Assembly (NCBI GenBank): GCA_009782215.1
Contig: WRKO01000008.1
Coordinates: forward strand, 7,365 to 71,364
From: Oscillospiraceae bacterium
Lineage (GTDB): Bacteria; Bacillota; Clostridia; Oscillospirales; UBA929
Reading direction: 5' to 3'
DNA: 64,000 nucleotides
Numbering within the stretch: the stretch's first letter is position 1; every line of letters starts with the position of its first letter. A program made the translations under genes and the position numbers. Below are positions 1-64,000 of this stretch, piece after piece. The notes under the pieces were generated by a model. That model saw nothing but the letters and a program-made list of their open reading frames with translations. It was not told the DNA's origin and searched no databases.

Positions 1-1235
1 CCGTTCAAGACAGCTAGGGTGTCGGTCTTGTAGTTGACATACACGCGAACGCTGTCGAGATCAACCGAGTCGCTGCCGATAACCGTCACGAGGTCATAAA
101 ACAGGCTCCCGTTGACGTGGGGGTTGTTTTCGACCCACGGGCCGGTGCGTCCGATGCTCATGAAAGAATCTTCCTTGTCGGCATAGGAGAAGTTACCGTA
201 GACTTGCTCCACAATGCTGGCAGCTTTGTACACCACGTTGATTTTACGGCCCACATCTTTCATTGTGATGCCGAGCTTCTCAGTGGCGTCTGCGGAAAAG
301 AAGACGCGGCCGCCGGTGCTAATGTCGCCGCCTGTGGGGTTGTTGTTAGTCACATTTCCGAGGATAGCTCTGCCGTTTTCGACCAGACTGTTGCCGAGGG
401 CGAGCCATTTGCCGTCGGAAAGGACGGTGAGGGTTTCGGTGACCAAGCCGAATTTCGTCGTAATCCATCTGGAGTCATTGGGGTCGCCGGCTCCGGCTCC
501 GCGAGCGCGGGCATAACCGCCCATGCCGGCGCCGGTGATGTTGTAGATAACGCTGCGCGCTTTGATGGTGTAATCAAGAAGCAGCGCGGCGGTGGCACGG
601 TCGATAAGACCGCCGTCCATCCAGTAGAGGTCGCCGACCATCCCTAATTGGGTGGCGATGCCGAGGATGCTCATGGTGTCAAAGGAAAAGTTGGGTTCGA
701 GGTCGGTGTTCAGACCAATGGCCTTCATGCAGAGCAGAAGGGCTTCGTTGAAGGTGATGGTCTGGTTGCCGCCGAACAGCGGGTTGTCGGGGTCGCCGCT
801 GACGCCGGCGGAGATGCCGAGGGTGCCAAACGCGTTGGCATAGCCGTTGTACCACGTTCCGGCTGTGTCGTTAAAGAGGCCGGGGGTCATTGCCATGAAG
901 TGCTGCCCGCTCTCTTCGATAGAGGAGCCGCCGTTGAGCGCTTTGTAAAGCATAACGGCGAATTCCGCGCGGGTGAGCGATTTGTCGAGCGCAAGGACGA
1001 GGTTACCGTCGCCGAGCGGGTCGGCGCCTTCGATGACGTTCAGGTCAATCATAAACTGAACGGCGTTGCTGTAGGGAACCGTAAGGGCCCCGCCGCCTTT
1101 GTCGGCGAGGACATCTTTCGCCGCAGCAGCGTCGGCGAAGTCGTCGATGGTTTTGAACGCCATAGCCGGAAGCACGAAGCTGACCGACAAAGCGAGAACC
1201 ACCGCGAGCGCGAGGAGCTTCTTGAGATTTCTCAT
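1..1235 (-). CDS. SLH-domain cell-surface protein (C-terminal part lost at window edge)
   Basis: Absent from the ORF track because it is open at the window edge. The ATG is the complement of cat 1233-1235. My translation starts MRNLKKLLALAVVLALSVSFVLPAMA (signal peptide) and contains NAVQFMIDLNVIEG...LDKSLTRAEFAVMLYKAL (SLH-type motif). The frame stays open to position 3. The + strand ORFs 117-647 and 648-1412 are its antisense shadows. Confidence 0.75.
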   Translation of the reverse strand, partial: MRNLKKLLALAVVLALSVSFVLPAMAFKTIDDFADAAAAKDVLADKGGGALTVPYSNAVQFMIDLNVIEGADPLGDGNLVLALDKSLTRAEFAVMLYKALNGGSSIEESGQHFMAMTPGLFNDTAGTWYNGYANAFGTLGISAGVSGDPDNPLFGGNQTITFNEALLLCMKAIGLNTDLEPNFSFDTMSILGIATQLGMVGDLYWMDGGLIDRATAALLLDYTIKARSVIYNITGAGMGGYARARGAGAGDPNDSRWITTKFGLVTETLTVLSDGKWLALGNSLVENGRAILGNVTNNNPTGGDISTGGRVFFSADATEKLGITMKDVGRKINVVYKAASIVEQVYGNFSYADKEDSFMSIGRTGPWVENNPHVNGSLFYDLVTVIGSDSVDLDSVRVYVNYKTDTLAVLN

Positions 1236-1381
1236 GGGGTTGGTTACCCCATGAAAATAAATTTTGAACGAATAGCGCCAATATTTGCCACAAACAGACA
1301 CAATATAACAAAATATATCATAATCTGCCACAAATCGCAATGTCAGACGGGCTCCGTCAGAAACAGCGGCGGTGGGGTGAG

Positions 1382-1410
1382 TTGCCAAGCGGGGCCTTGT
1401 GTGGTATATT
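1382..1410 (+). promoter_or_regulatory. sigma-70-like promoter upstream of the flavodoxin-like gene
   Basis: TTGCCA (1382-1387), 17-nt spacer, TGgTATATT extended -10 (TATATT 1405-1410). About 125 nt of leader lies before ATG 1536. Confidence 0.4.
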
Positions 1411-1535
1411 GAAACAATAAGGCTGGAGCCATTTGAACTGAGAAAAAGGTAACGCAATGGCACTACCCGCAGGCGGGCTGGCTCTTAGGCGCAATCCACG
1501 AAAAAATCCGACGCGAGAAATTGGGGGTGTGAGCT

Positions 1536-2258
1536 ATGAACATCGTCGTTGTGAACGGCACGGAACAAAAGGGCTGCACATACGCGATGAAAGAGCTGTT
1601 TCTTTCCGCGATGGGCGGCGATTGCGGCGTAACCGAATATAATCTGCCCCGTGACTGCCCGGTATTCTGTAGCGGATGCAAGATGTGCTTCTTCCGCGAC
1701 ATCAGCGTTTGCCCCCATTCGCGGTATACCGTGCCGATTTGGGAGGGTATATTGGCGGCGGATTTGCTGGTCTTTACCTCTCCTACCTATGTTTTCCACG
1801 TTACGGCGCAGATGAAAGCCTTGCTTGACCATTACGGCACAAAATGGATGGCGCACTCGCCCGAAAAGCCGATGTTCCAAAAGCAGGCCCTCATCATCAC
1901 GAACGCGATTGGCCAAGGGATGGGGAAAACCGCGAAAGATATTAAAGACAGCCTTGACTTTTGGGGCGTCGCGCGAACCTATGTCATCAAAAAAGCCCTT
2001 TTTCAACCGAAGTGGGAGCTTGTCCGAGACCGGACAAAGGCGGACGTGAAGGCAAAGTGCGAACGCGTCGCGGCAAAGGTCAAATCCCAAAAGCGTGTTA
2101 CGCCGCGCGCTAAAATCAAGATTCTGTTTTCCGTTATGAAAACGGCGCAGGCCATGATTGACAAATCCGAACGCAAGGCGGGGCGTGAACGCACAAGAGA
2201 TTATATCCACTGGAAAGAAAACGGCTGGTTTGACGGCAAAAAGCCTTGGACAAACTGA
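1536..2258 (+). CDS. flavodoxin-like / NAD(P)H-dependent FMN reductase family protein
   Basis: 240-aa ORF. MNIVVVNGTEQKGCTY...LLVFTSPTYVFHVTAQMKALLDH is typical of the flavodoxin-fold multimeric flavoprotein family. A Cys cluster (CPVFCSGCKMCF) is present. GGGGTG RBS-like string before the ATG. Confidence 0.8.
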   Translation: MNIVVVNGTEQKGCTYAMKELFLSAMGGDCGVTEYNLPRDCPVFCSGCKMCFFRDISVCPHSRYTVPIWEGILAADLLVFTSPTYVFHVTAQMKALLDHYGTKWMAHSPEKPMFQKQALIITNAIGQGMGKTAKDIKDSLDFWGVARTYVIKKALFQPKWELVRDRTKADVKAKCERVAAKVKSQKRVTPRAKIKILFSVMKTAQAMIDKSERKAGRERTRDYIHWKENGWFDGKKPWTN

Positions 2259-2316
2259 AGAACAAGTTAGATAATCAGGTTGTGCGTAAACTTGTGAGCG
2301 AAAGGGGGACGCTGAC

Positions 2317-3081
2317 ATGAGATTGAAAGACAAGGTCGCCGTGGTCACCGGCGGGGCGCAGGGGTTTGGCGCGGGCATCGCGCAGTGCCTCGCGGACGAG
2401 GGCGCGGCTGTGGTTGTCGCCGATCTGAAGGGCGGGATAATCACCGATGTGACGAACGAACGCGATGTGGAGGCGCTCTGCGATACCGTCATGGAGCGGC
2501 ACGGGCGGCTGGATATCTTCATCTCAAACGCGGGGATTCTCAAGGCGGGCGGGCTGGATGAAATGAGCCTTGAGGACTTCGAGCTGGTCACTAGGGTCAA
2601 CTACATCGCCTTCTTCCTCTGCGCCAAGGCGGCGGCGCGGGTAATGAAAGCCCAGCGGGAGCGGCGCCCGGACAGGACGTACGATATCATTCAAATCAAC
2701 AGCAAGTCCGGCTTGGAAGGGTCGAAGAAAAACTTCGCATACGCGGGCGGCAAGTTCGGCGGCATAGGCTTGGTTCAGTCGTTCGCGCTGGAGCTGGTGG
2801 AATACGGCATCAAGGTCAACGCCGTCTGCCCCGGCAATTACTTCGAGGGGCCGCTGTGGAGCGACGCGGAGCGCGGCCTGTTCGCGCAGTACCTCAAGGC
2901 GGGCAAGGTTCCCGGCGCGAAAACGGCGGCGGATGTGCGGCGGTTTTATGAGGACAAAATACCGATGAAGCGCGGCTGCGCGCCGGAGGACGTCGCGAGG
3001 GCCATCCTCTATTGCGTCGAACAGCAATACGAGACGGGACAGGCCATCCCGGTCACCGGCGGACAGGTGATGCTCAAATGA
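2317..3081 (+). CDS. short-chain dehydrogenase/reductase, sorbitol-6-phosphate dehydrogenase (SrlD)-like
   Basis: TGGAQGFG Rossmann motif. NSKSG...YAGGKFGGIGL catalytic region and the C-terminal GQAIPVTGGQVMLK closely parallel E. coli SrlD and the SDR half of Bacillus YuxG-type rhamnulose-1-P aldolase/dehydrogenase fusions (from memory). Confidence 0.9.
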   Translation: MRLKDKVAVVTGGAQGFGAGIAQCLADEGAAVVVADLKGGIITDVTNERDVEALCDTVMERHGRLDIFISNAGILKAGGLDEMSLEDFELVTRVNYIAFFLCAKAAARVMKAQRERRPDRTYDIIQINSKSGLEGSKKNFAYAGGKFGGIGLVQSFALELVEYGIKVNAVCPGNYFEGPLWSDAERGLFAQYLKAGKVPGAKTAADVRRFYEDKIPMKRGCAPEDVARAILYCVEQQYETGQAIPVTGGQVMLK

Positions 3082-4010
3082 ACTGTGACGTCAACAACCA
3101 CATCCACACCACCTACTCGTTTTCGCCCTACACCCCGGCGGCGGCGGTGCAAAAAGCCGTGGAATCGGGGCTGGCGGCGGCGGGGATTGTAGACCATGAC
3201 ACCGTGGCGGGCGCGCCGGAGTTCATCGCGGAGGGTAAACGGCTGGGATTGCCCGTGACGGTGGGGTTTGAGCTGCGCGTGTCCCACGCGCACACGGATA
3301 TCGGCCGCCGCCGCACCAACCACCCCGACCAGAACGACATCTCCTACCTCACCGTCCATGCCGTGCCGGACGCGAAGCTTGACGCCGTGACGGCGTTCCT
3401 CGCACCCGTCCGCAAGGCGAGGGGAGAGCGCAACCGGGAAATGTGCAAGCGGCTGGGGCTGAACTATGACGCCGAGGTTTTGCCGCTGTCGATGCACCAT
3501 AAGGGCGGTACGGTGACCGAGCGGCACATCCTCTTTGCCAAAGCCCAGCAGGATTACGCCGAGCTGGCGCGGCTGAAAGCGGCGTTTACCGAATACATCC
3601 CCGCCGGACGGGAGGAGTGTCCCGGTATCGACGCGGTCTTGCGGTTTGCGGACGAACACAGCCTGATTGCGGCATACCCGTATCTGGGCGACGTGACCAA
3701 ATCCGTCACCGGGGATAAGAAGCCGCAGATGTTTGAGGACGCGTACCTAGACGAACTGATACACATCCTATATGAATTGGGCGTCCGCGCCGTCACCTAC
3801 ATGCCCTCCCGAAACACGCGGGCGCAGTTGCTCCGTCTGCGGGCGCTGTGCGAGAAATATGGTATGCTGCAAATCTGCGGCGAGGACATCAATTCACCCG
3901 ACCAGCCGTTTGTCTGCGAAGCGCTGCGTGACCCTCTGTTTGATAACCTCCGGGAATCGACATGGGCGCTGATAAAAAGAGAAGGGCGGCAGGGAAAACA
4001 CACACAATAA
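3078..4010 (+). CDS. PHP (polymerase/histidinol phosphatase) domain metal-dependent phosphoesterase
   Basis: ATG 3078 overlaps the SDR stop (ATGA). MNCDVNNHIHTTYSFSPY...GIVDHDTV is the PHP N-terminal His motif. The track ORF 3012-4010 extends upstream in the same frame. Confidence 0.8.
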   Translation: MNCDVNNHIHTTYSFSPYTPAAAVQKAVESGLAAAGIVDHDTVAGAPEFIAEGKRLGLPVTVGFELRVSHAHTDIGRRRTNHPDQNDISYLTVHAVPDAKLDAVTAFLAPVRKARGERNREMCKRLGLNYDAEVLPLSMHHKGGTVTERHILFAKAQQDYAELARLKAAFTEYIPAGREECPGIDAVLRFADEHSLIAAYPYLGDVTKSVTGDKKPQMFEDAYLDELIHILYELGVRAVTYMPSRNTRAQLLRLRALCEKYGMLQICGEDINSPDQPFVCEALRDPLFDNLRESTWALIKREGRQGKHTQ

Positions 4011-4036
4011 CTATATGTATAGCAACGGAGGGAGAA

Positions 4037-4867
4037 ATGACTTCATTTGTTCTAAAATTGATAGCCATACTCGCTATGCTGGCAGACCATATCGCAAAGG
4101 TATTCGGTCAGGAATTTACAGGCATATTTTTTCCTGATTCCTTAGAAGCGTCATACAATATGATGCAAATAATGGAAATTATGGGCAGGTTGACATTTCC
4201 CCTTATGGCGTTTTTTATTGCGGAGGGGTGCAGAAAAACAAGCAACATCACAAAGTACATAATGCGCTTGCTTGGATTTGCGTTTCTGTCGCAAATCCCA
4301 TACACGTTGGCTTTGTACGCCACGAATGGCTTAGGCAGTGAAAATCCACACGCGCAATTCGGCACGCATATAACATTTTTTGATATCGGTTCTCCGAATG
4401 TATTGTTTACTTTGGCGTTTGGGGCTTTGGCAATCTTTCTTTATGAAAAGCTAAGACACAAGCCCGTATCTTTCGTGTTTGCGGCACTCATCATTGCAGC
4501 CGCCGGATTATTGAAATTTGAATATTCCTTTTTCGGTGTATTGTTGATTTTCGTGGCATACGCGCTTCCCGCAAGAAAAACTCAAATACTCGGGATGGCG
4601 ATTGTGCTGTCAGTCCTATATTTAGGATATGGCGGCGGTCTGCAAAATGCGCTTAATATGTTTGACGCGCCCCGCCCTTTGGCGGAAAATATTTTCCACG
4701 CAATAATAAGCGGGGTCGGACAATGGTTCGGCGCGCTCGCTTCTCTGCTTCTGCTGTATTTTTACAATGGAGAGCGCGGAAAGAAAGCAAAATATTCGTT
4801 CTATATATTTTACCCCGCGCATTTGCTCGTTTTGGCAGTTATTCGTGAGATGATAAGATATTTTTAG
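4037..4867 (+). CDS. TraX family membrane protein
   Basis: GGAGGGAGAA RBS, then ATG 4037. MTSFVLKLIAILAMLADHIAKVF and the multi-TM body match the TraX family. The gene is visibly AT-richer than its flanks. Confidence 0.8.
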   Translation: MTSFVLKLIAILAMLADHIAKVFGQEFTGIFFPDSLEASYNMMQIMEIMGRLTFPLMAFFIAEGCRKTSNITKYIMRLLGFAFLSQIPYTLALYATNGLGSENPHAQFGTHITFFDIGSPNVLFTLAFGALAIFLYEKLRHKPVSFVFAALIIAAAGLLKFEYSFFGVLLIFVAYALPARKTQILGMAIVLSVLYLGYGGGLQNALNMFDAPRPLAENIFHAIISGVGQWFGALASLLLLYFYNGERGKKAKYSFYIFYPAHLLVLAVIREMIRYF

Positions 4868-4941
4868 CGGATAATAAACACACCCCCATATATACCGAAA
4901 ACCGCGCTATTCCCTACTAAATAGATTAAGGTGGAGAGGAT

Positions 4942-5712
4942 ATGTTACAACAACTCGCGTATCTGTCCCAAAGCGCCGGTTCCCGCGCGGACTATGTGCA
5001 GGGCGGCGGCGGCAACACGTCGGTTAAGCTCGGCAACGGCCTGATGGCGATTAAGGCGTCGGGCTACCGCTTGCGCCAAGTCACCGAGACGGACGGCTTT
5101 GCCGTCGTGGAGGTGGATACCCTCAAGGACGTGACCGTTGAGCAGGGCTACAAAGAGCTGCGCCCGTCCGTGGAGGTGGGTTTCCACGCCCTGCTGAGGA
5201 CGTTTGTGCTGCACACCCATCCCGTCTACGCCAACCTCGCGCTATGCTCCGAGGGAGGGCTGGAGAAGCTGGAGGATTTGATGGAGGATATCCCCTACAT
5301 CACCGTGCCGTATGTCAACCCCGGCGCGGATTTGTGCGCGGCGATTAAAGAAAGGCTGAAGCCTGACACCAAGGTACTATTCATGCAAAACCACGGTCTG
5401 GTGGTGACGGCGGACACGGCGGAGGAGTGCTTGGCGCTCCAAGACGAGATTAACGAACGCGTCGGCAGGGCGTACGGCGTGACGCGGGAATCCTTTGACG
5501 CGTTTTCTATGGAAATCGGCAAGACGCTGTACCCCGACCAGCAGGTGTATCTGAACCTGACCGAAATCCAGCGCGAGGTGATGACCGCCGTGATGTTCAT
5601 TCAGTTTACCCTGATGAATAACGCCCTGTCCGCCCGCCCGATGGACTCTGCCGCGATGGGCTACATAGCGGGCTGGGAAGGCGAAGCATACAGAAAGAAG
5701 GTATTGACATGA
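4942..5712 (+). CDS. class II aldolase/adducin-domain protein (rhamnulose-1-phosphate aldolase-like)
   Basis: GGGGNTS...IKASG...[10 protein letters not shown] motifs of class II aldolases. Overlaps the rhaA start by 4 nt. Confidence 0.85.
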
Positions 5713-6902
5713 ACGCTTACACCTTTGTCAAGGAGCAATACGCCGCGCTCGGCATAGACACCGAGAACGCCATCAAAACGCTTGATACGATTCCCGTCTC
5801 GATGCACTGCTGGCAGGGCGACGACGTGCGCGGCTTTGAACAGCGCGGCGGCGCGTTGTCCGGCGGACTCCAAGCCACCGGCAGCCATCCCGGCGCGGCG
5901 AACAACGCGGACGGGCTGCGGAGTATGATTGACCAAGCGTTAGCCTTGATTCCCGGCACAACACGCATCAACCTCCACGCCATGTACGGCGACGTGAAGG
6001 GTGTGGAGCGGAACGAAATCGAGCCAACGCATTTTGCCGCGTGGGTTGACTGGGCGAAAGCGCGTAAGCTCGCGCTGGACTTCAACCCCACGCTGTTCAG
6101 CCATCCCAAATCTGCCGACGGGCTGACGCTGTCCCACCCCGACAAAGCCGTGCGGGACTTTTGGATTGAACACTGCAAGCGCAGCCGCACAATCGCGGCA
6201 GCCTTCACCAAAGAGCTGAACAGCCCGTCCGTCTGCAACCTGTGGATTACCGACGGGTTCAAGGACGTTCCCGCCGACACGCTGACGCCGCGCCAACGTC
6301 TGGTTGACGCGCTGGATGAGATTTTCGCCGAGAATTTAGACGTGATCGACGCGGTGGAGAGCAAGCTGTTCGGCATCGGCGTGGAGAGCTATACCGTGGG
6401 GAGCCATGAGTTCTATATGGGCTATGCTATCAAGAACAACCTCGCCCTCTGTCTGGACGCGGGGCATTTCCACCCCACGGAGGTCGTCAGCGCGAAAATC
6501 AGCGCCGTGTCGCTGTTCGTACAGCGTTTGCTTCTGCACGTCTCCCGCCCGGTGCGCTGGGACAGCGACCATGTCATCCTGCTGGACGACGAGCTGATCG
6601 CCATCGCCAAGGAGATTGTTCGGCACAACCTGCTTGACCGCGTACACATCGGCTTAGACTACTTCGACGGCTCAATCGACCGTATAACCGCGTGGGCGGT
6701 GGGGATGCGCAACATGCGCAAAGCGCTGCTGATTGCCCTGCTTGAGCCGTATGAGCGGATGAAAGAGGCGGAGCATCGCTTCGACTTCACAACCCGCCTG
6801 ACGCTGACCGAGGAGTGCAAAACCCTCCCGTGGGCGGCGGTGTGGGACGAATACTGCGCCCGTGCGGGTAAGCCGGCTCGGTTGAGTATACAGGGAAATT
6901 AA
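5709..6902 (+). CDS. rhaA: L-rhamnose isomerase
   Basis: Near-colinear with E. coli RhaA from memory: [76 protein letters not shown]. Confidence 0.95.
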
Positions 6903-6906
6903 CCGT

Positions 6907-6931
6907 GATTGTGCGGCGAAGCCGCGCAATC
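6907..6931. terminator. bidirectional hairpin between convergent rhaA and the kinase gene
   Basis: GATTGTGCGGC-GAA-GCCGCGCAATC (11-bp stem with one G-T pair) in the 34-nt gap between the stops at 6902 and 6937. Confidence 0.5.
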
Positions 6932-6936
6932 AAAGT

Positions 6937-8622
6937 TTACAAACGAGCATCCACCGCGATCCAGCACGCCACCGTCGTGCCTTCGCCCTCCGCGCTCTGC
7001 AGCTCGACCCGGCCGCCGTGGTGTTCGGCGATGTGCTTGACGATGGACATCCCCAAGCCCGTGCCGCCGGTTTTTTTGAAGCGGGATTTATCCGCGCGGT
7101 AAAACCGCTCAAAAACCCGGCTGTGATGCTCGGATGAAATCCCGATGCCGGTGTCGGCGACGGCGATTTTGCAAAAATCACCCTCCCGCGATAACGCAAC
7201 CGTGACCTCGCCGTTTTCCTTGTTATACTTGATGGCGTTGTCAATCAAATTATACAGTAGCTCGTCAATCATCCGCCGATTGGCCGTCACGCGCAGCCAG
7301 TCGCCGGTTACGCCGACGGCGACGCGCTTTTCGGCCGCTTTCTCGCGCAGCGCCTCCACAACGGATTTCGCCAACTCACATACATCAAACTCTGAATACT
7401 CCCGGCTGACGTTGCCTTCATCGAACTCGGAGAGCCGTATGATGTCCTCGATAATGCCGATTAAACGCCGCGCCTGCACTGTAATTTTCTCCGCGAAGCC
7501 TTGCACATCCTCCGCTTTTGCCATGCCATTCTCTATCATTTCGGCCAGCGCGGATATGGACGTCAGCGGCGTTTTCAATTCATGGGACACATTCGCGGAA
7601 AACTCCCGCCGCTGCTTTTCGGTTTCATACCGTTCAGTAATGTCAAACAGAAGAATCGCGCCGCCGTTGAACTCTCCGCCATTGCGCACAGGGCTGAAAT
7701 AGACGCTGTAAACGTTCCCGCCGCGTTCCATCTCAAGCTCCGCGCCCATACCGGCAAGGCATTGCTTGACGCCCTGCGCGAAGTCAATGTCGCGGCAGAT
7801 ATGCAGGATGCTCTTCTGCATCATATCGCTTTCACGAAACACCTTCGACGCGCTTTTGTTGGCAATCAGCACCGAGCCGGCTCCGTCGATTAAGACCAAT
7901 CCCTCTTTCATGTTGCCGGTGATCACCTCGATGGTATCTGTGCGGTTTTTCAAGGCGGCAATCTGCGCGGCAATCTCGCGCTTCTGCTGGTCTATCTTTT
8001 TCGCGTAGGGGATCAGCTCGTCGTACACGGCGGCGTTGTCCCCGTCAAAATCAATCTCGCTCAACGGACGAAGGATATTCCGAGCAAGGCGGCGGGCGGC
8101 GAAATTGGCAATCAGCAGCACAAGAACCGTCACGGCGGCGATCGTAAACAGGATGGCGGTAAATGTGCCGACAATGCTGCTCACCGTCATGGAAACGCGT
8201 AGCACATTTCCGTCGTCAAGGCGTATGGCGTAGTAATATGTGCTTGCGCCCAATGTGCCGGAGTAACGGGTCGATTCCCCGCGCCCGATTTGTATGGCCA
8301 GACTGAATTCCTCCCGGTCGCCGTGATTTTCCATTGACGTGGCGGCGGCTTTGTTATCCAGTAAAACCGTGCCGTCCGGCGCGATGATTGTCAGCCGCGC
8401 CGCGTCTGAATCGCGGTTGACATAATCGGCATACCGGCCTTCTGAGCCGTCCATGCCCCGATTGAGTATGTCGGCGGCCAGCACAGCCCTATCTTTAATG
8501 GCGGCTTTCTCTTGGTTGACGATCACATAATACATGATTCCGCTGACCGACGCCGACAGCAGCAGGGAGCATAATAAAATCAAACCGAGAAAGTTAAAAT
8601 AAATGCGTTTCTTCAACTGCAA
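6937..8622 (-). CDS. phoR: PhoR-like sensor histidine kinase
   Basis: 561 aa with an N-terminal TM, a second TM, a PAS-like region, the H-box SHELKTPLTSI and HATPase motifs (DNAIKY, DTGIGI, GGTGLGMSI). Adjacent to an OmpR-type regulator and phoU-pst. Confidence 0.9.
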   Translation of the reverse strand: MQLKKRIYFNFLGLILLCSLLLSASVSGIMYYVIVNQEKAAIKDRAVLAADILNRGMDGSEGRYADYVNRDSDAARLTIIAPDGTVLLDNKAAATSMENHGDREEFSLAIQIGRGESTRYSGTLGASTYYYAIRLDDGNVLRVSMTVSSIVGTFTAILFTIAAVTVLVLLIANFAARRLARNILRPLSEIDFDGDNAAVYDELIPYAKKIDQQKREIAAQIAALKNRTDTIEVITGNMKEGLVLIDGAGSVLIANKSASKVFRESDMMQKSILHICRDIDFAQGVKQCLAGMGAELEMERGGNVYSVYFSPVRNGGEFNGGAILLFDITERYETEKQRREFSANVSHELKTPLTSISALAEMIENGMAKAEDVQGFAEKITVQARRLIGIIEDIIRLSEFDEGNVSREYSEFDVCELAKSVVEALREKAAEKRVAVGVTGDWLRVTANRRMIDELLYNLIDNAIKYNKENGEVTVALSREGDFCKIAVADTGIGISSEHHSRVFERFYRADKSRFKKTGGTGLGMSIVKHIAEHHGGRVELQSAEGEGTTVACWIAVDARL

Positions 8623-9300
8623 TCACCCTCCGAACCGATAGCCGACATTGCGAATCGTTTTGATATATTTCCCTGCCGCGCCCAGCTTTTGCCGGAGCGA
8701 CCGTATGTGCATATCAAGCGTCCGGCTCTCGCCCTCAAAATCATAACCCCATACCGCCTCCATAAGCTTATCCCGGCTCAACGCCAATTCCTTGTTGAGC
8801 AGCAAATAATGCAGCAGCTCAAACTCTTTATAGGTGAGCGTTACCGCCATACCGCCTATGGTAACGGCGCGGCGGGCCATGTCAAGCGCGATAGGCCCGT
8901 ATTCCAAAGCATCGCCCGGCTCCGCAGACGCCCCGCTCCGCCGCAGAACGGCGTTGACGCGCGAAATCAATTCCATCACGCCGAACGGCTTGGCTATATA
9001 ATCATCCGCGCCCATGTCCAGTCCCTTCACCTTGTCAAATTCACTGCCCTTGGCGGTCAGCAGGATGATGGGAAGCGTCTTTGTCCGCGGGGTGTCCCGC
9101 AGCTTTCTTAAAATAGACAGGCCGTCGTCCCCCGGCAGCATAATGTCCAGCAAGACGAGATTCGGCACGGCCATATCCATCGCGGCGAACAGCTCCGCGC
9201 CAGATTCAAACCCAGCCGACTCAAACCCTGCCGATTGCAAAGCGTACAGCACAATCTCGCGGATATTTTCATCGTCCTCGGCAATATAGATTTTTGCCAT
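8623..9300 (-). CDS. phoP: OmpR/PhoB-family response regulator
   Basis: MAKIYIAEDDENIREI...LLDIMLPGDDG receiver domain plus a winged-helix C-terminus (IRNVGYRF). ATG at 9300. The track ORF starts at an upstream GTG (9309). Confidence 0.9.
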   Translation of the reverse strand: MAKIYIAEDDENIREIVLYALQSAGFESAGFESGAELFAAMDMAVPNLVLLDIMLPGDDGLSILRKLRDTPRTKTLPIILLTAKGSEFDKVKGLDMGADDYIAKPFGVMELISRVNAVLRRSGASAEPGDALEYGPIALDMARRAVTIGGMAVTLTYKEFELLHYLLLNKELALSRDKLMEAVWGYDFEGESRTLDMHIRSLRQKLGAAGKYIKTIRNVGYRFGG

Positions 9301-9305
9301 ACCGC

Positions 9306-9956
9306 TCACCCCTTGTCATGCTTCCCCGTTATCGAAAAGACCACCCACTCGGCAATGTTGACGGCGTGGTCGCCGATGCGCTCAAAGTATTTGGCGACCA
9401 TCAGCAAGTCCATCGCCTGCTCCCCGTTGTTGCCGTCGGCGCGGGTCAGCTCGATTAAGTCGCGCCGGACGGTGATGAACAAATCATCCACCACATCATC
9501 ATATTCGATAACCGCTTTGGCCAAGTCCAAATCTTTCTTGACAAAAGCGTCAATGCTTTCCGTCACCATCTTCGCCGTGGCCTCAGCCATTTTCGGAATG
9601 TGTTCAAGCCTGTTGATATAGGTTGTGTCGGCAAGATACAGCGTAATTTCTGAGATATCGGCGGCTTGGTCGCCGATACGTTCGATGTCGGTAATCATTT
9701 TCAGCGCCGACGATACCGTCCGCAGGTCCTTCGCCACCGGCTGTTGCTGTAAAAGCAGCTTCAGGCACAGCGCCTCAATATCCTTTTCTTTCTGGTCTAT
9801 CTTCGCGTCAAAAGCGACGGCTTTCTTGGCAAGGGATGTATCCTGCTTTTCCAGCGCCTCGATTGCGAGGGCTATGGCTTTCTCAACCAACGCGCCCATT
9901 TCAATCATCATGTCTTTCAGCAGTTTAAGCTGTTCCCTGAATACGTTCCGCATCAC
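9306..9956 (-). CDS. phoU: phosphate signalling complex protein PhoU
   Basis: 216 aa with a duplicated helical repeat. The IERIGDQA and [13 protein letters not shown] motifs are diagnostic of PhoU. Confidence 0.9.
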
Positions 9957-10702
9957 CCGAACCTCCCCGTAATATAATCCTCGCAGCGTTTCTCGCGCGG
10001 GTTGGAGAAAACCTGCTGCGTATCGCCGTATTCCACCATCTCGCCCAGCAGGAAGAACGCGGTCTTATCCGATATGCGCGTCGCCTGCTGCATATTGTGG
10101 GTGACGATGACGACGGTGTATTGTTCCTTCAGCTCCGTCACCAAGTCCTCAATCTTAGCGGTCGAGATGGGGTCTAACGCGCTGGTCGGCTCGTCCATCA
10201 GTAGCACCTCCGGCTCCACCGACAGCGCCCGCGCAATGCAAAGCCGCTGCTGCTGACCGCCGGAAAGAGACAACGCGCTCTTTTTCAGCCTGTCCTTCGT
10301 CTCCTCCCAGATGGCCGCGTCACGGAGGGATTTTTCCACAATTTCATCCAGCCGGTATCGGCTCTTCACGCCGTGTGTGCGCGGCCCGAACGCGATGTTA
10401 TCGTAAATGCTCATCGGGAACGGATTGGGCTTTTGGAACACCATCCCCACACGCTTGCGGAGCAGGTTGACGTCTATATTGCCGTATATATCTTCCCCGT
10501 CGAGAAGGATAGACCCCTTGACCTTGCAGCCTTCAATCAAGTCATTCATACGGTTCAGGGTTTTGATGAGGGTTGACTTCCCGCATCCCGACGGGCCGAT
10601 AAAGGCGGTGATTTGATTGGCTTCTATGTCCATCGAAACGCTGTGCAGCGCCTTAAAGTCATTATACCACAAGTCCGTATTCAAAATCTCAAATTTTTTC
10701 AT
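9953..10702 (-). CDS. pstB: phosphate ABC transporter ATP-binding protein
   Basis: Walker [10 protein letters not shown], signature LSGGQQQR, Walker [15 protein letters not shown] 10702 gives [13 protein letters not shown]. The track ORF extends 11 codons upstream. Confidence 0.95.
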
Positions 10703-10754
10703 AACCTTCCCCTGTCTCGCGCCCGCGGGCGCCATTGTCGGCGGCGACCCGCCG

Positions 10755-11609
10755 CTACTTTAGTTTGTTTGCAAAACGCCTCTCAATAGTCTCCGACAGC
10801 ATGTTGATACCGATTACAACGATAAGCAGAACCACAGCCGTGGCATACGCTTCATTGCGGTTATGCCCCTGACTGGATAGCTGGAGAACGTGCAGCGCCA
10901 GCGTCCTTCCCTGCGAAAATAAGTTTTCTGGAATTTTGATAACGCTGCCGATGGTGAATATCAAGGCTGCCGTTTCCCCGACAATCCGTCCCACGGCAAG
11001 GATAATCCCGGCAAAGATACCGGGCATGGCCGAGGGCAGAATGACGCGCCCGACCGTACGCAGCCGTCCCGCGCCAAGCCCGAACGCCCCTTCCCGGTAT
11101 GTGTCGGGAATGGACTTCAGGCTCTCCTCGGTCGTCCGCATGATGAGCGGGAGAATCATAATGGCAAGGGTACAGCAGCCGGTGAGGATGGATTTGCCCC
11201 AGCCCAGCCAAGACGCGAAAAATATGTACCCGAACAGCCCGAACACGATGGAGGGGATGCCCGCCAAGGTCTCGGTCGTCATGCGGATAACGCGCACAAG
11301 CCTGCTGCCGCGCGGCGCGTACTCCACCAGATAGATGGCGGTGAACACCCCGAACGGCACGGCAATCAGCAGCGTCAGGACGACCATGAGAAGGGTTGTG
11401 ACCAACGCGGGAAAGAGGGATTGGTTTTCGGTGGTGTATTCAACGGCAAACAGCGACGGCGTAAGGTGCGGGACGCCCTTCACCACAATAAAGCCGACCA
11501 AGTACAGCAAAACCGCCCCCGTGGCAAGACCGCAGCCCCACATTAACAGAAAGCGCACCCAATCCATCGGCTTTTTGCGCCGTAGCAGAATCATCGCGTT
11601 TTGTATCAT
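10755..11609 (-). CDS. pstA: phosphate ABC transporter permease PstA
   Basis: 284-aa six-TM permease with EAA-like loop ([15 protein letters not shown]). 4-nt overlap with the pstC stop. Confidence 0.9.
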
Positions 11610-12532
11610 AATGCCGCCCCTTCCTTCGATAGATTGGGCGCGTTTTCCTTCCCCCGCCTTCGGCGGGGGAGGTCTCTGTTCAAGACGGAGAACAGCATGT
11701 TGATGATCAAGATAAAGACAAACAGCACAACCCCTGTGGCAATCAGCGCGCCGTTGTGCAGGCTGCCATGCTCCACATACCCCATTTCGGTCACGATGTT
11801 GGTCGTCAGGGTGCGGACGCCTTTGAGAAACTCATGCGGCAAGCGCAATACAGCTTGGTTTCCCGCCACCATCTTCACCGCCATGGTTTCCCCGATGGCC
11901 CGCCCCACGCCCAGCACGACGGCCGCCATGACGCCCGAACGGGCGGCGGGCAGGATGACCTTAAAAACAGCCCGCTCATGGCTTGCCCCCAGCGCGACCG
12001 CGCCCTCGTACAGCTCCTGCGGCACGGAACGCAGATTGGTTTCTGCGATGTTGATGACGGTCGGCAGAATCATCATCGCCAGCAGTATCGACGCGGCCAG
12101 CATACTGTCGCCGCTCATCATATCAAAGCGTTTGCCGAACAGCTCAAAAATCGCGGGAACCAAAACCATCATCCCGAAAAAGCCGTAAATGACGGACGGA
12201 ACGCCTGCCATAAGGTTGATGGCGGGCTTCAAAAAGCGGTAGAGGGGCTTGGGGCAGGATTTCGCCATAAAGAGCGCCGTAAACAGTCCAATCGGCACCC
12301 CCAGCAGAATGGCGCCGCCCGTTACATAGACGCTGCCCAGTATCATCGGGAGGATGCCGAAAATATCCTGCTTTGGCTTCCATTCTGTGCCGAACAGAAA
12401 TTTGAGCGGCCCGATTTCCATGATGGCCGGAAACCCCTGCGCGAATAAAAACAGGCAAATCAACGCCACCGCCAAAACAGACGCCAGCGCGGCGACTAAA
12501 AAGACGCCGCGCATGAGCCGTTCTCTCAACAT
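11606..12532 (-). CDS. pstC: phosphate ABC transporter permease PstC
   Basis: Start taken at ATG 12532 (MLRERLMRGVFLVAALA...), 1 nt from the pstS stop. The 50 upstream codons in the track ORF overlap pstS and are Ser/Pro-rich junk. Confidence 0.9.
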   Translation of the reverse strand: MLRERLMRGVFLVAALASVLAVALICLFLFAQGFPAIMEIGPLKFLFGTEWKPKQDIFGILPMILGSVYVTGGAILLGVPIGLFTALFMAKSCPKPLYRFLKPAINLMAGVPSVIYGFFGMMVLVPAIFELFGKRFDMMSGDSMLAASILLAMMILPTVINIAETNLRSVPQELYEGAVALGASHERAVFKVILPAARSGVMAAVVLGVGRAIGETMAVKMVAGNQAVLRLPHEFLKGVRTLTTNIVTEMGYVEHGSLHNGALIATGVVLFVFILIINMLFSVLNRDLPRRRRGKENAPNLSKEGAAL

Positions 12533-12533
12533 A

Positions 12534-13490
12534 TCAGTTGACCCCGGACCACCGGGTGATTTCGCCGGTAAAGATGGCTTTGATTTGTTCGATGGTGATG
12601 TTTTCAATGGGGTTTGCGGGGTTGACGATGACGGCGACGCCGTCAAGAGCAATGTTGATGTCCTCAAGGGCTTCCTTTTCATTGTCCCTCAGCGCTCTGC
12701 TGGACATCCCGATGTCGATGACGCCGCTGGTGGCTTCACTGATGCCGGTGCCGGAGCCGCCGCCGGAAATCTCAATGGTGACGCTGGGATTCAGATCTAT
12801 ATACGCCTGTCTTATGGACTGCATAAGGGGTTCGACCGAGGTGGAGCCGCCGACCTTCAGCGTTCCGGTCAAACCGGAGGGGGTATAGTCAGCGGCGGCG
12901 GCGTTTATGGCCGTCCACTTGGTGGCCGATATGGCCTGCCCTTGCGCTGAAAGCATAAAGGCGATAAAATCCTGCACCAGCTCGTCCCGCGCTTTTTCCT
13001 CGTTGACGCAGACCAGAAGCGGACGCTGTAACGTGTAGCTGCCGTCTAAGATGGTTGCGTTAGAGGGCGCCACGCCGTCAAGGGTCAAGGCTTTGACGCT
13101 GCTGCTGAGGGAGCCGACCGAGATGTAGCCGATGGCGTAGGGGTTTTCTTCCACCTTGGTCAGAATCTGATTGGTTTCGCTTTCGACGACGGCTTCCGCG
13201 TACATGTCCTCTCCAACGCCGGTCACACTGACAAAGGCGTCGCGCGTACCGCTTCCTTCTTCACGGGTGAACACGGCGATGACGCGGTCGGCGTCGAAAT
13301 CCGGGGCGGGAGAGGCTTGGGGGGGATCTTCCGGCGTATTTTGGGCGGCCGGTGAGCTTCCTGCGTCACGGTTGAGGTTGAGGTTGCTTTGGTCGTCCGG
13401 TGAGCTTGCGGGGGGAGACGAGTCCGCGCAGGCGGCAAAGAGCGCGAGCGTAAGTACCGCGATGAGCGCCAAAGAGATTGCTTTTTTCAT
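12534..13490 (-). CDS. pstS: phosphate ABC transporter substrate-binding lipoprotein PstS
   Basis: MKKAISLALIAVLTLALFAACADS lipobox. GSGTRD and GGGSGTG phosphate-binding motifs of PBP-like_2 proteins. AGGAGGAAG RBS. Confidence 0.9.
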   Translation of the reverse strand: MKKAISLALIAVLTLALFAACADSSPPASSPDDQSNLNLNRDAGSSPAAQNTPEDPPQASPAPDFDADRVIAVFTREEGSGTRDAFVSVTGVGEDMYAEAVVESETNQILTKVEENPYAIGYISVGSLSSSVKALTLDGVAPSNATILDGSYTLQRPLLVCVNEEKARDELVQDFIAFMLSAQGQAISATKWTAINAAAADYTPSGLTGTLKVGGSTSVEPLMQSIRQAYIDLNPSVTIEISGGGSGTGISEATSGVIDIGMSSRALRDNEKEALEDINIALDGVAVIVNPANPIENITIEQIKAIFTGEITRWSGVN

Positions 13491-13525
13491 GTTTTCTTCC
13501 TCCTAATTTTTTTGTTCTGAAGAGA

Positions 13526-13583
13526 ATCATACATGACGGAGGTAAAATCTAAGTACAGGTGCGTGTAAAATCTGTGTAAAATT
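13526..13583 (-). promoter_or_regulatory. pstS promoter with phased Pho-box-like direct repeats
   Basis: Read on the minus strand: ATTTTACAc, ATTTTACAc, (cCTGTACt), ATTTTACc at 11-12-bp spacing (+ strand GTAAAAT at 13542, 13565, 13576; GTACAGG at 13553). These abut a TATGAT -10 (13526-13531) with no good -35. This architecture resembles Bacillus PhoP TT(A/T/C)ACA repeats. Confidence 0.55.
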
Positions 13584-13727
13584 TTTTAAGCGGTCAGAAG
13601 GCGGCCCCCGCAATCAAAATATTGCAAATACAAACAAAAACTTATCAACATAAACAAACGGCGTGAGCGCACAATAGAAGAGCGCCGAAAAAGGCGCGGA
13701 ATCATGTTCTAGGAGTGACAAAATCTC

Positions 13728-13919
13728 ATGGCTAGAAACCAATATGTCGTACCCGAGGCGAAGGACGCGATGAATCGCTTTAAGATGGAAGCCGCCACCG
13801 ACGTGGGCGTCAACCTCAAAGCCGGTTACAACGGCGACCTGACTGCCCGCCAAGCCGGCAGCATCGGCGGCCAGATGGTTAAGAAAATGATCGAGAGCTA
13901 CGAGCGCGGTCACAAGTAA
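13728..13919 (+). CDS. alpha/beta-type small acid-soluble spore protein
   Basis: 63 aa. VPEAKDAMNRFKMEAATDVGV and LTARQAGSIGGQMVKKMIE are the two conserved SASP blocks. AGGAGTG RBS. Confidence 0.9.
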   Translation: MARNQYVVPEAKDAMNRFKMEAATDVGVNLKAGYNGDLTARQAGSIGGQMVKKMIESYERGHK

Positions 13920-13997
13920 GCGCGCCGTATCGCCAAGAGCGGGAGGGCCGGCGCGTAAAGCGCCCGCCCTCCTGTCCGGTTCAGCGCGTCGATATAC

Positions 13998-14026
13998 TTG
14001 CGCCCGGCCGGCCGGCGTGGTATAAT
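13998..14026 (+). promoter_or_regulatory. promoter of the dnaD-like gene (possible leaderless transcript)
   Basis: TTGCGC, 17 nt, TGgTATAAT (TATAAT 14021-14026). The ATG is at 14033, only 6 nt after the -10, and no RBS is present. Confidence 0.45.
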
Positions 14027-14032
14027 ACCTGC

Positions 14033-14878
14033 ATGGAACAGATGACGATGACCATCGAGGAACTGGATCGGCTGCTCGCCTTGGAGGACGGCGACGCGGC
14101 CTTGGTTTTTCTCTCCAACAAACGCGGGCGCGAGCCGATAATCGGCGAAACGCGGCTGCTGCAAGCGCGGAAAAAACTCGGCGGCGCCGGCCTGCTCCCG
14201 TCGTCCTACGCCGCGACCCCGTCATACAGCCAAAAAGAAATCGCCGACAGCAAGCTGACCGACCCGGGCTTTTGCACGGTGGTTGACGAAACGGAACGCC
14301 TGATGGGCAAGGCGCTCTCCCCGTCTGATTTGCAGATTCTGATGGGGATTCGGAAATGGCACGGGCTGCCGGGCAACGTCATCCTGCTGCTGCTCTATCA
14401 CTGCGAAGCGGAACAAAAAAGGCGCGGGAGAGCCTTAACAATGCGCATATTGGATAAAGAAGCGCATATTTGGGAGAAAGAAGGCGTCTTCACAATGGAG
14501 ACCGCCGAGCAGTACATAGAGCGAAAAGAGCGCTCGCGGAACCACACCTCCCGCGTGTTTTCCGCGCTGGGAATTTTTGATCGCGTACCGTCGCCGACCG
14601 AGAAAAAATTCGTCGCGTCATGGCTGGAAATGGGCTTTACCGTGGAAGCCATCGCAATGGCGTACGACAAAACGGTGGTCATCACCGGCGGGCTGGCTTG
14701 GCCGTACTGCGACAAAATCCTGCGCCGCTGGCACCAAAACGGCTGGCATACGCCCGGACAGATTGAAACCTACGATAAAAAACCCGCCGCGGGCAAGACC
14801 GAAGTGACGGGAAGCTACGATAGAAACCGAGAGGCGCTCAAGCGCATCATGGAGGAGGAATCAGGGCATGACGGCTGA
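14033..14878 (+). CDS. DnaD-domain replication initiation/membrane attachment protein
   Basis: 281 aa. Tandem DnaD-like repeats (LSPSDLQILMGIRKWHGLPGNVILLLLYHC ... FVASWLEMGFTVEAIAMAY). Overlaps the downstream DnaI-like gene. Confidence 0.75.
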   Translation: MEQMTMTIEELDRLLALEDGDAALVFLSNKRGREPIIGETRLLQARKKLGGAGLLPSSYAATPSYSQKEIADSKLTDPGFCTVVDETERLMGKALSPSDLQILMGIRKWHGLPGNVILLLLYHCEAEQKRRGRALTMRILDKEAHIWEKEGVFTMETAEQYIERKERSRNHTSRVFSALGIFDRVPSPTEKKFVASWLEMGFTVEAIAMAYDKTVVITGGLAWPYCDKILRRWHQNGWHTPGQIETYDKKPAAGKTEVTGSYDRNREALKRIMEEESGHDG

Positions 14879-15836
14879 CCGGCGTATTCTGGCAAAAGCC
14901 CGCCGTGAGTTTGACCGGGATGTTTGGGCGCATCGCCGCCGCCGTGAACAGTGGCGCGACCGGCTGTACGAGGAGGAACCGCGTCTGAAAGAGCTGGACG
15001 CGCAGATACAGCGCGTCTTTTTGGACGCGCTCGCCAACCTCTCGCCCGCCGCGATGGACGCCGCCGCCGCGAAGAGCTTGGATTTGCAGCGCGAGAAGGC
15101 GGGGCTGCTGGAGATGCTGGGCGCGCTGCCCGGCTCGCTGGACGACGCCCCGCTTTGCCCCGTCTGCCATGATTCCGGGTTTTCAGACGGCGAGCCGTGC
15201 GTTTGCATCAAAGAGCGTGTCCAAACGCTGCAAGCCGCCGAGCTGTCCGGCCTGCTGAATTTGCGCGGCCAGTCCTTTGACACGTTTGACGCCGGCATTT
15301 TCTCCGACGCCGTCGACCCGGGGCAGAACGGCTCTCCCCGCCAAAACATCGAGGAAATCCGCGACTTTTGCTACGCCTACTGCCGCAAGATACGCCCGCA
15401 ATCCAAAAACCTGCTCTTCTCAGGCCCGCCCGGAACGGGCAAAACCTTCCTCTCCGCGTGTATGGCGGGCGCCGCCGTTGAGCAGGGCTTTTCCGTGGTA
15501 TACGACACCGCCGTGCGGCAGTTGGCCAAAATGGAAGCGGTGCAGTTCGGGCGTGGCGGCGAGGACGCCGAAGCCGACGCCGAACGGCTGCGCGACTGTG
15601 ACTTCCTCATCATCGACGACCTAGGCGCCGAGTTTCTCACCGCCTTCACCCAAGCCGCGCTGCTGGACTTAATCAACACCCGCCTCATTTCCGGCAAAAA
15701 GACCCTTGCCAGCACCAACCTCACCCGCCCCGACCTCCGCGCCCGCTATTCCCCCGCGCTGGCAAGCCGCTTGGAAGGCGAGTTTTTATGGCTGGACTTC
15801 TTCGGCGCGGATTTGCGTCAACGTTCGGGAGGCTGA
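14868..15836 (+). CDS. DnaI/DnaC-like AAA+ helicase loader
   Basis: Zn-ribbon CPVCHDSGFSDGEPCVC, Walker A GPPGTGKTFL, Walker B FLIIDDLGAE. IstB/DnaC-like. Confidence 0.8.
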   Translation: MTADRRILAKARREFDRDVWAHRRRREQWRDRLYEEEPRLKELDAQIQRVFLDALANLSPAAMDAAAAKSLDLQREKAGLLEMLGALPGSLDDAPLCPVCHDSGFSDGEPCVCIKERVQTLQAAELSGLLNLRGQSFDTFDAGIFSDAVDPGQNGSPRQNIEEIRDFCYAYCRKIRPQSKNLLFSGPPGTGKTFLSACMAGAAVEQGFSVVYDTAVRQLAKMEAVQFGRGGEDAEADAERLRDCDFLIIDDLGAEFLTAFTQAALLDLINTRLISGKKTLASTNLTRPDLRARYSPALASRLEGEFLWLDFFGADLRQRSGG

Positions 15837-15852
15837 CCCGAAAGGATAAACA

Positions 15853-15876
15853 ATTCCCCGGCCGAAGCCGGGGAAT
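15853..15876. terminator. bidirectional hairpin between the dnaI-like gene and rpsT
   Basis: ATTCCCCGGC-CGAA-GCCGGGGAAT, a perfect 10-bp stem. Confidence 0.6.
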
Positions 15877-15906
15877 CTGCCTTATTGTCCGCCAAAAAGC
15901 GGGGAA

Positions 15907-16173
15907 TTAGCTTTCGATCTTCTTCAGTCCTTTAGCCAGACGGCTCTTGCGGCGGGCGGCTGTGTTTTTATGGAGCAGGCCCTTTGCGACGGCTTGGTCA
16001 ATGATCTTCTGCGCGTCATAATAGGCGGCTCCGGCTGCCTGCGCTTCTCCGTCGGCTGTAAGCGCGTCCACCTTTTTTATGGTTGTTCTCATTCTCGACT
16101 TTGCCATACGGTTTTGCGCCGTCTTTCTGGCGATGACCGACACCCGCTTCTTGGCGGACTTTATATTCGGCAA
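15907..16173 (-). CDS. rpsT: 30S ribosomal protein S20
   Basis: (M)PNIKSAKKRVSVIARKTAQNRMAKS. Start assigned to TTG 16173, preceded by GGAGGTGG at 8-nt spacing. The track ORF runs further upstream. Confidence 0.9.
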   Translation of the reverse strand: MPNIKSAKKRVSVIARKTAQNRMAKSRMRTTIKKVDALTADGEAQAAGAAYYDAQKIIDQAVAKGLLHKNTAARRKSRLAKGLKKIES

Positions 16174-16222
16174 GCCTACCACCTCCTTTTGTTTTGAATC
16201 TGTGCCAAGCGGCACGGATTAC

Positions 16223-16251
16223 AGCATACCACAGACATTCACGGATTGCAA
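16223..16251 (-). promoter_or_regulatory. rpsT promoter
   Basis: Minus strand: TTGCAA (16251-16246), 17 nt, TGgTATGCT (-10 at 16228-16223). Confidence 0.45.
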
Positions 16252-16281
16252 GAGTTTTTTTACGATTTCCAGAAAATTTCT

Positions 16282-18399
16282 TCACCGCTGCAAGCTGTTT
16301 TCTATCGGCTCGTTGGCCATTTCCTCCTGCAACCGGAAATAAATGTCCAGTATATCCCGCGCGATGAAGGCGATGGTGGAGCCTGCGCCGCCTTTTTCCA
16401 CCACCAGCGCGAGGGCAATCTGCGGGCTGTCATACGGCGCGTAGCAGACAAAGACGCCGTTGTTGGGCCTGTCGTCCACAATCTGCGCCGTCCCGGTCTT
16501 GCCCGCCACGGCAATGGGATAATCGCGGAAGACGGAATAGGCCGTGCCGCCAAACCGCGTCACCTCCAGCATCCCCTGCTGGAGCGCCCGGACGGTTGAC
16601 GGCGCCAAATCCGGGGAACTGAGGACTTCGGGCTGCGCGACGTAATATTCATAGCCGTAGTCAAAGCTGAGCGCCTCCTTGAGCAGATGCGCCCGGTTAA
16701 GCGTACCGCCGTTGGCGATGGCCGCCGTGTAATTGGCAAGCTGGAGCGGTGTGACTTGGTTGTTGTCCTGACCGATGGCGGAGGTGAGAGTGTTTCCGGG
16801 ATACCACGGGATGCCTAGAGCCAGAGAGGCTTCGGGCCCCGCGACCCACCCCAGCCGCGTCCGGGCGCCGCCCTCCAGCTCAAAGCCGGTGGGCAGACCC
16901 AAGCCGAACAGATGCGCCCAGCGCACGATTTCCTCAATGCCGGTGCGTCGCCCTATGTCGTAATAATAATAGTTGCAGGATACCTTCAGCGCCTCAACGG
17001 CGTCCACCCGCCCGTGCGAGCCGGGATAGATGTGGCACCGGGGCTGGGGAGCCATGTAGTGGGTATATATCCCCTCGTCAAAAATCCGCGTGCTTGCCGT
17101 CACCGTGCCGCTTTCCATCGCGGCGGCGCCCGTGACCATCTTAAAGGTCGAGCCCGGCGCGTAGGTGCCGAATATGGCGCGGTTGAACAGCGGACGCAGC
17201 GGGTCTTCGGCCAGCTCGCCGTATTCCTGCATAAAGGCTTGCGGGCTGTAGGTCGGGAAGTTGGCGGCGGCCAGCACCTCGCCCGTCCAAACGTCTATGA
17301 TAACGGCGGCGGCGGCCTCGGCCTCCAGCCCCCTCAGCTCAACGCCGGTGGCGTTCAGCGTGGCGACGCCGTCCGCCAGCGCGCGCTCAAGCGCTTCCTG
17401 CAAGCGTATATCAATCGTTAAGTATATGTGCTGCCCCGCCCGTGGCTGCCGCGTCACGGTCACGCCGACGACATGGCCGTGGCTGTTAAGCTCGTCTGTC
17501 CGCTCCCCGGCCAAGCCGCGCAGCCAAGACTCAAACGCCGCCTCCGCGCCCTCCACGCCGACCAGCTCGTCCCCCCTGTACCCCAGCTCCCGGTACGCCT
17601 GCATATCATCCTGTATCGGCCCAATTCGCCCAAGGAGATGCCCCGCGGCGGCGGTGCTGTACTCCCTCGCCGTCACCGGAACAATCTCAATGCCCGGATA
17701 CCCGCGCTCCGACACGCGCGACATCAAATCCATCGAAACATCCTGCGCGAACGTATAGGCCGGCACGTTGTGCAGATAGGGCGGAAACCCGGCGGCTTCA
17801 TAGCGCAAATCCAGCTCATACAGAACGCCGGCCGCCAGCCGCGCCTCATAGGCTGACATCAAAAGCCCCCCGGCGCCGCCCACCTCTCCGGTCATGCCGT
17901 ATTCGTCAAACAGCCTGTCCATCAGCTCCGCCGCGGTCAGAACGTCGGGCCAGCCCTTTTTCTCGAGGTAATAGGCTAGGTAACGCTCCTGCGCCTCCGT
18001 CATCTCGGTGTAACCGAAGGGCGGCGGCGTAACCGGAAGCAAAGGGGCGGCGTAGGGAACGCCGCAGGCCTGCGCGTCGCGGATGAGCGCGAGCGCGTAG
18101 CCGAACTCCCGCTCGTCAATATCGCGCTTCTCCCATCTCGGAATGAAAAACCCGAACGGGTCGAGCGTCATGTTAAACGAGAGCTTGTTGGTCGCCAGCG
18201 GGCGTCCGTAGCGGTCATAAATTTCGCCGCGCGCCGCGTGCAGGGTGACCGAGCGGGAGGTGATGCGCTCCTGCGTCTGGACAAAAACGTCGGCATGGAT
18301 AAACTGCAAGCCCAAAAGCCTTCCGCCCATCAGAAAGACCAGCCCGGCCGACATCAAGCCCAAGATAATGAGGCGTATGATCAGGTTTCTCTTCTCCAT
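16282..18399 (-). CDS. mrdA: penicillin-binding protein 2 (elongation-specific transpeptidase)
   Basis: N-terminal TM, PBP dimerisation domain, and transpeptidase motifs STFK, SCN and KTGTA. ATG 18399 (MEKRNLIIRLIILG) follows AAAGGAG. Lies downstream of mreCD. Confidence 0.9.
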   Translation of the reverse strand: MEKRNLIIRLIILGLMSAGLVFLMGGRLLGLQFIHADVFVQTQERITSRSVTLHAARGEIYDRYGRPLATNKLSFNMTLDPFGFFIPRWEKRDIDEREFGYALALIRDAQACGVPYAAPLLPVTPPPFGYTEMTEAQERYLAYYLEKKGWPDVLTAAELMDRLFDEYGMTGEVGGAGGLLMSAYEARLAAGVLYELDLRYEAAGFPPYLHNVPAYTFAQDVSMDLMSRVSERGYPGIEIVPVTAREYSTAAAGHLLGRIGPIQDDMQAYRELGYRGDELVGVEGAEAAFESWLRGLAGERTDELNSHGHVVGVTVTRQPRAGQHIYLTIDIRLQEALERALADGVATLNATGVELRGLEAEAAAAVIIDVWTGEVLAAANFPTYSPQAFMQEYGELAEDPLRPLFNRAIFGTYAPGSTFKMVTGAAAMESGTVTASTRIFDEGIYTHYMAPQPRCHIYPGSHGRVDAVEALKVSCNYYYYDIGRRTGIEEIVRWAHLFGLGLPTGFELEGGARTRLGWVAGPEASLALGIPWYPGNTLTSAIGQDNNQVTPLQLANYTAAIANGGTLNRAHLLKEALSFDYGYEYYVAQPEVLSSPDLAPSTVRALQQGMLEVTRFGGTAYSVFRDYPIAVAGKTGTAQIVDDRPNNGVFVCYAPYDSPQIALALVVEKGGAGSTIAFIARDILDIYFRLQEEMANEPIENSLQR

Positions 18400-18467
18400 G
18401 CCGAGCGCCGCTCCTTTCTGAGCTGTTCGTCCGTCTTTTCCGCCGGAGACGGGGCGTATAGATACGG

Positions 18468-18974
18468 TCAGTCGTTCGGAAAATGCTTCGCCACAGCGCG
18501 GAAGGCGGGGTAGACAAGCGGAACGCACAGAATTCCGGCCAGCATCCCCGGCAAACCGGCGCCGACAAACGCGCGCAGGGGAACGCCCCTCGCCGCGATT
18601 TGAAAAAAGAGGATATACGCGGATTCAATGACGAAAATCGAAACGGAGGACATCAAAAACGCCGGCCAAAAGGTCTTCTGCAGCACCCTTCCGCATAAAA
18701 ACCCCGTGACGGCCCCCGCGCCCATCATCGTCAGCGAAAAATACGCCTCCGTTCCCAAAAGCGCGTCGCACAGCAGCCCGCAGATAAAACCCGCCGCCGC
18801 GCCGCCGGCCGGGCCGGAAAACACCGCGAGCGAAATGACCGCCGCCACGGAAAGCATCGGGTTCGGCACGGCGCTTACGCGCGGGAACACCATCGCCTGC
18901 AAGATGACGGATAGAAGAAGGAGAACGGAAAAGCTCATCCATCTGGCCATCGCCGCGCGGGCTTGCGTCATCAT
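18468..18974 (-). CDS. mreD: rod shape-determining protein MreD
   Basis: 168-aa polytopic membrane protein directly after mreC, with typical MreD size and hydrophobic pattern. Confidence 0.8.
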   Translation of the reverse strand: MMTQARAAMARWMSFSVLLLLSVILQAMVFPRVSAVPNPMLSVAAVISLAVFSGPAGGAAAGFICGLLCDALLGTEAYFSLTMMGAGAVTGFLCGRVLQKTFWPAFLMSSVSIFVIESAYILFFQIAARGVPLRAFVGAGLPGMLAGILCVPLVYPAFRAVAKHFPND

Positions 18975-19025
18975 CCTCCACTCCTCACCCCGCGCCGCGC
19001 CGAACCCGGCCGCGGCGCTTTATGT

Positions 19026-19874
19026 TTACTCCGTATGAACATACTCCAATACGACAAACACCTGATTCACCGCGTCCAAGCGGGCCTCCGGGATTAGCTC
19101 GGCGTATTCGGTCTGCCCCGACATATCCGTCTGCACCGCCGCCACCGTGCCGATGGGCAGCCCCGGCGGATAAACGTCCCCCAAGCCGGAGGTCAGAATC
19201 AAATCGCCGTGCAGGATATCGGAACCCAAGGGCAGATAACTGAGCCTGAGCCGCCCATCGCGCATCAAACCCCATTCACCCTCGGCGATAGCGGTCTGCC
19301 CGGTGCGGCTGACCTTTGCCCCGGCCGACATCGTCGTGTCAATCACCGTTGTAACCACCGCCCAGCCCGCGCCGGCCTGCGTAACGACGCCGACCAGAAA
19401 CATCTCCGAAGAAATGACGCATTGCCCCACCTCGATGCCCGCCTCGCTGCCCTTGCTCAGCAGCAGCGTCCTCTCCCATTCCGACGGGTTGCGGGCGACC
19501 ACCGAAGCCATCTCAAGCTGCGTGAAGCCGCTCAGCTTGGGCTGCAAGCCCAAAAGCTCCCGCAAGAGGGCGTTTTCGTTCAGCACATCCTCCAGAGACC
19601 GCCGGTCTTCCAGTATCTGCGCCAGATAGACGCGTATCCGCTCATGCTCGGCGGACAGCTCGTCATATCGGTTCACCGCGTCCGACATACGGGTGAAATA
19701 GTCGTCAATCGAGCCAATCAGCCTATGCAGGGGCCGGAAAACGGTGTTGACGGCGCTGGAGACAGGGGAGACGCGCCCTTTGGTGAAAAAAGAGCTGACC
19801 GCCATCGACAGGGCCAGCAAGACCGCAGCCCCGGCAATAACCGCCCCTTTATGTTTTACGATAAATCTCAGCAC
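19026..19874 (-). CDS. mreC: rod shape-determining protein MreC
   Basis: N-terminal TM, coiled-coil (NENALLRELLGL), and beta-barrel region (GQCVISSEMFLVGVVT...GDLILTSGLGDVYPPGLPIG). Confidence 0.9.
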   Translation of the reverse strand: MLRFIVKHKGAVIAGAAVLLALSMAVSSFFTKGRVSPVSSAVNTVFRPLHRLIGSIDDYFTRMSDAVNRYDELSAEHERIRVYLAQILEDRRSLEDVLNENALLRELLGLQPKLSGFTQLEMASVVARNPSEWERTLLLSKGSEAGIEVGQCVISSEMFLVGVVTQAGAGWAVVTTVIDTTMSAGAKVSRTGQTAIAEGEWGLMRDGRLRLSYLPLGSDILHGDLILTSGLGDVYPPGLPIGTVAAVQTDMSGQTEYAELIPEARLDAVNQVFVVLEYVHTE

Positions 19875-20437
19875 AGCAAATCGACCCCGAACGACAACAG
19901 CATTTTAGACAGCAAACAGACCGGCAGCCCCATGACATTGTAAAAGTCTCCCTCCACGCGCTCAACCAGCAGCGCGCCGCGCTCCTGAATCCCGTAAGCG
20001 CCCGCCTTGTCCATCGGCTCGCCGGTGGCGACATAGGCGCGTATCTCCGCGCCGGTCAGAGCGCGCATGGTCACGCGGGTCAGCTCGGTGCGGGTGAGGA
20101 CACGCCCTTCCCGGATAACGGTCACGCCGGTGGCGACGGTGTGCGTCTGCCCGGAGAGAAGACGGAGCATCTCCGCCGCTTCCCCCTCATCTCTGGGTTT
20201 GCCCAAAACCGCGCCTCCGCATACCACCAGCGTATCGGCGGCAATGACCGCCGTTTCGAGGGGATGACGCGCCGCGACGGCTTTCGCCTTGCGCTCGGAC
20301 AAAACGGCGGCGGCTCCGGCGGACAATGCAACGGAATCCTCGTCGATATCGGGAGGGTCAATGACGCAATCCAGCCCGATACGCCGCGCCAGCTCAATCC
20401 GGCGGGGCGAGGAGGAGGCCAGCACAATCCCCATCAC
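19868..20437 (-). CDS. maf: Maf-family nucleoside triphosphate pyrophosphatase
   Basis: IVLASSSPRRIELARRIGL ... DKAGAYGIQE, the canonical Maf motifs. Confidence 0.9.
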   Translation of the reverse strand: MMGIVLASSSPRRIELARRIGLDCVIDPPDIDEDSVALSAGAAAVLSERKAKAVAARHPLETAVIAADTLVVCGGAVLGKPRDEGEAAEMLRLLSGQTHTVATGVTVIREGRVLTRTELTRVTMRALTGAEIRAYVATGEPMDKAGAYGIQERGALLVERVEGDFYNVMGLPVCLLSKMLLSFGVDLLC

Positions 20438-22470
20438 GGTCTCCTGCCTTTACGTTTTTTGGCATCTTCCGTCAAATAAAACCCCGTTGTATGCGCGTGC
20501 GGCTCAAAGGCGCCGCGTTCGGCAAAGGCGAGGGCAATCTGCGCGCATTCACGCGCGCTTTCGGCGATGAAATCCAGCCGCCCCGCCCACAGTCCGATAT
20601 GCCGCCACTGGGCGCGGTGGGGCAGCATCCACAGCTTGTGCGGGTGATAAACCAGCGTGCCGTGCCCCGATTCGCGGACGAGCGGCAGAAGACCGCCCTG
20701 CCCGTCGGACAGCTCGCATTTGTTTTCGCAGACGCACAGCCCGTCCTTCCGTTTAATCAGGCATTGCCGCGCCAGCAGCAGGGGCAGACGCCCGTAAACA
20801 ATCAGCTCGGTGTCGCAGATATGGCTCATCTGCCCGATTTCAGCGAGGGAGAGCCACGGCGCGAGGGTGCAGGACGCAACGCCCATCATCCTCGCCGTGC
20901 GGAGGGTTTGCGACGACGCGGCGCCCCAGTCGGCGCGGGGGGTAAACCCCTGACGCACGGCCAGCAGCGCCTGTCCGGGCGTCCAAGTGAGCGCCTCGCG
21001 GAAACCGGCCTCATACAGCAGCCGAAGCCGCGCCGTAACCTCGGCGCGGTCTTCCTCGGTCAAAACCCGCGGCAGAACGGCAACCGGCACCGTCTCGCTC
21101 CTCACCAGCCATTCCGCCTTCCCCGGGTCGCCGGACGCCTCGCCAAGGGGGATATACAGCCGTTCGGGCGGCAGGCCCAGCAGCTCGGGCGTGACCTGCG
21201 ACATTTTGGTAACGCGCACGGTGATGCGCGGCTTATCCGCGCGCGGCAGCAGCTTTGTTCCCTGCTTAAACGTCCCCGCGGCCCTGTCCGGCAAGACCTT
21301 TCTGGCGGCTTCCAGCTTTGCCATCACCGCGTCGCGGAGCGCTTCGGCTTGGGGCCGCGTCAAGCGCAGCCCGAGGTCGATGTTGGTGCGCGCGTCCTTG
21401 CAGAGATAGACGCCGGAGACGCCGCGCCAAACCTCATTCAGCTCCGCCTCCGCCATGTCCGCGCCGCCGGCCTGCGGGGGCGGCCCTTCCGCGTATACCG
21501 TGTGTCCCGCGTAATCGTCAACGGCCAGCCGCGACGGCTCTCCCGAGGTAATCAGCGCGAAAAACCGCACGGGCACGCAGGCGCGTTCCCCCCGGTCAGC
21601 CGCGCTTTTGCGCTCGTCGTCCCAATAACGCTCGTTTTTGGCGTCGGGGATGTCCTCGGCGGCGTATATGTCGCCCCGTCCGGTAAACGGGGCGTCGGTG
21701 GGCTTTTCCCGCCCCAGCGCGGCAAAAGCGCCGTTCAGTTCGCGCTCGTCAACGTAATTTTCGTCGGCGGCGGTGCGGGCAAACCGCGTAAACAGTCCCG
21801 CGGCTTCGGGCGACGGGGCGGGCGGCTCAATCAGCACAGTCAGCCCGCTCAGCTCCCGCATATGCTTGAGAAGGGATAAATCACGGGTCTTGAGGAGGGG
21901 CCGCGCGGTGTTGCCGGTATAGGCAAGCGGCTCCCTGCGGCAGCTTTGCCGGCACCCGGCGGAATCATAGTTCCTGTCTAAAAGGCAGCGGTTGCGGTCG
22001 CCGCCCGGACAGAGAGGGCAGAGCGCCCGGATAAAGAGCGGCAGCTTGGAAACGGAGACAAGCGCCCGCGCGGCGGCGGCGTGAATAAACAGCGGCAGCA
22101 CCGCGCCCGAGCAGCCGCTGTTGGCGGCGTATTCAATGTCCTCGGCGGTTCGGCAGGATCCCGCCCAAACCAATCCGCAGTCGGGGGCGGCCATGCCCGC
22201 CATACGCAGATTCCCCGCGTCGCCGACCAAAACCTCGTCCAAGCCGAGGGGATACAGGCGGCCCAGAAGCCCGGCGCGGCGGTCAAGCTCGGCGTCGCCG
22301 CAGACGCGGGAGCAGTCCAGCATCATGCGGATGCCCCGTGCGCGGGCATAGGGGAACAGCCCGATGAAAGCCTCCGGCGATATGGAAGACGCCAGCAAAA
22401 CGCCGTCGGCCCCGTTTTGAATCGCGGAGACCGCGCAGTCGGCGGACGCCGCGGCCACATAGAGCTTCAT
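20434..22470 (-). CDS. peptidase U32 family protein (long form)
   Basis: 678 aa. The N-terminal TIM-barrel-like U32 pattern (LYVAAASADCAVSAIQNGADGVLLAS...GIRMMLDCS...LDEVLVGDAGNL) is repeated in the C-terminal half. The call is by family resemblance only. Confidence 0.7.
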   Translation of the reverse strand: MKLYVAAASADCAVSAIQNGADGVLLASSISPEAFIGLFPYARARGIRMMLDCSRVCGDAELDRRAGLLGRLYPLGLDEVLVGDAGNLRMAGMAAPDCGLVWAGSCRTAEDIEYAANSGCSGAVLPLFIHAAAARALVSVSKLPLFIRALCPLCPGGDRNRCLLDRNYDSAGCRQSCRREPLAYTGNTARPLLKTRDLSLLKHMRELSGLTVLIEPPAPSPEAAGLFTRFARTAADENYVDERELNGAFAALGREKPTDAPFTGRGDIYAAEDIPDAKNERYWDDERKSAADRGERACVPVRFFALITSGEPSRLAVDDYAGHTVYAEGPPPQAGGADMAEAELNEVWRGVSGVYLCKDARTNIDLGLRLTRPQAEALRDAVMAKLEAARKVLPDRAAGTFKQGTKLLPRADKPRITVRVTKMSQVTPELLGLPPERLYIPLGEASGDPGKAEWLVRSETVPVAVLPRVLTEEDRAEVTARLRLLYEAGFREALTWTPGQALLAVRQGFTPRADWGAASSQTLRTARMMGVASCTLAPWLSLAEIGQMSHICDTELIVYGRLPLLLARQCLIKRKDGLCVCENKCELSDGQGGLLPLVRESGHGTLVYHPHKLWMLPHRAQWRHIGLWAGRLDFIAESARECAQIALAFAERGAFEPHAHTTGFYLTEDAKKRKGRRP

Positions 22471-22477
22471 ACCGCGG

Positions 22478-22792
22478 CTACATATGCTTTTTCAAGCGGC
22501 TCAGCTCACGGCGCGTTTCGGCCAGCTCCGCCTTGAGCTTTTGCGTTTCGTCGAGGTAGGTTTTCACCTGCAGGCGCAGATGGTCGGACGAATCCGCCGC
22601 CTTGCGCGCGCGGTCGGAAGCGTTGAGCGCCGTCAGGACGGCGGCGTCCGCGAGGGCAAGATGAGACTCGCCCATGACGCTTTGAAGCTCCTTGTCAACC
22701 TCGGCGGCCACCCCGCGGACATAGGCCTCCGATTCCTCGGAAACGATTGTGAAATCATGTCCCCCCACCGTGACCGATATCCTGTTTTTCAA
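22478..22792 (-). CDS. zapA: cell division protein ZapA
   Basis: 104 aa. ISVTVGGHDFTIVSEESEAYVRGVAAEVD plus a C-terminal coiled coil. Confidence 0.85.
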   Translation of the reverse strand: MKNRISVTVGGHDFTIVSEESEAYVRGVAAEVDKELQSVMGESHLALADAAVLTALNASDRARKAADSSDHLRLQVKTYLDETQKLKAELAETRRELSRLKKHM

Positions 22793-22917
22793 AGGTTATC
22801 ACTCCAGTCTTGACCCCGTGCGGTTTTTCTTGTAAAATCATATCATAAAACCGGCAAAAGTGCAATGCCATTTTCAAATAGGCAAACGCCGACGCGTTTG
22901 CGGTTGGGGGAATCTCT

Positions 22918-23751
22918 TTGAAAACACGCCGTCTGCCCCGGGTTCTGTCCGTCCATGCCCTGCCTGTGTTCGGCAGATGCTCCATATCCGTCGTCGCTCC
23001 GGTGCTTTCGGCGCGGGGCGTGCAGTGCTGCTCCCTGCCGACGGCCCTGCTGTCCACGCCGACCAATTACGCGGGCGCCACCATCCTCAGCCTCTCGTCG
23101 GAAGCGCCCGCCGTCCTCAGCCACCTGCGCTCGCTGGAAATGGGCTTCGACGCCATATACAGCGGGTTTCTGGCCGACGGGGCGCAGGCGGACTTCATCG
23201 AGGAGATATACGCCGCGTATCCCGACGCGCTGCGCGTCGTCGACCCCGTGCTGGGCGACAGAGGCCGGCTGTACCGCACGATGGACGGGACGATGGCCGC
23301 CGCCGTCCGCCGCCTCTCCCAAAAAGCGCACATCATCACGCCCAATGTAACCGAAGCCGCGGTGCTGCTGGAGCTGCCCCCCGACAAAACGCCCTACACC
23401 GAGGAGGACGCCAAGAAATGGCTGAACGAGCTGTCCCGCAAAGGAGCCAGTTCGGTCGTGATAACGGGCCTATCGTTCGATAGACGCAGCGAGATTTTTG
23501 TGGGCTGGGCGAGACAGGGCGCGTCCGGCCTGTTCCGCCACGCCAAAACAGGCGGGGATTACCCCGGCGCGGGCGATTTATTCACCTCGTTTATGCTGGC
23601 CGAGCTGCTCCACGGCGCGCCCCTCTCCGCCGCGGCCAAGGACGCCTCCGGCTTTGTGGCGAGCTGCGCCGCGTTCACCGCCGGACGGGGAACGGACGTC
23701 AAGGAGGGCCTCCTCTTTGAGGATATCTTGCGAAACAAACCCAACCGATAA
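22918..23751 (+). CDS. pdxK: pyridoxal/pyridoxamine kinase
   Basis: Ribokinase-fold PdxK pattern: LSVHALPVFG, DPVLGDRGRLY, ITPNVTEA, GAGDLF. TTG start in the track ORF. Confidence 0.8.
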   Translation: MKTRRLPRVLSVHALPVFGRCSISVVAPVLSARGVQCCSLPTALLSTPTNYAGATILSLSSEAPAVLSHLRSLEMGFDAIYSGFLADGAQADFIEEIYAAYPDALRVVDPVLGDRGRLYRTMDGTMAAAVRRLSQKAHIITPNVTEAAVLLELPPDKTPYTEEDAKKWLNELSRKGASSVVITGLSFDRRSEIFVGWARQGASGLFRHAKTGGDYPGAGDLFTSFMLAELLHGAPLSAAAKDASGFVASCAAFTAGRGTDVKEGLLFEDILRNKPNR

Positions 23752-23786
23752 ATCAAAACGATTACCCGGAAAGGAGCAACATCATT

Positions 23787-24641
23787 ATGAACAACCTGTT
23801 CCCGCGCACCCAAGCAGGCGGCGTGTCGCTGCCCCGGCTCATCATCGGCACCAACTGGCTGGCGGGGTGGAGCCACCGGAGCGTCGCCGCCGACGAGCGC
23901 ATCAAACGCCACCACAGCGCCAAGGAGAGCATCGTCCCGCTGCTCGAAACCTTTGTCCGAAACGGCGTAGACGCCATCATGGCCCCGCTCGGCAGGATTC
24001 CGCCCATCACCGACGCCATCCGCGAGGCGGAGCAGCGGCTGGGCAAAGGAATCATCCGCATCGACACGCCCATCCTCAACGTGGACGACACCGCCGAGGG
24101 GCGGCGGGAGGCCGCCGCGGTCATCCGTGAGAGCAAGGAGCTGGGCGCCGTGTTCTGCCTCATCCACCACTCAAGCGCCGAACAGCTCGTCAACAAAAAC
24201 AAAGGCGTCGTCGAGCGTTTGGACGACTATACCGCGATGATTCGCGAGCAGGGGATGCTGCCCGGCGTAACGGCGCATATGCCGGAGCTGGTCGTCTACT
24301 GCGACGAAAACGGCTATGACGTGGAAACCTATGTGCAGATTTACAACTGCATGGGCTTTCTGATGCAGACGGAAATCGAAATCGTCTCGGGCATCATCCA
24401 TAACGCGAAGAAGCCGGTGATGACCATCAAGCCAATGGCCGCCGGCCGCGTGACGCCGTATGTGGGCCTGAACTTCTCGTGGGCGACGCTGCGCGACTGC
24501 GATATGGTCACGGTCGGATGCTTCGACGAGCATGAGGCGGCGGAGGTCGTCGAAATCTCCCGCGCCGCTCTGGAACGCCGCCACCCCGACTTGGAGAAGC
24601 GCCAAAGCCCCAATCAGTGCCAAGCCGCCTTCGGAAAATAG
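23787..24641 (+). CDS. conserved hypothetical protein
   Basis: 284-aa ORF with GC3-rich codon usage and a GGAG-containing RBS (GGAAAGGAGCAAC). I recognise no family. A stem-loop follows at about 24687-24705. Confidence 0.7.
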   Translation: MNNLFPRTQAGGVSLPRLIIGTNWLAGWSHRSVAADERIKRHHSAKESIVPLLETFVRNGVDAIMAPLGRIPPITDAIREAEQRLGKGIIRIDTPILNVDDTAEGRREAAAVIRESKELGAVFCLIHHSSAEQLVNKNKGVVERLDDYTAMIREQGMLPGVTAHMPELVVYCDENGYDVETYVQIYNCMGFLMQTEIEIVSGIIHNAKKPVMTIKPMAAGRVTPYVGLNFSWATLRDCDMVTVGCFDEHEAAEVVEISRAALERRHPDLEKRQSPNQCQAAFGK

Positions 24642-24837
24642 CAGACACACGTTCTCATGCATGTAAAGCCCATATACTTTACAAAAGGGGTGCCGCCAGC
24701 GCCCCTTTCCGCTGCCGAAAAGGGCAGACGCGGTCAAGCGCCCGCCGCCCATATGCGGTATCTTATAGACGATACGCTCCGTACGCGCGCCCTTCCCCCG
24801 GAGCCGTCAGACTCTATAAGACAGAAGGTGCTAACCC

Positions 24838-25044
24838 GTGAAAACAACGCCGAACGAAAAGAAGCGCAAAAACAAACCCCCCAAGGAGACCCATCACAAA
24901 GCCCCCGCGCCCGAACCCGCCGGAAAGCTGGAGCTGTTCGCCAATACCTTCGGAACGATGACAAACCCGTTCCAGTCCCCCCTGCCCGTCGTTACAGCGA
25001 TGACAAACCCGCTGGGCGAACGCCCCGGCGACCGGAAACGGTAG
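24838..25044 (+). CDS. small basic hypothetical protein
   Basis: 68 codons from a GTG preceded by GAAGGTG. GC3-rich. Internal repeat MTNPFQSP / MTNPLGERP. No recognised homology. Confidence 0.3.
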   Translation: MKTTPNEKKRKNKPPKETHHKAPAPEPAGKLELFANTFGTMTNPFQSPLPVVTAMTNPLGERPGDRKR

Positions 25045-25053
25045 CCGCGCCCC

Positions 25054-25896
25054 CTATCCTTCGGGCATTGTGAAGATATCCGCCACCGCGCCCCACGGAA
25101 CCTCCACGCGGATAATCCCCGACGTGAACGGGGCGATGTTGTATTCGGGAAAGAGGAGCGAAATCCCGTCCGGCGTGATGACAAAGGTTTCATACGGGAA
25201 AAACACGCGGGCGAGTTCCTTGGCCTCGGGCGAAAACTCCGCCGGATTCCGGTCAATGTCGTGATGGACAAATTCCAGCAGCCGCGCGGTATACGCGTCC
25301 TGCCCGACGGTGAAGAAATCATCCAGCGTGAGCAGCCTGCCCGTCGCGGCGGAAAACGTCTCGCAATAGACGGCGGTGGAGCCGTGGGCCCCGCCGAAAT
25401 ACTGATAAATCTGGCGCGAAACGCTGTAAATCCCCCCCGCGTTCATTTCAACGGCAAAGCCGGCGTCGAGCTGATAGGCAAGCCTGTCCTCGGCGGCGGC
25501 CTCGGCGAGACTTTCGCTCAACCGCTCAAAATCATCGCGCAGGGCGAGGTAATACGCGTCAATGGAAGCGCTGCCCGTTTGGGGAAAGCTGCCCCCGGCG
25601 GTCAAAACCGCCTCGCCGCCGCTGCGGAAGGTGTTCTGATAGTGAATCTGCCCCGTCTCAAGGGCGTTTTCCGTCCAATCGGCCGCCAAATCCGCGCTGG
25701 GATAGACGGGCGGCGGCGCGGTCGGATCGATGATCTCCCAAGGCGGCTCCGACGCGTCTGGCGGCGGGGTGGGGTTGGCGGGCAGGGCGGATTCTTCGCC
25801 CGACGCGTCGGGGGAAACGGAGGGCAGAGGCTCTACCCTTGTGCAAGAGGCCAAAAGGAAAACCAGCGCAAGGACAAAAAAGCTATATTTTCTCAT
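25054..25896 (-). CDS. DUF3298/DUF4163-like lipoprotein (RsiV-like fold)
   Basis: ATG 25896 after GGAGGG. MRKYSFFVLALVFLLASC lipobox. YQYFGGAHGS is the hallmark of DUF3298. Confidence 0.8.
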   Translation of the reverse strand: MRKYSFFVLALVFLLASCTRVEPLPSVSPDASGEESALPANPTPPPDASEPPWEIIDPTAPPPVYPSADLAADWTENALETGQIHYQNTFRSGGEAVLTAGGSFPQTGSASIDAYYLALRDDFERLSESLAEAAAEDRLAYQLDAGFAVEMNAGGIYSVSRQIYQYFGGAHGSTAVYCETFSAATGRLLTLDDFFTVGQDAYTARLLEFVHHDIDRNPAEFSPEAKELARVFFPYETFVITPDGISLLFPEYNIAPFTSGIIRVEVPWGAVADIFTMPEG

Positions 25897-26662
25897 ATCG
25901 AACCCTCCTCTGTTCAAACGCGGCCATATGCGTAAACCCGGCGGCGCGGCACAGCTCCAAGCCGTCCGTCAGCCCGCGCCCCACGTCGGCGGCGCGGTGC
26001 GCGTCGCTCCCGATGGTGATGCTCTCCCCGCCGCATTGGCGGTACAGGGCATAAACGGCGGGGTCGGGCTTTATCCCGCTCTTGCGGAAATTGACCTCCA
26101 CCCCCAGCCCCTTGTGCGCGAAGAACCTGAATAAATCCCGCAGCTCGTCCTCATACCTCGGCAGCAGGGAGGGGACGGTAAATCCGTCGCGCCCCGTATA
26201 GCGCAGCGGATATTCGATATGCCCCAGCACGTCAAAGCGTCCCCACTCCGCCATCTCGCGCAGCTCGGCGAAGTACCGGGGCATCATCCGGTGAAAGTCC
26301 TCCTCCGAAGCGTAGCGCATATAGTAAAAATCCCGTTCGCCCTTCAGCGCGTGGTGGGAGCCGATGACAAAATCATACGGCGCTTGGGCCAGCGCGGCTT
26401 CGGCGCGCGCCAAATCAAAAATCGGCTCGCCCAGCTCAATGCCCAGCAGGAGCTTCACGCCCGTTCGGTTTCCCGCGCGGATTGGCTCAAACGCCCCGTG
26501 CCGCTCCTCCGCCGGAAACGGCTCCGCCGCCCCCATATCGCAGTGGTCGGTGACGCACAGCTCGTCCAGCCCCGCCTTTTGAGCCGCGTCCAGCAGCTCC
26601 GCGAAGCCGTCATGCCCGTCGGAGGAATATAGGCTGTGGGTATGATAATCGGCTAAAAACAT
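25883..26662 (-). CDS. histidinol-phosphatase, HisJ/PHP family
   Basis: MFLADYHTHSLYSSDG...CVTDHCDM...GSHH...GHIEYP...GSDAHR, the PHP metal-ligand series typical of HisJ-type enzymes. Confidence 0.85.
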   Translation of the reverse strand: MFLADYHTHSLYSSDGHDGFAELLDAAQKAGLDELCVTDHCDMGAAEPFPAEERHGAFEPIRAGNRTGVKLLLGIELGEPIFDLARAEAALAQAPYDFVIGSHHALKGERDFYYMRYASEEDFHRMMPRYFAELREMAEWGRFDVLGHIEYPLRYTGRDGFTVPSLLPRYEDELRDLFRFFAHKGLGVEVNFRKSGIKPDPAVYALYRQCGGESITIGSDAHRAADVGRGLTDGLELCRAAGFTHMAAFEQRRVRYEKI

Positions 26663-26671
26663 AGCCCCCTC

Positions 26672-28654
26672 CTACATCAGCCAGTTCGGCAGCCACCGCA
26701 GCAGATAGAGCGGATACCATGCGGGAACCTGCATCCCGGTCAGCACGGGGTAAAACAGAACGAACAGCGCCGTGGAAACAGCGGTGAACACCACCGTATG
26801 CCGCGCCCCGCGCACGGCGTCCCGCTCTATCATGCGGTGGAAGACATAAGCGAGGGCGATGCAGATAAAGAGCATGGACGGGAAGTAGTGGTAGGGGAAT
26901 GTGATGCGCGAGACGGGAACCCACGGCAGAAGCTGCGAGAGGTAGCCGATGACGATGAAGAGCGCCGCGTGGCAGCGCCGCCGGACAGCCCTCTCCGCGC
27001 AGACAACCACCGCGCCCAGCCCCGCCCACGTAACCAGCGGGTTGGTAAACGCCCAGAGGGAGCCGCGCGTCCCCTCCGCCCCGACGGAGTGGATGTAGTA
27101 TAAGATAGGCTTGGAGTCCACAAGCCACTGATACCAGCGGGCGGCGTAGTTGTGTGAGGCCACCAGCTTGGAATGATAGCTGAACATATATTCCTGATTG
27201 GCCGCCGCCGTGTCCCAAACGGCCCGAAGAAACGCCCCCGCGCCCGCGAACCCGCCCTCCGGCGCGCCGGGCAGCACATAGGGGATATAACAAGCGATAT
27301 ATAAAACACCCGGAACCAGAATGAACGCCAGCAGCCCCACAAGCACCGTCCCGATGAAAAACGGCGCGAAGCGCTTCTCATTCCGCGCGCTGTATCTGTA
27401 GCGCCGGAACAGATAAATCAAAAACAGCGCCAGCAGCCCCGCCCCGGCGTAAACGCTCTGCCATTTGGCCGCCGCGCCCAGCCCGAACGACAGCCCGCAG
27501 AGCGCGAGCGGAACCGCCGTCCGGGAAAACGGCGCGTCAAGCTCGGAGGAGGCGTAGCGGTACATACACACCGTCATCAGCAGGATGAAGAAGACGCAGT
27601 AGACGTCGATGGTGGAGATGCGCGTCTGGACGAAATGCATGAAGTCAAACGCAAACAGCAGCGTGCCGCAAACGGCAATCAGCGTCTTGCCGAACATCCA
27701 CTTGAGCAGCAGATAAAACGGCGGGAGCATCAAAACGCCGAACAGCGCCGGCATAAACCGCCAGCCGAACGGTGTCATGCCGAACAGCCATATGCCGATG
27801 GAGGTGATCAGCTTGCCCAGCGGCGGATGGGTGGTCTCATACGGATAGTCGCCGATTAAATGCTGATACGCCGTGTGCGCGTGGTAAATCTCGTCAAAAT
27901 GCGAGGAATTGAGGATATCATACCGCTCCGGCACGGTGTCCTGCTCGTCAAACAGCTTCTCCGTCCGCCCGTCAAGAATCAAATCCGCGGCGGACAGCAC
28001 CCGCTCCCTCTCGGCCCCGGCGTCCCATACCGCAAGGGAAATCTCGCCCAAATCCCGAGGCTCACGCGGCCTGACTGGGTTTGGTATCACCGTGAAGCGG
28101 ATGTAGCGCGTGTCGTCCGGCTGCTCGGGCAGCAGATTGGCGTTGAGCCAGCGGAAGGTGTCGGCGTGATTCTGCGGCATCCCGCTCACCTTGGCGGACT
28201 CGCCCTCCGGCGCGTCCGTCCTGTCCCTGTACTGCTCCGTCCACACAACGCCGTCGGGCGAAAACTCCAGCGTGTATCCATGATACCGCTGCCCGTGATA
28301 CAGCCCGGTGAAGTAAAACAGCCGCTCAATCCGCGCCGGCTCCCGCAGCTCGATGACCGCCGCCGTATGCTCGGTGTTGTCAAAGCGGAGGAAGGACTGC
28401 GGGGAAACGGTGTTGCCCAGATTGAAGAAGGTGACGGCGGCGTAAACCGCCGTGACCACCGCAAGGGGCAGAACGTCCTTCCGCTCAAACGCCCCCGCGC
28501 GCTTCAGCTCAAACACCGGCTTCTTCCGCCGCTCAATCCACTCCGCCGACTTGGGGCGCAGCCGCTCCAGCCGGTAGTAAATGACAAAAAACGCCAGTAT
28601 ATACACGATTGCCGCCCACATGAGCAGCCCCGGCGTCACCATCCAAAGCCTCAT
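26672..28654 (-). CDS. GT39/PMT-family phospholipid-carrier-dependent glycosyltransferase
   Basis: 660 aa. The polytopic body contains HPPLGKLITSIGIWLFG (PMT loop-1 motif). The N-terminal extracytoplasmic insert (YTLEFSPDGVVWTEQY) looks discoidin-like. Confidence 0.85.
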   Translation of the reverse strand: MRLWMVTPGLLMWAAIVYILAFFVIYYRLERLRPKSAEWIERRKKPVFELKRAGAFERKDVLPLAVVTAVYAAVTFFNLGNTVSPQSFLRFDNTEHTAAVIELREPARIERLFYFTGLYHGQRYHGYTLEFSPDGVVWTEQYRDRTDAPEGESAKVSGMPQNHADTFRWLNANLLPEQPDDTRYIRFTVIPNPVRPREPRDLGEISLAVWDAGAERERVLSAADLILDGRTEKLFDEQDTVPERYDILNSSHFDEIYHAHTAYQHLIGDYPYETTHPPLGKLITSIGIWLFGMTPFGWRFMPALFGVLMLPPFYLLLKWMFGKTLIAVCGTLLFAFDFMHFVQTRISTIDVYCVFFILLMTVCMYRYASSELDAPFSRTAVPLALCGLSFGLGAAAKWQSVYAGAGLLALFLIYLFRRYRYSARNEKRFAPFFIGTVLVGLLAFILVPGVLYIACYIPYVLPGAPEGGFAGAGAFLRAVWDTAAANQEYMFSYHSKLVASHNYAARWYQWLVDSKPILYYIHSVGAEGTRGSLWAFTNPLVTWAGLGAVVVCAERAVRRRCHAALFIVIGYLSQLLPWVPVSRITFPYHYFPSMLFICIALAYVFHRMIERDAVRGARHTVVFTAVSTALFVLFYPVLTGMQVPAWYPLYLLRWLPNWLM

Positions 28655-28705
28655 AATCGCCGCCCCTTTTCCAAGCTACGTCCGGCGCCCTTGCGCCGCC
28701 GTATC

Positions 28706-28734
28706 AGTATAGCAAAAGCCGGAGATTTTGTCAA
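28706..28734 (-). promoter_or_regulatory. promoter of the GT39 gene
   Basis: Minus strand: TTGACA (28734-28729), 17 nt, TATACT (28711-28706). Confidence 0.5.
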
Positions 28735-28995
28735 ATCAACGCCAAAGAACCGCCTCCCCCGAGGCGGCTCCCGCTATTCTTCCATGATACCATTATAGCA
28801 CATTTCAACTATAAAAAACTATACTCTTTTTTTCGCGATTTGACACACTCAAACCCGAAACAAAACGCCCGTTCGAAAAACCTCGCCCCAAATCCCGAAC
28901 AAAACGCCTCAAAACAGCCTTTTTTTGTTATGTTCGTATTTTCAATTTTGTGAAAACTGCACAAAAAAACCCCTCGTCCCGTCCCGTCCACAATT

Positions 28996-29057
28996 CCCCT
29001 CCTTGGAGGGGTGGCGCGCAGCGCCGGGGTGGTTGCGGGCGGCCGGGGACGGCCGCC
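28996..29057. repeat. GC-rich triple-hairpin intergenic element
   Basis: Three consecutive perfect stems: CCCCTCC-TT-GGAGGGG (28996-29011), GGCGC-GCA-GCGCC (29013-29025) and GGCGGCCG-GGGA-CGGCCGCC (29038-29057). On the minus strand the element is followed by GACGAGGGG-T7. Confidence 0.6.
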
Positions 29058-29096
29058 CCTACATTCGCCCGCCCGCACATCCCCCCGGGTTCCCCA

Positions 29097-29669
29097 TCAA
29101 ATCAGCGTATCCCGCAGTCTTTCGGTGCCGGTGAACAGGATGGCGCGGAAGCCGGCGGACTTAGCGGCTTTGTGCTGGGCGGGGTCGGCGGTGACGAAGA
29201 CGGAGCGGGCGGGGGTGAGGCGGTGTCTGGCGCAGAGGCTGTCTACCATAGCGCCGCCGCCCTCGCAGGAGAAGGCGCCGCCCTCGAAGAGGGAAAGAAA
29301 GGGATAGGTTTTGAGGATATAGTCTTTGCCGTCGGAGTTCAGCGCGGCGGCGAAATATAGGTTTTTGCCGGATTCCTTCATATCGAGCAGCAGCTCCACC
29401 ATCTCCCAGCGCGGGGTCAGGCAGCGCAGCCAGTGCTTCAGCACAAGGCGGATATGCTCCGTTTCGGCGGGCGCGCGGCGACAGAGCCATTCCATCGCGT
29501 CCTCGCGCAGGATGGCGCCGTCCTCCAGCATCCGCCACTCGGGGGAGAGGAAGATAAGCTCATACAAACGAAGCGCGCGCGCCTCGTCTACCCAGAGCGT
29601 CCGCAGAAAGGTGCGCGGGTCGCAATAAAGCACCGTGCCGCAGAGGGAGAAGATATAATTTTGCTCCAA
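29097..29669 (-). CDS. HAD-superfamily-like protein with degenerate motif I
   Basis: The C-terminal half looks HAD-like (VFVTADPAQHKAAKSAGFRAILF). Start provisionally at TTG 29669, after GGAGG. Where DxDxT is expected, the sequence reads YIFSLCGTVLY. Confidence 0.55.
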   Translation of the reverse strand: MEQNYIFSLCGTVLYCDPRTFLRTLWVDEARALRLYELIFLSPEWRMLEDGAILREDAMEWLCRRAPAETEHIRLVLKHWLRCLTPRWEMVELLLDMKESGKNLYFAAALNSDGKDYILKTYPFLSLFEGGAFSCEGGGAMVDSLCARHRLTPARSVFVTADPAQHKAAKSAGFRAILFTGTERLRDTLI

Positions 29670-29721
29670 GGGGGGACACCTCCATCCGGCGGGTTGGCGG
29701 TTTGTCGCGCGTACGCCGAGG

Positions 29722-30768
29722 CTAGGCCGGGGCGGCGGCCCTTCGCTTGAATGCCTCCCGAACACTGTAAAACACTTCGGATATCAGGGGGTCAAACTGC
29801 GTCCCGGCGCTTTCCATGATGATGTCCGCCGCGTCGTCCGCGGGAATCGCTTTTTTGTAGGGCCGGTCGGAGACCAGCGCGTCGTAAACGTCGGCGAAGG
29901 CCATAATCCGTCCTTGGATGGGGATGTCCGTTTTCTCAAGGCCGCGCGGATAACCGTTGCCGTCCCAGCGCTCGTGGTGGCTCCCCGCGAACAGCTCGGC
30001 GTTCCGCAAAAACTCCATATCATCCATCCGGGACGCGATTTTTTCAATCGCGCGCTCTCCCTCCGTCGTGTGGGTCTTGATGATTTCAAATTCCTCGCTG
30101 GTCAGCTTGGCCGGCTTGTTCAGGATGACGTCGGATATAGCAATCTTGCCCACGTCATGCAGCCGCGCCGACGACACAAACAAATCCATGTCCAGTTCCG
30201 CCAGCTCGTCGGCGTATACGCCCCGCGCCGCCATCGCCTCCGCCAGTATCCGCACATACGAGGCCGTGCGTTCGACATGGCCGCCCGTCCCCTTGTCCCG
30301 GCTTTCCACCAAGTCCGCAAACCCGAATATGGTGGCGTTTTGCAGGTTTTGAAGCTGCGCCGTCTTCTGCCTGAGCTGCGCGGTTCGTTCCCGTATCAGC
30401 CCGTCAATGTCCAGATGCGTCTTGATACGGTTTATCAGCACCTTCTCGGAAAACGGTTTTAGGATGAAGTCCACCGCGCCCAGCTCGATGCCGTGGGCCT
30501 CGCCGGAGACGTCGGCCATGCCGGTGAGGAAAATGATGGGGATTTGCGCGTACAGGCCGTCGGACTTTAATACCTGTATGGCCTCAAACCCGTTCATCTC
30601 CGGCATTTCCACGTCCAGCAAAATCAAGTCGGGCTTCAGCATTTTCAAAACCTCAAACATTTGCGCGGCGGAGGGCAGCGCGATGACCCGGTATTGCTTT
30701 TTCAGCACATTTTTAACAAGTGTAAGACTCATAATGCTGTCGTCAACGACAAGTACCGTTTTTTGCAT
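29722..30768 (-). CDS. response regulator with HD-GYP phosphodiesterase domain (RpfG-like)
   Basis: REC domain (VLVVDDS...LILLDVEMPEMNG...KP) plus an HD-GYP domain (HVERTASY, LHDVGKI, HHERWDGNGYPRGL). Confidence 0.9.
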   Translation of the reverse strand: MQKTVLVVDDSIMSLTLVKNVLKKQYRVIALPSAAQMFEVLKMLKPDLILLDVEMPEMNGFEAIQVLKSDGLYAQIPIIFLTGMADVSGEAHGIELGAVDFILKPFSEKVLINRIKTHLDIDGLIRERTAQLRQKTAQLQNLQNATIFGFADLVESRDKGTGGHVERTASYVRILAEAMAARGVYADELAELDMDLFVSSARLHDVGKIAISDVILNKPAKLTSEEFEIIKTHTTEGERAIEKIASRMDDMEFLRNAELFAGSHHERWDGNGYPRGLEKTDIPIQGRIMAFADVYDALVSDRPYKKAIPADDAADIIMESAGTQFDPLISEVFYSVREAFKRRAAAPA

Positions 30769-30921
30769 ATCCGCACCCCTTTATCATGTTTTGGCCCGGC
30801 GCGTCCCCAGAGAACCCTCCGTAAAGGCACACACGGACAGCATATCACACTCCTCCGATAAAATCAATCGCGCCTTTGCCGGCAAATGCCGCTTTTTTGC
30901 CCGGAAGCTGAGAGATGTTGC

Positions 30922-30950
30922 TTGACATTTGGCGGCGAAACACATACAAT
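30922..30950 (+). promoter_or_regulatory. promoter of the RR / hybrid kinase operon
   Basis: TTGACA (30922-30927), 17 nt, TACAAT (30945-30950). Confidence 0.5.
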
Positions 30951-31025
30951 GTTGCACAGAACGCGGTCTGCGCGGGGCTTTTAGGGCGGAAAGCGTTTAT
31001 GAAACTGAATGTGAGGGGTGTATGT

Positions 31026-31820
31026 ATGCTTGACAGGGAACGGTTTTTGAAGGTTTCGGAGCTGGACGCCGCCAAAATAAAGGAAATGGAAGACGACAAA
31101 TTTCGCTCCTTCACCGTCGTCGCGAGTTCCTTCACCGAGACCTTTCCGGTGCAGGAGGACAATATCAAAAACGCGCTGAGGACGAAGGACGTCGGCGCGC
31201 TGACAAAATCCCTCGCCATCGTCTGTGATATGCTGCGGCAGCTTCAAGCCGAAAGGCTGGCCGTTTCGTGCGCGAGCCGTCTCGCAACCGCGGGCGCCGT
31301 TTCGTACGAGGAGCTGCAAGCCTTCGCGGTCGAATTCCTGAAGGCCGTCTCCGCCCTGTCAATCGACCTGCAAATGGTCGAATATCAGGACGCCTCCAAG
31401 GATTCCCCCGAGAGAGGCCGCCGCTCCGAGGGCAATAATTCCATTCTGGCCGTGGACGACCGGCACTTCTTCTTAAACGCCTTAAAAAATATGCTCCAGC
31501 ACTCGGGGTACATGGTCACCTGCGTCAACTCCGGGGCGGCCGCCTTGAACTTCCTCAAAATCCAGCGCCCCGGCCTGTTCATCCTCGACATCGAAATGCC
31601 GGATATGGACGGCTACGAGCTTGCGCGCAGAATCAAGGAAGCCGGGCATACCGCGCCGATTATCTTCCTCACCGGCAACGCCCACAGGGACTATGTGGTC
31701 AAGGCGCTGCAGGCCGGCGCGGCGGATTTCATCGTAAAGCCGGTCACCAAGGCCCAACTGTTTGAGCGGATTGAAAAATACATCCAGCCCGCATACCGCG
31801 ATTCTAGGGAAGACGAATAG
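31026..31820 (+). CDS. response regulator with uncharacterised helical N-terminal domain
   Basis: ATG 31026 after GAGGGG. The C-terminal REC is ILAVDDRHF...FILDIEMPDMDGYEL...KP. The roughly 130-aa N-terminal domain is not recognised, and there is no DNA-binding output. Confidence 0.85.
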   Translation: MLDRERFLKVSELDAAKIKEMEDDKFRSFTVVASSFTETFPVQEDNIKNALRTKDVGALTKSLAIVCDMLRQLQAERLAVSCASRLATAGAVSYEELQAFAVEFLKAVSALSIDLQMVEYQDASKDSPERGRRSEGNNSILAVDDRHFFLNALKNMLQHSGYMVTCVNSGAAALNFLKIQRPGLFILDIEMPDMDGYELARRIKEAGHTAPIIFLTGNAHRDYVVKALQAGAADFIVKPVTKAQLFERIEKYIQPAYRDSREDE

Positions 31821-31831
31821 GAGGCCGTCCC

Positions 31832-34800
31832 ATGAAAGTCCACCGAGGGACATTCGGCATACTCCTTGCCGCTCTGCTGCTGGCGGCGTTTCTGCAAGGC
31901 TGCGCCCCCGGCGGCGCCCCGGACGGCGGCGCGGAATCGGGCGCGTACGCGTCCTACCTCGATATTCCGGGCGTGACGGAGGAAGACGTTCGGGCCGTCG
32001 AGGCGCTGTGGGCCGAGAAAACGTCCTTTACCTACGGCATGACCCTGAGCCCCGAGGCGTTTCTCGATGAAGACGGCCGGGTGCAGGGTTTTTCCGCCCT
32101 GTTCTGCGACTGGCTGACGGAGCTGTTCGGCGTCCCGTTCATCCCCGCGGTGTATGACCGGGACGGCTTGACGGCGGGGCTGGAAAGCGGCGCCGTTGAC
32201 TTTACGGGGGATATCGCCATCACGGAGGAGAGCCGGGCGCGGTATATGATGACCGGCGCCATAGCCGAGCGGTACGCCGAAGCGGAGGGCGACCCCCATA
32301 CGCTGGCGTTCACCTCCGTCTCCCTCGCCACGCTGGATTCGCGGCTTGCCCCCATCGTCCGCGTCATGCAAAACGCCTTGGACGACGGCGCCGTCCGCCA
32401 TCTGGTCAGGCTGTACAACCAAGGGCGTCAGGACTATACAAGACACACGTTTTCAGCCCTCCTCAGCGATACGGAGCGCGCGTATATAAGAAGCCGCCCC
32501 GTCGTTCCGGTCGCCGCCGAGGTCACCAACTATCCGGTCAGCTTCTACAACAGCCGCGAGGGCCTCTGGCAGGGAATCGCCATTGACGTGCTGGGCGAGC
32601 TGGAAAAACTGACCGGCATAGAGTTCACCATCATCAACAGCTCCGAGGAGGAATGGCCGGAGCTGTTAAGCGCCTTGGAAACAGGGCGCGCCGCCGTCAT
32701 CACCGAGCTGCTCCATACCGACGAGCGGGCCGGCCGGTTTTTGTGGCCGGACAACAAGCTCTTTGCCGACCAGTTTGTCCTTATCTCCAAAATAGAACAC
32801 CATGACATCAGCATCAACGAGATTCTCTACACCAAGGTCGGAACGGTGAAGGGCACCGCCCACGCCGCCCTGTTCCGGCAATGGTTTCCCGACCACGCGA
32901 GCATGATTGAGTACGAGCATAACAACGCCGCCTTGGAGGCCTTGGAGCAGGGCGAGATAGAGATGATGATGTCGAGCCGCCACCGCCTGCTGAACATCAC
33001 AAACTACCGCGAACAGGCGGGCTACAAGGCCAATTTCACCTTCGACATCACCTTTGAGTCCACCTTCGGCTTCAACACGGAATACGCCGTCCTTTGCTCC
33101 GTCGTGGATAAAGCCCTCGGCCTGATTGACACGGACGGCATCTACGGCTATTGGATGCGCAGGACGTTTGACTACCGCGTGACGCTGGAGCAGCAGCGCA
33201 CCTCGGTGCTGCTGGGCGCGACGGTGATTCTGTTCGTCTTTGTCTTTATGATTGTCCTCTTCGTAAGGACGCGGGGCGAGAGAAGCCGTCTTGAAAATCT
33301 GGTGCAAAGCCGCACCGAGGCTCTGGAGGACGCCATTGCCTCCGCCGAAACCGCCAACCGCTCCAAAACCGCCTTTCTGGCCAGCATGTCCCATGAAATA
33401 CGCACCCCGATGAACGCCATCATCGGGATGCTGGAGCTGCTGACCCACGAACCCCTGAACGCCCGCCAGAGAGGGTATATCGAGGACATCAACCATTCCG
33501 CGGCGTCCCTGCTGACCATCATCAACGACATACTGGACATGTCGAAGATAGAAGCGGGGAAGATGGAGCTTGTGCCGGTTGACTATGACTTTTTGGCGCT
33601 GCTGGACAACATGCACTCCATGTTTACCTATGTCGCGGAGGAAAAAGGGCTGGAGTTCCGTTTTGAAGTGTCCGGCGATACGCCCCACTACCTGTACGGC
33701 GACGACATACGGCTGAGACAGGTCATCATCAACATCTGCGGAAACGCCGTGAAATTCACCGAAAAGGGCCATGTCCTGCTCAAGGTGTCCCACGCCGCCG
33801 GCATGTTGTCGTTTGAGATATCCGACACCGGCAGGGGCATCAAGAAGGAAGACGTCGCAAAGCTCTTCAACGCCTTTCAGCAGACCGACACAACCAAAAA
33901 CCGGGAGGTCGCCGGCACCGGGCTGGGCCTGACCATCAGCAAATCCTTTATCGAAATGATGGGCGGGAGCATCACGGTCGAAAGCGAATACGAAAAAGGC
34001 ACCGTGTTCACCGTGACCGTCCCGCTGGTGCCGGGGGACGGCGAAAAGGTCAAGGCGGCGGTCGTGCCGAAGGGCAAAAAGCTGTTCGCGCCCAAAGCCG
34101 ACATTCTGGTGGTGGACGACAACGAATTCAACCTCAAGGTCGCCGTCGGGCTGCTCAATCTGTCAAGCATCACGGCGGATACGGCGTCCTCCGGCTATAT
34201 CGCTCTTGAGATGATAAAGCAGAAAGACTATCACGTCATTTTTATGGATCACATGATGCCGGAGATGGACGGCGTGGAGACCACCGCCGCCATCCGGGCA
34301 CAGGGCGGAAAATTTGAGAAGCTCACCGTCATCGCCCTGACGGCCAACGCCGTTCAGGGCGCGAAGGAGCTGTTCCTCGCCAGCGGCTTTGACGACTTCA
34401 TCTCCAAGCCGATTGACGTCCGGGAGCTGGCCTCCCTCTTGGAAAAATGGCTGCCGGAGGATGTGCTGGAAAAAGCCCCGGAAATCCCCGACGAACCGGA
34501 CGGCGGGCAAACCGGCTTCTGGGAGGTTCTCAAAGGCGTTGACGGCATCAACACCACGGTAGGGCTGAATGCCGCCGCCGGGGTGGAAAGCCTGTATTAC
34601 CAAGCCGTTGAGCTGTGCTGCAGCCAGCTCCCGGCGGAATGCGGCAAAATGTCGGAAAGCCTGTCCGGCGGGGACATCGGCGGCTTCGCCATATCCGTCC
34701 ACGCCATGAAGTCCGTCCTCGCCACCATCGGCGCGGTGGATTTGTCCGAAACGGCGCTCAGGCTGGAAATGGCGGCCAAGTCCGGCGACGCCGCTTTCTG

Positions 34801-35110
34801 CGAAGAGGTCTTCCCGCCGTTCCACGATGCCCTGCTGGCCTTCCGCGCCCAAATATCCGCGGCGTTTCCCCAAGCGCCGTCCGACGCCGAAAAGGCGCCG
34901 GGCGACGCCCAAGCCCTGCGCGCGGGCGTTGAACTGGCGCTGGCCGCCGCCGAGGCATACGACAACGACGCGGGCCTCGACGCCGTCCGCCCCCTGCTGG
35001 CCTTCGATTTCGGCGAAGAAACCAACGCCCTGCTGACCGCCGCCGTCAAAGAATTCAACGAATTCGACTGCGAAAAAGCCGGAGAAATCCTGAGAAAGGT
35101 GCCGCTTTGA
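31832..35110 (+). CDS. hybrid sensor histidine kinase / response regulator with two periplasmic solute-binding domains and C-terminal HPt
   Basis: 1092 aa. Signal/TM, two SBP_bac_3-like repeats, TM, HisKA (SHEIRTPMNAIIG), HATPase (GNAVKFT, DTGRGI, GTGLGL), REC (ILVVDDNEFN...DHMMPEMDG...KP) and HPt (SVHAMKS). Confidence 0.9.
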   Translation: MKVHRGTFGILLAALLLAAFLQGCAPGGAPDGGAESGAYASYLDIPGVTEEDVRAVEALWAEKTSFTYGMTLSPEAFLDEDGRVQGFSALFCDWLTELFGVPFIPAVYDRDGLTAGLESGAVDFTGDIAITEESRARYMMTGAIAERYAEAEGDPHTLAFTSVSLATLDSRLAPIVRVMQNALDDGAVRHLVRLYNQGRQDYTRHTFSALLSDTERAYIRSRPVVPVAAEVTNYPVSFYNSREGLWQGIAIDVLGELEKLTGIEFTIINSSEEEWPELLSALETGRAAVITELLHTDERAGRFLWPDNKLFADQFVLISKIEHHDISINEILYTKVGTVKGTAHAALFRQWFPDHASMIEYEHNNAALEALEQGEIEMMMSSRHRLLNITNYREQAGYKANFTFDITFESTFGFNTEYAVLCSVVDKALGLIDTDGIYGYWMRRTFDYRVTLEQQRTSVLLGATVILFVFVFMIVLFVRTRGERSRLENLVQSRTEALEDAIASAETANRSKTAFLASMSHEIRTPMNAIIGMLELLTHEPLNARQRGYIEDINHSAASLLTIINDILDMSKIEAGKMELVPVDYDFLALLDNMHSMFTYVAEEKGLEFRFEVSGDTPHYLYGDDIRLRQVIINICGNAVKFTEKGHVLLKVSHAAGMLSFEISDTGRGIKKEDVAKLFNAFQQTDTTKNREVAGTGLGLTISKSFIEMMGGSITVESEYEKGTVFTVTVPLVPGDGEKVKAAVVPKGKKLFAPKADILVVDDNEFNLKVAVGLLNLSSITADTASSGYIALEMIKQKDYHVIFMDHMMPEMDGVETTAAIRAQGGKFEKLTVIALTANAVQGAKELFLASGFDDFISKPIDVRELASLLEKWLPEDVLEKAPEIPDEPDGGQTGFWEVLKGVDGINTTVGLNAAAGVESLYYQAVELCCSQLPAECGKMSESLSGGDIGGFAISVHAMKSVLATIGAVDLSETALRLEMAAKSGDAAFCEEVFPPFHDALLAFRAQISAAFPQAPSDAEKAPGDAQALRAGVELALAAAEAYDNDAGLDAVRPLLAFDFGEETNALLTAAVKEFNEFDCEKAGEILRKVPL

Positions 35111-35138
35111 GGTAAAGGGGCTTGTTTCAAACTTCTTA

Positions 35139-35162
35139 GGGGCAGTTCAAAAGAACTGTCCC
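35139..35162. terminator. bidirectional terminator after the hybrid kinase
   Basis: GGGGCAGTTC-AAAA-GAACTGTCCC, followed by TGTTTT. Confidence 0.6.
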
Positions 35163-35192
35163 TGTTTTCCCGCCTTGGCGTTTAAGCGCCGC

Positions 35193-35849
35193 CTATTGTG
35201 ATTCGATATGCGGATTCGAGTCGCAATACCCGCAGGATATACAATCGGCAGACACCGGCATTCTGCATTTCCGCGCCCTTGCAGATGCGTACTCGTTCTT
35301 TTTCGCTCCGGTGATATACAGATAGGGAACACCAAAATAGGCGACACCAGTAAAAAGCGCAATAAGAGCTAACGGAGCGCTTGTATATCCCAGATATTCC
35401 GGCTGGAGAAAATTTACTAATATAAATATAATTGTCGCAATAATGTCTATAGTCGCAAATTTTTGCAGTCGTTTCGCAGCGTTTGCCGCCGTTTTCTTTA
35501 TAAGGCCTACAATTCCCATCACAATGTTCCATATTCCAAGAAACAGAGTCATCACCGCAAAAAATGAGGCTCCGGCTAATTCCGATTGAACTTCATCATA
35601 GCCGACGATAGATGAGGCGGTGACAAGGAGACTATATGTCCAAGCCCCCACGAACAGACGACTAGTCCCAATAACAAGATACAACACGCCCGCAGCAATC
35701 AAGAAGCCCTCGCCCGGCGCTCTTGTGCGACGCGGCTTTGGCGGACTTGGTGGACTTGGCGGTATAAAAAATTGTCCCATACGGCTCCCGCAGGAATTGC
35801 AGAAGCTTGCTCCATCAATGTTTTTCCCGCCGCAATTTGAGCAGAACAT
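35193..35849 (-). CDS. zinc-ribbon domain membrane protein
   Basis: MFCSNCGGKNIDGASFCNSCGSRM (zinc ribbon) from ATG 35849, then a Pro-rich linker, four predicted TM segments and a C-terminal Cys cluster. AT-rich gene. The upstream in-frame starts in the track ORF are less likely. Confidence 0.65.
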   Translation of the reverse strand: MFCSNCGGKNIDGASFCNSCGSRMGQFFIPPSPPSPPKPRRTRAPGEGFLIAAGVLYLVIGTSRLFVGAWTYSLLVTASSIVGYDEVQSELAGASFFAVMTLFLGIWNIVMGIVGLIKKTAANAAKRLQKFATIDIIATIIFILVNFLQPEYLGYTSAPLALIALFTGVAYFGVPYLYITGAKKNEYASARARKCRMPVSADCISCGYCDSNPHIESQ

Positions 35850-35981
35850 TACGTATCGTCCTTTCCGTCTATGGATATAATCAGAATACCACGCCATCGC
35901 ATCGGTGTCAAGTGAAAATATCATATTGATAATGATTTATCATTGTGAACAATATACCATCTATGCAAGGGGTGGTGCGCG

Positions 35982-36284
35982 ATGGAACACGGGTTGTTTA
36001 CGATAGCGGATAAAATCAAGGCGCTCAGGGAGCAGTTGGGTATGACACAGGCGGATTTGGCGAAAAAACTCGGCTTGACGCGCTCCGGCGTCAACGGCTG
36101 GGAAATGGGGTTATCCGTCCCCTCCACGCCGCTCCTTGTTGAAATATCAAAAACCTTTTATGTATCAACAGACTATTTATTGGGACTGGAGCAGGGCGCG
36201 ACGCTGAAAATCGACAACCTCTCGGATAAAGAGGTTGCCGTTTTGGCGGATATTATACATTGTTTTCGTATGAATAGGGGATAG
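35982..36284 (+). CDS. XRE-family helix-turn-helix transcriptional regulator
   Basis: IKALREQLGMTQADLAKKLGLTRSGVNGWEMG is a canonical HTH_3. Divergent from the zinc-ribbon gene. Confidence 0.85.
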   Translation: MEHGLFTIADKIKALREQLGMTQADLAKKLGLTRSGVNGWEMGLSVPSTPLLVEISKTFYVSTDYLLGLEQGATLKIDNLSDKEVAVLADIIHCFRMNRG

Positions 36285-36342
36285 CGGCGTACAGCATACA
36301 ATCACGAAGCCGCCCCGCCGCCAACGGAGCCGGGGGGGCGGC

Positions 36343-37020
36343 CTACCGCCCCGCCTCCGGCCCATCTTGGGGAAAATAGAAAAACAGCGGCGCTTTCCAG
36401 CCGCCGTCGTAGGTATCCCGGTCAAGCGCCGGGCTTTTCGTCCATGCCGGGACGCTCACGGCGGGATCCAGACCCATCTGGTTTTGGCAGACATAAAGCC
36501 GCGCCAGCGCGGGGTTGCGGCGTATGTCCAGCGCGGTCAGACGGTTGCCGCCGGCAAAAAGCTCGGTCAGCGCGGCGTTGCCGCCTACGTACAGCTCCGT
36601 CAGCCGGTTGTTGCTGACGTCAAGGTATTCCAGCGCGAGGTTGCAGCTCACATCCAGCGCGCCCAGCCGGTTGCCCTCGGCACAGAGCTGTTCCAGCAGG
36701 GGGTTGTGGCGCACGTTCAGCACCGTCAGCCGGTTGCCCCAGACGTCGAGCCGCGTCAGCGCGGCGTTGTGGCTGACATCCAGCGCGGTCATCTGGTTGC
36801 CTCCGGCAAAAAGGCTTTCCAGCGCAGTGAAATACTCGATGCCGGTCAAGTCGGCAATCTGCCTGCTTTGCACGTCAAGCGTCTTTATCCTCGCAACGTC
36901 CGGCACGAGGATAGCCCCGGCCGGCTTGCCGAGGATTTTCCGCACCGCCGCCTCGAAGCCTGCGTCGGGGAAGATGACGGCGCCGGAAGCCGCGGTCAGA
37001 CGGGTCAGCGCCATAGCCAA
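36343..37020 (-). CDS. leucine-rich repeat protein (5' end apparently frameshifted)
   Basis: At least 7 tandem 22-residue LRRs (LDVSHNAALTRLDVWGNRLTVLNVRHNPLLEQL...). The track ORF begins at TTG 37020. A well-placed ATG with an RBS at 37046 is in another frame (see findings). Confidence 0.8.
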   Translation of the reverse strand: MAMALTRLTAASGAVIFPDAGFEAAVRKILGKPAGAILVPDVARIKTLDVQSRQIADLTGIEYFTALESLFAGGNQMTALDVSHNAALTRLDVWGNRLTVLNVRHNPLLEQLCAEGNRLGALDVSCNLALEYLDVSNNRLTELYVGGNAALTELFAGGNRLTALDIRRNPALARLYVCQNQMGLDPAVSVPAWTKSPALDRDTYDGGWKAPLFFYFPQDGPEAGR

Positions 37021-37235
37021 CGCACCCGCGAAAAGAGTCCTTTCATGGTATGCTCCGCCTTTTGAAAGAGTTGTTCACAGCCCGAAAAAGCTGCCCGGGG
37101 AGACTGGCCCGCGCGTTTTCACGCAAAAATAAGCACACGCCGAAGGTGGACGGAATGACCGCCGTTTACCTTACGACATGCGCGACAAATCGCGGACAAG
37201 ACCGCCCCGGCATGATTTACAAAACTCACCGCTTG

Positions 37236-37396
37236 AAAAAAAACAACGTAGAAGGTATAATAACAATGTTCTCGCGGCGCCGGTGAAACGGTTGCGTAAG
37301 GTGGTCTTGGCACCTTCGCAGGGCTTCGGTGTTGACGCACCAAAGTCTGCCGCGGGGGCCTCGTTTTGCGTGTTTCGGCGCAAGCCAGCTCCCAAC
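37236..37396 (-). promoter_or_regulatory. structured leader RNA / candidate riboswitch with terminator-like 3' end (class unconfirmed; c-di-GMP-II-like by eye)
   Basis: Begins about 7 nt downstream of a near-consensus promoter. The closing helix is GCGCCG (37381-37376) / CGGCGC (37282-37277). Internal hairpins are GGUG-CGUCAA-CACC and UGCGAAGGUG-CCAAGAC-CACCUUaCGCA. It ends with a weak AU-rich hairpin plus U8 (37243-37236). No ORF. Confidence 0.45.
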
Positions 37397-37402
37397 GTGC
37401 TG

Positions 37403-37432
37403 ATTATACAACACATTTCCGGGTTGTGTCAA
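37403..37432 (-). promoter_or_regulatory. near-consensus sigma-70 promoter driving the leader RNA / LRR gene
   Basis: Minus strand: TTGACA (37432-37427), 18 nt, TATAAT (37408-37403). Confidence 0.6.
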
Positions 37433-37491
37433 GGGGTTTGTTGCATTTTGTTTCACGTTTATGGCTTTTCACAACACCCGGCCCCGCCAAA

Positions 37492-38058
37492 TCAAGCGTA
37501 GCCCCGCAAATGCTCAAGCAATATCCGCGTGCCGATTAAAACCAATATCAGGCCGCCGGCGAACTCCGCTTTTGACGCGAACCTCGCCCCGGCGGTTTTG
37601 CCGATTTTCACCCCGGCGGCGCTTGTGAGGAAGGTCACGGCGCCGATGATCAGCGCGGCTTGGACGATATCCGCGTGGATGAACGCGAACGACACCCCCG
37701 CCGCCAGCGCGTCTATGCTTGTGGCGAAGGCGAGCGGCAGCATAAAGGAGGGGCGCAGGGACGGCTCCGCGTCGGGGCATTTTCCGCTTTTGAAGCTCCC
37801 GGCAATCATCTTGCCGCCGAGGAAGCAGAGCAGCCCGAACGCCGCCCAGTGGTCAAAGGCGGCGATGCTCCCGGCGAAAAACGCGCCGGCAAAGTATCCG
37901 AGCAGCGGCATAACGGCCTGAAAAAAGCCGAAATACAGCCCGACGACGGCCGCTTTTTTGAAGGTGGCCCGGCGCATGGTCAGCCCGGCGCAAACCCCCA
38001 CGGCAAACGCGTCCATCGAAAGACCGGCGGCGACGACAAACAATTCGGCTAAACTCAT
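37492..38058 (-). CDS. mntP: manganese efflux pump MntP
   Basis: 188 aa. GLSMDAFAV ... SIDALAAGV duplicated DUF204 motifs. GGAGGGAAAT RBS. Confidence 0.9.
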   Translation of the reverse strand: MSLAELFVVAAGLSMDAFAVGVCAGLTMRRATFKKAAVVGLYFGFFQAVMPLLGYFAGAFFAGSIAAFDHWAAFGLLCFLGGKMIAGSFKSGKCPDAEPSLRPSFMLPLAFATSIDALAAGVSFAFIHADIVQAALIIGAVTFLTSAAGVKIGKTAGARFASKAEFAGGLILVLIGTRILLEHLRGYA

Positions 38059-38111
38059 ATTTCCCTCCTGTATAATTCAATCATTCCCGCACACCATAGG
38101 CGGGGTGATTT

Positions 38112-38492
38112 TTGATGCCGACATTGCCTAGCGAGGGCGGCGGGCCGGCGCGCCGTTCTTTCATCATCGTTCTGCCGGGGCATGGCGACCCCCCAAAGGG
38201 GGCGTATCAAACCGCCGTCGTGCCGTCCTCGGCCCATGTGACGGCGAAGCAAACCGTCACCTACGGGCTGGGGGGCAAAAATACCGTCACGCTCTCCAGC
38301 CGGTCTGACGAGGGCTGCCTGCTTTCCCTCCAGCGGGACATCGTCACGCTGGACGGCGCCCGCCTCGAGCGGCAGGAAATCCCGCTTCCGCCGCTGCCGA
38401 AGCCGGAAACCGCGCTTGCCGCGGCCGGAGCGCTGCTGGTGGCGGGCTGCCCGCCGGACAAACTGTATGAGACGATGCTTCCGCTGACATAG
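38112..38492 (+). CDS. hypothetical protein (uncertain)
   Basis: 126-codon ORF with strongly GC3-biased codons in an otherwise 480-bp gap. No family recognised and no clear RBS. Confidence 0.35.
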   Translation: MMPTLPSEGGGPARRSFIIVLPGHGDPPKGAYQTAVVPSSAHVTAKQTVTYGLGGKNTVTLSSRSDEGCLLSLQRDIVTLDGARLERQEIPLPPLPKPETALAAAGALLVAGCPPDKLYETMLPLT

Positions 38493-38550
38493 ACGCCCCG
38501 CCCCGCGCATATATTCCAGTAACTGATGAACAACCGTTGAGGTGGAATGT

Positions 38551-39159
38551 ATGAATACAGTTGTCCTGCGCGGGATTCTCGCAAAGCCGGTCGAATGGAG
38601 CCACGCGTCGCATGAGGAAAACTTTTACCGTCTTTGGCTGGAGGTGCGCCGCCTGTCCGGCAAAAACGACTGCCTGCGTATCCTCGCGTCCCAAGACGCG
38701 CTGGACGGCTTTGTGCCGGAGCAGGGCGAAATGCTGGAAATGACCGGGCAGATGCGCACATACAACAACAAAAGCGGCGTGGGCGGACGCCTGATTGTCT
38801 CGGCGCTGGCGCGGGAGATTCAAGCCTCGGAGGGGGTGCATGTCAACAACGTGCGGCTGAGCGGAGCTCTCTGCCGTCCGCCGGGATACCGCAAGACGCC
38901 GCTGGGGCGGGAGATATGCGATATCATGCTTGCCGTGCCGCGTACATACAGCCGCACCGACTATCTGCCGCTGATTGCGTGGGGCGGGGCGGCGCGCGCC
39001 GCCGCCGCGATGGAAACGGGCCAGCCCCTGTTTGCCGCGGGCCGCTTCCAGTCGCGCGCCTATACCAAAATCATCGACGGGGAGCCGTTTGATATGACGG
39101 CGTATGAAATCTCGGTGGTCAGGCTGTTTGACAGCGAGGAAGAGCTGATGGAAACGTAA
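38551..39159 (+). CDS. tandem OB-fold single-stranded-DNA-binding-like protein
   Basis: ATG 38551 after GAGGTGG. Two SSB/PriB-like halves: NTVVLRGILAKPVEW...GEMLEMTGQMRTY and NNVRLSGALCRPPGY...LIAWGGAARAA...GQPLFAAGRFQSRAY. Short acidic tail DSEEELMET. Confidence 0.7.
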   Translation: MNTVVLRGILAKPVEWSHASHEENFYRLWLEVRRLSGKNDCLRILASQDALDGFVPEQGEMLEMTGQMRTYNNKSGVGGRLIVSALAREIQASEGVHVNNVRLSGALCRPPGYRKTPLGREICDIMLAVPRTYSRTDYLPLIAWGGAARAAAAMETGQPLFAAGRFQSRAYTKIIDGEPFDMTAYEISVVRLFDSEEELMET

Positions 39160-39169
39160 AGACGATAAA

Positions 39170-39196
39170 CGCTTCGGCCGCATTGCGGCCGAAGCG
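39170..39196. terminator. bidirectional terminator between convergent genes
   Basis: CGCTTCGGCCGC-ATT-GCGGCCGAAGCG, a perfect 12-bp stem. Confidence 0.7.
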
Positions 39197-39209
39197 TCTG
39201 CCTGAGCGG

Positions 39210-40739
39210 TTATTCGGCATCGGCGCCGTTGACGGTGAGTCCGGTCGCGTCAATGGTGAGGGTAAACGAACGGCCGTCGGAGACAATCTGGAGGGTGGCA
39301 ATCTCGCCGCCGAGGACGAGGACGTTGAATTCATCGTCGAATTCGGCGGGGACGCGGCCTTCCGTTTCCTTGAGCCAAACGCCGTCCTTGACGGTGATGT
39401 TGGCGGGCTGGTTGATTTTGCTGCCGCCGTCTTGGGCGTAGGCGGAGAGGGCAAGGTTGCTCTGGCTGATGTCAACCGTCTCAAAGCCGATGGCGGCCAT
39501 GACCGCCTTGAGGTTGATTTCAACGGCGGTAAACGCTCCGTTCAGCACGGCGGGCAGGGGACGCCCGTCGTCGCCGACGACGGCTTCAAAGTCAAGCGCG
39601 CTCCGGCTGCGGAAAATGTTGTCCTCGTAGTCCAGCTCGCCGGTCAGGGTGATGTCCGCGCCGTCCTCGCGGGAGGCGACGGCGGCCGTCACGCTCTCGT
39701 GAACGGTTTCGGCGGTCACGCCCAGCGGGTTTTGATCCGCGCCGCCGTCCTCGGCCGTGTAGTCGACGACGTTCAGGATTTCGCCGTCTCCGTCAAGAAC
39801 CGCGCCTTCGGAGTAGATTTTGACCGATTCCACAAGGGAGCCTTCGTCCGCCACCACACGGACGCCGCCGGTGACGGAGGTGTTGATGACAAGCTCGGTC
39901 ACGCTGGTTCCGGTGAGGTAAACGGAGTCCGTGCCGCCGCCGAAGAGATACAGCACGCCGACGTCGCAGCCGTCAAGGGTGACGTCGCCGCTGCCCACGC
40001 CCTGCGCGACGACAAGGAACTCGGCCGTGAGGCTATCGGCTGTTAAGCCGGGGCTGCGGATGATGGCCCGCTCCAATTCCGCGCCGTCAAAGTCGGTGTC
40101 TTCGTCGATGAAGACGCCGGCGGCCTTGGCGAGCAGGGTGGCGAACTCCGCGCGGGAGACGGCGTCGGCAGGGGCAATCAGGCCGTTTTTCCCGGCAATC
40201 ATCCCGGCGGCTTCCATTGCGAGGATGTGTCCTTCGGCCCAATCCGGCACCTCGCCGAAGTCGGGGAAGGCGGAGACAAAGGCTTCGGGCGCGTCGGGCA
40301 GGCGGAACGCGTTGCGGACGGCGGTGAACGCTTCGTCGCGCGGGATGCCGCGGTTGGGCTCAAACGCGCCGCCGGTGCCCACCATGAAGCCCGCCGCGAT
40401 GATGTTGTTTATGTAGTCATCAACATACAGGCTTTCGGCGGTGATGTCACTGTAATGGCCGGTGACGGCGTCCTCAAGGTCAAGGCTGTTCAGGCCGAAC
40501 ACCTTGCTGAGCATGATGGCCGCTTCATAACGCTCGATAGCCTTGTCGGGCATGGCGTTGCCCTTGCCGTCGCCCGCGATGACGCCGGCTTGAATCAGCT
40601 TGGTCAGATGTTCCTCGCCCCAATGCCCGGCGACGTCGTTGAAGTCTTGGACGTTTGCGAGCGCGGCGGGAATCAGCGACGCGGCGAACAGGGCGGAGAC
40701 GGTCAGCGCCGTGATTTGACGGAAAATACGCTTTTTCAT
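39210..40739 (-). CDS. SLH-domain S-layer/cell-wall-associated protein
   Basis: ATG 40739 after GAGAGGTG. MKKRIFRQITALTVSALFAASLIPAALA is a signal peptide. Three SLH repeats follow (FNDVAGHWGEEHL..., ...RDEAFTAV..., ...VSRAEFATLLAKA). Confidence 0.85.
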   Translation of the reverse strand: MKKRIFRQITALTVSALFAASLIPAALANVQDFNDVAGHWGEEHLTKLIQAGVIAGDGKGNAMPDKAIERYEAAIMLSKVFGLNSLDLEDAVTGHYSDITAESLYVDDYINNIIAAGFMVGTGGAFEPNRGIPRDEAFTAVRNAFRLPDAPEAFVSAFPDFGEVPDWAEGHILAMEAAGMIAGKNGLIAPADAVSRAEFATLLAKAAGVFIDEDTDFDGAELERAIIRSPGLTADSLTAEFLVVAQGVGSGDVTLDGCDVGVLYLFGGGTDSVYLTGTSVTELVINTSVTGGVRVVADEGSLVESVKIYSEGAVLDGDGEILNVVDYTAEDGGADQNPLGVTAETVHESVTAAVASREDGADITLTGELDYEDNIFRSRSALDFEAVVGDDGRPLPAVLNGAFTAVEINLKAVMAAIGFETVDISQSNLALSAYAQDGGSKINQPANITVKDGVWLKETEGRVPAEFDDEFNVLVLGGEIATLQIVSDGRSFTLTIDATGLTVNGADAE

Positions 40740-40893
40740 AGGGTTGCACCTCTCACTTATAATTTGCGGGACGGTTCTTCCCCGCAAACACTATTGTCGA
40801 TGATTGACCGGAGGATATCAATGCAAAAAAAAAGGATGTCAAGGTATAATTGCGCCGAGGATGCAAAAAATAGGCTCAAAGGAGCGTGAAGTC

Positions 40894-41037
40894 ATGGCCA
40901 AAGCCGGTATGCGCCGTCCCGACCCAAGCCAGCCCCACGGGACGGAAAGCAATAAAAAAATGAACAAGCAAAAAAACGAGCAGCGCCCTGTGGCTCAGAT
41001 GCCGGGGACAAACAATAAGAACACGCATAAGAAGTAA
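40894..41037 (+). CDS. small hydrophilic basic protein (47 aa)
   Basis: AAAGGAG RBS 7 nt before ATG 40894. MAKAGMRRPDPSQPHGTESNKKMNKQKNEQRPVAQMPGTNNKNTHKK. Followed by the hairpin CGGGC-TTTCAT-GCCCG plus a T-run. The track ORF 40804-41037 is the same frame extended. Confidence 0.4.
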   Translation: MAKAGMRRPDPSQPHGTESNKKMNKQKNEQRPVAQMPGTNNKNTHKK

Positions 41038-41085
41038 CCACGCGCGGGTCGGGCTTTCATGCCCGGCCGTTTTTATACCGGGGCA

Positions 41086-41835
41086 CTATGCCGGACAGAA
41101 TCGGCTGACGGTTTCGAGGAGCCGCCCGGCCTTTTCGGAGGCCACGTTTTCAGACAGTCTGGCGCCCGCGACGATAGGCGCCCACGCGAATATGCCGCTT
41201 TGCGGCGTCCCGCTTTTTTCGCAGTACAGCCGGAGGTATCCATCCGCCAGCTCCGTTGAATACTGCGAGTAGAGCAAATAGGTGCGGTACGCGTCGGCTT
41301 TTGCGTCCCCGGCGCTCGCGTCCACCCAGTCGATAACCGTCGCGCCGGCTTCGCCCAAAATCACATTGAAGATATGGTAATCGCCGTGACAAAGCCTTTT
41401 GTCAAACCGCATACCGTGCAGCTTTTCAAGCAAAGCGTCTTGCTGCCGCTCGCTCAACGCGGAAGCGGAACGCAACTGCCGGGCCAGCTTATCCGTCATC
41501 AGCTCAAAATCGTTTGCCTTTACATCGTGGATCCGCAACTGTATATCGACGGAAAGGCTCATATAACGCTCCGTTGTTGTCTTGTCTCCGAATACGAGTT
41601 CCCCGAGGGTCTTGCCCGCCGCGTACTCCATGATAACGGCCTGTCTGCCGTTGATGGCGGTTACTTCAAAAACATATGGCACAGGCAGCCCCTGAGAATA
41701 CGCGAATCGCTGCTTGTTCGCCTCATATTCCGCTTCCGTATCGGGCAGGAAATCCTTAAACAGCTTAACAATTTTCCCCTCACGCAGATAGACGTCCGCA
41801 GTGTTCCCCGCCGCAATGAGCTTATCCAAGGTCAT
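41086..41835 (-). CDS. aminoglycoside/choline-kinase-like phosphotransferase family protein
   Basis: GNTADVY...KLFK (nucleotide-binding Lys) and the Brenner motif CHGDYHIFNVIL...VIDW of the APH/ChoK fold. Confidence 0.8.
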   Translation of the reverse strand: MTLDKLIAAGNTADVYLREGKIVKLFKDFLPDTEAEYEANKQRFAYSQGLPVPYVFEVTAINGRQAVIMEYAAGKTLGELVFGDKTTTERYMSLSVDIQLRIHDVKANDFELMTDKLARQLRSASALSERQQDALLEKLHGMRFDKRLCHGDYHIFNVILGEAGATVIDWVDASAGDAKADAYRTYLLYSQYSTELADGYLRLYCEKSGTPQSGIFAWAPIVAGARLSENVASEKAGRLLETVSRFCPA

Positions 41836-42151
41836 TTCCCCCGTGCCTCCCGATAAAGCTCAAATGCTTGCTCAAATCCATCGACCCGTGTAAAACCCGA
41901 TGGATTTCCACGGTTTTCGCCTCGTCATTGACCACATAAAAGACCAGATACTCGTTTACAATCATTCTCCTATAGTCCATATCGTCCGTGTACCGCTCAT
42001 ACGCATAGGGCATTTCCTTCAAACGCGTGGCTTTACGTTTATACTGCGTGATAAACCGCCGCGCCGTGCCGGGGTAAAAGCGCGATAACGCCGTTTTTAT
42101 CTCCTTCAAATCTCTAAAAGCGGCGTCTAAGGTCTTCACCGTATATTTCAT
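41822..42151 (-). CDS. type II toxin, RelE/ParE superfamily
   Basis: 109 aa with the typical ParE/RelE layout (FRDLKEI...YLVFYVVNDEAKTVEIHRVLHGSMD). 4-nt overlap with the upstream antitoxin. Confidence 0.85.
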   Translation of the reverse strand: MKYTVKTLDAAFRDLKEIKTALSRFYPGTARRFITQYKRKATRLKEMPYAYERYTDDMDYRRMIVNEYLVFYVVNDEAKTVEIHRVLHGSMDLSKHLSFIGRHGGNDLG

Positions 42152-42435
42152 ACCGGCGCCTCAAGCATCTTTAATACGTCGTCCTCGCTGTGCCAGACGG
42201 CGTCGGGGCTTTCCGCCTCCTGTTTCGCTTTGCGCAGCTCCCGCATGATATACAGCCGGTGGGAATCGTCGCTGTGGAGACTCAGCTCAAACGGGATTTT
42301 CCCCTGCCGCAGCGACTGGCGCAGAAACACATTGATGGCCGAAGTCATCGTTAAGCCCAGCTCATTAAAAACGGTTTCGGCCTGCTCCTTGAGGTCTTTG
42401 TCAATACGGATATTGACATTGGTGGTTTCCCCCAT
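42148..42435 (-). CDS. type II antitoxin, RelB/DinJ family
   Basis: ATG 42435 after GGAGGG. TNVNIRIDKDLKEQAETVFNELGLTMTSAINVFLRQ is the DinJ/RelB RHH signature. Confidence 0.85.
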   Translation of the reverse strand: MGETTNVNIRIDKDLKEQAETVFNELGLTMTSAINVFLRQSLRQGKIPFELSLHSDDSHRLYIMRELRKAKQEAESPDAVWHSEDDVLKMLEAPV

Positions 42436-42518
42436 GAGAGTCCCTCCTATCATAAAAAAATGTGTTTGCAATTATATTATGCGGCAATTTACGCGCATTG
42501 TCAATACATATTCTCTAT

Positions 42519-42557
42519 TTCATCTCTTCCCATTCCTCCGGCGTTATCAGGACGGCG
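42519..42557. repeat. displaced copy of the ftsK 3' end (direct repeat A)
   Basis: 39 nt with 37 matches to 43120-43158. The minus-strand reading still encodes ...VLITPEEWEEMK-stop, the FtsK C-terminus. Confidence 0.85.
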
Positions 42558-42567
42558 GTTTGTTTAT

Positions 42568-43080
42568 TCATTCATTATGAAGCACATATCTCATTACAGG
42601 CAGGGGTTTTCCCACAGTCATCTCTTTCTTGGCACCGTCAAAGATAAAGCCGCATTTTTCATAGAATCGACGTGCCCGATGGTTCCCCTCAAGCACCCAT
42701 ATCAGCGCTTCACTATATCCCGTCATCTTTAGCTCCTTCAATGCAAAGTCCAGCATTTTTCGCCCGTATCCTTTGCCCCAGAAACCTTCAAGCAAATAAA
42801 TACCAATTATTTCTCCGGCATTGGGCTTATCTTCGTCTCGGCTCTGTCCAATCACGAGCTTCCCGATAACCTTCTCCTGATATATCGACAAGTAAAACCG
42901 GGCTGTCTGCTCAGTCATTTCCTCTTTGAATCTCTCAGCGCGTTGTTCAAGCTGCGTACTCATATTCGCTAAGTATTCGTCAGGGATAATCCCTCTGTAT
43001 GCCGATTGCCATGTCTCGATATGGCAGGCCGCGTACTCATAAGCATCCTCCGGTAACGCCTTTCGGATAGAGAAGCTCAT
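42568..43080 (-). CDS. GNAT family N-acetyltransferase
   Basis: 170 aa. IGIYLLEGFWGKGYGRKMLDFALKELK is the acetyl-CoA-binding motif A. Confidence 0.9.
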   Translation of the reverse strand: MSFSIRKALPEDAYEYAACHIETWQSAYRGIIPDEYLANMSTQLEQRAERFKEEMTEQTARFYLSIYQEKVIGKLVIGQSRDEDKPNAGEIIGIYLLEGFWGKGYGRKMLDFALKELKMTGYSEALIWVLEGNHRARRFYEKCGFIFDGAKKEMTVGKPLPVMRYVLHNE

Positions 43081-43115
43081 ATTTTGCCCCCTTCAAGACA
43101 CAGAATGAATCTTTC

Positions 43116-45455
43116 TCACTTCATCTCTTCCCATTCCTCCGGCGTAATCAGCACGGCGCGGGGCTTGCTGCCTTCGAAGGGGCCTACGATGCCGCGTTCC
43201 TCCATTTCGTCCATCAGGCGGGCGGCGCGGGCGTAGCCCAGCTTGAGACGGCGCTGGAGATAGGACGTGGAGCCTTGCCCGGACTCGATGATGGCTTCGA
43301 TGGCGGCGGGCAGCATGGGGTCGGCGCCCTCGGAGGAGGAGCCGCCGTGCAAGCCGTCTCCGCCTCCGGCGCCGCGCTGCTCCAAATGGGCCAGCATGTC
43401 GTCGGAATAGTTGGCGGACGAGCTGCCCTTGATGTATTCCACCACGCGGGAAACCTCCTCGTCGGAGACAAAGCAGCCCTGCACCCGAGACGGCTTGGGC
43501 GCGCCGACGGGCAGATAGAGCATATCGCCGCGCCCCACCAGCTTTTCCGCGCCGCCGGAGTCGAGGATGATGCGGCTGTCAAGGTTGCCCTTGACGGCGA
43601 AAGCGATGCGGGACGGGATGTTGGCCTTGATGATGCCGGTGACCACCTTGGCTTCGGGGCGCTGCGTGGCAAGGATGAGATGCACGCCGCAGGCGCGCGC
43701 CTTTTGGGCAATCCGCGCCACCGCCGTTTCCACCTCTTTGTGGGCCACCATCATCAAATCGGCCATTTCGTCGATGATGACGACGATGCGCGGCATGGCC
43801 GCGCCGCCCTCCCGCGTGATTTCCTCGTTATACGAAACAATCTCGCGCTTGCCGCGCTGCATCAGCAAATCATACCGGCTGTCCATCTCGCTCACCGCCC
43901 ACGCCAGCGCCTCGGCGGCGCGCTTGGGTTCGGTGACGACAGGGGAGAGCAGGTGGGGGATGCCGTTGTACACGCCCAGCTCGACCATCTTGGGGTCAAT
44001 CATAATAAACCGCAAATCCTCCGGCGACGCCTTGTAGAGCATTGACAAAATCAGCGTGTTCATGCAGACCGATTTGCCCGACCCGGTGGTGCCGGCAATC
44101 AGCAGATGGGTCAGCTTGGTCATGTCGGAAACGATGTTCTGCCCGGTGATGTCCCGTCCAAGGACAAAGGAGGTGGAACTGTTCATGGCGCGGAACTCTT
44201 GCGAATCAATCAAATCGCGTATGTAGACGGTGGAAACCATCCGGTTCGGCACCTCGATGCCGACGACGTTTGCCTTGCCCGGCACCGGCGCGATATGAAC
44301 GCCGGTCGCGCCCAGAGAGAGGGCGATGTCGTCGGCGCGGCTGGTCAGGGAGGAGAGCTTGACGCCCGCCTCCGGCTCGATTTCATACCGCGTCACCGCC
44401 GGGCCGCGCGTCACGGTGAGGATGGACGCGCCGATGGCAAAGCTCTGCATCACGGCAATCAGCCGCTCGGCGTTGTATTTAAGCTCCTCCTCGTTCTTCC
44501 CCGACAAATGGTCGAAAACGGGGCGGGTCGCCGTCAGGAGCTGTATGTCCGGGAAGCGGTAAGGCTGCGCAACCCCTTCGGTATCCTCGCCGACCGACAC
44601 CGACGCGAGCGGCGTCAGCACCGGCTCCATCGGCGGCGCCGTGTCCTCAATCGGGGGAATCGGCACAGGCTCGATTTTGACGCCCTTCGGCGGCTTGGCG
44701 GGCGCCGGAGGAATCGGGTCCAGCCGAAGCCCGTCAGGCTCCGCCGCAATCTCTCCGGGCGTTTTAACCGTTTCGCCGCGCGCGGGCAGAATCCCGGCGG
44801 GCGGCGGCTCTTCCGGCTCGCTGTCCGGCCCGGCGTAGACGGGGATATCGTAATCGGGCCGTTTCTTCTCTTTTTTGGCGGGCGGCCGTACGGGCGGCGG
44901 CTCGCTTATATCCGGCGCGGGCGGGCGCGGCGGCGGAGAATCGGGTTCCTCATAGTCCCGGCGCGGGCGGTTGCGGATGGCGTCCGCGACGGCCACCGGG
45001 CTGAGGCGCAGAAAGATGAAAAGACAGATGCATATGCCCGCGAGCAGCAAAACAACCGCCACCGGCGCGCTCAGCCCGACCCTCAGCCAGCGGGCGAGCC
45101 AATAGGCCGCCGGATGCCATGTGTCTCGTTCGGCGGCAAACATCCCAATCATCATCCCCGTGAGCGCGGGGACGGTAAAGACGCAAACCGTCCGCAGCGC
45201 CACCGGCTTGGCCCGGTGGAACAGCAGAGCGCCCGCCGCGGCGAGGCTGGCGAAGGGCAGCATCATAAAGCCGTCGCCGACAAACCATTCCAGCGCGAGA
45301 CGGAGACGGTCAAGCAGCCACGCCTGCGCCCCGAACAGGGACGCCCCGGTGAAAACCGCAAGCAAAAAGCAAGCCAGCGCTCCAACCTCGCGGCGGATAA
45401 GGCGGCGGCCGGCCGGCTTGGCCGCGGCTTTAGACGTTTTCTTCTGTGCAGGCAT
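43116..45455 (-). CDS. ftsK: DNA translocase FtsK/SpoIIIE
   Basis: 779 aa. N-terminal TMs, Pro-rich linker, motor domain with Walker A GTTGSGKS and Walker B VVIIDEMADL, and a C-terminal gamma winged helix (YLQRRLKLGYARAARLMDEME). Confidence 0.95.
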   Translation of the reverse strand: MPAQKKTSKAAAKPAGRRLIRREVGALACFLLAVFTGASLFGAQAWLLDRLRLALEWFVGDGFMMLPFASLAAAGALLFHRAKPVALRTVCVFTVPALTGMMIGMFAAERDTWHPAAYWLARWLRVGLSAPVAVVLLLAGICICLFIFLRLSPVAVADAIRNRPRRDYEEPDSPPPRPPAPDISEPPPVRPPAKKEKKRPDYDIPVYAGPDSEPEEPPPAGILPARGETVKTPGEIAAEPDGLRLDPIPPAPAKPPKGVKIEPVPIPPIEDTAPPMEPVLTPLASVSVGEDTEGVAQPYRFPDIQLLTATRPVFDHLSGKNEEELKYNAERLIAVMQSFAIGASILTVTRGPAVTRYEIEPEAGVKLSSLTSRADDIALSLGATGVHIAPVPGKANVVGIEVPNRMVSTVYIRDLIDSQEFRAMNSSTSFVLGRDITGQNIVSDMTKLTHLLIAGTTGSGKSVCMNTLILSMLYKASPEDLRFIMIDPKMVELGVYNGIPHLLSPVVTEPKRAAEALAWAVSEMDSRYDLLMQRGKREIVSYNEEITREGGAAMPRIVVIIDEMADLMMVAHKEVETAVARIAQKARACGVHLILATQRPEAKVVTGIIKANIPSRIAFAVKGNLDSRIILDSGGAEKLVGRGDMLYLPVGAPKPSRVQGCFVSDEEVSRVVEYIKGSSSANYSDDMLAHLEQRGAGGGDGLHGGSSSEGADPMLPAAIEAIIESGQGSTSYLQRRLKLGYARAARLMDEMEERGIVGPFEGSKPRAVLITPEEWEEMK
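43120..43158. repeat. ftsK 3' end (direct repeat B)
   Basis: The functional 3' terminus of ftsK. Shares TTCATCTCTTCCCATTCCTCCGGCGT-ATCAG-ACGGCG with 42519-42557. Confidence 0.85.
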
Positions 45456-45464
45456 TTGTAATCC

Positions 45465-46319
45465 CTAAATCCCTTTCGGTAAAAATGCTTCCAAAAAGAG
45501 CGTAATCACGCCCACGGCGGCGCAGTAATACGCAAAGACGCCGAAGCGTCCGGCGGCCACCAGCCGTTTAATCACCGCAATCGCGAAATACCCCACGACG
45601 CCGGCGGCAATCATGCCGGGGATGTAGCTGAAAAACTCGCCGGAGGTGAATTCTCCCTGCGAGACGGCCTCAAACACATGCAGAACCGTCGCCCCCACAA
45701 TGGCGGGGATGCTCATCAGAAAAGAAAACTTAACGGCGAACTTGCGGTCAAACCCGCGCATCAGTCCGGCCGAAATGGTGGCGCCGGAGCGCGACAAGCC
45801 CGGAATGATGGCGATAGCTTGGAAAAGACCCACCACCATCGCGTCGGAGACGCGCGCGGTTTTGTCCGCCTTCTTGCCGGGGGCGACGCGGTCGGCTATG
45901 TAGAGCAGCGAGCCGGTGCCGATGAGGGCGGCGCCCACAAAATACAGGTTTTTCGTCAGCACGTCGAATGTACTGGCAAACACCCCCACCGCCAAAATCG
46001 GCAGCGTGGCGAGGACGATAAGGAGCAGGAGCCTTTGCGCCGGACGGGCTTTCCCGTCGGCCCGCTTCGATACGGAGAAGAGGGAGAAAAACGCGCCGGC
46101 TATCTCCGCCACATCCCTGTGGAACGCGATGATAACGGCCGTCAGCGTCCCGGCGTGCAGAAGGATGTCAAAGAGGAGAAGGTCTTGCGGGGCCGGAAGC
46201 TCGGCGCCGAACGCGGTGAAAATCGCTTGAAGGATGGCCAGATGTCCCGAGCTGGAAACAGGCAGAAACTCCGTGGCCCCCTGCACGACGCCCAGCAGCA
46301 GCGAAATCCATACAGACAA
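45465..46319 (-). CDS. uppP: undecaprenyl-diphosphate phosphatase
   Basis: GVVQGATEFLPVSSSGHL and PGLSRSGATI are the BacA/UppP signature motifs. Confidence 0.95.
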   Translation of the reverse strand: MSVWISLLLGVVQGATEFLPVSSSGHLAILQAIFTAFGAELPAPQDLLLFDILLHAGTLTAVIIAFHRDVAEIAGAFFSLFSVSKRADGKARPAQRLLLLIVLATLPILAVGVFASTFDVLTKNLYFVGAALIGTGSLLYIADRVAPGKKADKTARVSDAMVVGLFQAIAIIPGLSRSGATISAGLMRGFDRKFAVKFSFLMSIPAIVGATVLHVFEAVSQGEFTSGEFFSYIPGMIAAGVVGYFAIAVIKRLVAAGRFGVFAYYCAAVGVITLFLEAFLPKGI

Positions 46320-46379
46320 ACTGCGTCCTCTCCTTTCGGGTCAGTATATTCGGCATAACCGCACGGCATGACCGATCGG

Positions 46380-47495
46380 TTAGTTTAAGAAGTCCTTCAG
46401 CTTTTTCGAGCGGCTGGGGTGACGCAGCTTGCGGAGGGCCTTGGCCTCAATCTGGCGGATGCGTTCACGGGTGACGTTAAACTCGCGCCCCACCTCCTCC
46501 AGTGTCCGCGTGCGGCCGTCCTCGATGCCGAAGCGCAGCTTCAGCACCTTTTCCTCTCTGGGCGTCAGCGAGCCTAATACGTTGATGAGCTGTTCCTTGA
46601 GCAGGGTGAACGACGCCGCCTCCGCCGGCTGGGACGCGTCCTCGTCGGGGATAAAGTCGCCCAAGTGGCTGTCTTCCTCCTCGCCAATCGGGGTTTCAAG
46701 GCTGACCGGCTCCTGCGCGATTTTCATAATCTCGCGCACCTTGTCAACGCTGATGCCCATTTCCACGGCGATTTCCTCGGGCGACGGGTCGTGTCCCAGC
46801 TCCTGCAAAAGCTGGCGGGAGACGCGAATGACCTTGTTGATGGTCTCGACCATATGCACCGGGATACGGATGGTGCGCGCCTGATCGGCAATGGCGCGGG
46901 TAATGGCCTGACGAATCCACCAAGTGGCGTATGTGGAAAACTTATATCCCTTAGAATAGTCAAACTTTTCAACAGCCTTAATCAGCCCCAAGTTGCCCTC
47001 CTGAATCAAATCAAGGAAGAGCATCCCGCGGCCCACATAGCGCTTGGCAATCGACACAACCAGACGGAGATTGGCTTCGGCCAGCTTGGCTCTGGCTTTC
47101 CCGTCGTTTTCAAACATTCGCCGCGCCAAATCAATTTCCTCGTCGCCGGAGAGCAGCGGCACCTTGCCGATTTCCTTGAGATAGGTTCGCACCGGGTCGT
47201 CAACGTTGAAGCCCTCGGCCAAAGACTCGGGATCCTCCAGCTCCTCGGGCGGGATTTCCTCAATCTCCTTGATGTCGGGCAGGTCTTCGGCCGGCAGGTC
47301 TTCGGGGTATTCGTCAACCTGAATCTCTACGTCCATCCCTTCAAGCTGGTCGTAGATGCGGTCGATTTGGTCGCTGTCGATTTCCACCTCTTCCAGCGCG
47401 TCGTGCAGCTCCTTGGCCGATATTTTGCCGCGCTTACGCCACTGCTCCATCAAATCGGCTAAGTCAAACGTTTTTTCCTCCGCGTTCACAGCCAT
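46380..47495 (-). CDS. rpoD: RNA polymerase primary sigma factor
   Basis: Regions 1.2-4.2 are present ([67 protein letters not shown]). Confidence 0.95.
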
Positions 47496-49153
47496 CCCCC
47501 CTCTTTCGTTTTGGTTTCTTTATAACCGCGGTATTTCGCCATCAGCGAGTCTTCCCCGTCCTCCGGGACGCTTTGGCTTTTCATCCGCCTTTCACAGTCG
47601 CGCAGCGCCACAGCCGTGTTGGGGAGGGTTTCATACCTCGCCATCAGCTCCGCGTAGAGGGGCGCCGCGTCCCCGCTCAGCGGGGCGGAACGGTTTTCAA
47701 AGAGCCGCTTGTGCGCCTCCGTCTCAAAATCGTCCGCCGTCAGCGACGTCTCCAGTTCCGGGAAACGCAGCAGCAGCGCCAGCGCCATCTCCGCCGCGCT
47801 TTGCGCGGCTGTGACCGTATCCCGCGCGCTCGGACGGACGAGCTTGGTTTCATACGCCTTGTCCGCCGCCCTTACGCGTTTGCGGCTCGCGGTCTCCACG
47901 TCCCTCGATACGGCCTTGCTGTCGATGCCCAGCTTTGCCGCCACGCGCATGGCGTAAAGCTCGCGTTCCCCGCGGTTGGGCAGCGCCGCCAGCAGGGCGG
48001 TGGCTCCGCGCAGATAGTCCAGCTTGCCCGCGTCGCCGCCGAGCTGGTTTTGGGATTCCAGCAGGGACAGGCGGTATTCGATGTGGTTTTGCGATTCGGC
48101 CAGCAGCTTTTCAAAGCCCGCCGCCCCGTGGGCTTGGATAAAGTCGTCCGGGTCTTTGGCGCCCCGCAGATTCAGCACCCGCGCGCGCGTCCCGGCGGCT
48201 TCGCAAAGAACCACGGCCTTCTGCGTGGCCTTCAGGCCCGCCTCGTCGCTGTCATAGGCCAAGACCAACTCTCCGGTATGGCGGGCAATCAAACGCGCCT
48301 GCGTGTCTGTCAGCGCGGTGCCGCAGGTGGCGACGGCGTTGTCAAAGCCCGCCTGATGCAGCATGAAAGCGTCAATGTTGCCCTCCACCAGAATCCAGTA
48401 CGGCCGCGCGGTCTTTCTGGCGATGTGCGCCCCGTAGAGGATGTCGCGCTTTTTGTAAACGGGCGATTCGGCGCTGTTTTTGTATTTCGGCGTCGCGTCG
48501 CCCAGCGCCCGTCCTGAAAAACCCGCCACCAGACCGCGCAAATCGAAGATGGGGAACATCAGCCTGTCGTAAAAAGCGTCGCTCACCCCTCCGCGCCGGT
48601 TGCGGGAAACCAGCCCCGCGGCAAACAGCTCGTCTGTTGAAACGCCCTGCTTGGATAAGGCGGCGATGATGCCCTCCCAGCGGGGCGGGGCGTAGCCCAG
48701 ACCGAAACGCCGCGCCGTGTCGGGACGGATGCCCCGCGATTGCATATAGTCCGCGCACGGCTTGCCCTCGGCGCCGCCCAGCGTTTCATAAAACCAGCGG
48801 GCCGCCATGCGGTTGATGTCAATCAGCCGCTCGCGGCGCACGCGCAGTCCCGTCTCGCCGTCCTCCGGCACCTCCAGCCCCAGCCGCTCGGCCAGAAGCT
48901 TCACGGCGTCGGTGAATTCAAGGTTTTCCGCCCGCATCACAAATTGGATGGGGCCGCCCCCGGCCTGACAGCCGAAGCAATAAAACAGCCCGCTCTCCGG
49001 CGTGATGGAGAAAGACGGCGTCTTTTCGCTGTGGAAGGGACAGCGGGCAAACCAGCGCGTCCCCTTCCGCGCCGGCTGCGTATACAGCGAAACAAGCGCA
49101 ATCATATCGGTTCGGGCCGTGATTTCATCCAAAAAAGCGTTCGGAAAGGCCAT
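47486..49153 (-). CDS. dnaG: DNA primase
   Basis: Zn finger [25 protein letters not shown] and a TOPRIM domain ([15 protein letters not shown]...YDSDEAG). ATG 49153 after GGAG. Overlaps the rpoD start. Confidence 0.9.
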
Positions 49154-49216
49154 TTTCACCGCTCCATGCTATATTTACCATGTTTATCAAGTGTTATACG
49201 CCCGGAACCGCAGCCG

Positions 49217-50122
49217 CTATTTCGCCCACCCCTGAGGAATAAAGGCGTTAAGGAGCTTTGTCTCGAAGTATCGGTCGGTCATGCCCGCTATGTAGTCGCA
49301 GACGGCGCGGTGCCGTCCCTCGCCGTCCTCCTCGGCAATACGCCGCAGGGTTTCCGGCACCTCGTCATACCGCTCGGTGAGATAACGGAAGAGAAGCCCC
49401 ACGCTCTCCGGCACTTTTTCTTCCTCGCTCTTGGCGTTCGGGTTAAAGTATACGTTTTGAAACATAAACGCCCGCAATTCGTCCATCGCGCCGCCTTTTT
49501 CCGGCGACAAGCGCACCTCGCCGTCCCGGCTTGTTTCCACAAGGTCGGTGACCAGCGTGTTGATGCGCTCCTTGGGCGATTCGCCCAGCTCCCGCCGCAA
49601 CTCGGCGGGAACGTCGGTCAGCAACAGCAGACCGCCGCGCACCGCGTCGTCCATATCGTGGCTCAGGTAGGCGATGCGGTCTGCGTAACGCACCAGCCGC
49701 CCCTCGCTTGACGCGCTCAGTTCGTTTCCCGTATGGTGCAGGATGCCCTCGCGCACTTCGTCGGAGAGGTTCAGCCCCTCCCCGTCCTTCTCCAGCCTTT
49801 CCACCACCCGCAGGCTTTGCCGGTTATGGGAAAAACCGCCGGGGACGACGGCGTCGAGGGCCCGTTCCCCCGCGTGTCCGAAAGGCGGATGCCCCAAATC
49901 ATGCCCCAGCGCGATGGCTTCGGTGAGGTCTTCGTCCAAAGCGAGCGCCCGCGCCATTGTGCGCGCGATACGCGACACCTCCAGCGCGTGGGTCATGCGG
50001 GTGCGGTAGTGGTCGCCGGAAGGCATCAGGAACATCTGCGTTTTATGGATTAGGCGGCGGAACGCCTTGGAGTGTACGATGCGGTCGGCGTCGCGCTGGT
50101 AACGGTTCCGTATGTCCGGCAT
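49217..50122 (-). CDS. dgt: dGTPase-like HD-domain triphosphohydrolase
   Basis: YQRDADRIVHSKAFRRL, RMTHALEV, GHDLGHPPFGH. ATG 50122 is preferred over the upstream TTG in the track ORF. Confidence 0.9.
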   Translation of the reverse strand: MPDIRNRYQRDADRIVHSKAFRRLIHKTQMFLMPSGDHYRTRMTHALEVSRIARTMARALALDEDLTEAIALGHDLGHPPFGHAGERALDAVVPGGFSHNRQSLRVVERLEKDGEGLNLSDEVREGILHHTGNELSASSEGRLVRYADRIAYLSHDMDDAVRGGLLLLTDVPAELRRELGESPKERINTLVTDLVETSRDGEVRLSPEKGGAMDELRAFMFQNVYFNPNAKSEEEKVPESVGLLFRYLTERYDEVPETLRRIAEEDGEGRHRAVCDYIAGMTDRYFETKLLNAFIPQGWAK

Positions 50123-50273
50123 GTAGGCCCGCCTTCCTGTCAAGCGCGGCGGCGCAAATGCGCTGCGCCCGGACGCGCTCTCCGTTTAATAACAAACAAG
50201 CCACGCAGCGCGCGGCTTTCGGTTTGTTGAATACATCCGCGCCGTATCTTCCCTGCCGGGTAACGGGACGCTT

Positions 50274-50474
50274 CTATGCCCTGCCAAACTTGCGGTTGAA
50301 ACGGTCAACGCGCCCGCCGGTGTCCACCAGCTTTTGCTTTCCGGTAAAGAAAGGGTGGCAGCGGGAACAGATTTCAACACGGATGTTTTCCCGCGTGGAG
50401 CCTGTTTCGATGACCTCGCCGCAGGCACAGCGGATGGTCGTCTGCGCGTATTTGGGATGAATCCCGTCTTTCAT
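50274..50474 (-). CDS. rpmE: 50S ribosomal protein L31
   Basis: MKDGIHPKY...[13 protein letters not shown]...[10 protein letters not shown]. Start at ATG 50474. Confidence 0.95.
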
Positions 50475-50585
50475 GGCAATCTCACCTCCGAGGATGGTCT
50501 TGTCGCGCACTCTTTATCATACCACGGCGCGGATACGATTGCAAGCGTTTTTTTTGACGGACGAAAAGGTCGGACGAATGGGCGC

Positions 50586-52046
50586 CTATAGAGTCAGTTG
50601 CTCCGCGTCCTCTCCTGTAATCTGCGCCTTTTTGAGGACTTCCTCTGTCAGGGGTATACTGAGCCGCTCTTTATTTAGAATCTGCTCTATGGTTACAATT
50701 TTGATTTTTTCAACCGCGCGCGGCATATGGATGTTTTTATAGGCGCCGGCAAGGGCCGCCTCTTTGATCATATCCTTGGTCGGCTCTTGCAAGGTGATGA
50801 AAATCCCAGCGGCTGCATTATTCGCTTCTATCGTTCCCCTGAACTCCCGTATCATCGGGGAACTGACCTTGCCGGATTTCACGGAAAACAGAACGTCTTT
50901 ATACTGGCCTTTCTCCTCTTGAATCCGCGCCTTGCCGTCAACTCCGTAATCCTTCCCCTTCTTCTCGTTTATCATGGCCTGATTGTTGGAATAGGTCAGT
51001 ATCGCCCACTTCTCAAATTCCTTGCGTAAGCGGTCGTCTTTTTTCAGCGCCAATGCTTTCGCGCTTTCCATATCTGCCGGGATGCCGTTTTCTTCGATGC
51101 GGCTCATAACGCTTTGGCCATAGGCGCGTAAGCGTCTCAGTATGAGCGATATGCTCTGATAGGATATGTCGATTCCTATCCAAGCGCGCTTCAGCCGCTG
51201 GGCGACGGCGACGGTTGTACCGCACCCACAGTATGCGTCAAGAACGACGTCGCCCTCATTGCTGGAGGCTTTGATGATTCGCTCAAGCAGCGCTTCGGGC
51301 TTCTGCGTCGGATAACCGAGACGTTCTTTTGCCATTGGAGGCAACGCGGGTATATCCCACCAATTCTCCGGTATTTTTCCAAGCTCATTAGGCTTGTACG
51401 TTTTTCCTGTTTTCGTGGTTACGCCTTTACCGGAGGTTTGATAACCGCCTGTTCCTTCGTATGGCACTCTTATAGGGTCGGAGTTAAATGTCCATGTGTT
51501 TGATTTCGTGTACAGAAAAATAGTATCGTGTTTTTTCCCAAAATTATTGCCTGAGCGTCCACCCTGCCTGTAGCACCAAACAATCTCGTTCAAAAAATCG
51601 CCATCCTGCCCGCAAAATACGGCGTCAAGGACGATTTTTAAGTAGTGGCCCACCGTGGGGTCGCAATGCAGGTAAAAACTGCCCGCGGGCTTTAACACGC
51701 GATGGATTTCATTGATGCGTAGCGTCATGGAAACAAGGTATGCCAGCAGGCTGCCTTTTCCGAGAATCCGTTCCAGCCCGATAATCAAGTCAGAGGTCTG
51801 CGCCGTGAAAGCTCCGCTTTTATTCATGCAGATTTCATCAAGTTCGGTCTCCGCCCGTATATTCCATTCCCAAGTATCAACAAAGGCGATGGATTGCGCC
51901 CTGTCCTCTTTTCCTATATTGTTGTAAATCTGATTATAGTTCCGTTTGGAATTGAACGGCGGGTCTATGTAACACAAATCAACAGATTCGTCTCTGATAT
52001 ATCTTCGCAATATATCAAGATTGTCTCCATAATACAGCTTATTCAA
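50586..52046 (-). CDS. beta-class N6A/N4C DNA methyltransferase fused to a C-terminal Mrr-like (PD-(D/E)xK-fold) domain
   Basis: TTG 52046 after AAGGGGG, with a TATAAT at 52073-52068. Motif IV is DPPF (SVDLCYIDPPFNS) and motif I is VVLDAYCGCGTTVAVA. The C-terminal ~150 aa (YGVDGKARI...VLFSVKSGKVSSPMIREFRGTIE...AGIFITL) resemble the Mrr_cat layout. Visibly AT-richer than neighbours. The upstream Arg-rich 87 codons in the track ORF are rejected. Confidence 0.85.
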   Translation of the reverse strand: MNKLYYGDNLDILRRYIRDESVDLCYIDPPFNSKRNYNQIYNNIGKEDRAQSIAFVDTWEWNIRAETELDEICMNKSGAFTAQTSDLIIGLERILGKGSLLAYLVSMTLRINEIHRVLKPAGSFYLHCDPTVGHYLKIVLDAVFCGQDGDFLNEIVWCYRQGGRSGNNFGKKHDTIFLYTKSNTWTFNSDPIRVPYEGTGGYQTSGKGVTTKTGKTYKPNELGKIPENWWDIPALPPMAKERLGYPTQKPEALLERIIKASSNEGDVVLDAYCGCGTTVAVAQRLKRAWIGIDISYQSISLILRRLRAYGQSVMSRIEENGIPADMESAKALALKKDDRLRKEFEKWAILTYSNNQAMINEKKGKDYGVDGKARIQEEKGQYKDVLFSVKSGKVSSPMIREFRGTIEANNAAAGIFITLQEPTKDMIKEAALAGAYKNIHMPRAVEKIKIVTIEQILNKERLSIPLTEEVLKKAQITGEDAEQLTL

Positions 52047-52099
52047 TAGGTGCGCCCCCTTTTTCTCATTATAGCACGGCGGTGCGCTTTGAAGCAAGG

Positions 52100-53296
52100 T
52101 TAAAAATACTCCGCGATATACAAGTCCTTGTGCGGAAACAGCGCTTCCAGCGCCTTCGCGCTGCCGTTGACAGTCACGCCACGTTTCAGCAGGGCCTCGG
52201 CGGGGGTCAGGAAGCCCGTGACGAGCTGGGCGAGGGTTTGGACGTCGGTTTCGAGGTCGGCGGCGGCGCCGGACGGCTTGACCGACGTCACCGCGCCGTT
52301 TTCCCATTCGACGGCGTAGACGCCGGTGTTGGCGGGCAGGGCATCGTCCGTGACGGCGAGGGTTACGCGGCCCGGCTGGGCGGGCGCTTTCAGCAGCGCC
52401 AGCGCGCGCGGGACGTGGAGGATGCGGTTCATGCCGTATGCGGGGCGGGCGGCGCTGACCTCAAAGGCGTCGCCAATCAGGGCGGGCAGGCAGACGCCGC
52501 CGGGGGCGTCCCATTTAAGAGTTTCAAACTCCGGCGCCAGCGCGCCGATCAGCCCGAGCATCGCCCGCATCCCTTCGGGGGTGGTCCACGCCATTTCGCG
52601 GATTTTGAGAATATCGCCGCCGTCGCCGTCTTCAGCACTGCACAGCATATATGCGTCGGGCGCGCCGTTTTCGTCCCGGTTAAGGTAGGCGTAATGCTTG
52701 GTGATGTAAGGGTCATGCTCCGCCCGCGCCCGCATGGACGCGATATCCCGGACAAGGGGGAGGTTTTTATCCAAGGTAAACGCTTCGTACACCGTCAGCA
52801 ATTCGGCCATATCGCCGCCGGGAAACACCTGCTCCGCCCGCTCCGGCATACGGTATTCGCAAAACAAATCCATCGGCGCGGTTACGCGGTTGGGCGTATA
52901 GCACAGCTCGTAGCCGAACTTGCGGTAAAACTCAAACGAAAAGGGATAGAGGAAGGAAAAGACCTTGCCCTCCTCCCGCATGGCGGGCAGGATGACCTCA
53001 AACAGCCCGCGGACATAGCCTTTGCGGCGTTCCTCCGCCGGCGTGGCGATGCCGGCGACGCCGCCCATCGGGACAGTGTGCCCGTCAAAGCGCACGCTAT
53101 AATCCAAAACGCCGGCGACCGAACACATTTTGCCCCTGCCGTCAAAGGCCGCCCAGACGCCCTCGTATGCTTCCTCCTGCGCCAAATCGTCGGCCAGACG
53201 TTCCTGATAGCCCTCCGTCTCCGCGCTGAGATAGACCATCTTTCTCAGCAAATCCGCCGCGGCCCGTTCCTCCGGCTTGATGGTTCGGATGCTCAT
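52100..53296 (-). CDS. Eis-like GNAT acetyltransferase with SCP2-like C-terminal domain
   Basis: 398 aa. The GNAT motif RRKGYVRGLF, the three-domain size and the tail (LAQLVTGFLTPAEA) are typical of the Eis/DUF GNAT_acetyltran family. Confidence 0.85.
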   Translation of the reverse strand: MSIRTIKPEERAAADLLRKMVYLSAETEGYQERLADDLAQEEAYEGVWAAFDGRGKMCSVAGVLDYSVRFDGHTVPMGGVAGIATPAEERRKGYVRGLFEVILPAMREEGKVFSFLYPFSFEFYRKFGYELCYTPNRVTAPMDLFCEYRMPERAEQVFPGGDMAELLTVYEAFTLDKNLPLVRDIASMRARAEHDPYITKHYAYLNRDENGAPDAYMLCSAEDGDGGDILKIREMAWTTPEGMRAMLGLIGALAPEFETLKWDAPGGVCLPALIGDAFEVSAARPAYGMNRILHVPRALALLKAPAQPGRVTLAVTDDALPANTGVYAVEWENGAVTSVKPSGAAADLETDVQTLAQLVTGFLTPAEALLKRGVTVNGSAKALEALFPHKDLYIAEYF

Positions 53297-53299
53297 ACC

Positions 53300-55423
53300 C
53301 TACCTCACATTCATCAGGCAGCCCGCCAAAATGGTTTTCCGTTCATCCGGCGTCAGCCCGGGCAGCAGCAGCGCCGTCTCACGCGGCGTACCCTTGTGCG
53401 TCCAAACGGCCTCAACGCGCTCCGCTCCGCTTTCCACGGCGGCGCGGACGCCCGTGACGGCAAACGTATCCCCGACCTCCGGGCGCTCCGTTTCCAGCTC
53501 CGGCCACTCAAAGGGCAGCATCCCCCAGTTGATGAGGTTGGAGCGGTAGCGCTTGGTGGCGTATTCGAGGGCGATGTTGGCAATCCCGCCCAGCACCCGC
53601 TGGCAGGACGCCGCCTGCTCCCGCGCCGAGCCGTCGCCCGGACGCAGCGCCACAACGGCGCTCCCGTAGCCCAGCTCCTGACACCGCCCGATATACCCCG
53701 GGTCGCGGCGCGAAAGGGTGAAGGAAGCCAGCTTGAGGGGGTTTGAGCGGTAGGACGACGTTTCGCCGGAGGGGATAAGCTCGTCGGTGGTGGTGACGGC
53801 GTCATACAGCGCCGAGGCTACGGTCAGCGTCAAATCGTCCGGCAGCGGGGCCATCTCCGGCCAGTCGGCGATGTTCGGCCCGCGGACAAGCTCCGTGTCC
53901 GGCTTGGGGCTGCCGACGCCGTGATAGACGCGGGCCTTGTACGGGGCGTCGTCAAACTGCGGGCGCACGCAGGCCGCCTCAATCCAATCCGATTCGCCGC
54001 CGCAAACGGCGTCCGCCGCCGTCAGCCGCCCGCCGTTGGCCGCCGTCGCGGCAATCGACCTCGCGTCCATCAGCGCCACAAACGCGGTTTGCCCGTCGCC
54101 CGGCCTGCTTCCCTCGCGGTTGATGAAGTTTCTTGTGACATGGCGGATGGAAAAGCCGCCCGAACCCGGCACGTCGCCCGCGCCGAAGCAAGGCCCGCAA
54201 AAGGCCGTGCGAACGGTTACGCCGGACTCTATCAGCCCCGCCACGGTGCCGTCGCGGGTCAGCTCAAGCAGCATCGGCTGCGACGCGGGGTAAACGGAGA
54301 GGGAGAAGTCGCCCAGCCGCTTGCCGTGCAATATCTCGCGCACCGCCTGAATGTTCTCCGAAAGCCCTCCCGCGCAGCCCGCGACGACGCCTTGGTCAAC
54401 GAAAAACGCGCCGTTTATTAGTTTGTTAGTAAGGTCGGGAGCGAAGCCCCACTGCTCTTTCGCGTTCTTGGAAACCTCGCGCAGCAGCGCCTCCGCGTTC
54501 TGGCAGAACTCGCGTATAGGATAGGCGTTGGCGGGGTGGAAGGGCAGCGCAATCATCGGCTCGATTCGGGATAAATCAATCTCCGCGGCGCCGTCGTACA
54601 GCGCCCCCTCGTCCGGGGCTAGCTTGATATAGTCGTCCGGGCGTCCCAAGACCGTCAGCGCGTCCCGCACCGTCCCGTCCGTCGCCCATATGCTGGAGAG
54701 GCAGGTCGTCTCCGTCGTCATCACATCGACGCCGTTGCGGAAATCCATTGAGAGAGACGCGACGCCCGGGCCGATGAACTCCAGTATCTTATTTTTGACA
54801 AATCCGCTGCTGAACGTGGCTTTAATCAGCGTCAGCGCCACATCCTGCGGCCCGACGCCGGGGCGCGGCGCGCCGGTCAGGTATACCGCCACCACCTCCG
54901 GGCGGGGGATGTCCCACGTCTTGCCCAAAAGCTGCTTGACCAGCTCCGGGCCGCCCTCGCCGACGGCCAGCGTGCCGTACGGGCCGTAGCGGGTGTGGCT
55001 GTCCGAGCAGAGAATCATCCGCCCGCAGCCCGCGCGGCGTTCGCGCATATATTGGTGGATGACGGCCTGATGCGGGGGGACAAACTCGCCGCCATACTTT
55101 TTGGCCGCCGAGAGGCCGAACAGGTGGTCGTCCTCGTTGATGGTGCCGCCGACGGCGCTAAGGGAATTGTGGCAGTTGGTCAGCGCATAGGGCAGGGGAA
55201 AGGACGTCATGCCGCTGGCGCGCGCCGTTTGGATGACGCCGACATAGGTGATGTCATGGGACGCCATAGCGTCGAAGCGGATGCGGAGCTGTTCGGAATC
55301 GCCGCTCTGGTTGTGCGCGGCTAAAATCTTCCACGCCATCGTCCCGTCGCGGGAGCCGCCGCCGTCCGCGGGGACAAGGGCGCCGCCGCGAAGCCGCCTT
55401 GCGCCGGATGTGAGTGTAACCAT
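53300..55423 (-). CDS. aconitase-superfamily hydratase (catalytic plus swivel domains in one chain)
   Basis: 707 aa. CSDSHT (aconitase GxDSHT-type Fe-S ligand region) and CGPCFG. Strong GGAGG RBS 5 nt before ATG 55423. Substrate unknown. Confidence 0.75.
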
Positions 55424-55485
55424 AAAACCCTCCTAATGTTATTCAAAAAGGGCGGCTTTGCCGCCCCGAGGTGTCGTCTCAGGCG

Positions 55486-56229
55486 CTATTTGCTGTCAAC
55501 GTGGAGGAAATAGACGTCCGCCCTCTGCCGGTAGCGCTCCGCGCCGCCGGAGGCGGTGGCCGCGTGCGGCCGGATGGACGCGTCGGGGATGCCCAGCTCC
55601 CGTATCATGCCGCTCACCGCGCCGGCGCGGCGCTGCGCCAAATCGTCCGAGGTTTCGTCCGACGCGAAATACGCCTGAACGACGACGATATACCCCGCTT
55701 TGGCCAAGTCGGCGGCCGGCGGGAGCAAATCCGCCAAATCGGAGTAATACTGTTCAGGCTCCGCCATTTCGGCGCTGTCGAATAAAAACATGATGGAAAC
55801 CCTGTCCCCAATCCAATCCGGTTCGGACGGGGGCGGCGCGGGAGACGGGGAGGGCGCCGCCGGGCTGGGGGCGGGGGAGGACGCCGGAGAAGGATCCGGG
55901 GCGGGGGTAGGGGAAGGTGCCTCCGACGGCGCGAGCGGCGGCGGTGAAGGGGACGGTATCGGAGAGGGAACCGGCGTCGGGGACGGCTCCGGCGTAGGGT
56001 CGGGCGTGGGGCTGGGTTCCGGCGTGGGGGGCTCGTCAGACGGCGCGGGGCTTTCAGGCGGCGTCGGAGACGGCTGGGCGAGATGGGAATCGTCCGACGG
56101 CGTCGGGTCTCCGTAAATCAAACCGTCGCCAAAAGCAGAAGATACAAGCGCAAAGGCACCTAAAAAGACGAGCGCCGCGCCTACGACAGCCAGCGCCCAT
56201 CCTCGGCCCGTCAGCTTGTACCTGTTCAT
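55486..56229 (-). CDS. membrane-anchored Pro/Thr/Ser-rich protein with degenerate OmpA-like C-terminal domain
   Basis: N-terminal TM ([18 protein letters not shown]), a ~100-aa PSPTPEP low-complexity linker, and a C-terminus reading [10 protein letters not shown]...[11 protein letters not shown]...[19 protein letters not shown], which looks OmpA/MotB-like. Confidence 0.6.
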
Positions 56230-56247
56230 GTCGTCTCCTGTCCTGTG

Positions 56248-56931
56248 CTATTTGGTGATGAAATCTAGGACGTCCTTCAAGCGCTGCGCCTCACTCTCAA
56301 TGGTGAGGAACTGGCGCTTATGTAGGTTTTTACGCTCGTTAATCGTTTCGCGTATCTGCTGAATCTGACGCTCCAGCGCGTCAATCTCCACATTGTGGCG
56401 CTCCACGAGTTCCTCGGTGCGGGAAGCGAATCTGGAGGAATAATCGTTGAGCTGGGCGACGCGGTCGATGCCGTCGTTGAGCAGCAGGTCAAAATCAAAG
56501 CCGGACGCGGCGACGATTTTGAGGATAATTGAGCGCCGCAGCTCGGCGGGCAGCGTCTCGGGCAGGGTGCTGATATAGGATTCGATGAGGTAGATGGTAT
56601 CGGTTCCGGCGGTTTTCATGTCGAAAACGCTGTAAAGCTGGCCGATATCGAGGTATTGGTCGGTACTCATGCCGGTTTGGGGAGACTCGTCCCAAAAAAG
56701 GCTGTGGTCTTCGCCCGAAATGCCGTACGGCGTTTCGGGGACAGGGGTGTAGACCGGCTGCGCGGGCGCCGGGACGGGCGCGGGCGCGGGACGGATATCC
56801 TCCGGCTCCGGCTCGGTATACTCGGCTTCCGGCATATCAAAATCCGGCTCGAAATCCTCGTCCGATTTTTTGATGACGCGCATTTTTTCGAGTACATCAA
56901 GGACTTTATTGCTTTCTTTTCTCTGCGACAC
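56248..56931 (-). CDS. hypothetical protein with acidic N-terminus and C-terminal coiled coil
   Basis: 227-aa ORF immediately upstream of, and co-oriented with, the OmpA-like gene. No family recognised. Confidence 0.6.
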   Translation of the reverse strand: MSQRKESNKVLDVLEKMRVIKKSDEDFEPDFDMPEAEYTEPEPEDIRPAPAPVPAPAQPVYTPVPETPYGISGEDHSLFWDESPQTGMSTDQYLDIGQLYSVFDMKTAGTDTIYLIESYISTLPETLPAELRRSIILKIVAASGFDFDLLLNDGIDRVAQLNDYSSRFASRTEELVERHNVEIDALERQIQQIRETINERKNLHKRQFLTIESEAQRLKDVLDFITK

Positions 56932-57107
56932 TTCAAAACCTCCCCGCAGGCTTCCTGCCCACTTTCAAGGTGTACCGCCCTTATTCTATCCAATAATGCC
57001 GTATTTGTCAAATGTTTTTGAAAATTTTTTTTCAAAAAGCCATTCCGCGCCGCTGTCCGGCCCTGCCGGGAAATTTCATTTCCCGAAAAATTTCCGTCCC
57101 GCAGACC

Positions 57108-57136
57108 TTGACAAGGGGCAAAATATACTGTATACT
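57108..57136 (+). promoter_or_regulatory. tRNA-Leu promoter
   Basis: TTGACA (57108-57113), 17 nt, TATACT (57131-57136), 13 nt before the tRNA 5' end. Confidence 0.6.
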
Positions 57137-57149
57137 TCTGGTGCGAAGG

Positions 57150-57234
57150 GCGAGAGTGGCGGAACTGGCAGACGCGCACGTTTGAGGGGCGTGTGGTTTA
57201 CACCGTACGGGTTCAAGTCCCGTCTCCCGCACCA
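57150..57234 (+). tRNA. tRNA-Leu (anticodon GAG)
   Basis: 85 nt, class II. Acceptor GCGAGAG/CTCCCGC (one A-C mismatch), D-arm GTGGCGGAACTGGCAGACGCGC, anticodon stem CACGT/GCGTG with loop TTGAGGG, long variable arm, T-arm GGGTTCAAGTCCC, encoded CCA. Confidence 0.9.
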
Positions 57235-57238
57235 GCGA
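57212..57238 (+). repeat. attL core (27-bp direct repeat)
   Basis: TTCAAGTCCCGTCTCCCGCACCAGCGA, identical to 63904-63930. Covers the tRNA T-arm/acceptor 3' half plus 4 nt. Confidence 0.9.
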
Positions 57239-57240
57239 GA

Positions 57241-57275
57241 AATCCTGTGGTTGCAACGACTACAGGATTTTTTCT
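57241..57275 (+). terminator. element-encoded terminator for the tRNA
   Basis: AATCCTGT...ACAGGATT stem followed by a T-run, just inside attL. Confidence 0.6.
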
Positions 57276-57294
57276 TTGTTTGTTTTCGGGCGCT

Positions 57295-57325
57295 TACCCC
57301 TACGTTTACCCCTAACAGCTTTTTT
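57295..57325. repeat. 31-bp repeat with two TACCCCTA units (candidate integrase arm-type sites, int-proximal arm)
   Basis: TACCCCTACGTTTACCCCTAACAGCTTTTTT, identical to 63767-63797. TACCCCTA at 57295 and 57307. Confidence 0.6.
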
Positions 57326-58511
57326 ACCCGCCCTTTTCAACACTCTGTATAAACGCTTCCATTCTCGCCGCGCTGTTCTGTTTCATCCGCTCACTCACAT
57401 GACCGTACACGTCGAGCGTAAAGCTGGCGGTGTGGTGTCCTAATGTTTCCTGTACCGTCTTTATATCGTCCCCGGATTGCAAGGCAGTGACGGCGTAAGT
57501 ATGGCGCAAGTCGTGGAAGCGTGTTTCTGGTACGCCTATCTGTGCGACCAGTCGTTTGAACTCTTTATAGACCGATTGTACAGACAGATTTTGACCGAGC
57601 GGGTTTGTAAAGACAAGCCCGGTATCTTCCCATGCTGACCCGGCTTTTATCTGCTCCTCCGCTTGCCGCCGCCGTTGCTCTCTTAACGCCGCCATCACTG
57701 ACGGCGCGGGGGATATGCGGCGGCTTTTGTCGTTCTTGGGTGAGATAAATTCATATTTGCCCTTGTTGTCGGTGTGGTTTCTTTGCAGTTGTCGGTCAAT
57801 GAGGATTGTTCCGCGCTCGAAGTCGATACAACCCCATGTAAGCCCTAAAACCTCGCCCTGCCGCAAACCGCAAAACAGCGTCACACGAAAGACGACTTCC
57901 CATTTATGTCCCTGTATGGTTTTTATGAACTCAACTATTTTTTCATCACACAGCGGTTGTATTTGTGCCTTGACAGCGCGAGGCAGTTCTATAGCGTCTG
58001 CAGGGTTGAAGCGAAGATACCCAAGTTTAACGGTTTGCTGTAATGCTTTGTGAAGTACGCCGTGGATGTTCTTAACGGTTTTCGCGGATAATCCCGGCTT
58101 GCCCGACGTTCCCTTGTGGAGACCATTATACATGGTCTGTATCATATGTGCCGACAATGCCGACAGTCTGACCGCGCCTAACCCCGGCTTTAAGTAAAGT
58201 CGGCAGACCATCGAATATGTTCCAACCGTGCGCGGCTTCACGCCGCCCAGATATTCAGCCGTCCAAATATCAAGCCACTGGCTGACTGTCAGCTTTGACG
58301 GCTCTGTAAAAGTGCCGTCGGCAATCCCGGTCTTGATAGCGTCGAGCTTCTTCACGGCTTCGCGCTGTGTTTCGGCGTAGACGGACTTTCTAATTGGCTT
58401 GCCCGTCCCCGGATTCGTCCCGGTGCTGTACCGCCCCTCCCATGTTCCGTCCGGGCGCTGACGGATAGACCCGGAGCCGGAGGCGTTGCGGGTGTTTTTA
58501 CGCTTTGGCAT
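57324..58511 (-). CDS. tyrosine-type site-specific integrase
   Basis: ATG 58511 after GGAGGA. SAM-like N-domain. Catalytic residues appear in GLRQGEVLGL (R), HDLRHTYAV (H-x-x-R) and LGHHTASFTLDVYGHV (H...Y). Confidence 0.95.
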   Translation of the reverse strand: MPKRKNTRNASGSGSIRQRPDGTWEGRYSTGTNPGTGKPIRKSVYAETQREAVKKLDAIKTGIADGTFTEPSKLTVSQWLDIWTAEYLGGVKPRTVGTYSMVCRLYLKPGLGAVRLSALSAHMIQTMYNGLHKGTSGKPGLSAKTVKNIHGVLHKALQQTVKLGYLRFNPADAIELPRAVKAQIQPLCDEKIVEFIKTIQGHKWEVVFRVTLFCGLRQGEVLGLTWGCIDFERGTILIDRQLQRNHTDNKGKYEFISPKNDKSRRISPAPSVMAALREQRRRQAEEQIKAGSAWEDTGLVFTNPLGQNLSVQSVYKEFKRLVAQIGVPETRFHDLRHTYAVTALQSGDDIKTVQETLGHHTASFTLDVYGHVSERMKQNSAARMEAFIQSVEKGG

Positions 58512-59250
58512 GGTTGTCGTCCTCCAATTCATCTGTGATTCGTGAAATTACTTCCGCTATTGCGAACCGTGCTATCGTGTGTGCTTCGGTAAGGCTCTTC
58601 AATTTTTTTGCGGCGTTTTGCCTTGCCAGCATACGCATATCAGCCTCTATTTTTTCTTCGTCTACAACCAACGACGTCACACCATTTATTTCCACCGCCA
58701 CACTATGCTCTCGCTCAAGCTGCCATTTTGTGGGGATTAGCCTTTGGTATTCAACATCTTCTAAATCGAACTTAGACGCCGTTGCCAGTTCGCGCTTGCA
58801 ACGCCTCGCCTCGCCAAAGGCGTTAATCAAACGCCGAAAATCCTTGCAGCATAAAAGTTCACTTGTGAATGACAGAGCCGCGTTATTCGCCAACTGCACC
58901 AAAGAATCGTCGCTGTTCGCCAGACTTTGCAAGGATACAATCGCCGCCTCTGACAAGCCCGTAGCTTCTTGTATGTCAGTTTTTTCTTTTGTCTTGCAGG
59001 GATAATCGCAAAGCAAATACCCAAGCTCACATTCAAACAATACACACATAAGGAGCGTATCTGCAAGCGGAGGCAATCTTTTCCCAGATTCCCAAAAACT
59101 AACCGTTGTCCTGTTGCGGTTGAGCTTATTTGCTAACTCGTCTTGTGTTAGCTTCAACGCTTCCCGTGTCTCGCTTATGCGCTTCCCTACCTGTATCCTT
59201 CGTTGCTCATAAAATTCGATGTTGTGCATATTCAACCAACTTTCTCTCAT
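58498..59250 (-). CDS. cI-like XRE-family repressor with extended C-terminal domain
   Basis: IQVGKRISETREALKLTQDELANKLNRNRTTVSFWESGKRLP is an HTH_3. About 170 further residues are of unknown function. The start could be 59250 or 59229. Divergent from the cro-like gene. Confidence 0.8.
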   Translation of the reverse strand: MRESWLNMHNIEFYEQRRIQVGKRISETREALKLTQDELANKLNRNRTTVSFWESGKRLPPLADTLLMCVLFECELGYLLCDYPCKTKEKTDIQEATGLSEAAIVSLQSLANSDDSLVQLANNAALSFTSELLCCKDFRRLINAFGEARRCKRELATASKFDLEDVEYQRLIPTKWQLEREHSVAVEINGVTSLVVDEEKIEADMRMLARQNAAKKLKSLTEAHTIARFAIAEVISRITDELEDDNHAKA

Positions 59251-59277
59251 TCGTTATTTTCGTCTACCACTTGTTGC

Positions 59278-59314
59278 TTGACTACATCATATCACGGGTG
59301 TAGACTGGTGTCAA
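59278..59314. promoter_or_regulatory. overlapping divergent promoters of the cI-like / cro-like switch
   Basis: + strand: TTGACT (59278-59283), 17 nt, TAGACT (59301-59306). Minus strand: TTGACA (59314-59309), 17 nt, TATGAT (59291-59286). The two promoters interdigitate. Confidence 0.55.
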
Positions 59315-59343
59315 TAATTTTTATTCTTAGGGAGGGCGTACAA

Positions 59344-59532
59344 GTGGTAAACATTATGATTCGCGCAGAAATGCGGCGTTCGCGTTTCCGGCAGTATGAA
59401 ATTGCGGCCGCTGCCGGATATAGCGAAACGGCATTTTCAAGGATGCTTCGGTATGAGCTGACAGCGGAACAGCTTGAGCGTGTCCGTGACGCTGTCGCAC
59501 TGCTGGCGCAGGATGCAAGCTATGAAGAATAA
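59344..59532 (+). CDS. small Cro-like regulator
   Basis: GGAGGG, then 7 nt, then GTG 59344 (or ATG 59356). MIRAEMRRSRFRQYEIAAAAGYSETAFSRMLRYELTAEQLERV has an HTH-like core. First gene of the rightward operon. Confidence 0.6.
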   Translation: MVNIMIRAEMRRSRFRQYEIAAAAGYSETAFSRMLRYELTAEQLERVRDAVALLAQDASYEE

Positions 59533-59737
59533 CTCGATTATGACGGATTGGGGCGCTCTGCCGCTCGTCTTGTCCGCCGCTGACGTCGGGAAAGTCTTGG
59601 GACTTTCGAAGCCAAGCATTTACACCCTGCTCAACCGGAAAGACTTCCCCACGATTCGGCTCACCGAGCGGCGGGTGGTGGTGAGTCGGGACGCGCTTCG
59701 GCGCTGGCTTGAGGATGGGACAGGAAGGGGAGTATGA
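59522..59737 (+). CDS. excisionase-like (MerR/Xis-type HTH_17) DNA-binding protein
   Basis: LSAADVGKVLGLSKPSIYTLLNRKDFPTIRLTERRVVVSRDALRRWLE is the classic helix-turn-helix excisionase-family pattern. Confidence 0.75.
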   Translation: MKNNSIMTDWGALPLVLSAADVGKVLGLSKPSIYTLLNRKDFPTIRLTERRVVVSRDALRRWLEDGTGRGV

Positions 59738-59741
59738 CGGG

Positions 59742-60410
59742 ATGACTCGCAAGTCATTTTCAATCCACTCGGACTTTTATTCCGAGTTGCGCAACCTCTC
59801 CCCGGAAAGTCGCGGGGCTGTCTTGCTTGCGCTCCTGAATTGGGCGGAAGGGCTTGACACCCTACCGCTGGCCCCTGAGGGCGCGATACTGTTTCGCTTG
59901 ATGACGGCGCAGATGGAGCGGCTTTCGTCCGCCAACTCTGCCAATGGTAAAAGGGGCGGTGCCCCTGATGGTAACCGGAACGCGGCAAAATCAAGCGAAA
60001 CAAGCGAGGGTGAGAAAAACGAGCCAATCAAGCCCTCCGACTCCGTATCCACAGCCGCTACCGTAACCGTTTTTACGGGGAGTATTGGGCGCTCGGCGTC
60101 AGCCGAGCCGCCAAAACGCACAAAATTCACCCCGCCGTCTGTCGATGAGGTCGCGGAGTATTGCGCCGAGCGGAAGAGCCTGATAGACGCAGCTCAGTTT
60201 TGTGATTACTACGCTTCGCAGGGCTGGCGGGTGGGGAAGAACCCCATGAGCGACTGGCGCGCCGCAGTCAGAAATTGGGGGCGAGGCAACCACAGCGGGC
60301 TTGCCCGCGCTTCACCCGAACCACAGATACCGCAGCGCGTCGGAGATGCTTTTGGGCGAAATCGCCGCGCCCTGCAACAGGCTCGTTTGGATGATGCTGG
60401 GAATTTATAG
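59742..60410 (+). CDS. phage-type replication-associated-like protein (DUF6291-like N-terminus)
   Basis: FSIHSDFYSELRNLSPESRGAVLLALLNWA, and FTPPSVDEVAEYCAERKSLIDAAQFCDYYASQGWRVGKNPMSDWRAAVRNW. I remember these motifs from phage replication-module accessory proteins. Function not established. Confidence 0.6.
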   Translation: MTRKSFSIHSDFYSELRNLSPESRGAVLLALLNWAEGLDTLPLAPEGAILFRLMTAQMERLSSANSANGKRGGAPDGNRNAAKSSETSEGEKNEPIKPSDSVSTAATVTVFTGSIGRSASAEPPKRTKFTPPSVDEVAEYCAERKSLIDAAQFCDYYASQGWRVGKNPMSDWRAAVRNWGRGNHSGLARASPEPQIPQRVGDAFGRNRRALQQARLDDAGNL

Positions 60411-60428
60411 GAAAGGATTTGTCGGCTT

Positions 60429-60791
60429 TTGGGTAGAAAAGTCAGTCGCGAAGCGGCCGTTCAGGCGCTTGTCGGCAATCCAAACGTCAAAATTGCCGCC
60501 GCCGACTGCGGCGTATCGGAGCGAACTTTGCACCGCTGGTTGCGTGAGCCGGATTTTTCTGTGCGGCTTGCGGAAGCGCAGCGCGGCGTGACAAAGCGTG
60601 TCGTGCGTTCGGTCATAGGGAGAGCGGAAAAGGCTGTGCGTGTGCTGGATGAAATCATGTCGAACGTCGAGACCGCCGCGCCCGCACGGGTTTCAGCCGC
60701 CAAAACGGTGCTGGAATTTACGCTAAAGGCAATCGAGCTGGAGGAAATCGTTGGAAGAATTGAGATGCTAGAAAGGCGGGCGGATGGGTGA
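60429..60791 (+). CDS. HTH protein resembling the N-terminal part of phage small terminase subunits
   Basis: VKIAAADCGVSERTLHRWLREPDFSVRLAEAQRG followed by a helical tail. TTG start. The assignment is by pattern resemblance only. Confidence 0.5.
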   Translation: MGRKVSREAAVQALVGNPNVKIAAADCGVSERTLHRWLREPDFSVRLAEAQRGVTKRVVRSVIGRAEKAVRVLDEIMSNVETAAPARVSAAKTVLEFTLKAIELEEIVGRIEMLERRADG

Positions 60792-61006
60792 TGAATTACC
60801 AAATCGCAAAGCGCTTGAAAGAAATCGAGCGGCAGTATGGCACAGCAATGACGCTAATCGTCAAAATTGACGAAAAGCATCGAGAAATGACCGTTACGGA
60901 GTTTGAGCAGTCGTCCGACGCTCGGTTTGTGCGGGTCAAAAGCGGCTCATGCCTGAAAGACCTTGACAGAATACTTGACAGGCTATTGGGTGGTTGTGTG
61001 ATATAG
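60788..61006 (+). CDS. hypothetical protein
   Basis: 72-aa ORF overlapping the upstream stop (GTGATG). No family recognised. Confidence 0.5.
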   Translation: MMNYQIAKRLKEIERQYGTAMTLIVKIDEKHREMTVTEFEQSSDARFVRVKSGSCLKDLDRILDRLLGGCVI

Positions 61007-61037
61007 TGCCAAAAAAACAGAAAAGGAGAGAAAACAA

Positions 61038-61514
61038 ATGAACGCAATTCAAAAATATGCAGCGGAAACAAAAGCGCGTTTTACCAAGCTTGACGCGGCA
61101 ATCGCTGAATTTGAAGCCCGCAAACAGGAACTCACGGCGCAAATCGACAACAACGGCGGCGATTATTCGCTAAAGGCCGTCCAAGGCACCGGCGCACTGC
61201 GCATGGAACTTTCCCAGATAAGCGAGGCGTTGGAACGGGCGCAAGGACAGCGGAGGACAATGGCGGGCGACATGGCGGTAAACATTAACGCCACCTTGTC
61301 GCGCGTGTTGTACGAACACATCGGGGACATTGGCAAAGAAAACGCCGGACGCATAAGGGAAATATGGGACTTCAAATCAAGAACGCCTACAAACATACTG
61401 CCCCCCTATCTATCGCATGACGGCGCGAACGCCGAAATAATCCGCTGCATTGAGAGGAAATGCCGGAGCTACAACAGGGAGTTTGAGCAGCAAGGGGAAG
61501 GAGGCGGAAAATAG
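61038..61514 (+). CDS. hypothetical protein (coiled-coil N-terminus)
   Basis: 158-aa ORF. AAAAGGAGAG RBS 7 nt upstream of the ATG. Confidence 0.6.
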   Translation: MNAIQKYAAETKARFTKLDAAIAEFEARKQELTAQIDNNGGDYSLKAVQGTGALRMELSQISEALERAQGQRRTMAGDMAVNINATLSRVLYEHIGDIGKENAGRIREIWDFKSRTPTNILPPYLSHDGANAEIIRCIERKCRSYNREFEQQGEGGGK

Positions 61515-61663
61515 TGGATGACTTGTTTTTAGCCGGATTTGACGGCCGGAAGCCTACACCCCCACGCACAAGGGAAGAATTGCGGGAAGAAATTGAACGC
61601 GCCGAGCAGTATATAGCAAGACTTCAAGGCAATTTGGAATCCATGCCCGGTGAAGCGGAATAA
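61514..61663 (+). CDS. small hypothetical protein (49 aa, below the track cutoff)
   Basis: My own reading: GTG 61514 overlaps the previous stop (TAGTG), with GGAGG 9 nt upstream. (M)DDLFLAGFDGRKPTPPRTREELREEIERAEQYIARLQGNLESMPGEAE. Followed by the hairpin at 61688-61707. Confidence 0.4.
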   Translation: MDDLFLAGFDGRKPTPPRTREELREEIERAEQYIARLQGNLESMPGEAE

Positions 61664-61713
61664 GCTCCTTTGGCATACATGGGAAAAGGTCGGGATTACT
61701 CCCGACCTTCTCC

Positions 61714-61762
61714 GGCCCGCAAGGGGCAGAATCAATTTTGTTTGGCCCGCAAGGGGCAGAAT
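61714..61762. repeat. two 19-bp direct repeats with inverted tails
   Basis: GGCCCGCAAGGGGCAGAAT at 61714 and 61744 (30-bp period). Each contains a GCCC-GCAA-GGGC mini-hairpin. The tails, AATCAATT and AATTGATT, are mutual reverse complements. Confidence 0.7.
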
Positions 61763-61825
61763 TGATTCCCAAAGTCCTTCAAGCTCTATAGAACTTTAAG
61801 TCCTATAGGTATGATACCACATGGT

Positions 61826-62389
61826 TTATGCTTTGTCAATGACAATTTTTTCTGTCGGTTTCTTTATAATCATCTGTTTTATTCTATTGTCAATGGCGTC
61901 CAAGTGTGCGGGGGAAAGTCTTGCCCATTGGTCGCCCTTCTTTAGAGGTCTGATGATTCGCATTTTGCTGACCGCCCGTATCTGCGCTGGCTTGGCTACT
62001 GTGTCAAACGGCGTCCATGAAATAATGTTGCTGCCTAAATACAAGTCAGCCTTTGCGACGTCGGCAGGGGTTTTCCCAAGCTCTAACGATGTGAGCGGTA
62101 TAACCATAATGTTGCCGCCAGTCTTGCTGTTATCATGTTCCAACACCGCCGCATAATGTACACCGCCATACTCATTGCCGACATTGAAACCAAAATCGAC
62201 ATAGACAATATCGCCGCGCTTATAGCGGGGTATGTATTCCGGCTTAAATGTATCCTCCAGAGTAAGATAGCGATTCCATCTGACAATCCATTTTGTAATA
62301 ATGTCCTGTCTTTTAGGGGATAACTTTGAGATTGTCGCTTTTAGCTTGTCAAGAGCAACATCAAGCGCATCGGGTGTAGGTGTGTTCAT
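61826..62389 (-). CDS. PemK/MazF-family toxin with ~65-aa N-terminal extension
   Basis: RGDIVYVDFGFNVGNEYGGVHYAAVLEH...IMVIPLTS matches the MazF/PemK core (GD..v.f....G.E..g.rPa.Vl...v.PlTs). At 187 aa it is far longer than canonical ~115-aa MazF. ATGA overlap with the upstream gene. Confidence 0.75.
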   Translation of the reverse strand: MNTPTPDALDVALDKLKATISKLSPKRQDIITKWIVRWNRYLTLEDTFKPEYIPRYKRGDIVYVDFGFNVGNEYGGVHYAAVLEHDNSKTGGNIMVIPLTSLELGKTPADVAKADLYLGSNIISWTPFDTVAKPAQIRAVSKMRIIRPLKKGDQWARLSPAHLDAIDNRIKQMIIKKPTEKIVIDKA

Positions 62390-62619
62390 TCGTGTTTGTC
62401 CTCCTCAGTCTCCGCCGCACACTCCATAGGGCGGCCTGTGGCGTCCTCTACGGCCTTGTTGAGCACACCCCGTATAAACCCATTCGTAGACTGCCCCGTC
62501 GCTGTAGCGGCGGCTACAATGCGCTCCTTCGCGCCTATGCGGGCTTTGAATGTGATGTATTGGAAGTTTTCTTTGTCGTACCTATCCCGGTAGCTCTTTT
62601 GTTTCTCACTTACAGGCAT
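62386..62619 (-). CDS. putative cognate antitoxin (RHH/Arc-like)
   Basis: ATG 62619 after GAGGTGG. FQYITFKARIGAKERIVAAATATGQSTNGFIRGVLNKAV has a beta-strand/helix/helix pattern. Acidic tail. Translationally coupled to the toxin. Confidence 0.6.
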   Translation of the reverse strand: MPVSEKQKSYRDRYDKENFQYITFKARIGAKERIVAAATATGQSTNGFIRGVLNKAVEDATGRPMECAAETEEDKHE

Positions 62620-62638
62620 ATGCACCACCTCTGAATAT

Positions 62639-62746
62639 ATTATATCACAAACAGCGGGTCGTTACAACGTAGCATATTGCACAAAAACTACGTTGTAACT
62701 TTGTGCAATACTACATATTGACAACTACGTGATAACGTAGTATGAT
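62639..62746. promoter_or_regulatory. divergent promoter region with nested palindromic operators
   Basis: Minus-strand promoter: TTGTAA (62667-62662), 17 nt, TATAAT (62644-62639). Plus-strand promoter: TTGACA (62718-62723), 17 nt, TATGAT (62741-62746). Inverted repeats: GTTACAACGTAG (62661-62672)/CTACGTTGTAAC (62688-62699); ATTGCACAAA (62676-62685)/TTTGTGCAAT (62700-62709); CTACGT-GATA-ACGTAG (62725-62740). Confidence 0.65.
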
Positions 62747-62867
62747 AAAATCAGACAGAGGGACAAACACGCGGGGCGCTTGCCAAATAAGGCCGCAGAC
62801 AGCCGCCGAACCGCCTGACGCTCCGCCGCACCGTCCCTCAGACAAAACAGGAAGGAGGAATATCGCC

Positions 62868-63158
62868 ATGACAAGCGCGAACACCACTAACCCCGACATG
62901 AGCGCCATCGCCCGCGAGTACCGCGAACTGCAAGCCATGATTCGGGAACTCCAAGAGGAAGCCGACGCGAAGAAGCAAATCATGGTAGACGCTATGGACA
63001 CGGCGAAGGTGGAGGAGCTGGCCGCCGGTGAGTACACCATCCGCTACACGGTGTATGAGAGTAGCCGCCTTGACAGCGCCAAGCTGAAAGCCGACCACGC
63101 CGGACTGTACGCCGCCTACACCAAGCCAACAGTGGCGACGCGCTTCCAAGTGGCATGA
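62868..63158 (+). CDS. hypothetical protein
   Basis: AGGAAGGAGGAA RBS 7 nt before ATG 62868. 96 aa with a coiled-coil N-terminus and a C-terminal TIRYTVYESSRLDSAKLKADHAGLYAAYTKPTVATRFQV. Function unknown. Confidence 0.65.
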   Translation: MTSANTTNPDMSAIAREYRELQAMIRELQEEADAKKQIMVDAMDTAKVEELAAGEYTIRYTVYESSRLDSAKLKADHAGLYAAYTKPTVATRFQVA

Positions 63159-63252
63159 GAGAGACCCAACCAAAGAGCGCAAACCGCGCCCGTTGACAAC
63201 AGCATACGACCGGCGGGCGCGGCTTGTCTACTATGAAAGGATTGATTAAACC

Positions 63253-63516
63253 ATGAGTAACACGACATTCGGCCACAAGAAACACGCGGACGCGCTGCTG
63301 GAAATCGAAGGGCTTGTATGCGATGTGCTGATGCTGGCTGAGGGCATGACGGTGGAGAACGATAACCTCGACCCCCAGAAACAGATACAGACATTCGAGG
63401 GCGCGTTCCGTCTGATTTGCCCGCCGCTTGAAAAAGCATTTGAAACGCTAACAGAGCTGGAAGTCGATTTCAGGTCATCACATGGGCTAAAATACGGAGA
63501 GGAGGAAACGGCATGA
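63253..63516 (+). CDS. hypothetical protein
   Basis: 87-aa acidic ORF. GAAAGGA RBS. Confidence 0.5.
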   Translation: MSNTTFGHKKHADALLEIEGLVCDVLMLAEGMTVENDNLDPQKQIQTFEGAFRLICPPLEKAFETLTELEVDFRSSHGLKYGEEETA

Positions 63517-63695
63517 ATGAAAAACACCGCATCCGCGATGACCTTATCAATGAACATCATGTCTTATCCATGAGTCTCGGCTATCTATGCAAAGGCTTTT
63601 TCTTAGGGGTGCTGACATATCGTTTTGTCCTTCGGCGCTGGAGAAAAGACTGGCCGAGAATTGAAGCCCTAAAAAGGCGCATAGAGGGCGAATAG
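63513..63695 (+). CDS. hypothetical small membrane protein
   Basis: 60 aa, 4-nt overlap with the previous gene, one hydrophobic segment (GYLCKGFFLGVLTYRFVL). Followed by the hairpin GAGAAAGGGCTG...CAGCCCCTTCTC. Confidence 0.45.
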   Translation: MNEKHRIRDDLINEHHVLSMSLGYLCKGFFLGVLTYRFVLRRWRKDWPRIEALKRRIEGE

Positions 63696-63746
63696 GTTGA
63701 CATGAGAAAGGGCTGGCTATCGCACGTCAGCCCCTTCTCCATTCTC

Positions 63747-63797
63747 TACCCCTAAAAGCGATTTACTACCCCTACGTTTACCCCTAACAGCTTTTTT
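63747..63797. repeat. three TACCCCTA units incl. the 31-bp repeat (candidate arm-type sites, distal arm)
   Basis: TACCCCTA at 63747, 63767 and 63779. 63767-63797 is identical to 57295-57325. Confidence 0.6.
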
Positions 63798-63903
63798 TCG
63801 TTTTATCCTTATTTATCCCAAAACCGACAAACCCATTGCAACGCCTAAATTCTTTTGCGTTCGTTTTTCTTTGTTTTTCCTGCTTTGTTCATGCGTAAGC
63901 CAA

Positions 63904-63930
63904 TTCAAGTCCCGTCTCCCGCACCAGCGA
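63904..63930 (+). repeat. attR core (27-bp direct repeat)
   Basis: TTCAAGTCCCGTCTCCCGCACCAGCGA. A displaced tRNA 3' fragment, not a complete tRNA. Confidence 0.9.
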
Positions 63931-63935
63931 AAAAC

Positions 63936-63967
63936 GCTGCAACCGCAATGGTTGCAGCGTTTTTTTT
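63936..63967 (+). terminator. ancestral tRNA-Leu terminator displaced by the insertion
   Basis: CGCTGCAACC-GCAAT-GGTTGCAGCG followed by T7. Confidence 0.65.
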
Positions 63968-64000
63968 GCGCGTTCTCGTGTGCTTTAGACGGCCGGCGGG

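Follow-up and report, generated by a model that had tools for sequence, protein, structure and literature searches.

In an Oscillospiraceae gut bacterium, a tRNA-Leu(GAG) gene was found to be split by a complete integrase-bounded element of 6,719 bp (6.7 kb). On balance this element is best read as a candidate for an intact, unusually small PICI-like phage satellite that depends on a helper, because what it keeps is limited to a phage-type switch, excision, the start of replication and a packaging cassette of small-terminase type. The preliminary description of the window (the whole 64,000-nucleotide stretch of DNA that was analysed) had read the element as a candidate satellite dependent on a helper, either PICI-type or smaller, and this proposal was supported by the small-terminase (TerS) family of one protein, by the absence of a degraded structural module and by a reduced layout conserved in relatives (L056 and L003). 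The element departs from known PICI-type satellites in its lack of a primase-replicase and its 6.7-kb size. Its features are as follows.

57150-57234, +, tRNA-Leu(GAG), insertion target (ARAGORN; Rfam RF00005 in a local scan, 42.9 bits, E 4e-8)
57212-57238, no strand, attL core, 27 bp, identical to attR (direct-repeat family D1)
57237-57273, +, element-borne terminator hairpin for the tRNA, 17-pair stem and T-run
57295-57325, no strand, putative arm-type repeat, P′ arm, 31 bp with two TACCCCTA units (repeat family D2)
57324-58532, -, tyrosine integrase, longest ORF 402 aa (Pfam Phage_integrase 3.5e-23, Phage_int_SAM_3; phrog_1 9e-69)
58498-59250, -, cI-like repressor, N-terminal HTH_3 (HTH families; phrog_8 and phrog_3 repressors)
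59251-59343, no strand, switch region, overlapping divergent promoters and inverted repeat GTCTACCACTTGT / ACAAGTGGTAAAC
59344-59532, +, cro-like small HTH protein, 62 aa (HTH_37 7e-4, below cut-off; phrog_4583)
59474-59737, +, Xis/AlpA-like HTH_17 excisionase, longest ORF (HTH_17 9e-10; phrog_66 excisionase)
59742-60410, +, DUF6291 protein, 222 aa (PF19808 2.5e-7; phrog_15768 2e-36)
60429-60791, +, TerS-like HTH protein (HTH120), 120 aa (phrog_2538 TerS 4.5e-5)
60788-61006, +, o72, small ORF, partner of HTH120 and overlapping its stop codon, N-terminal KRLKEIE helix motif
61038-61514, +, o158, helical-looking by eye (position shared with 189-277-aa proteins in Javan586, L003, L077 and L078)
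61514-61663, +, o49, small ORF (position shared with the 54-aa Javan586_0014)
61682-61767, no strand, hairpin and two 24-bp tandem repeats GGCCCGCAAGGGGCAGAATCAATT between convergent operons (I24, D3)
61826-62389, -, PemK/MazF-family toxin, 187 aa (PF02452 1.3e-12; phrog_1412, phrog_1936)
62386-62628, -, o80, candidate antitoxin by position only, overlapping the toxin start (phrog_13890 6e-6)
62629-62760, no strand, divergent promoters and nested palindromes GTTACAACGTAG / CTACGTTGTAAC; CTACGTGATAACGTAG
62868-63158, +, o138, real product about 96 aa (phrog_6244 2e-12; phrog_434, C-terminal part)
63253-63516, +, o87, no family match
63513-63695, +, o60, small protein, one hydrophobic segment by eye
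63735-63797, no strand, putative arm-type repeats, P arm, three TACCCCTA units including the perfect 31-mer (repeat family D2)
63904-63930, no strand, attR core, 27 bp, identical to attL (direct-repeat family D1)
63930-63964, +, ancestral tRNA terminator hairpin after attR, perfect 15-bp arms and T-run (inverted repeat I9)

Integration site and element ends

The tRNA gene is preceded by a promoter-like site (57108-57136), and its 3′ part is restored by the attL core of the element. From the T-arm through the 3′ acceptor end and CCA to 4 further nt, the sequence at 57212-57238 recurs without mismatch at 63904-63930 as a 27-bp direct repeat; its correspondence to the 3′ part of the tRNA, as first described, was confirmed from the sequence and the ARAGORN call, and chance recurrence of a perfect 27-mer within 7.5 kb is negligible. 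The integrase was also verified to lie immediately inside attL, with the ORF end 86 nt in from it, and the claim that the element brings its own tRNA terminator while the ancestral one follows attR proved correct, as the hairpins at 57237-57273 and 63930-63964 both carry T-runs and differ from each other. Overlooked in the preliminary description was a perfect 31-bp direct repeat TACCCCTACGTTTACCCCTAACAGCTTTTTT inside both element ends (57295-57325 = 63767-63797), with a degenerate third copy at 63735-63765; these repeats are probably arm-type integrase sites. The 31-mer occurs exactly in a sibling element (L056), whose ends are shared with the element while the middle has been exchanged. The exact element was seen in one organism only; a search for an empty tRNA-Leu integration site found none, and IMG/VR contained neither the attP junction nor the 31-mer of the arms; these results count against the satellite reading.

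Regulatory, replication and accessory genes

All 14 ORFs were profiled against Pfam, PHROGs, NCBIfam and PADLOC, and the gene content originally reported was recovered in full by the profiles, as HTH_3 repressor, HTH_37 cro, HTH_17/AlpA Xis, DUF6291, TerS-like HTH and PemK/MazF. The integrase, repressor, cro-like and Xis-like genes are all full-length and accompanied by promoter and operator features, with promoter-like sites in the switch at 59314-59286 (-) and 59278-59306 (+). The public gene call gives an integrase of 395 aa starting at 58511 and also backs the cro-like gene (59344-59532). The Xis-like ORF scored 21.4 bits against Phage_AlpA (cut-off 21), its translation probably begins at 59522 or 59540, and its product shares 63% identity with the counterpart in L056. 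The C-terminal ~170 aa of the repressor matched no family and no S24 peptidase domain in Pfam, where HTH families alone appeared at E<=0.1.

No capsid, portal, tail, TerL, lysis, primase or helicase gene was detected in the 14 ORFs with any of the four collections, in agreement with the earlier statement that virion, lysis, primase and helicase genes are missing; no capsid-morphogenesis or capsid-resizing gene was recognisable in the element, and remnants of a structural module were likewise missing from the profile matches of all ORFs. The element is tiled with ORFs, the biggest gaps being about 100-240 bp, and therefore no room is left for decayed structural genes. A helper phage was not found in the remaining 57 kb of the window, which counts against the satellite reading. 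A rather unlikely alternative is that the element is a decayed prophage, in which deletion of the morphogenesis and lysis genes spared the left arm, comprising int, the switch, xis, the replication starter, TerS and a TerL stub; such a remnant may still be excised but would lack an independent life cycle. The int-cI-cro-xis-replication-TerS order is indeed that of temperate siphoviruses, whereas the intact recombination and regulatory parts, the perfect repeats and the lack of pseudogene space argue against decay.

The C-terminal domain of the DUF6291 protein is common to the replication proteins of PF09681, PF14297, PF07120 and PF13730, and in relatives the next gene encodes a G39P-like or DnaC-like helicase loader, so that the protein is plausibly an origin-binding replication initiator or replisome organizer. 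The earlier statement that there is no obvious replicase thus holds for primase and helicase in the 14 ORFs, but has to be qualified by this plausible initiator.

Downstream, the hairpin and GGCCCGCAAGGGGCAGAATCAATT repeats between the convergent operons (61682-61767) may represent terminators, or possibly a pac or ori site. Promoter-like sites at 62718-62746 (+) and 62667-62639 (-) lie within the divergent region before the right-end operon, in which o138 gave a weak Mu Gam-like match and has a homolog adjoining the integrase in L002, and o60 is 88% identical to its counterpart in L056. The suggestion that the cargo ORFs serve anti-phage functions found no evidence, the PADLOC defence-system search being negative. 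The MazF toxin pair and cargo under its own promoter, together with the repressor lacking a protease domain, would fit a different, improbable reading, in which the element is a phage-responsive island that excises and replicates on phage infection, stays unpackaged, is spread through transformation or some other route and is chiefly of benefit to its host. Such a lifestyle resembles that of the Streptococcus thermophilus StCI satellites, which share the element's general make-up and were shown to be moved by natural competence after virulent-phage induction (PMC13376191). Yet no known defence system was detected in the element, and without packaging there would be no obvious use for a protein of TerS type and its coupled partner.

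The small-terminase-like cassette and its relatives

The AF2 model of HTH120 (pLDDT 89.6) comprises an HTH and a long helical hairpin; its best PDB fold match in Foldseek was 2AO9 (E 0.15), described as a putative nonameric TerS (PMC7672466), and numerous TerS matches were obtained in BFVD. The TerS matches are weak one by one, with PF13022 below the Pfam cut-off, Foldseek at E 0.15 and no match in NCBIfam. In Thermoanaerobacterium phage THSA-485A, with the order RinA-x-TerS-TerL-portal, the TerS (Tsac_2863), immediately upstream of TerL, is a homolog of HTH120 (E 5e-8), and in a circular virome contig (L078) a homolog (E 1e-27) overlaps by 4 nt a TerL that matches phrog_3717 at 1.3e-48; both homolog E values come from a profile built without those members. 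Homologs occurred in 13 of 50,697 phage records, nine of them Streptococcus "satellite phage Javan" entries of 8-15 kb and the remainder THSA-485A, the circular virome contig and two virome scaffolds. The proposed terminase resemblance of the 60429-60791 protein was thus borne out by homologs placed immediately before TerL or, for the most part, in Streptococcus satellites, and by these comparisons HTH120 is assigned to the TerS family.

Among the 33 genome loci with a homolog and at least 9 kb of fetched sequence, 16 carry a tyrosine recombinase and none has a TerL nearby, which speaks against a decayed prophage; the homologs there adjoin primases or integrases, and the upstream gene is usually a primase-helicase. 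In 72,556 plasmid records the family had no match. Its presence in phage and satellite records instead, together with the absence of any relaxase, coupling protein or Rep_trans-type gene from every ORF in profile searches, makes one further reading highly improbable, in which a conjugative helper would transfer the element as an integrative mobilizable element and its HTH proteins would serve as regulators or as relaxosome accessory factors. In Bacillota, however, islands of this small integrase-bounded kind are often mobilizable elements, and oriT-only mobilization is compatible with the sequence.

The KRLKEIE-type motif of o72 was found in 28 of 61 ORFs downstream of HTH120 family members, compared with 61 of 3723 controls, and a profile built without the window scored o72 at E 0.019. 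The motif-bearing small ORFs come from many phyla and usually show a 4-nt overlap, which argues for a maintained gene family rather than a random stub, and hence against prophage decay. In L078, however, a full TerL carries the motif fused to its N-terminus, and an origin of o72 from the 5′ end of a TerL gene, as the decay reading supposes, is therefore conceivable. A tape-measure gene lies a few genes from the cassette in L036 and L077, and some carriers of the cassette may therefore be decayed prophages. The sibling L056 likewise resembles a phage early region ending before the terminase; no virion genes were seen among the recorded Pfam matches of its called genes or in four scanned ORFs, and, as it has no TerS cassette, this integrase lineage can do without one.

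The reduced layout recurs at <35% identity in Javan586 and the virome scaffold L003, which counts against prophage decay. Javan586 has a matching four-gene run of 122/113/189/54 aa against 120/72/158/49 aa in the element, and L003 has the order DUF6291 ... TerS-like, small ORF, 221-aa ORF (helical-looking by eye) and a convergent toxin-antitoxin-like pair. No homolog of o158 was detected, and it has no detectable homology to the same-position proteins of Javan586, L003, L077 and L078. Given the sibling L056 and the syntenic L003, the small layout is that of a lineage and not of a single deletion.

Proposed cycle and comparison with known satellites

For the favoured satellite reading, a cycle can be proposed in which all steps are inferred from sequence and comparison. 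Insertion at the 3′ end of tRNA-Leu(GAG) would have been carried out by a lambda-type tyrosine integrase, using the 27-bp core and arm-type TACCCCTA sites in both arms, and the cI-like repressor, which lacks a self-cleaving protease domain, would silence the rightward operon at the divergent-promoter switch. By analogy with SaPI Stl, relief of repression would require a protein of an infecting or induced helper phage; cro, Xis (for excision with Int) and the DUF6291 protein would then be expressed, the last initiating replication with host or helper helicase and primase. The TerS-like protein and the translationally coupled o72 would bind element DNA and pass it to the helper TerL for headful packaging into helper capsids, with the 6.7-kb unit presumably packaged as multimers because no capsid-resizing gene is recognisable. 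The MazF pair and right-end operon would be accessory, acting in stabilisation or on host or phage.

The preliminary description had pointed to PICI-type and smaller minimalist islands; of these, Gram-positive PICI-like satellite prophages, and not Vibrio PICMIs, are the closest known relatives. The Javan satellite prophages (Javan586, Javan328) are PICI-like islands of Gram-positive cocci, defined bioinformatically and with no terminase named in the paper (Rezaei Javan et al. 2019, PMC6813308). Like the element, they have a left-end integrase, a leftward repressor, a rightward cro-like gene, a replication module and then a TerS-like homolog (profile E 1e-25 to 5e-31), followed by a small ORF, a 189-205-aa ORF (helical-looking by eye) and more small ORFs, and both lack structural and lysis genes. 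The proteins downstream of the TerS-like gene share position but no detectable sequence similarity. The Javan satellites are 8-15 kb with a primase or helicase and reside in Streptococcus, whereas the 6.7-kb element has the DUF6291 initiator-like protein instead and a high-GC Oscillospiraceae host.

SaPI/PICI and the element share an integrase, a divergent regulatory module, a TerS without TerL, accessory genes after terS and the absence of tail, holin and portal genes, and the element's repressor resembles SaPI Stl in having no self-cleavage domain. Unlike them, the element has no primase-replicase, a PICI core component, and no recognisable capsid-morphogenesis gene. For PICIs, five core components and a median size of 9.5 kb have been listed, three of five being treated as unreliable by the authors (de Sousa et al. 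2023, PMC10085698); the element has three of the five, is smaller than the median, and its TerS-like protein belongs to the phBC6A51/PF13022-like family. Tsac_2863 of THSA-485A and 2AO9 of the Bacillus cereus prophage phBC6A51 share the family or fold of HTH120, an N-terminal HTH and helical hairpin, but serve complete phages with their own TerL, which the element lacks. PICMIs are minimalist islands of Vibrionaceae (PICMI115, 6,110 bp) next to fis, with a core of int, alpA and primase; they lack a terS homolog and rely on virulent Vibrio phages (PMC10803314). The element is similar to them in size, minimal gene set and absence of capsid-remodelling genes, so that its packaging, like theirs, would need concatemers, but it differs in residing in a tRNA gene, in carrying a cI/cro switch and a TerS-like gene, and in lacking a primase.

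Boundaries and gene content of the element

The element lies within the tRNA-Leu(GAG) gene, and its features are as follows.

Features of the element and its insertion site (window positions; strand where assigned)
57150-57234, tRNA-Leu(GAG) (ARAGORN; local Rfam scan, 42.9 bits)
57212-57238 and 63904-63930, perfect 27-bp direct repeat (att cores)
57237-57273, strong hairpin with T-run, 3′ of the rebuilt tRNA
57295-57325 and 63767-63797, perfect 31-bp direct repeat; degenerate third copy at 63735-63765
57324-58532, minus strand, tyrosine integrase (Phage_integrase, 3.5e-23; phrog_1, 9e-69)
58498-59250, minus strand, cI-like repressor (HTH_3, then ~170 aa without a family match or S24 peptidase)
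59344-59532, plus strand, cro-like gene (weak HTH_37)
within 59474-59737, plus strand, Xis (HTH_17, 9e-10; AlpA, 21.4 bits against a cut-off of 21)
59742-60410, plus strand, DUF6291 protein (PF19808; phrog_15768, 2e-36)
60429-60791, plus strand, 120-aa HTH protein (phrog_2538 "terminase small subunit", 4.5e-5)
60788-61663, plus strand, o72, o158 and o49, without significant family
61826-62628, minus strand, PemK/MazF toxin and overlapping 80-aa ORF (toxin: PF02452, 1.3e-12)
62868-63695, plus strand, o138, o87 and o60 (phrog_6244, o138 only)
63930-63964, second, different perfect hairpin with T-run, 3′ of attR

The perfect 27-bp repeat noticed in the preliminary description was confirmed; it duplicates, along with four further bases, the tRNA's T-arm, 3′ acceptor half and CCA, and encloses a span of 6,719 bp, equivalent to a unit of 6,692 bp with one core. 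Also as first described, the integrase lies immediately inside attL, its ORF ending 86 nt into the element, and two terminators are present, one borne by the element and one after attR. The 31-bp repeat is an addition to that description. Each 31-mer holds two TACCCCTA units, so arranged that the circular form would carry three on one arm and two on the other, as candidate arm-type sites; such an uneven arrangement is the usual arm-type layout for lambda-type integrases. An exact copy of the 31-mer was also found in the sibling element L056, a contig from the same metagenome. Exact searches of IMG/VR matched neither the 31-mer nor the predicted attP junction of the excised form.

The exact element was found in one organism only: exact-protein look-ups with the DUF6291 protein and the left-flank host gene, aimed at an empty site or further copies, returned a single contig, from a metagenome and of this organism, and no empty site. 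The organism is represented by an Oscillospiraceae MAG (protein MCL2003260.1). Nucleotide comparison with known phages gave matches limited to the tRNA and the integrase 3′ end, and comparison with plasmids matched the tRNA alone. A whole-window Rfam scan at gathering threshold returned zero matches, and this negative was given no weight because the scan overlooked the true tRNA-Leu(GAG), which a 300-bp local scan recovered at 42.9 bits against a gathering score of 29. A further ARAGORN call, a putative tRNA-Leu(TAG) at 15563-15660 on the minus strand, is unusually long (98 nt) and overlaps a long ORF (14868-15836).

All 14 ORFs were scanned with Pfam and PHROGs, and ten, the key ones included, with each of NCBIfam and PADLOC. 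No capsid, portal, tail, large terminase (TerL), holin, lysin, primase, helicase or relaxase was matched in the 14 ORFs, which upholds the absence of virion, lysis, primase and helicase genes stated in the preliminary description. Since the ORFs tile the element, there is no space for decayed structural genes. The repressor and cro-like gene are separated by overlapping divergent promoter-like sites and an inverted repeat, and the o138-o87-o60 operon has its own strong promoter-like site set within nested palindromes. The 80-aa ORF upstream of, and overlapping, the toxin gene matched no antitoxin family. The cargo ORFs had been thought possible anti-phage genes, a suggestion that gained nothing from PADLOC, which recognized no known defence system among them and gave generic HTH matches for the repressor only. 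For o158, no homologue was found in a search of 5.8 billion proteins. A longer hairpin in the gap between the convergent operons is closely followed by two tandem 24-bp repeats (61714-61767), each of which can form a small GC hairpin; they are candidates for terminators, an origin or a pac site.

On a by-eye reading of ORF N-termini and from the precomputed Pfam tags of the neighbouring contig, the remaining 57 kb of the window looks like ordinary chromosome with no helper prophage, and includes pst-like transport genes, dnaG, rpoD and aconitase. At 50250-52300 the GC content drops to 0.46-0.53 from a surrounding 0.60-0.68; in the public gene call this patch has a gene for a 486-aa product with the domains N6_N4_Mtase, Mrr_cat and NA-iREase1, probably a horizontally acquired restriction-modification-type gene.

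The small-terminase-like protein, its coupled ORF and the putative initiator

The 120-aa HTH protein had been likened to small terminases (TerS), and this resemblance gained support, both from weak matches to two TerS PHROGs and from homologues that directly precede TerL. Its matches to Pfam PF13022 (phBC6A51-type HTH) were sub-threshold. An AlphaFold model built from 24 homologues predicts with confidence (pLDDT 89.6) an HTH of three helices and, after it, a long helical hairpin, and the top PDB fold match of the modelled protein was 2AO9 (E 0.15, probability 0.96), with Sf6 TerS ranking lower. 2AO9 is a putative nonameric TerS from a Bacillus cereus prophage (PMC7672466). A fold search of BFVD gave many matches annotated as small terminase, the best at 7e-5. 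Individually these matches are weak, and it is the genomic context that speaks most strongly for a TerS.

Using tblastn against 50,697 phage records, a homologue was found in 13. Two of these belong to Thermoanaerobacterium THSA-485A, where the gene order is RinA, x, TerS (the homologue, so annotated), TerL (PBSX type) and portal; the rest comprise nine "Streptococcus satellite phage Javan" records (8-15 kb) together with a pair of fecal-virome scaffolds. On MT836267.1 (L078), a circular virome contig, the homologue overlaps by 4 nt a 460-aa TerL that matches phrog_3717 at 1.3e-48. A profile built without the THSA-485A and L078 homologues scored them at 5e-8 and 1e-27, respectively. Because of the gene order in these two cases, the family includes proteins exactly in the TerS position. 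Many of the best-scoring family members in a 1.84-billion-protein library are 260-350 aa long with two matched stretches, and look like tandem-duplicated TerS-like proteins.

The ORF directly 3′ of family members usually overlaps their stop codon by 4 nt. An N-terminal helix motif, [RK][LIMV]xx[LIM][ED], was found in 28 of 61 such downstream ORFs, compared with 61 of 3,723 control ORFs of similar size, and o72 (MMNYQIAKRLKEIE...) has both the motif and the overlap. With a small-ORF profile built without the window, o72 scored E 0.019 among 6,285 ORFs, a marginal value that its position supports. In the L078 TerL, the motif occurs in the first ~37 residues, before the region that aligns to TerL profiles. 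That the small protein stands apart in most elements and is fused to TerL in one suggests that it works with TerL as a partner.

A broader and rather doubtful reading takes the TerS-like gene and its stop-overlapping small ORF as a conserved two-gene hijacking cassette, defining a large, cross-phylum and so-far-unnamed class of terminase-borrowing satellites. The small protein may then be a detached N-terminal TerL extension, present in fused form in MT836267.1, and may serve as an adaptor joining the satellite TerS to the helper TerL or, alternatively, block the TerS of the helper by acting as a decoy. If so, such elements would need neither primase nor capsid-remodelling genes. Apart from this reading, the gene pair could be a simple marker for terminase-borrowing islands, which would escape current satellite models that require a primase-replicase. 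The cassette as a general marker, and its possible adaptor or decoy function, is a more interesting lead than the element itself.

Upstream of the TerS-like gene, the DUF6291 protein has a C-terminal domain that is common to phage proteins with other N-termini, of the replisome-organizer/DnaD-like families PF09681, PF14297, PF07120 and PF13730, and the next gene in its two closest relatives encodes a helicase loader of G39P-like (PF11417, 4.7e-11) or DnaC/IstB-like type. Because of the shared domain and the helicase-loader neighbours, the protein was assigned to the slot of an origin-binding initiator, which is that of G38P in SPP1; gene neighbourhood makes this role plausible. No sequence match was found in the PDB, and the AF2 model, predicting two confident domains with a disordered linker between them, gave no Foldseek match to the PDB. 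No convincing iteron array was seen in or near the gene. With a plausible initiator and no primase or helicase, the element would therefore have to borrow both. The preliminary description had recorded no obvious replicase; this stands in that no ORF matched a primase, helicase or replicase family, but a plausible initiator is present.

Distribution of the TerS-like family and relatives of the element

In a collection of species-representative genomes, 43 loci from many phyla carry a homologue, and the family comprises 20,295 clusters at 50% identity (E ≤ 1e-3). The gene upstream of family members typically encodes a primase-helicase, with D5_N, DnaG zinc ribbon plus AAA_25, Toprim plus DUF927, or Prim-Pol plus AAA_25 domains. 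Among the 33 loci for which at least 9 kb was fetched, a tyrosine recombinase was found in 16 and TerL in none, using an iterated search from two PBSX-type TerL seeds whose sensitivity is limited to that kind; large downstream ORFs at family loci are host genes, not TerL. An orphan TerS adjoining both a replication gene and an integrase is what marks out PICI-type satellites. No homologue was found in 72,556 plasmid records, and this absence, together with the lack of a relaxase in the element, makes mobilisation by conjugation a very improbable explanation.

Some family members have other neighbours. The closest diverged homologue with fetched flanking DNA (66% identical; L058, QMCE01078022.1, 1-847) follows directly on the 3′ end of a gene for a major head protein (phrog_422, 2.7e-16), and some close relatives therefore reside in capsid-encoding elements. 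At two loci, L036 (Lawsonibacter MAG JBMNQA010000002.1, 4800-16300) and L077 (MT837364.1), a tape-measure gene follows a few genes after the cassette (TMP_3, 1.2e-46; phrog_1535, 2.8e-34); no TerL-sized ORF intervenes, and those intervening ORFs that were scanned gave no head or portal match. These loci may be islands with a tape measure but without head genes, or decayed prophages. The 7,849-bp L052 (IMGVR_UViG_3300009873_002319), circular by its 144-bp terminal overlap, encodes a 777-aa primase and a TerS-like homologue (profile E 1e-31), and may represent either a satellite that exists as an episome or a small plasmid-like element.

Relatives of the whole element were found at several distances. 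L056, a 6,086-bp contig, is 90-98% identical in nucleotide sequence to the window at both ends (repressor 3′ half, right-end operon and arm repeat), while identity falls to 52-63% for the repressor, Xis and DUF6291 proteins and its middle differs, with a G39P-like loader, VRR-NUC and others, and no TerS cassette. No virion family was seen in the recorded annotations of its called genes or in the four ORFs scanned. L056 is a mosaic sibling, of ~7.7 kb if the integrase is shared. Its contig breaks fall where both elements are near-identical, which suggests strain-level polymorphism at the tRNA-Leu site in the sampled community. The ENA assembly ERZ27257348 (L056; L006/L073) holds two sibling elements with near-identical ends and different middles.

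Two small fecal-virome contigs, L003 and L078, are syntenic or related, which is no more than an indirect hint of helper induction and packaging; the virome scaffolds are unverified human fecal records deposited as phage, and may contain contaminating bacterial DNA. The gene order of L003 (MT837714.1) matches that of the element: a DUF6291 protein, a 200-aa ORF, a sigma-like factor, the TerS-like protein (E 7e-22) and two ORFs, one of 62 aa with RLKRLE and one of 221 aa (helical by eye), ending in a convergent pair that by eye resembles a RelE-type toxin and its antitoxin. L078, an 11,458-bp scaffold that is circular by a 124-bp terminal overlap, carries an integrase similar to that of the window, a cI-like ORF (HTH by eye) and a primase, as well as a full TerL and a TerS of the family. 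Its scanned ORFs included no recognizable capsid, portal or tail gene, and it resembles a circular satellite equipped with both terminase subunits. In Javan586, one of the Streptococcus satellite records, int, repressor, cro and replication genes plus a primase are followed by the TerS-like gene and three further ORFs, a run of 122, 113, 189 and 54 aa; the corresponding run in the element is 120, 72, 158 and 49 aa. The likeness of the proteins after the cassette in L003, Javan586 and the element is positional only, and profile comparison of o158 with the same-position proteins of L003, L077, L078 and Javan586_0013 found no similarity. A Lawsonibacter (Oscillospiraceae) MAG island encodes an integrase, an HTH_3 repressor, a Prim-Pol helicase and both a Mor-like and a TerS-like protein, so that the family to which the host belongs has related islands.

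These comparisons bear on whether the element is a deletion remnant of a prophage. Its phage-like gene order, the TerL-like motif in o72 and the presence of a tape-measure gene close to the cassette at the L036 and L077 loci would fit such an origin, but the small ORF is conserved across phyla, the PBSX-type seeds found no TerL at any of the 33 loci, the layout recurs at low identity, and every recombination and regulatory part is intact, so that a remnant is unlikely.

Proposed life cycle and comparison with known satellites

The explanation we moderately favour is an intact PICI-like satellite with a helper-dependent cycle, each step of which is proposed from gene content. Integration would proceed through Int, the core and the arm sites, and the rightward operon would be held off by a repressor that lacks a protease domain and that a helper-encoded factor might inactivate, by analogy with SaPI Stl. 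Xis and Int would then excise the element, and the DUF6291 protein would begin replication with borrowed enzymes. A TerS-like ring with o72 may recognize element DNA and recruit the helper TerL for headful packaging; with no recognized size-redirection gene, some six unit lengths would be needed for a 40-kb head. The 6,110-bp PICMI115 is likewise packaged as multimers, namely 8-mers (PMC10803314). The MazF pair and the right-end operon would be accessory. A phage-responsive island that stays unpackaged and transfers by another route, as S. thermophilus StCIs behave (PMC13376191), would leave the TerS cassette without an obvious use, and we regard it as quite improbable.

The element does not fit several known classes. 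A functional temperate prophage does not fit a total of 6.7 kb without head, tail, TerL or lysis genes; a cfPICI would bring its own capsid, portal, head-tail adaptor/connector and TerL, all of which are absent; and an integrative mobilizable element is made very improbable by the lack of a relaxase or coupling protein in the ORFs. PICMIs have a core of int, alpA and primase, integrate adjoining fis and lack terS (PMC10803314), whereas the element has a tRNA-Leu site, no primase and a TerS-like gene.

Listed as core components of PICIs are an integrase, a regulator, a primase-replicase, capsid morphogenesis and a small terminase (de Sousa et al. 2023, PMC10085698). The element has the integrase with att sites (57324-58532, 27-bp cores, arm repeats) and the regulation module (an HTH_3 repressor divergent from a cro-like gene, overlapping promoter-like sites, and an HTH_17 protein at the AlpA cut-off). 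Its predicted small terminase without TerL is weak to moderate by sequence and fold and strong by context. It differs in having the DUF6291 protein alone in the initiator slot, with no primase-replicase, and no head-related match for a capsid-morphogenesis or size-redirection gene, which is optional in Gram-positive PICIs. The genes that PICIs exclude (tail, holin, portal, head-tail connector) were not found in the 14 ORFs by Pfam or PHROGs. The element, lacking a primase-replicase and a recognizable capsid-morphogenesis gene, is left with three of the five components, counting the predicted small terminase, a level that the SatelliteFinder authors consider unreliable (PMC10085698). In line with the preliminary remark that such elements are not known to be characterised in this kind of Clostridia, a limited literature search yielded no account of satellites of this type from gut Clostridia.

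Genes for defence, virulence and resistance travel with phage satellites, which shape phage-host dynamics and have been characterised mainly in Proteobacteria and Gram-positive cocci. The element suggests that they also occur in strictly anaerobic gut Clostridia (Oscillospiraceae), here in a form pared to switch, excision, initiator and TerS cassette. For specialists it is a plausible but unsurprising extension: by its predicted gene functions it would operate as a PICI does, and the Streptococcus satellite prophages are its nearest relatives.
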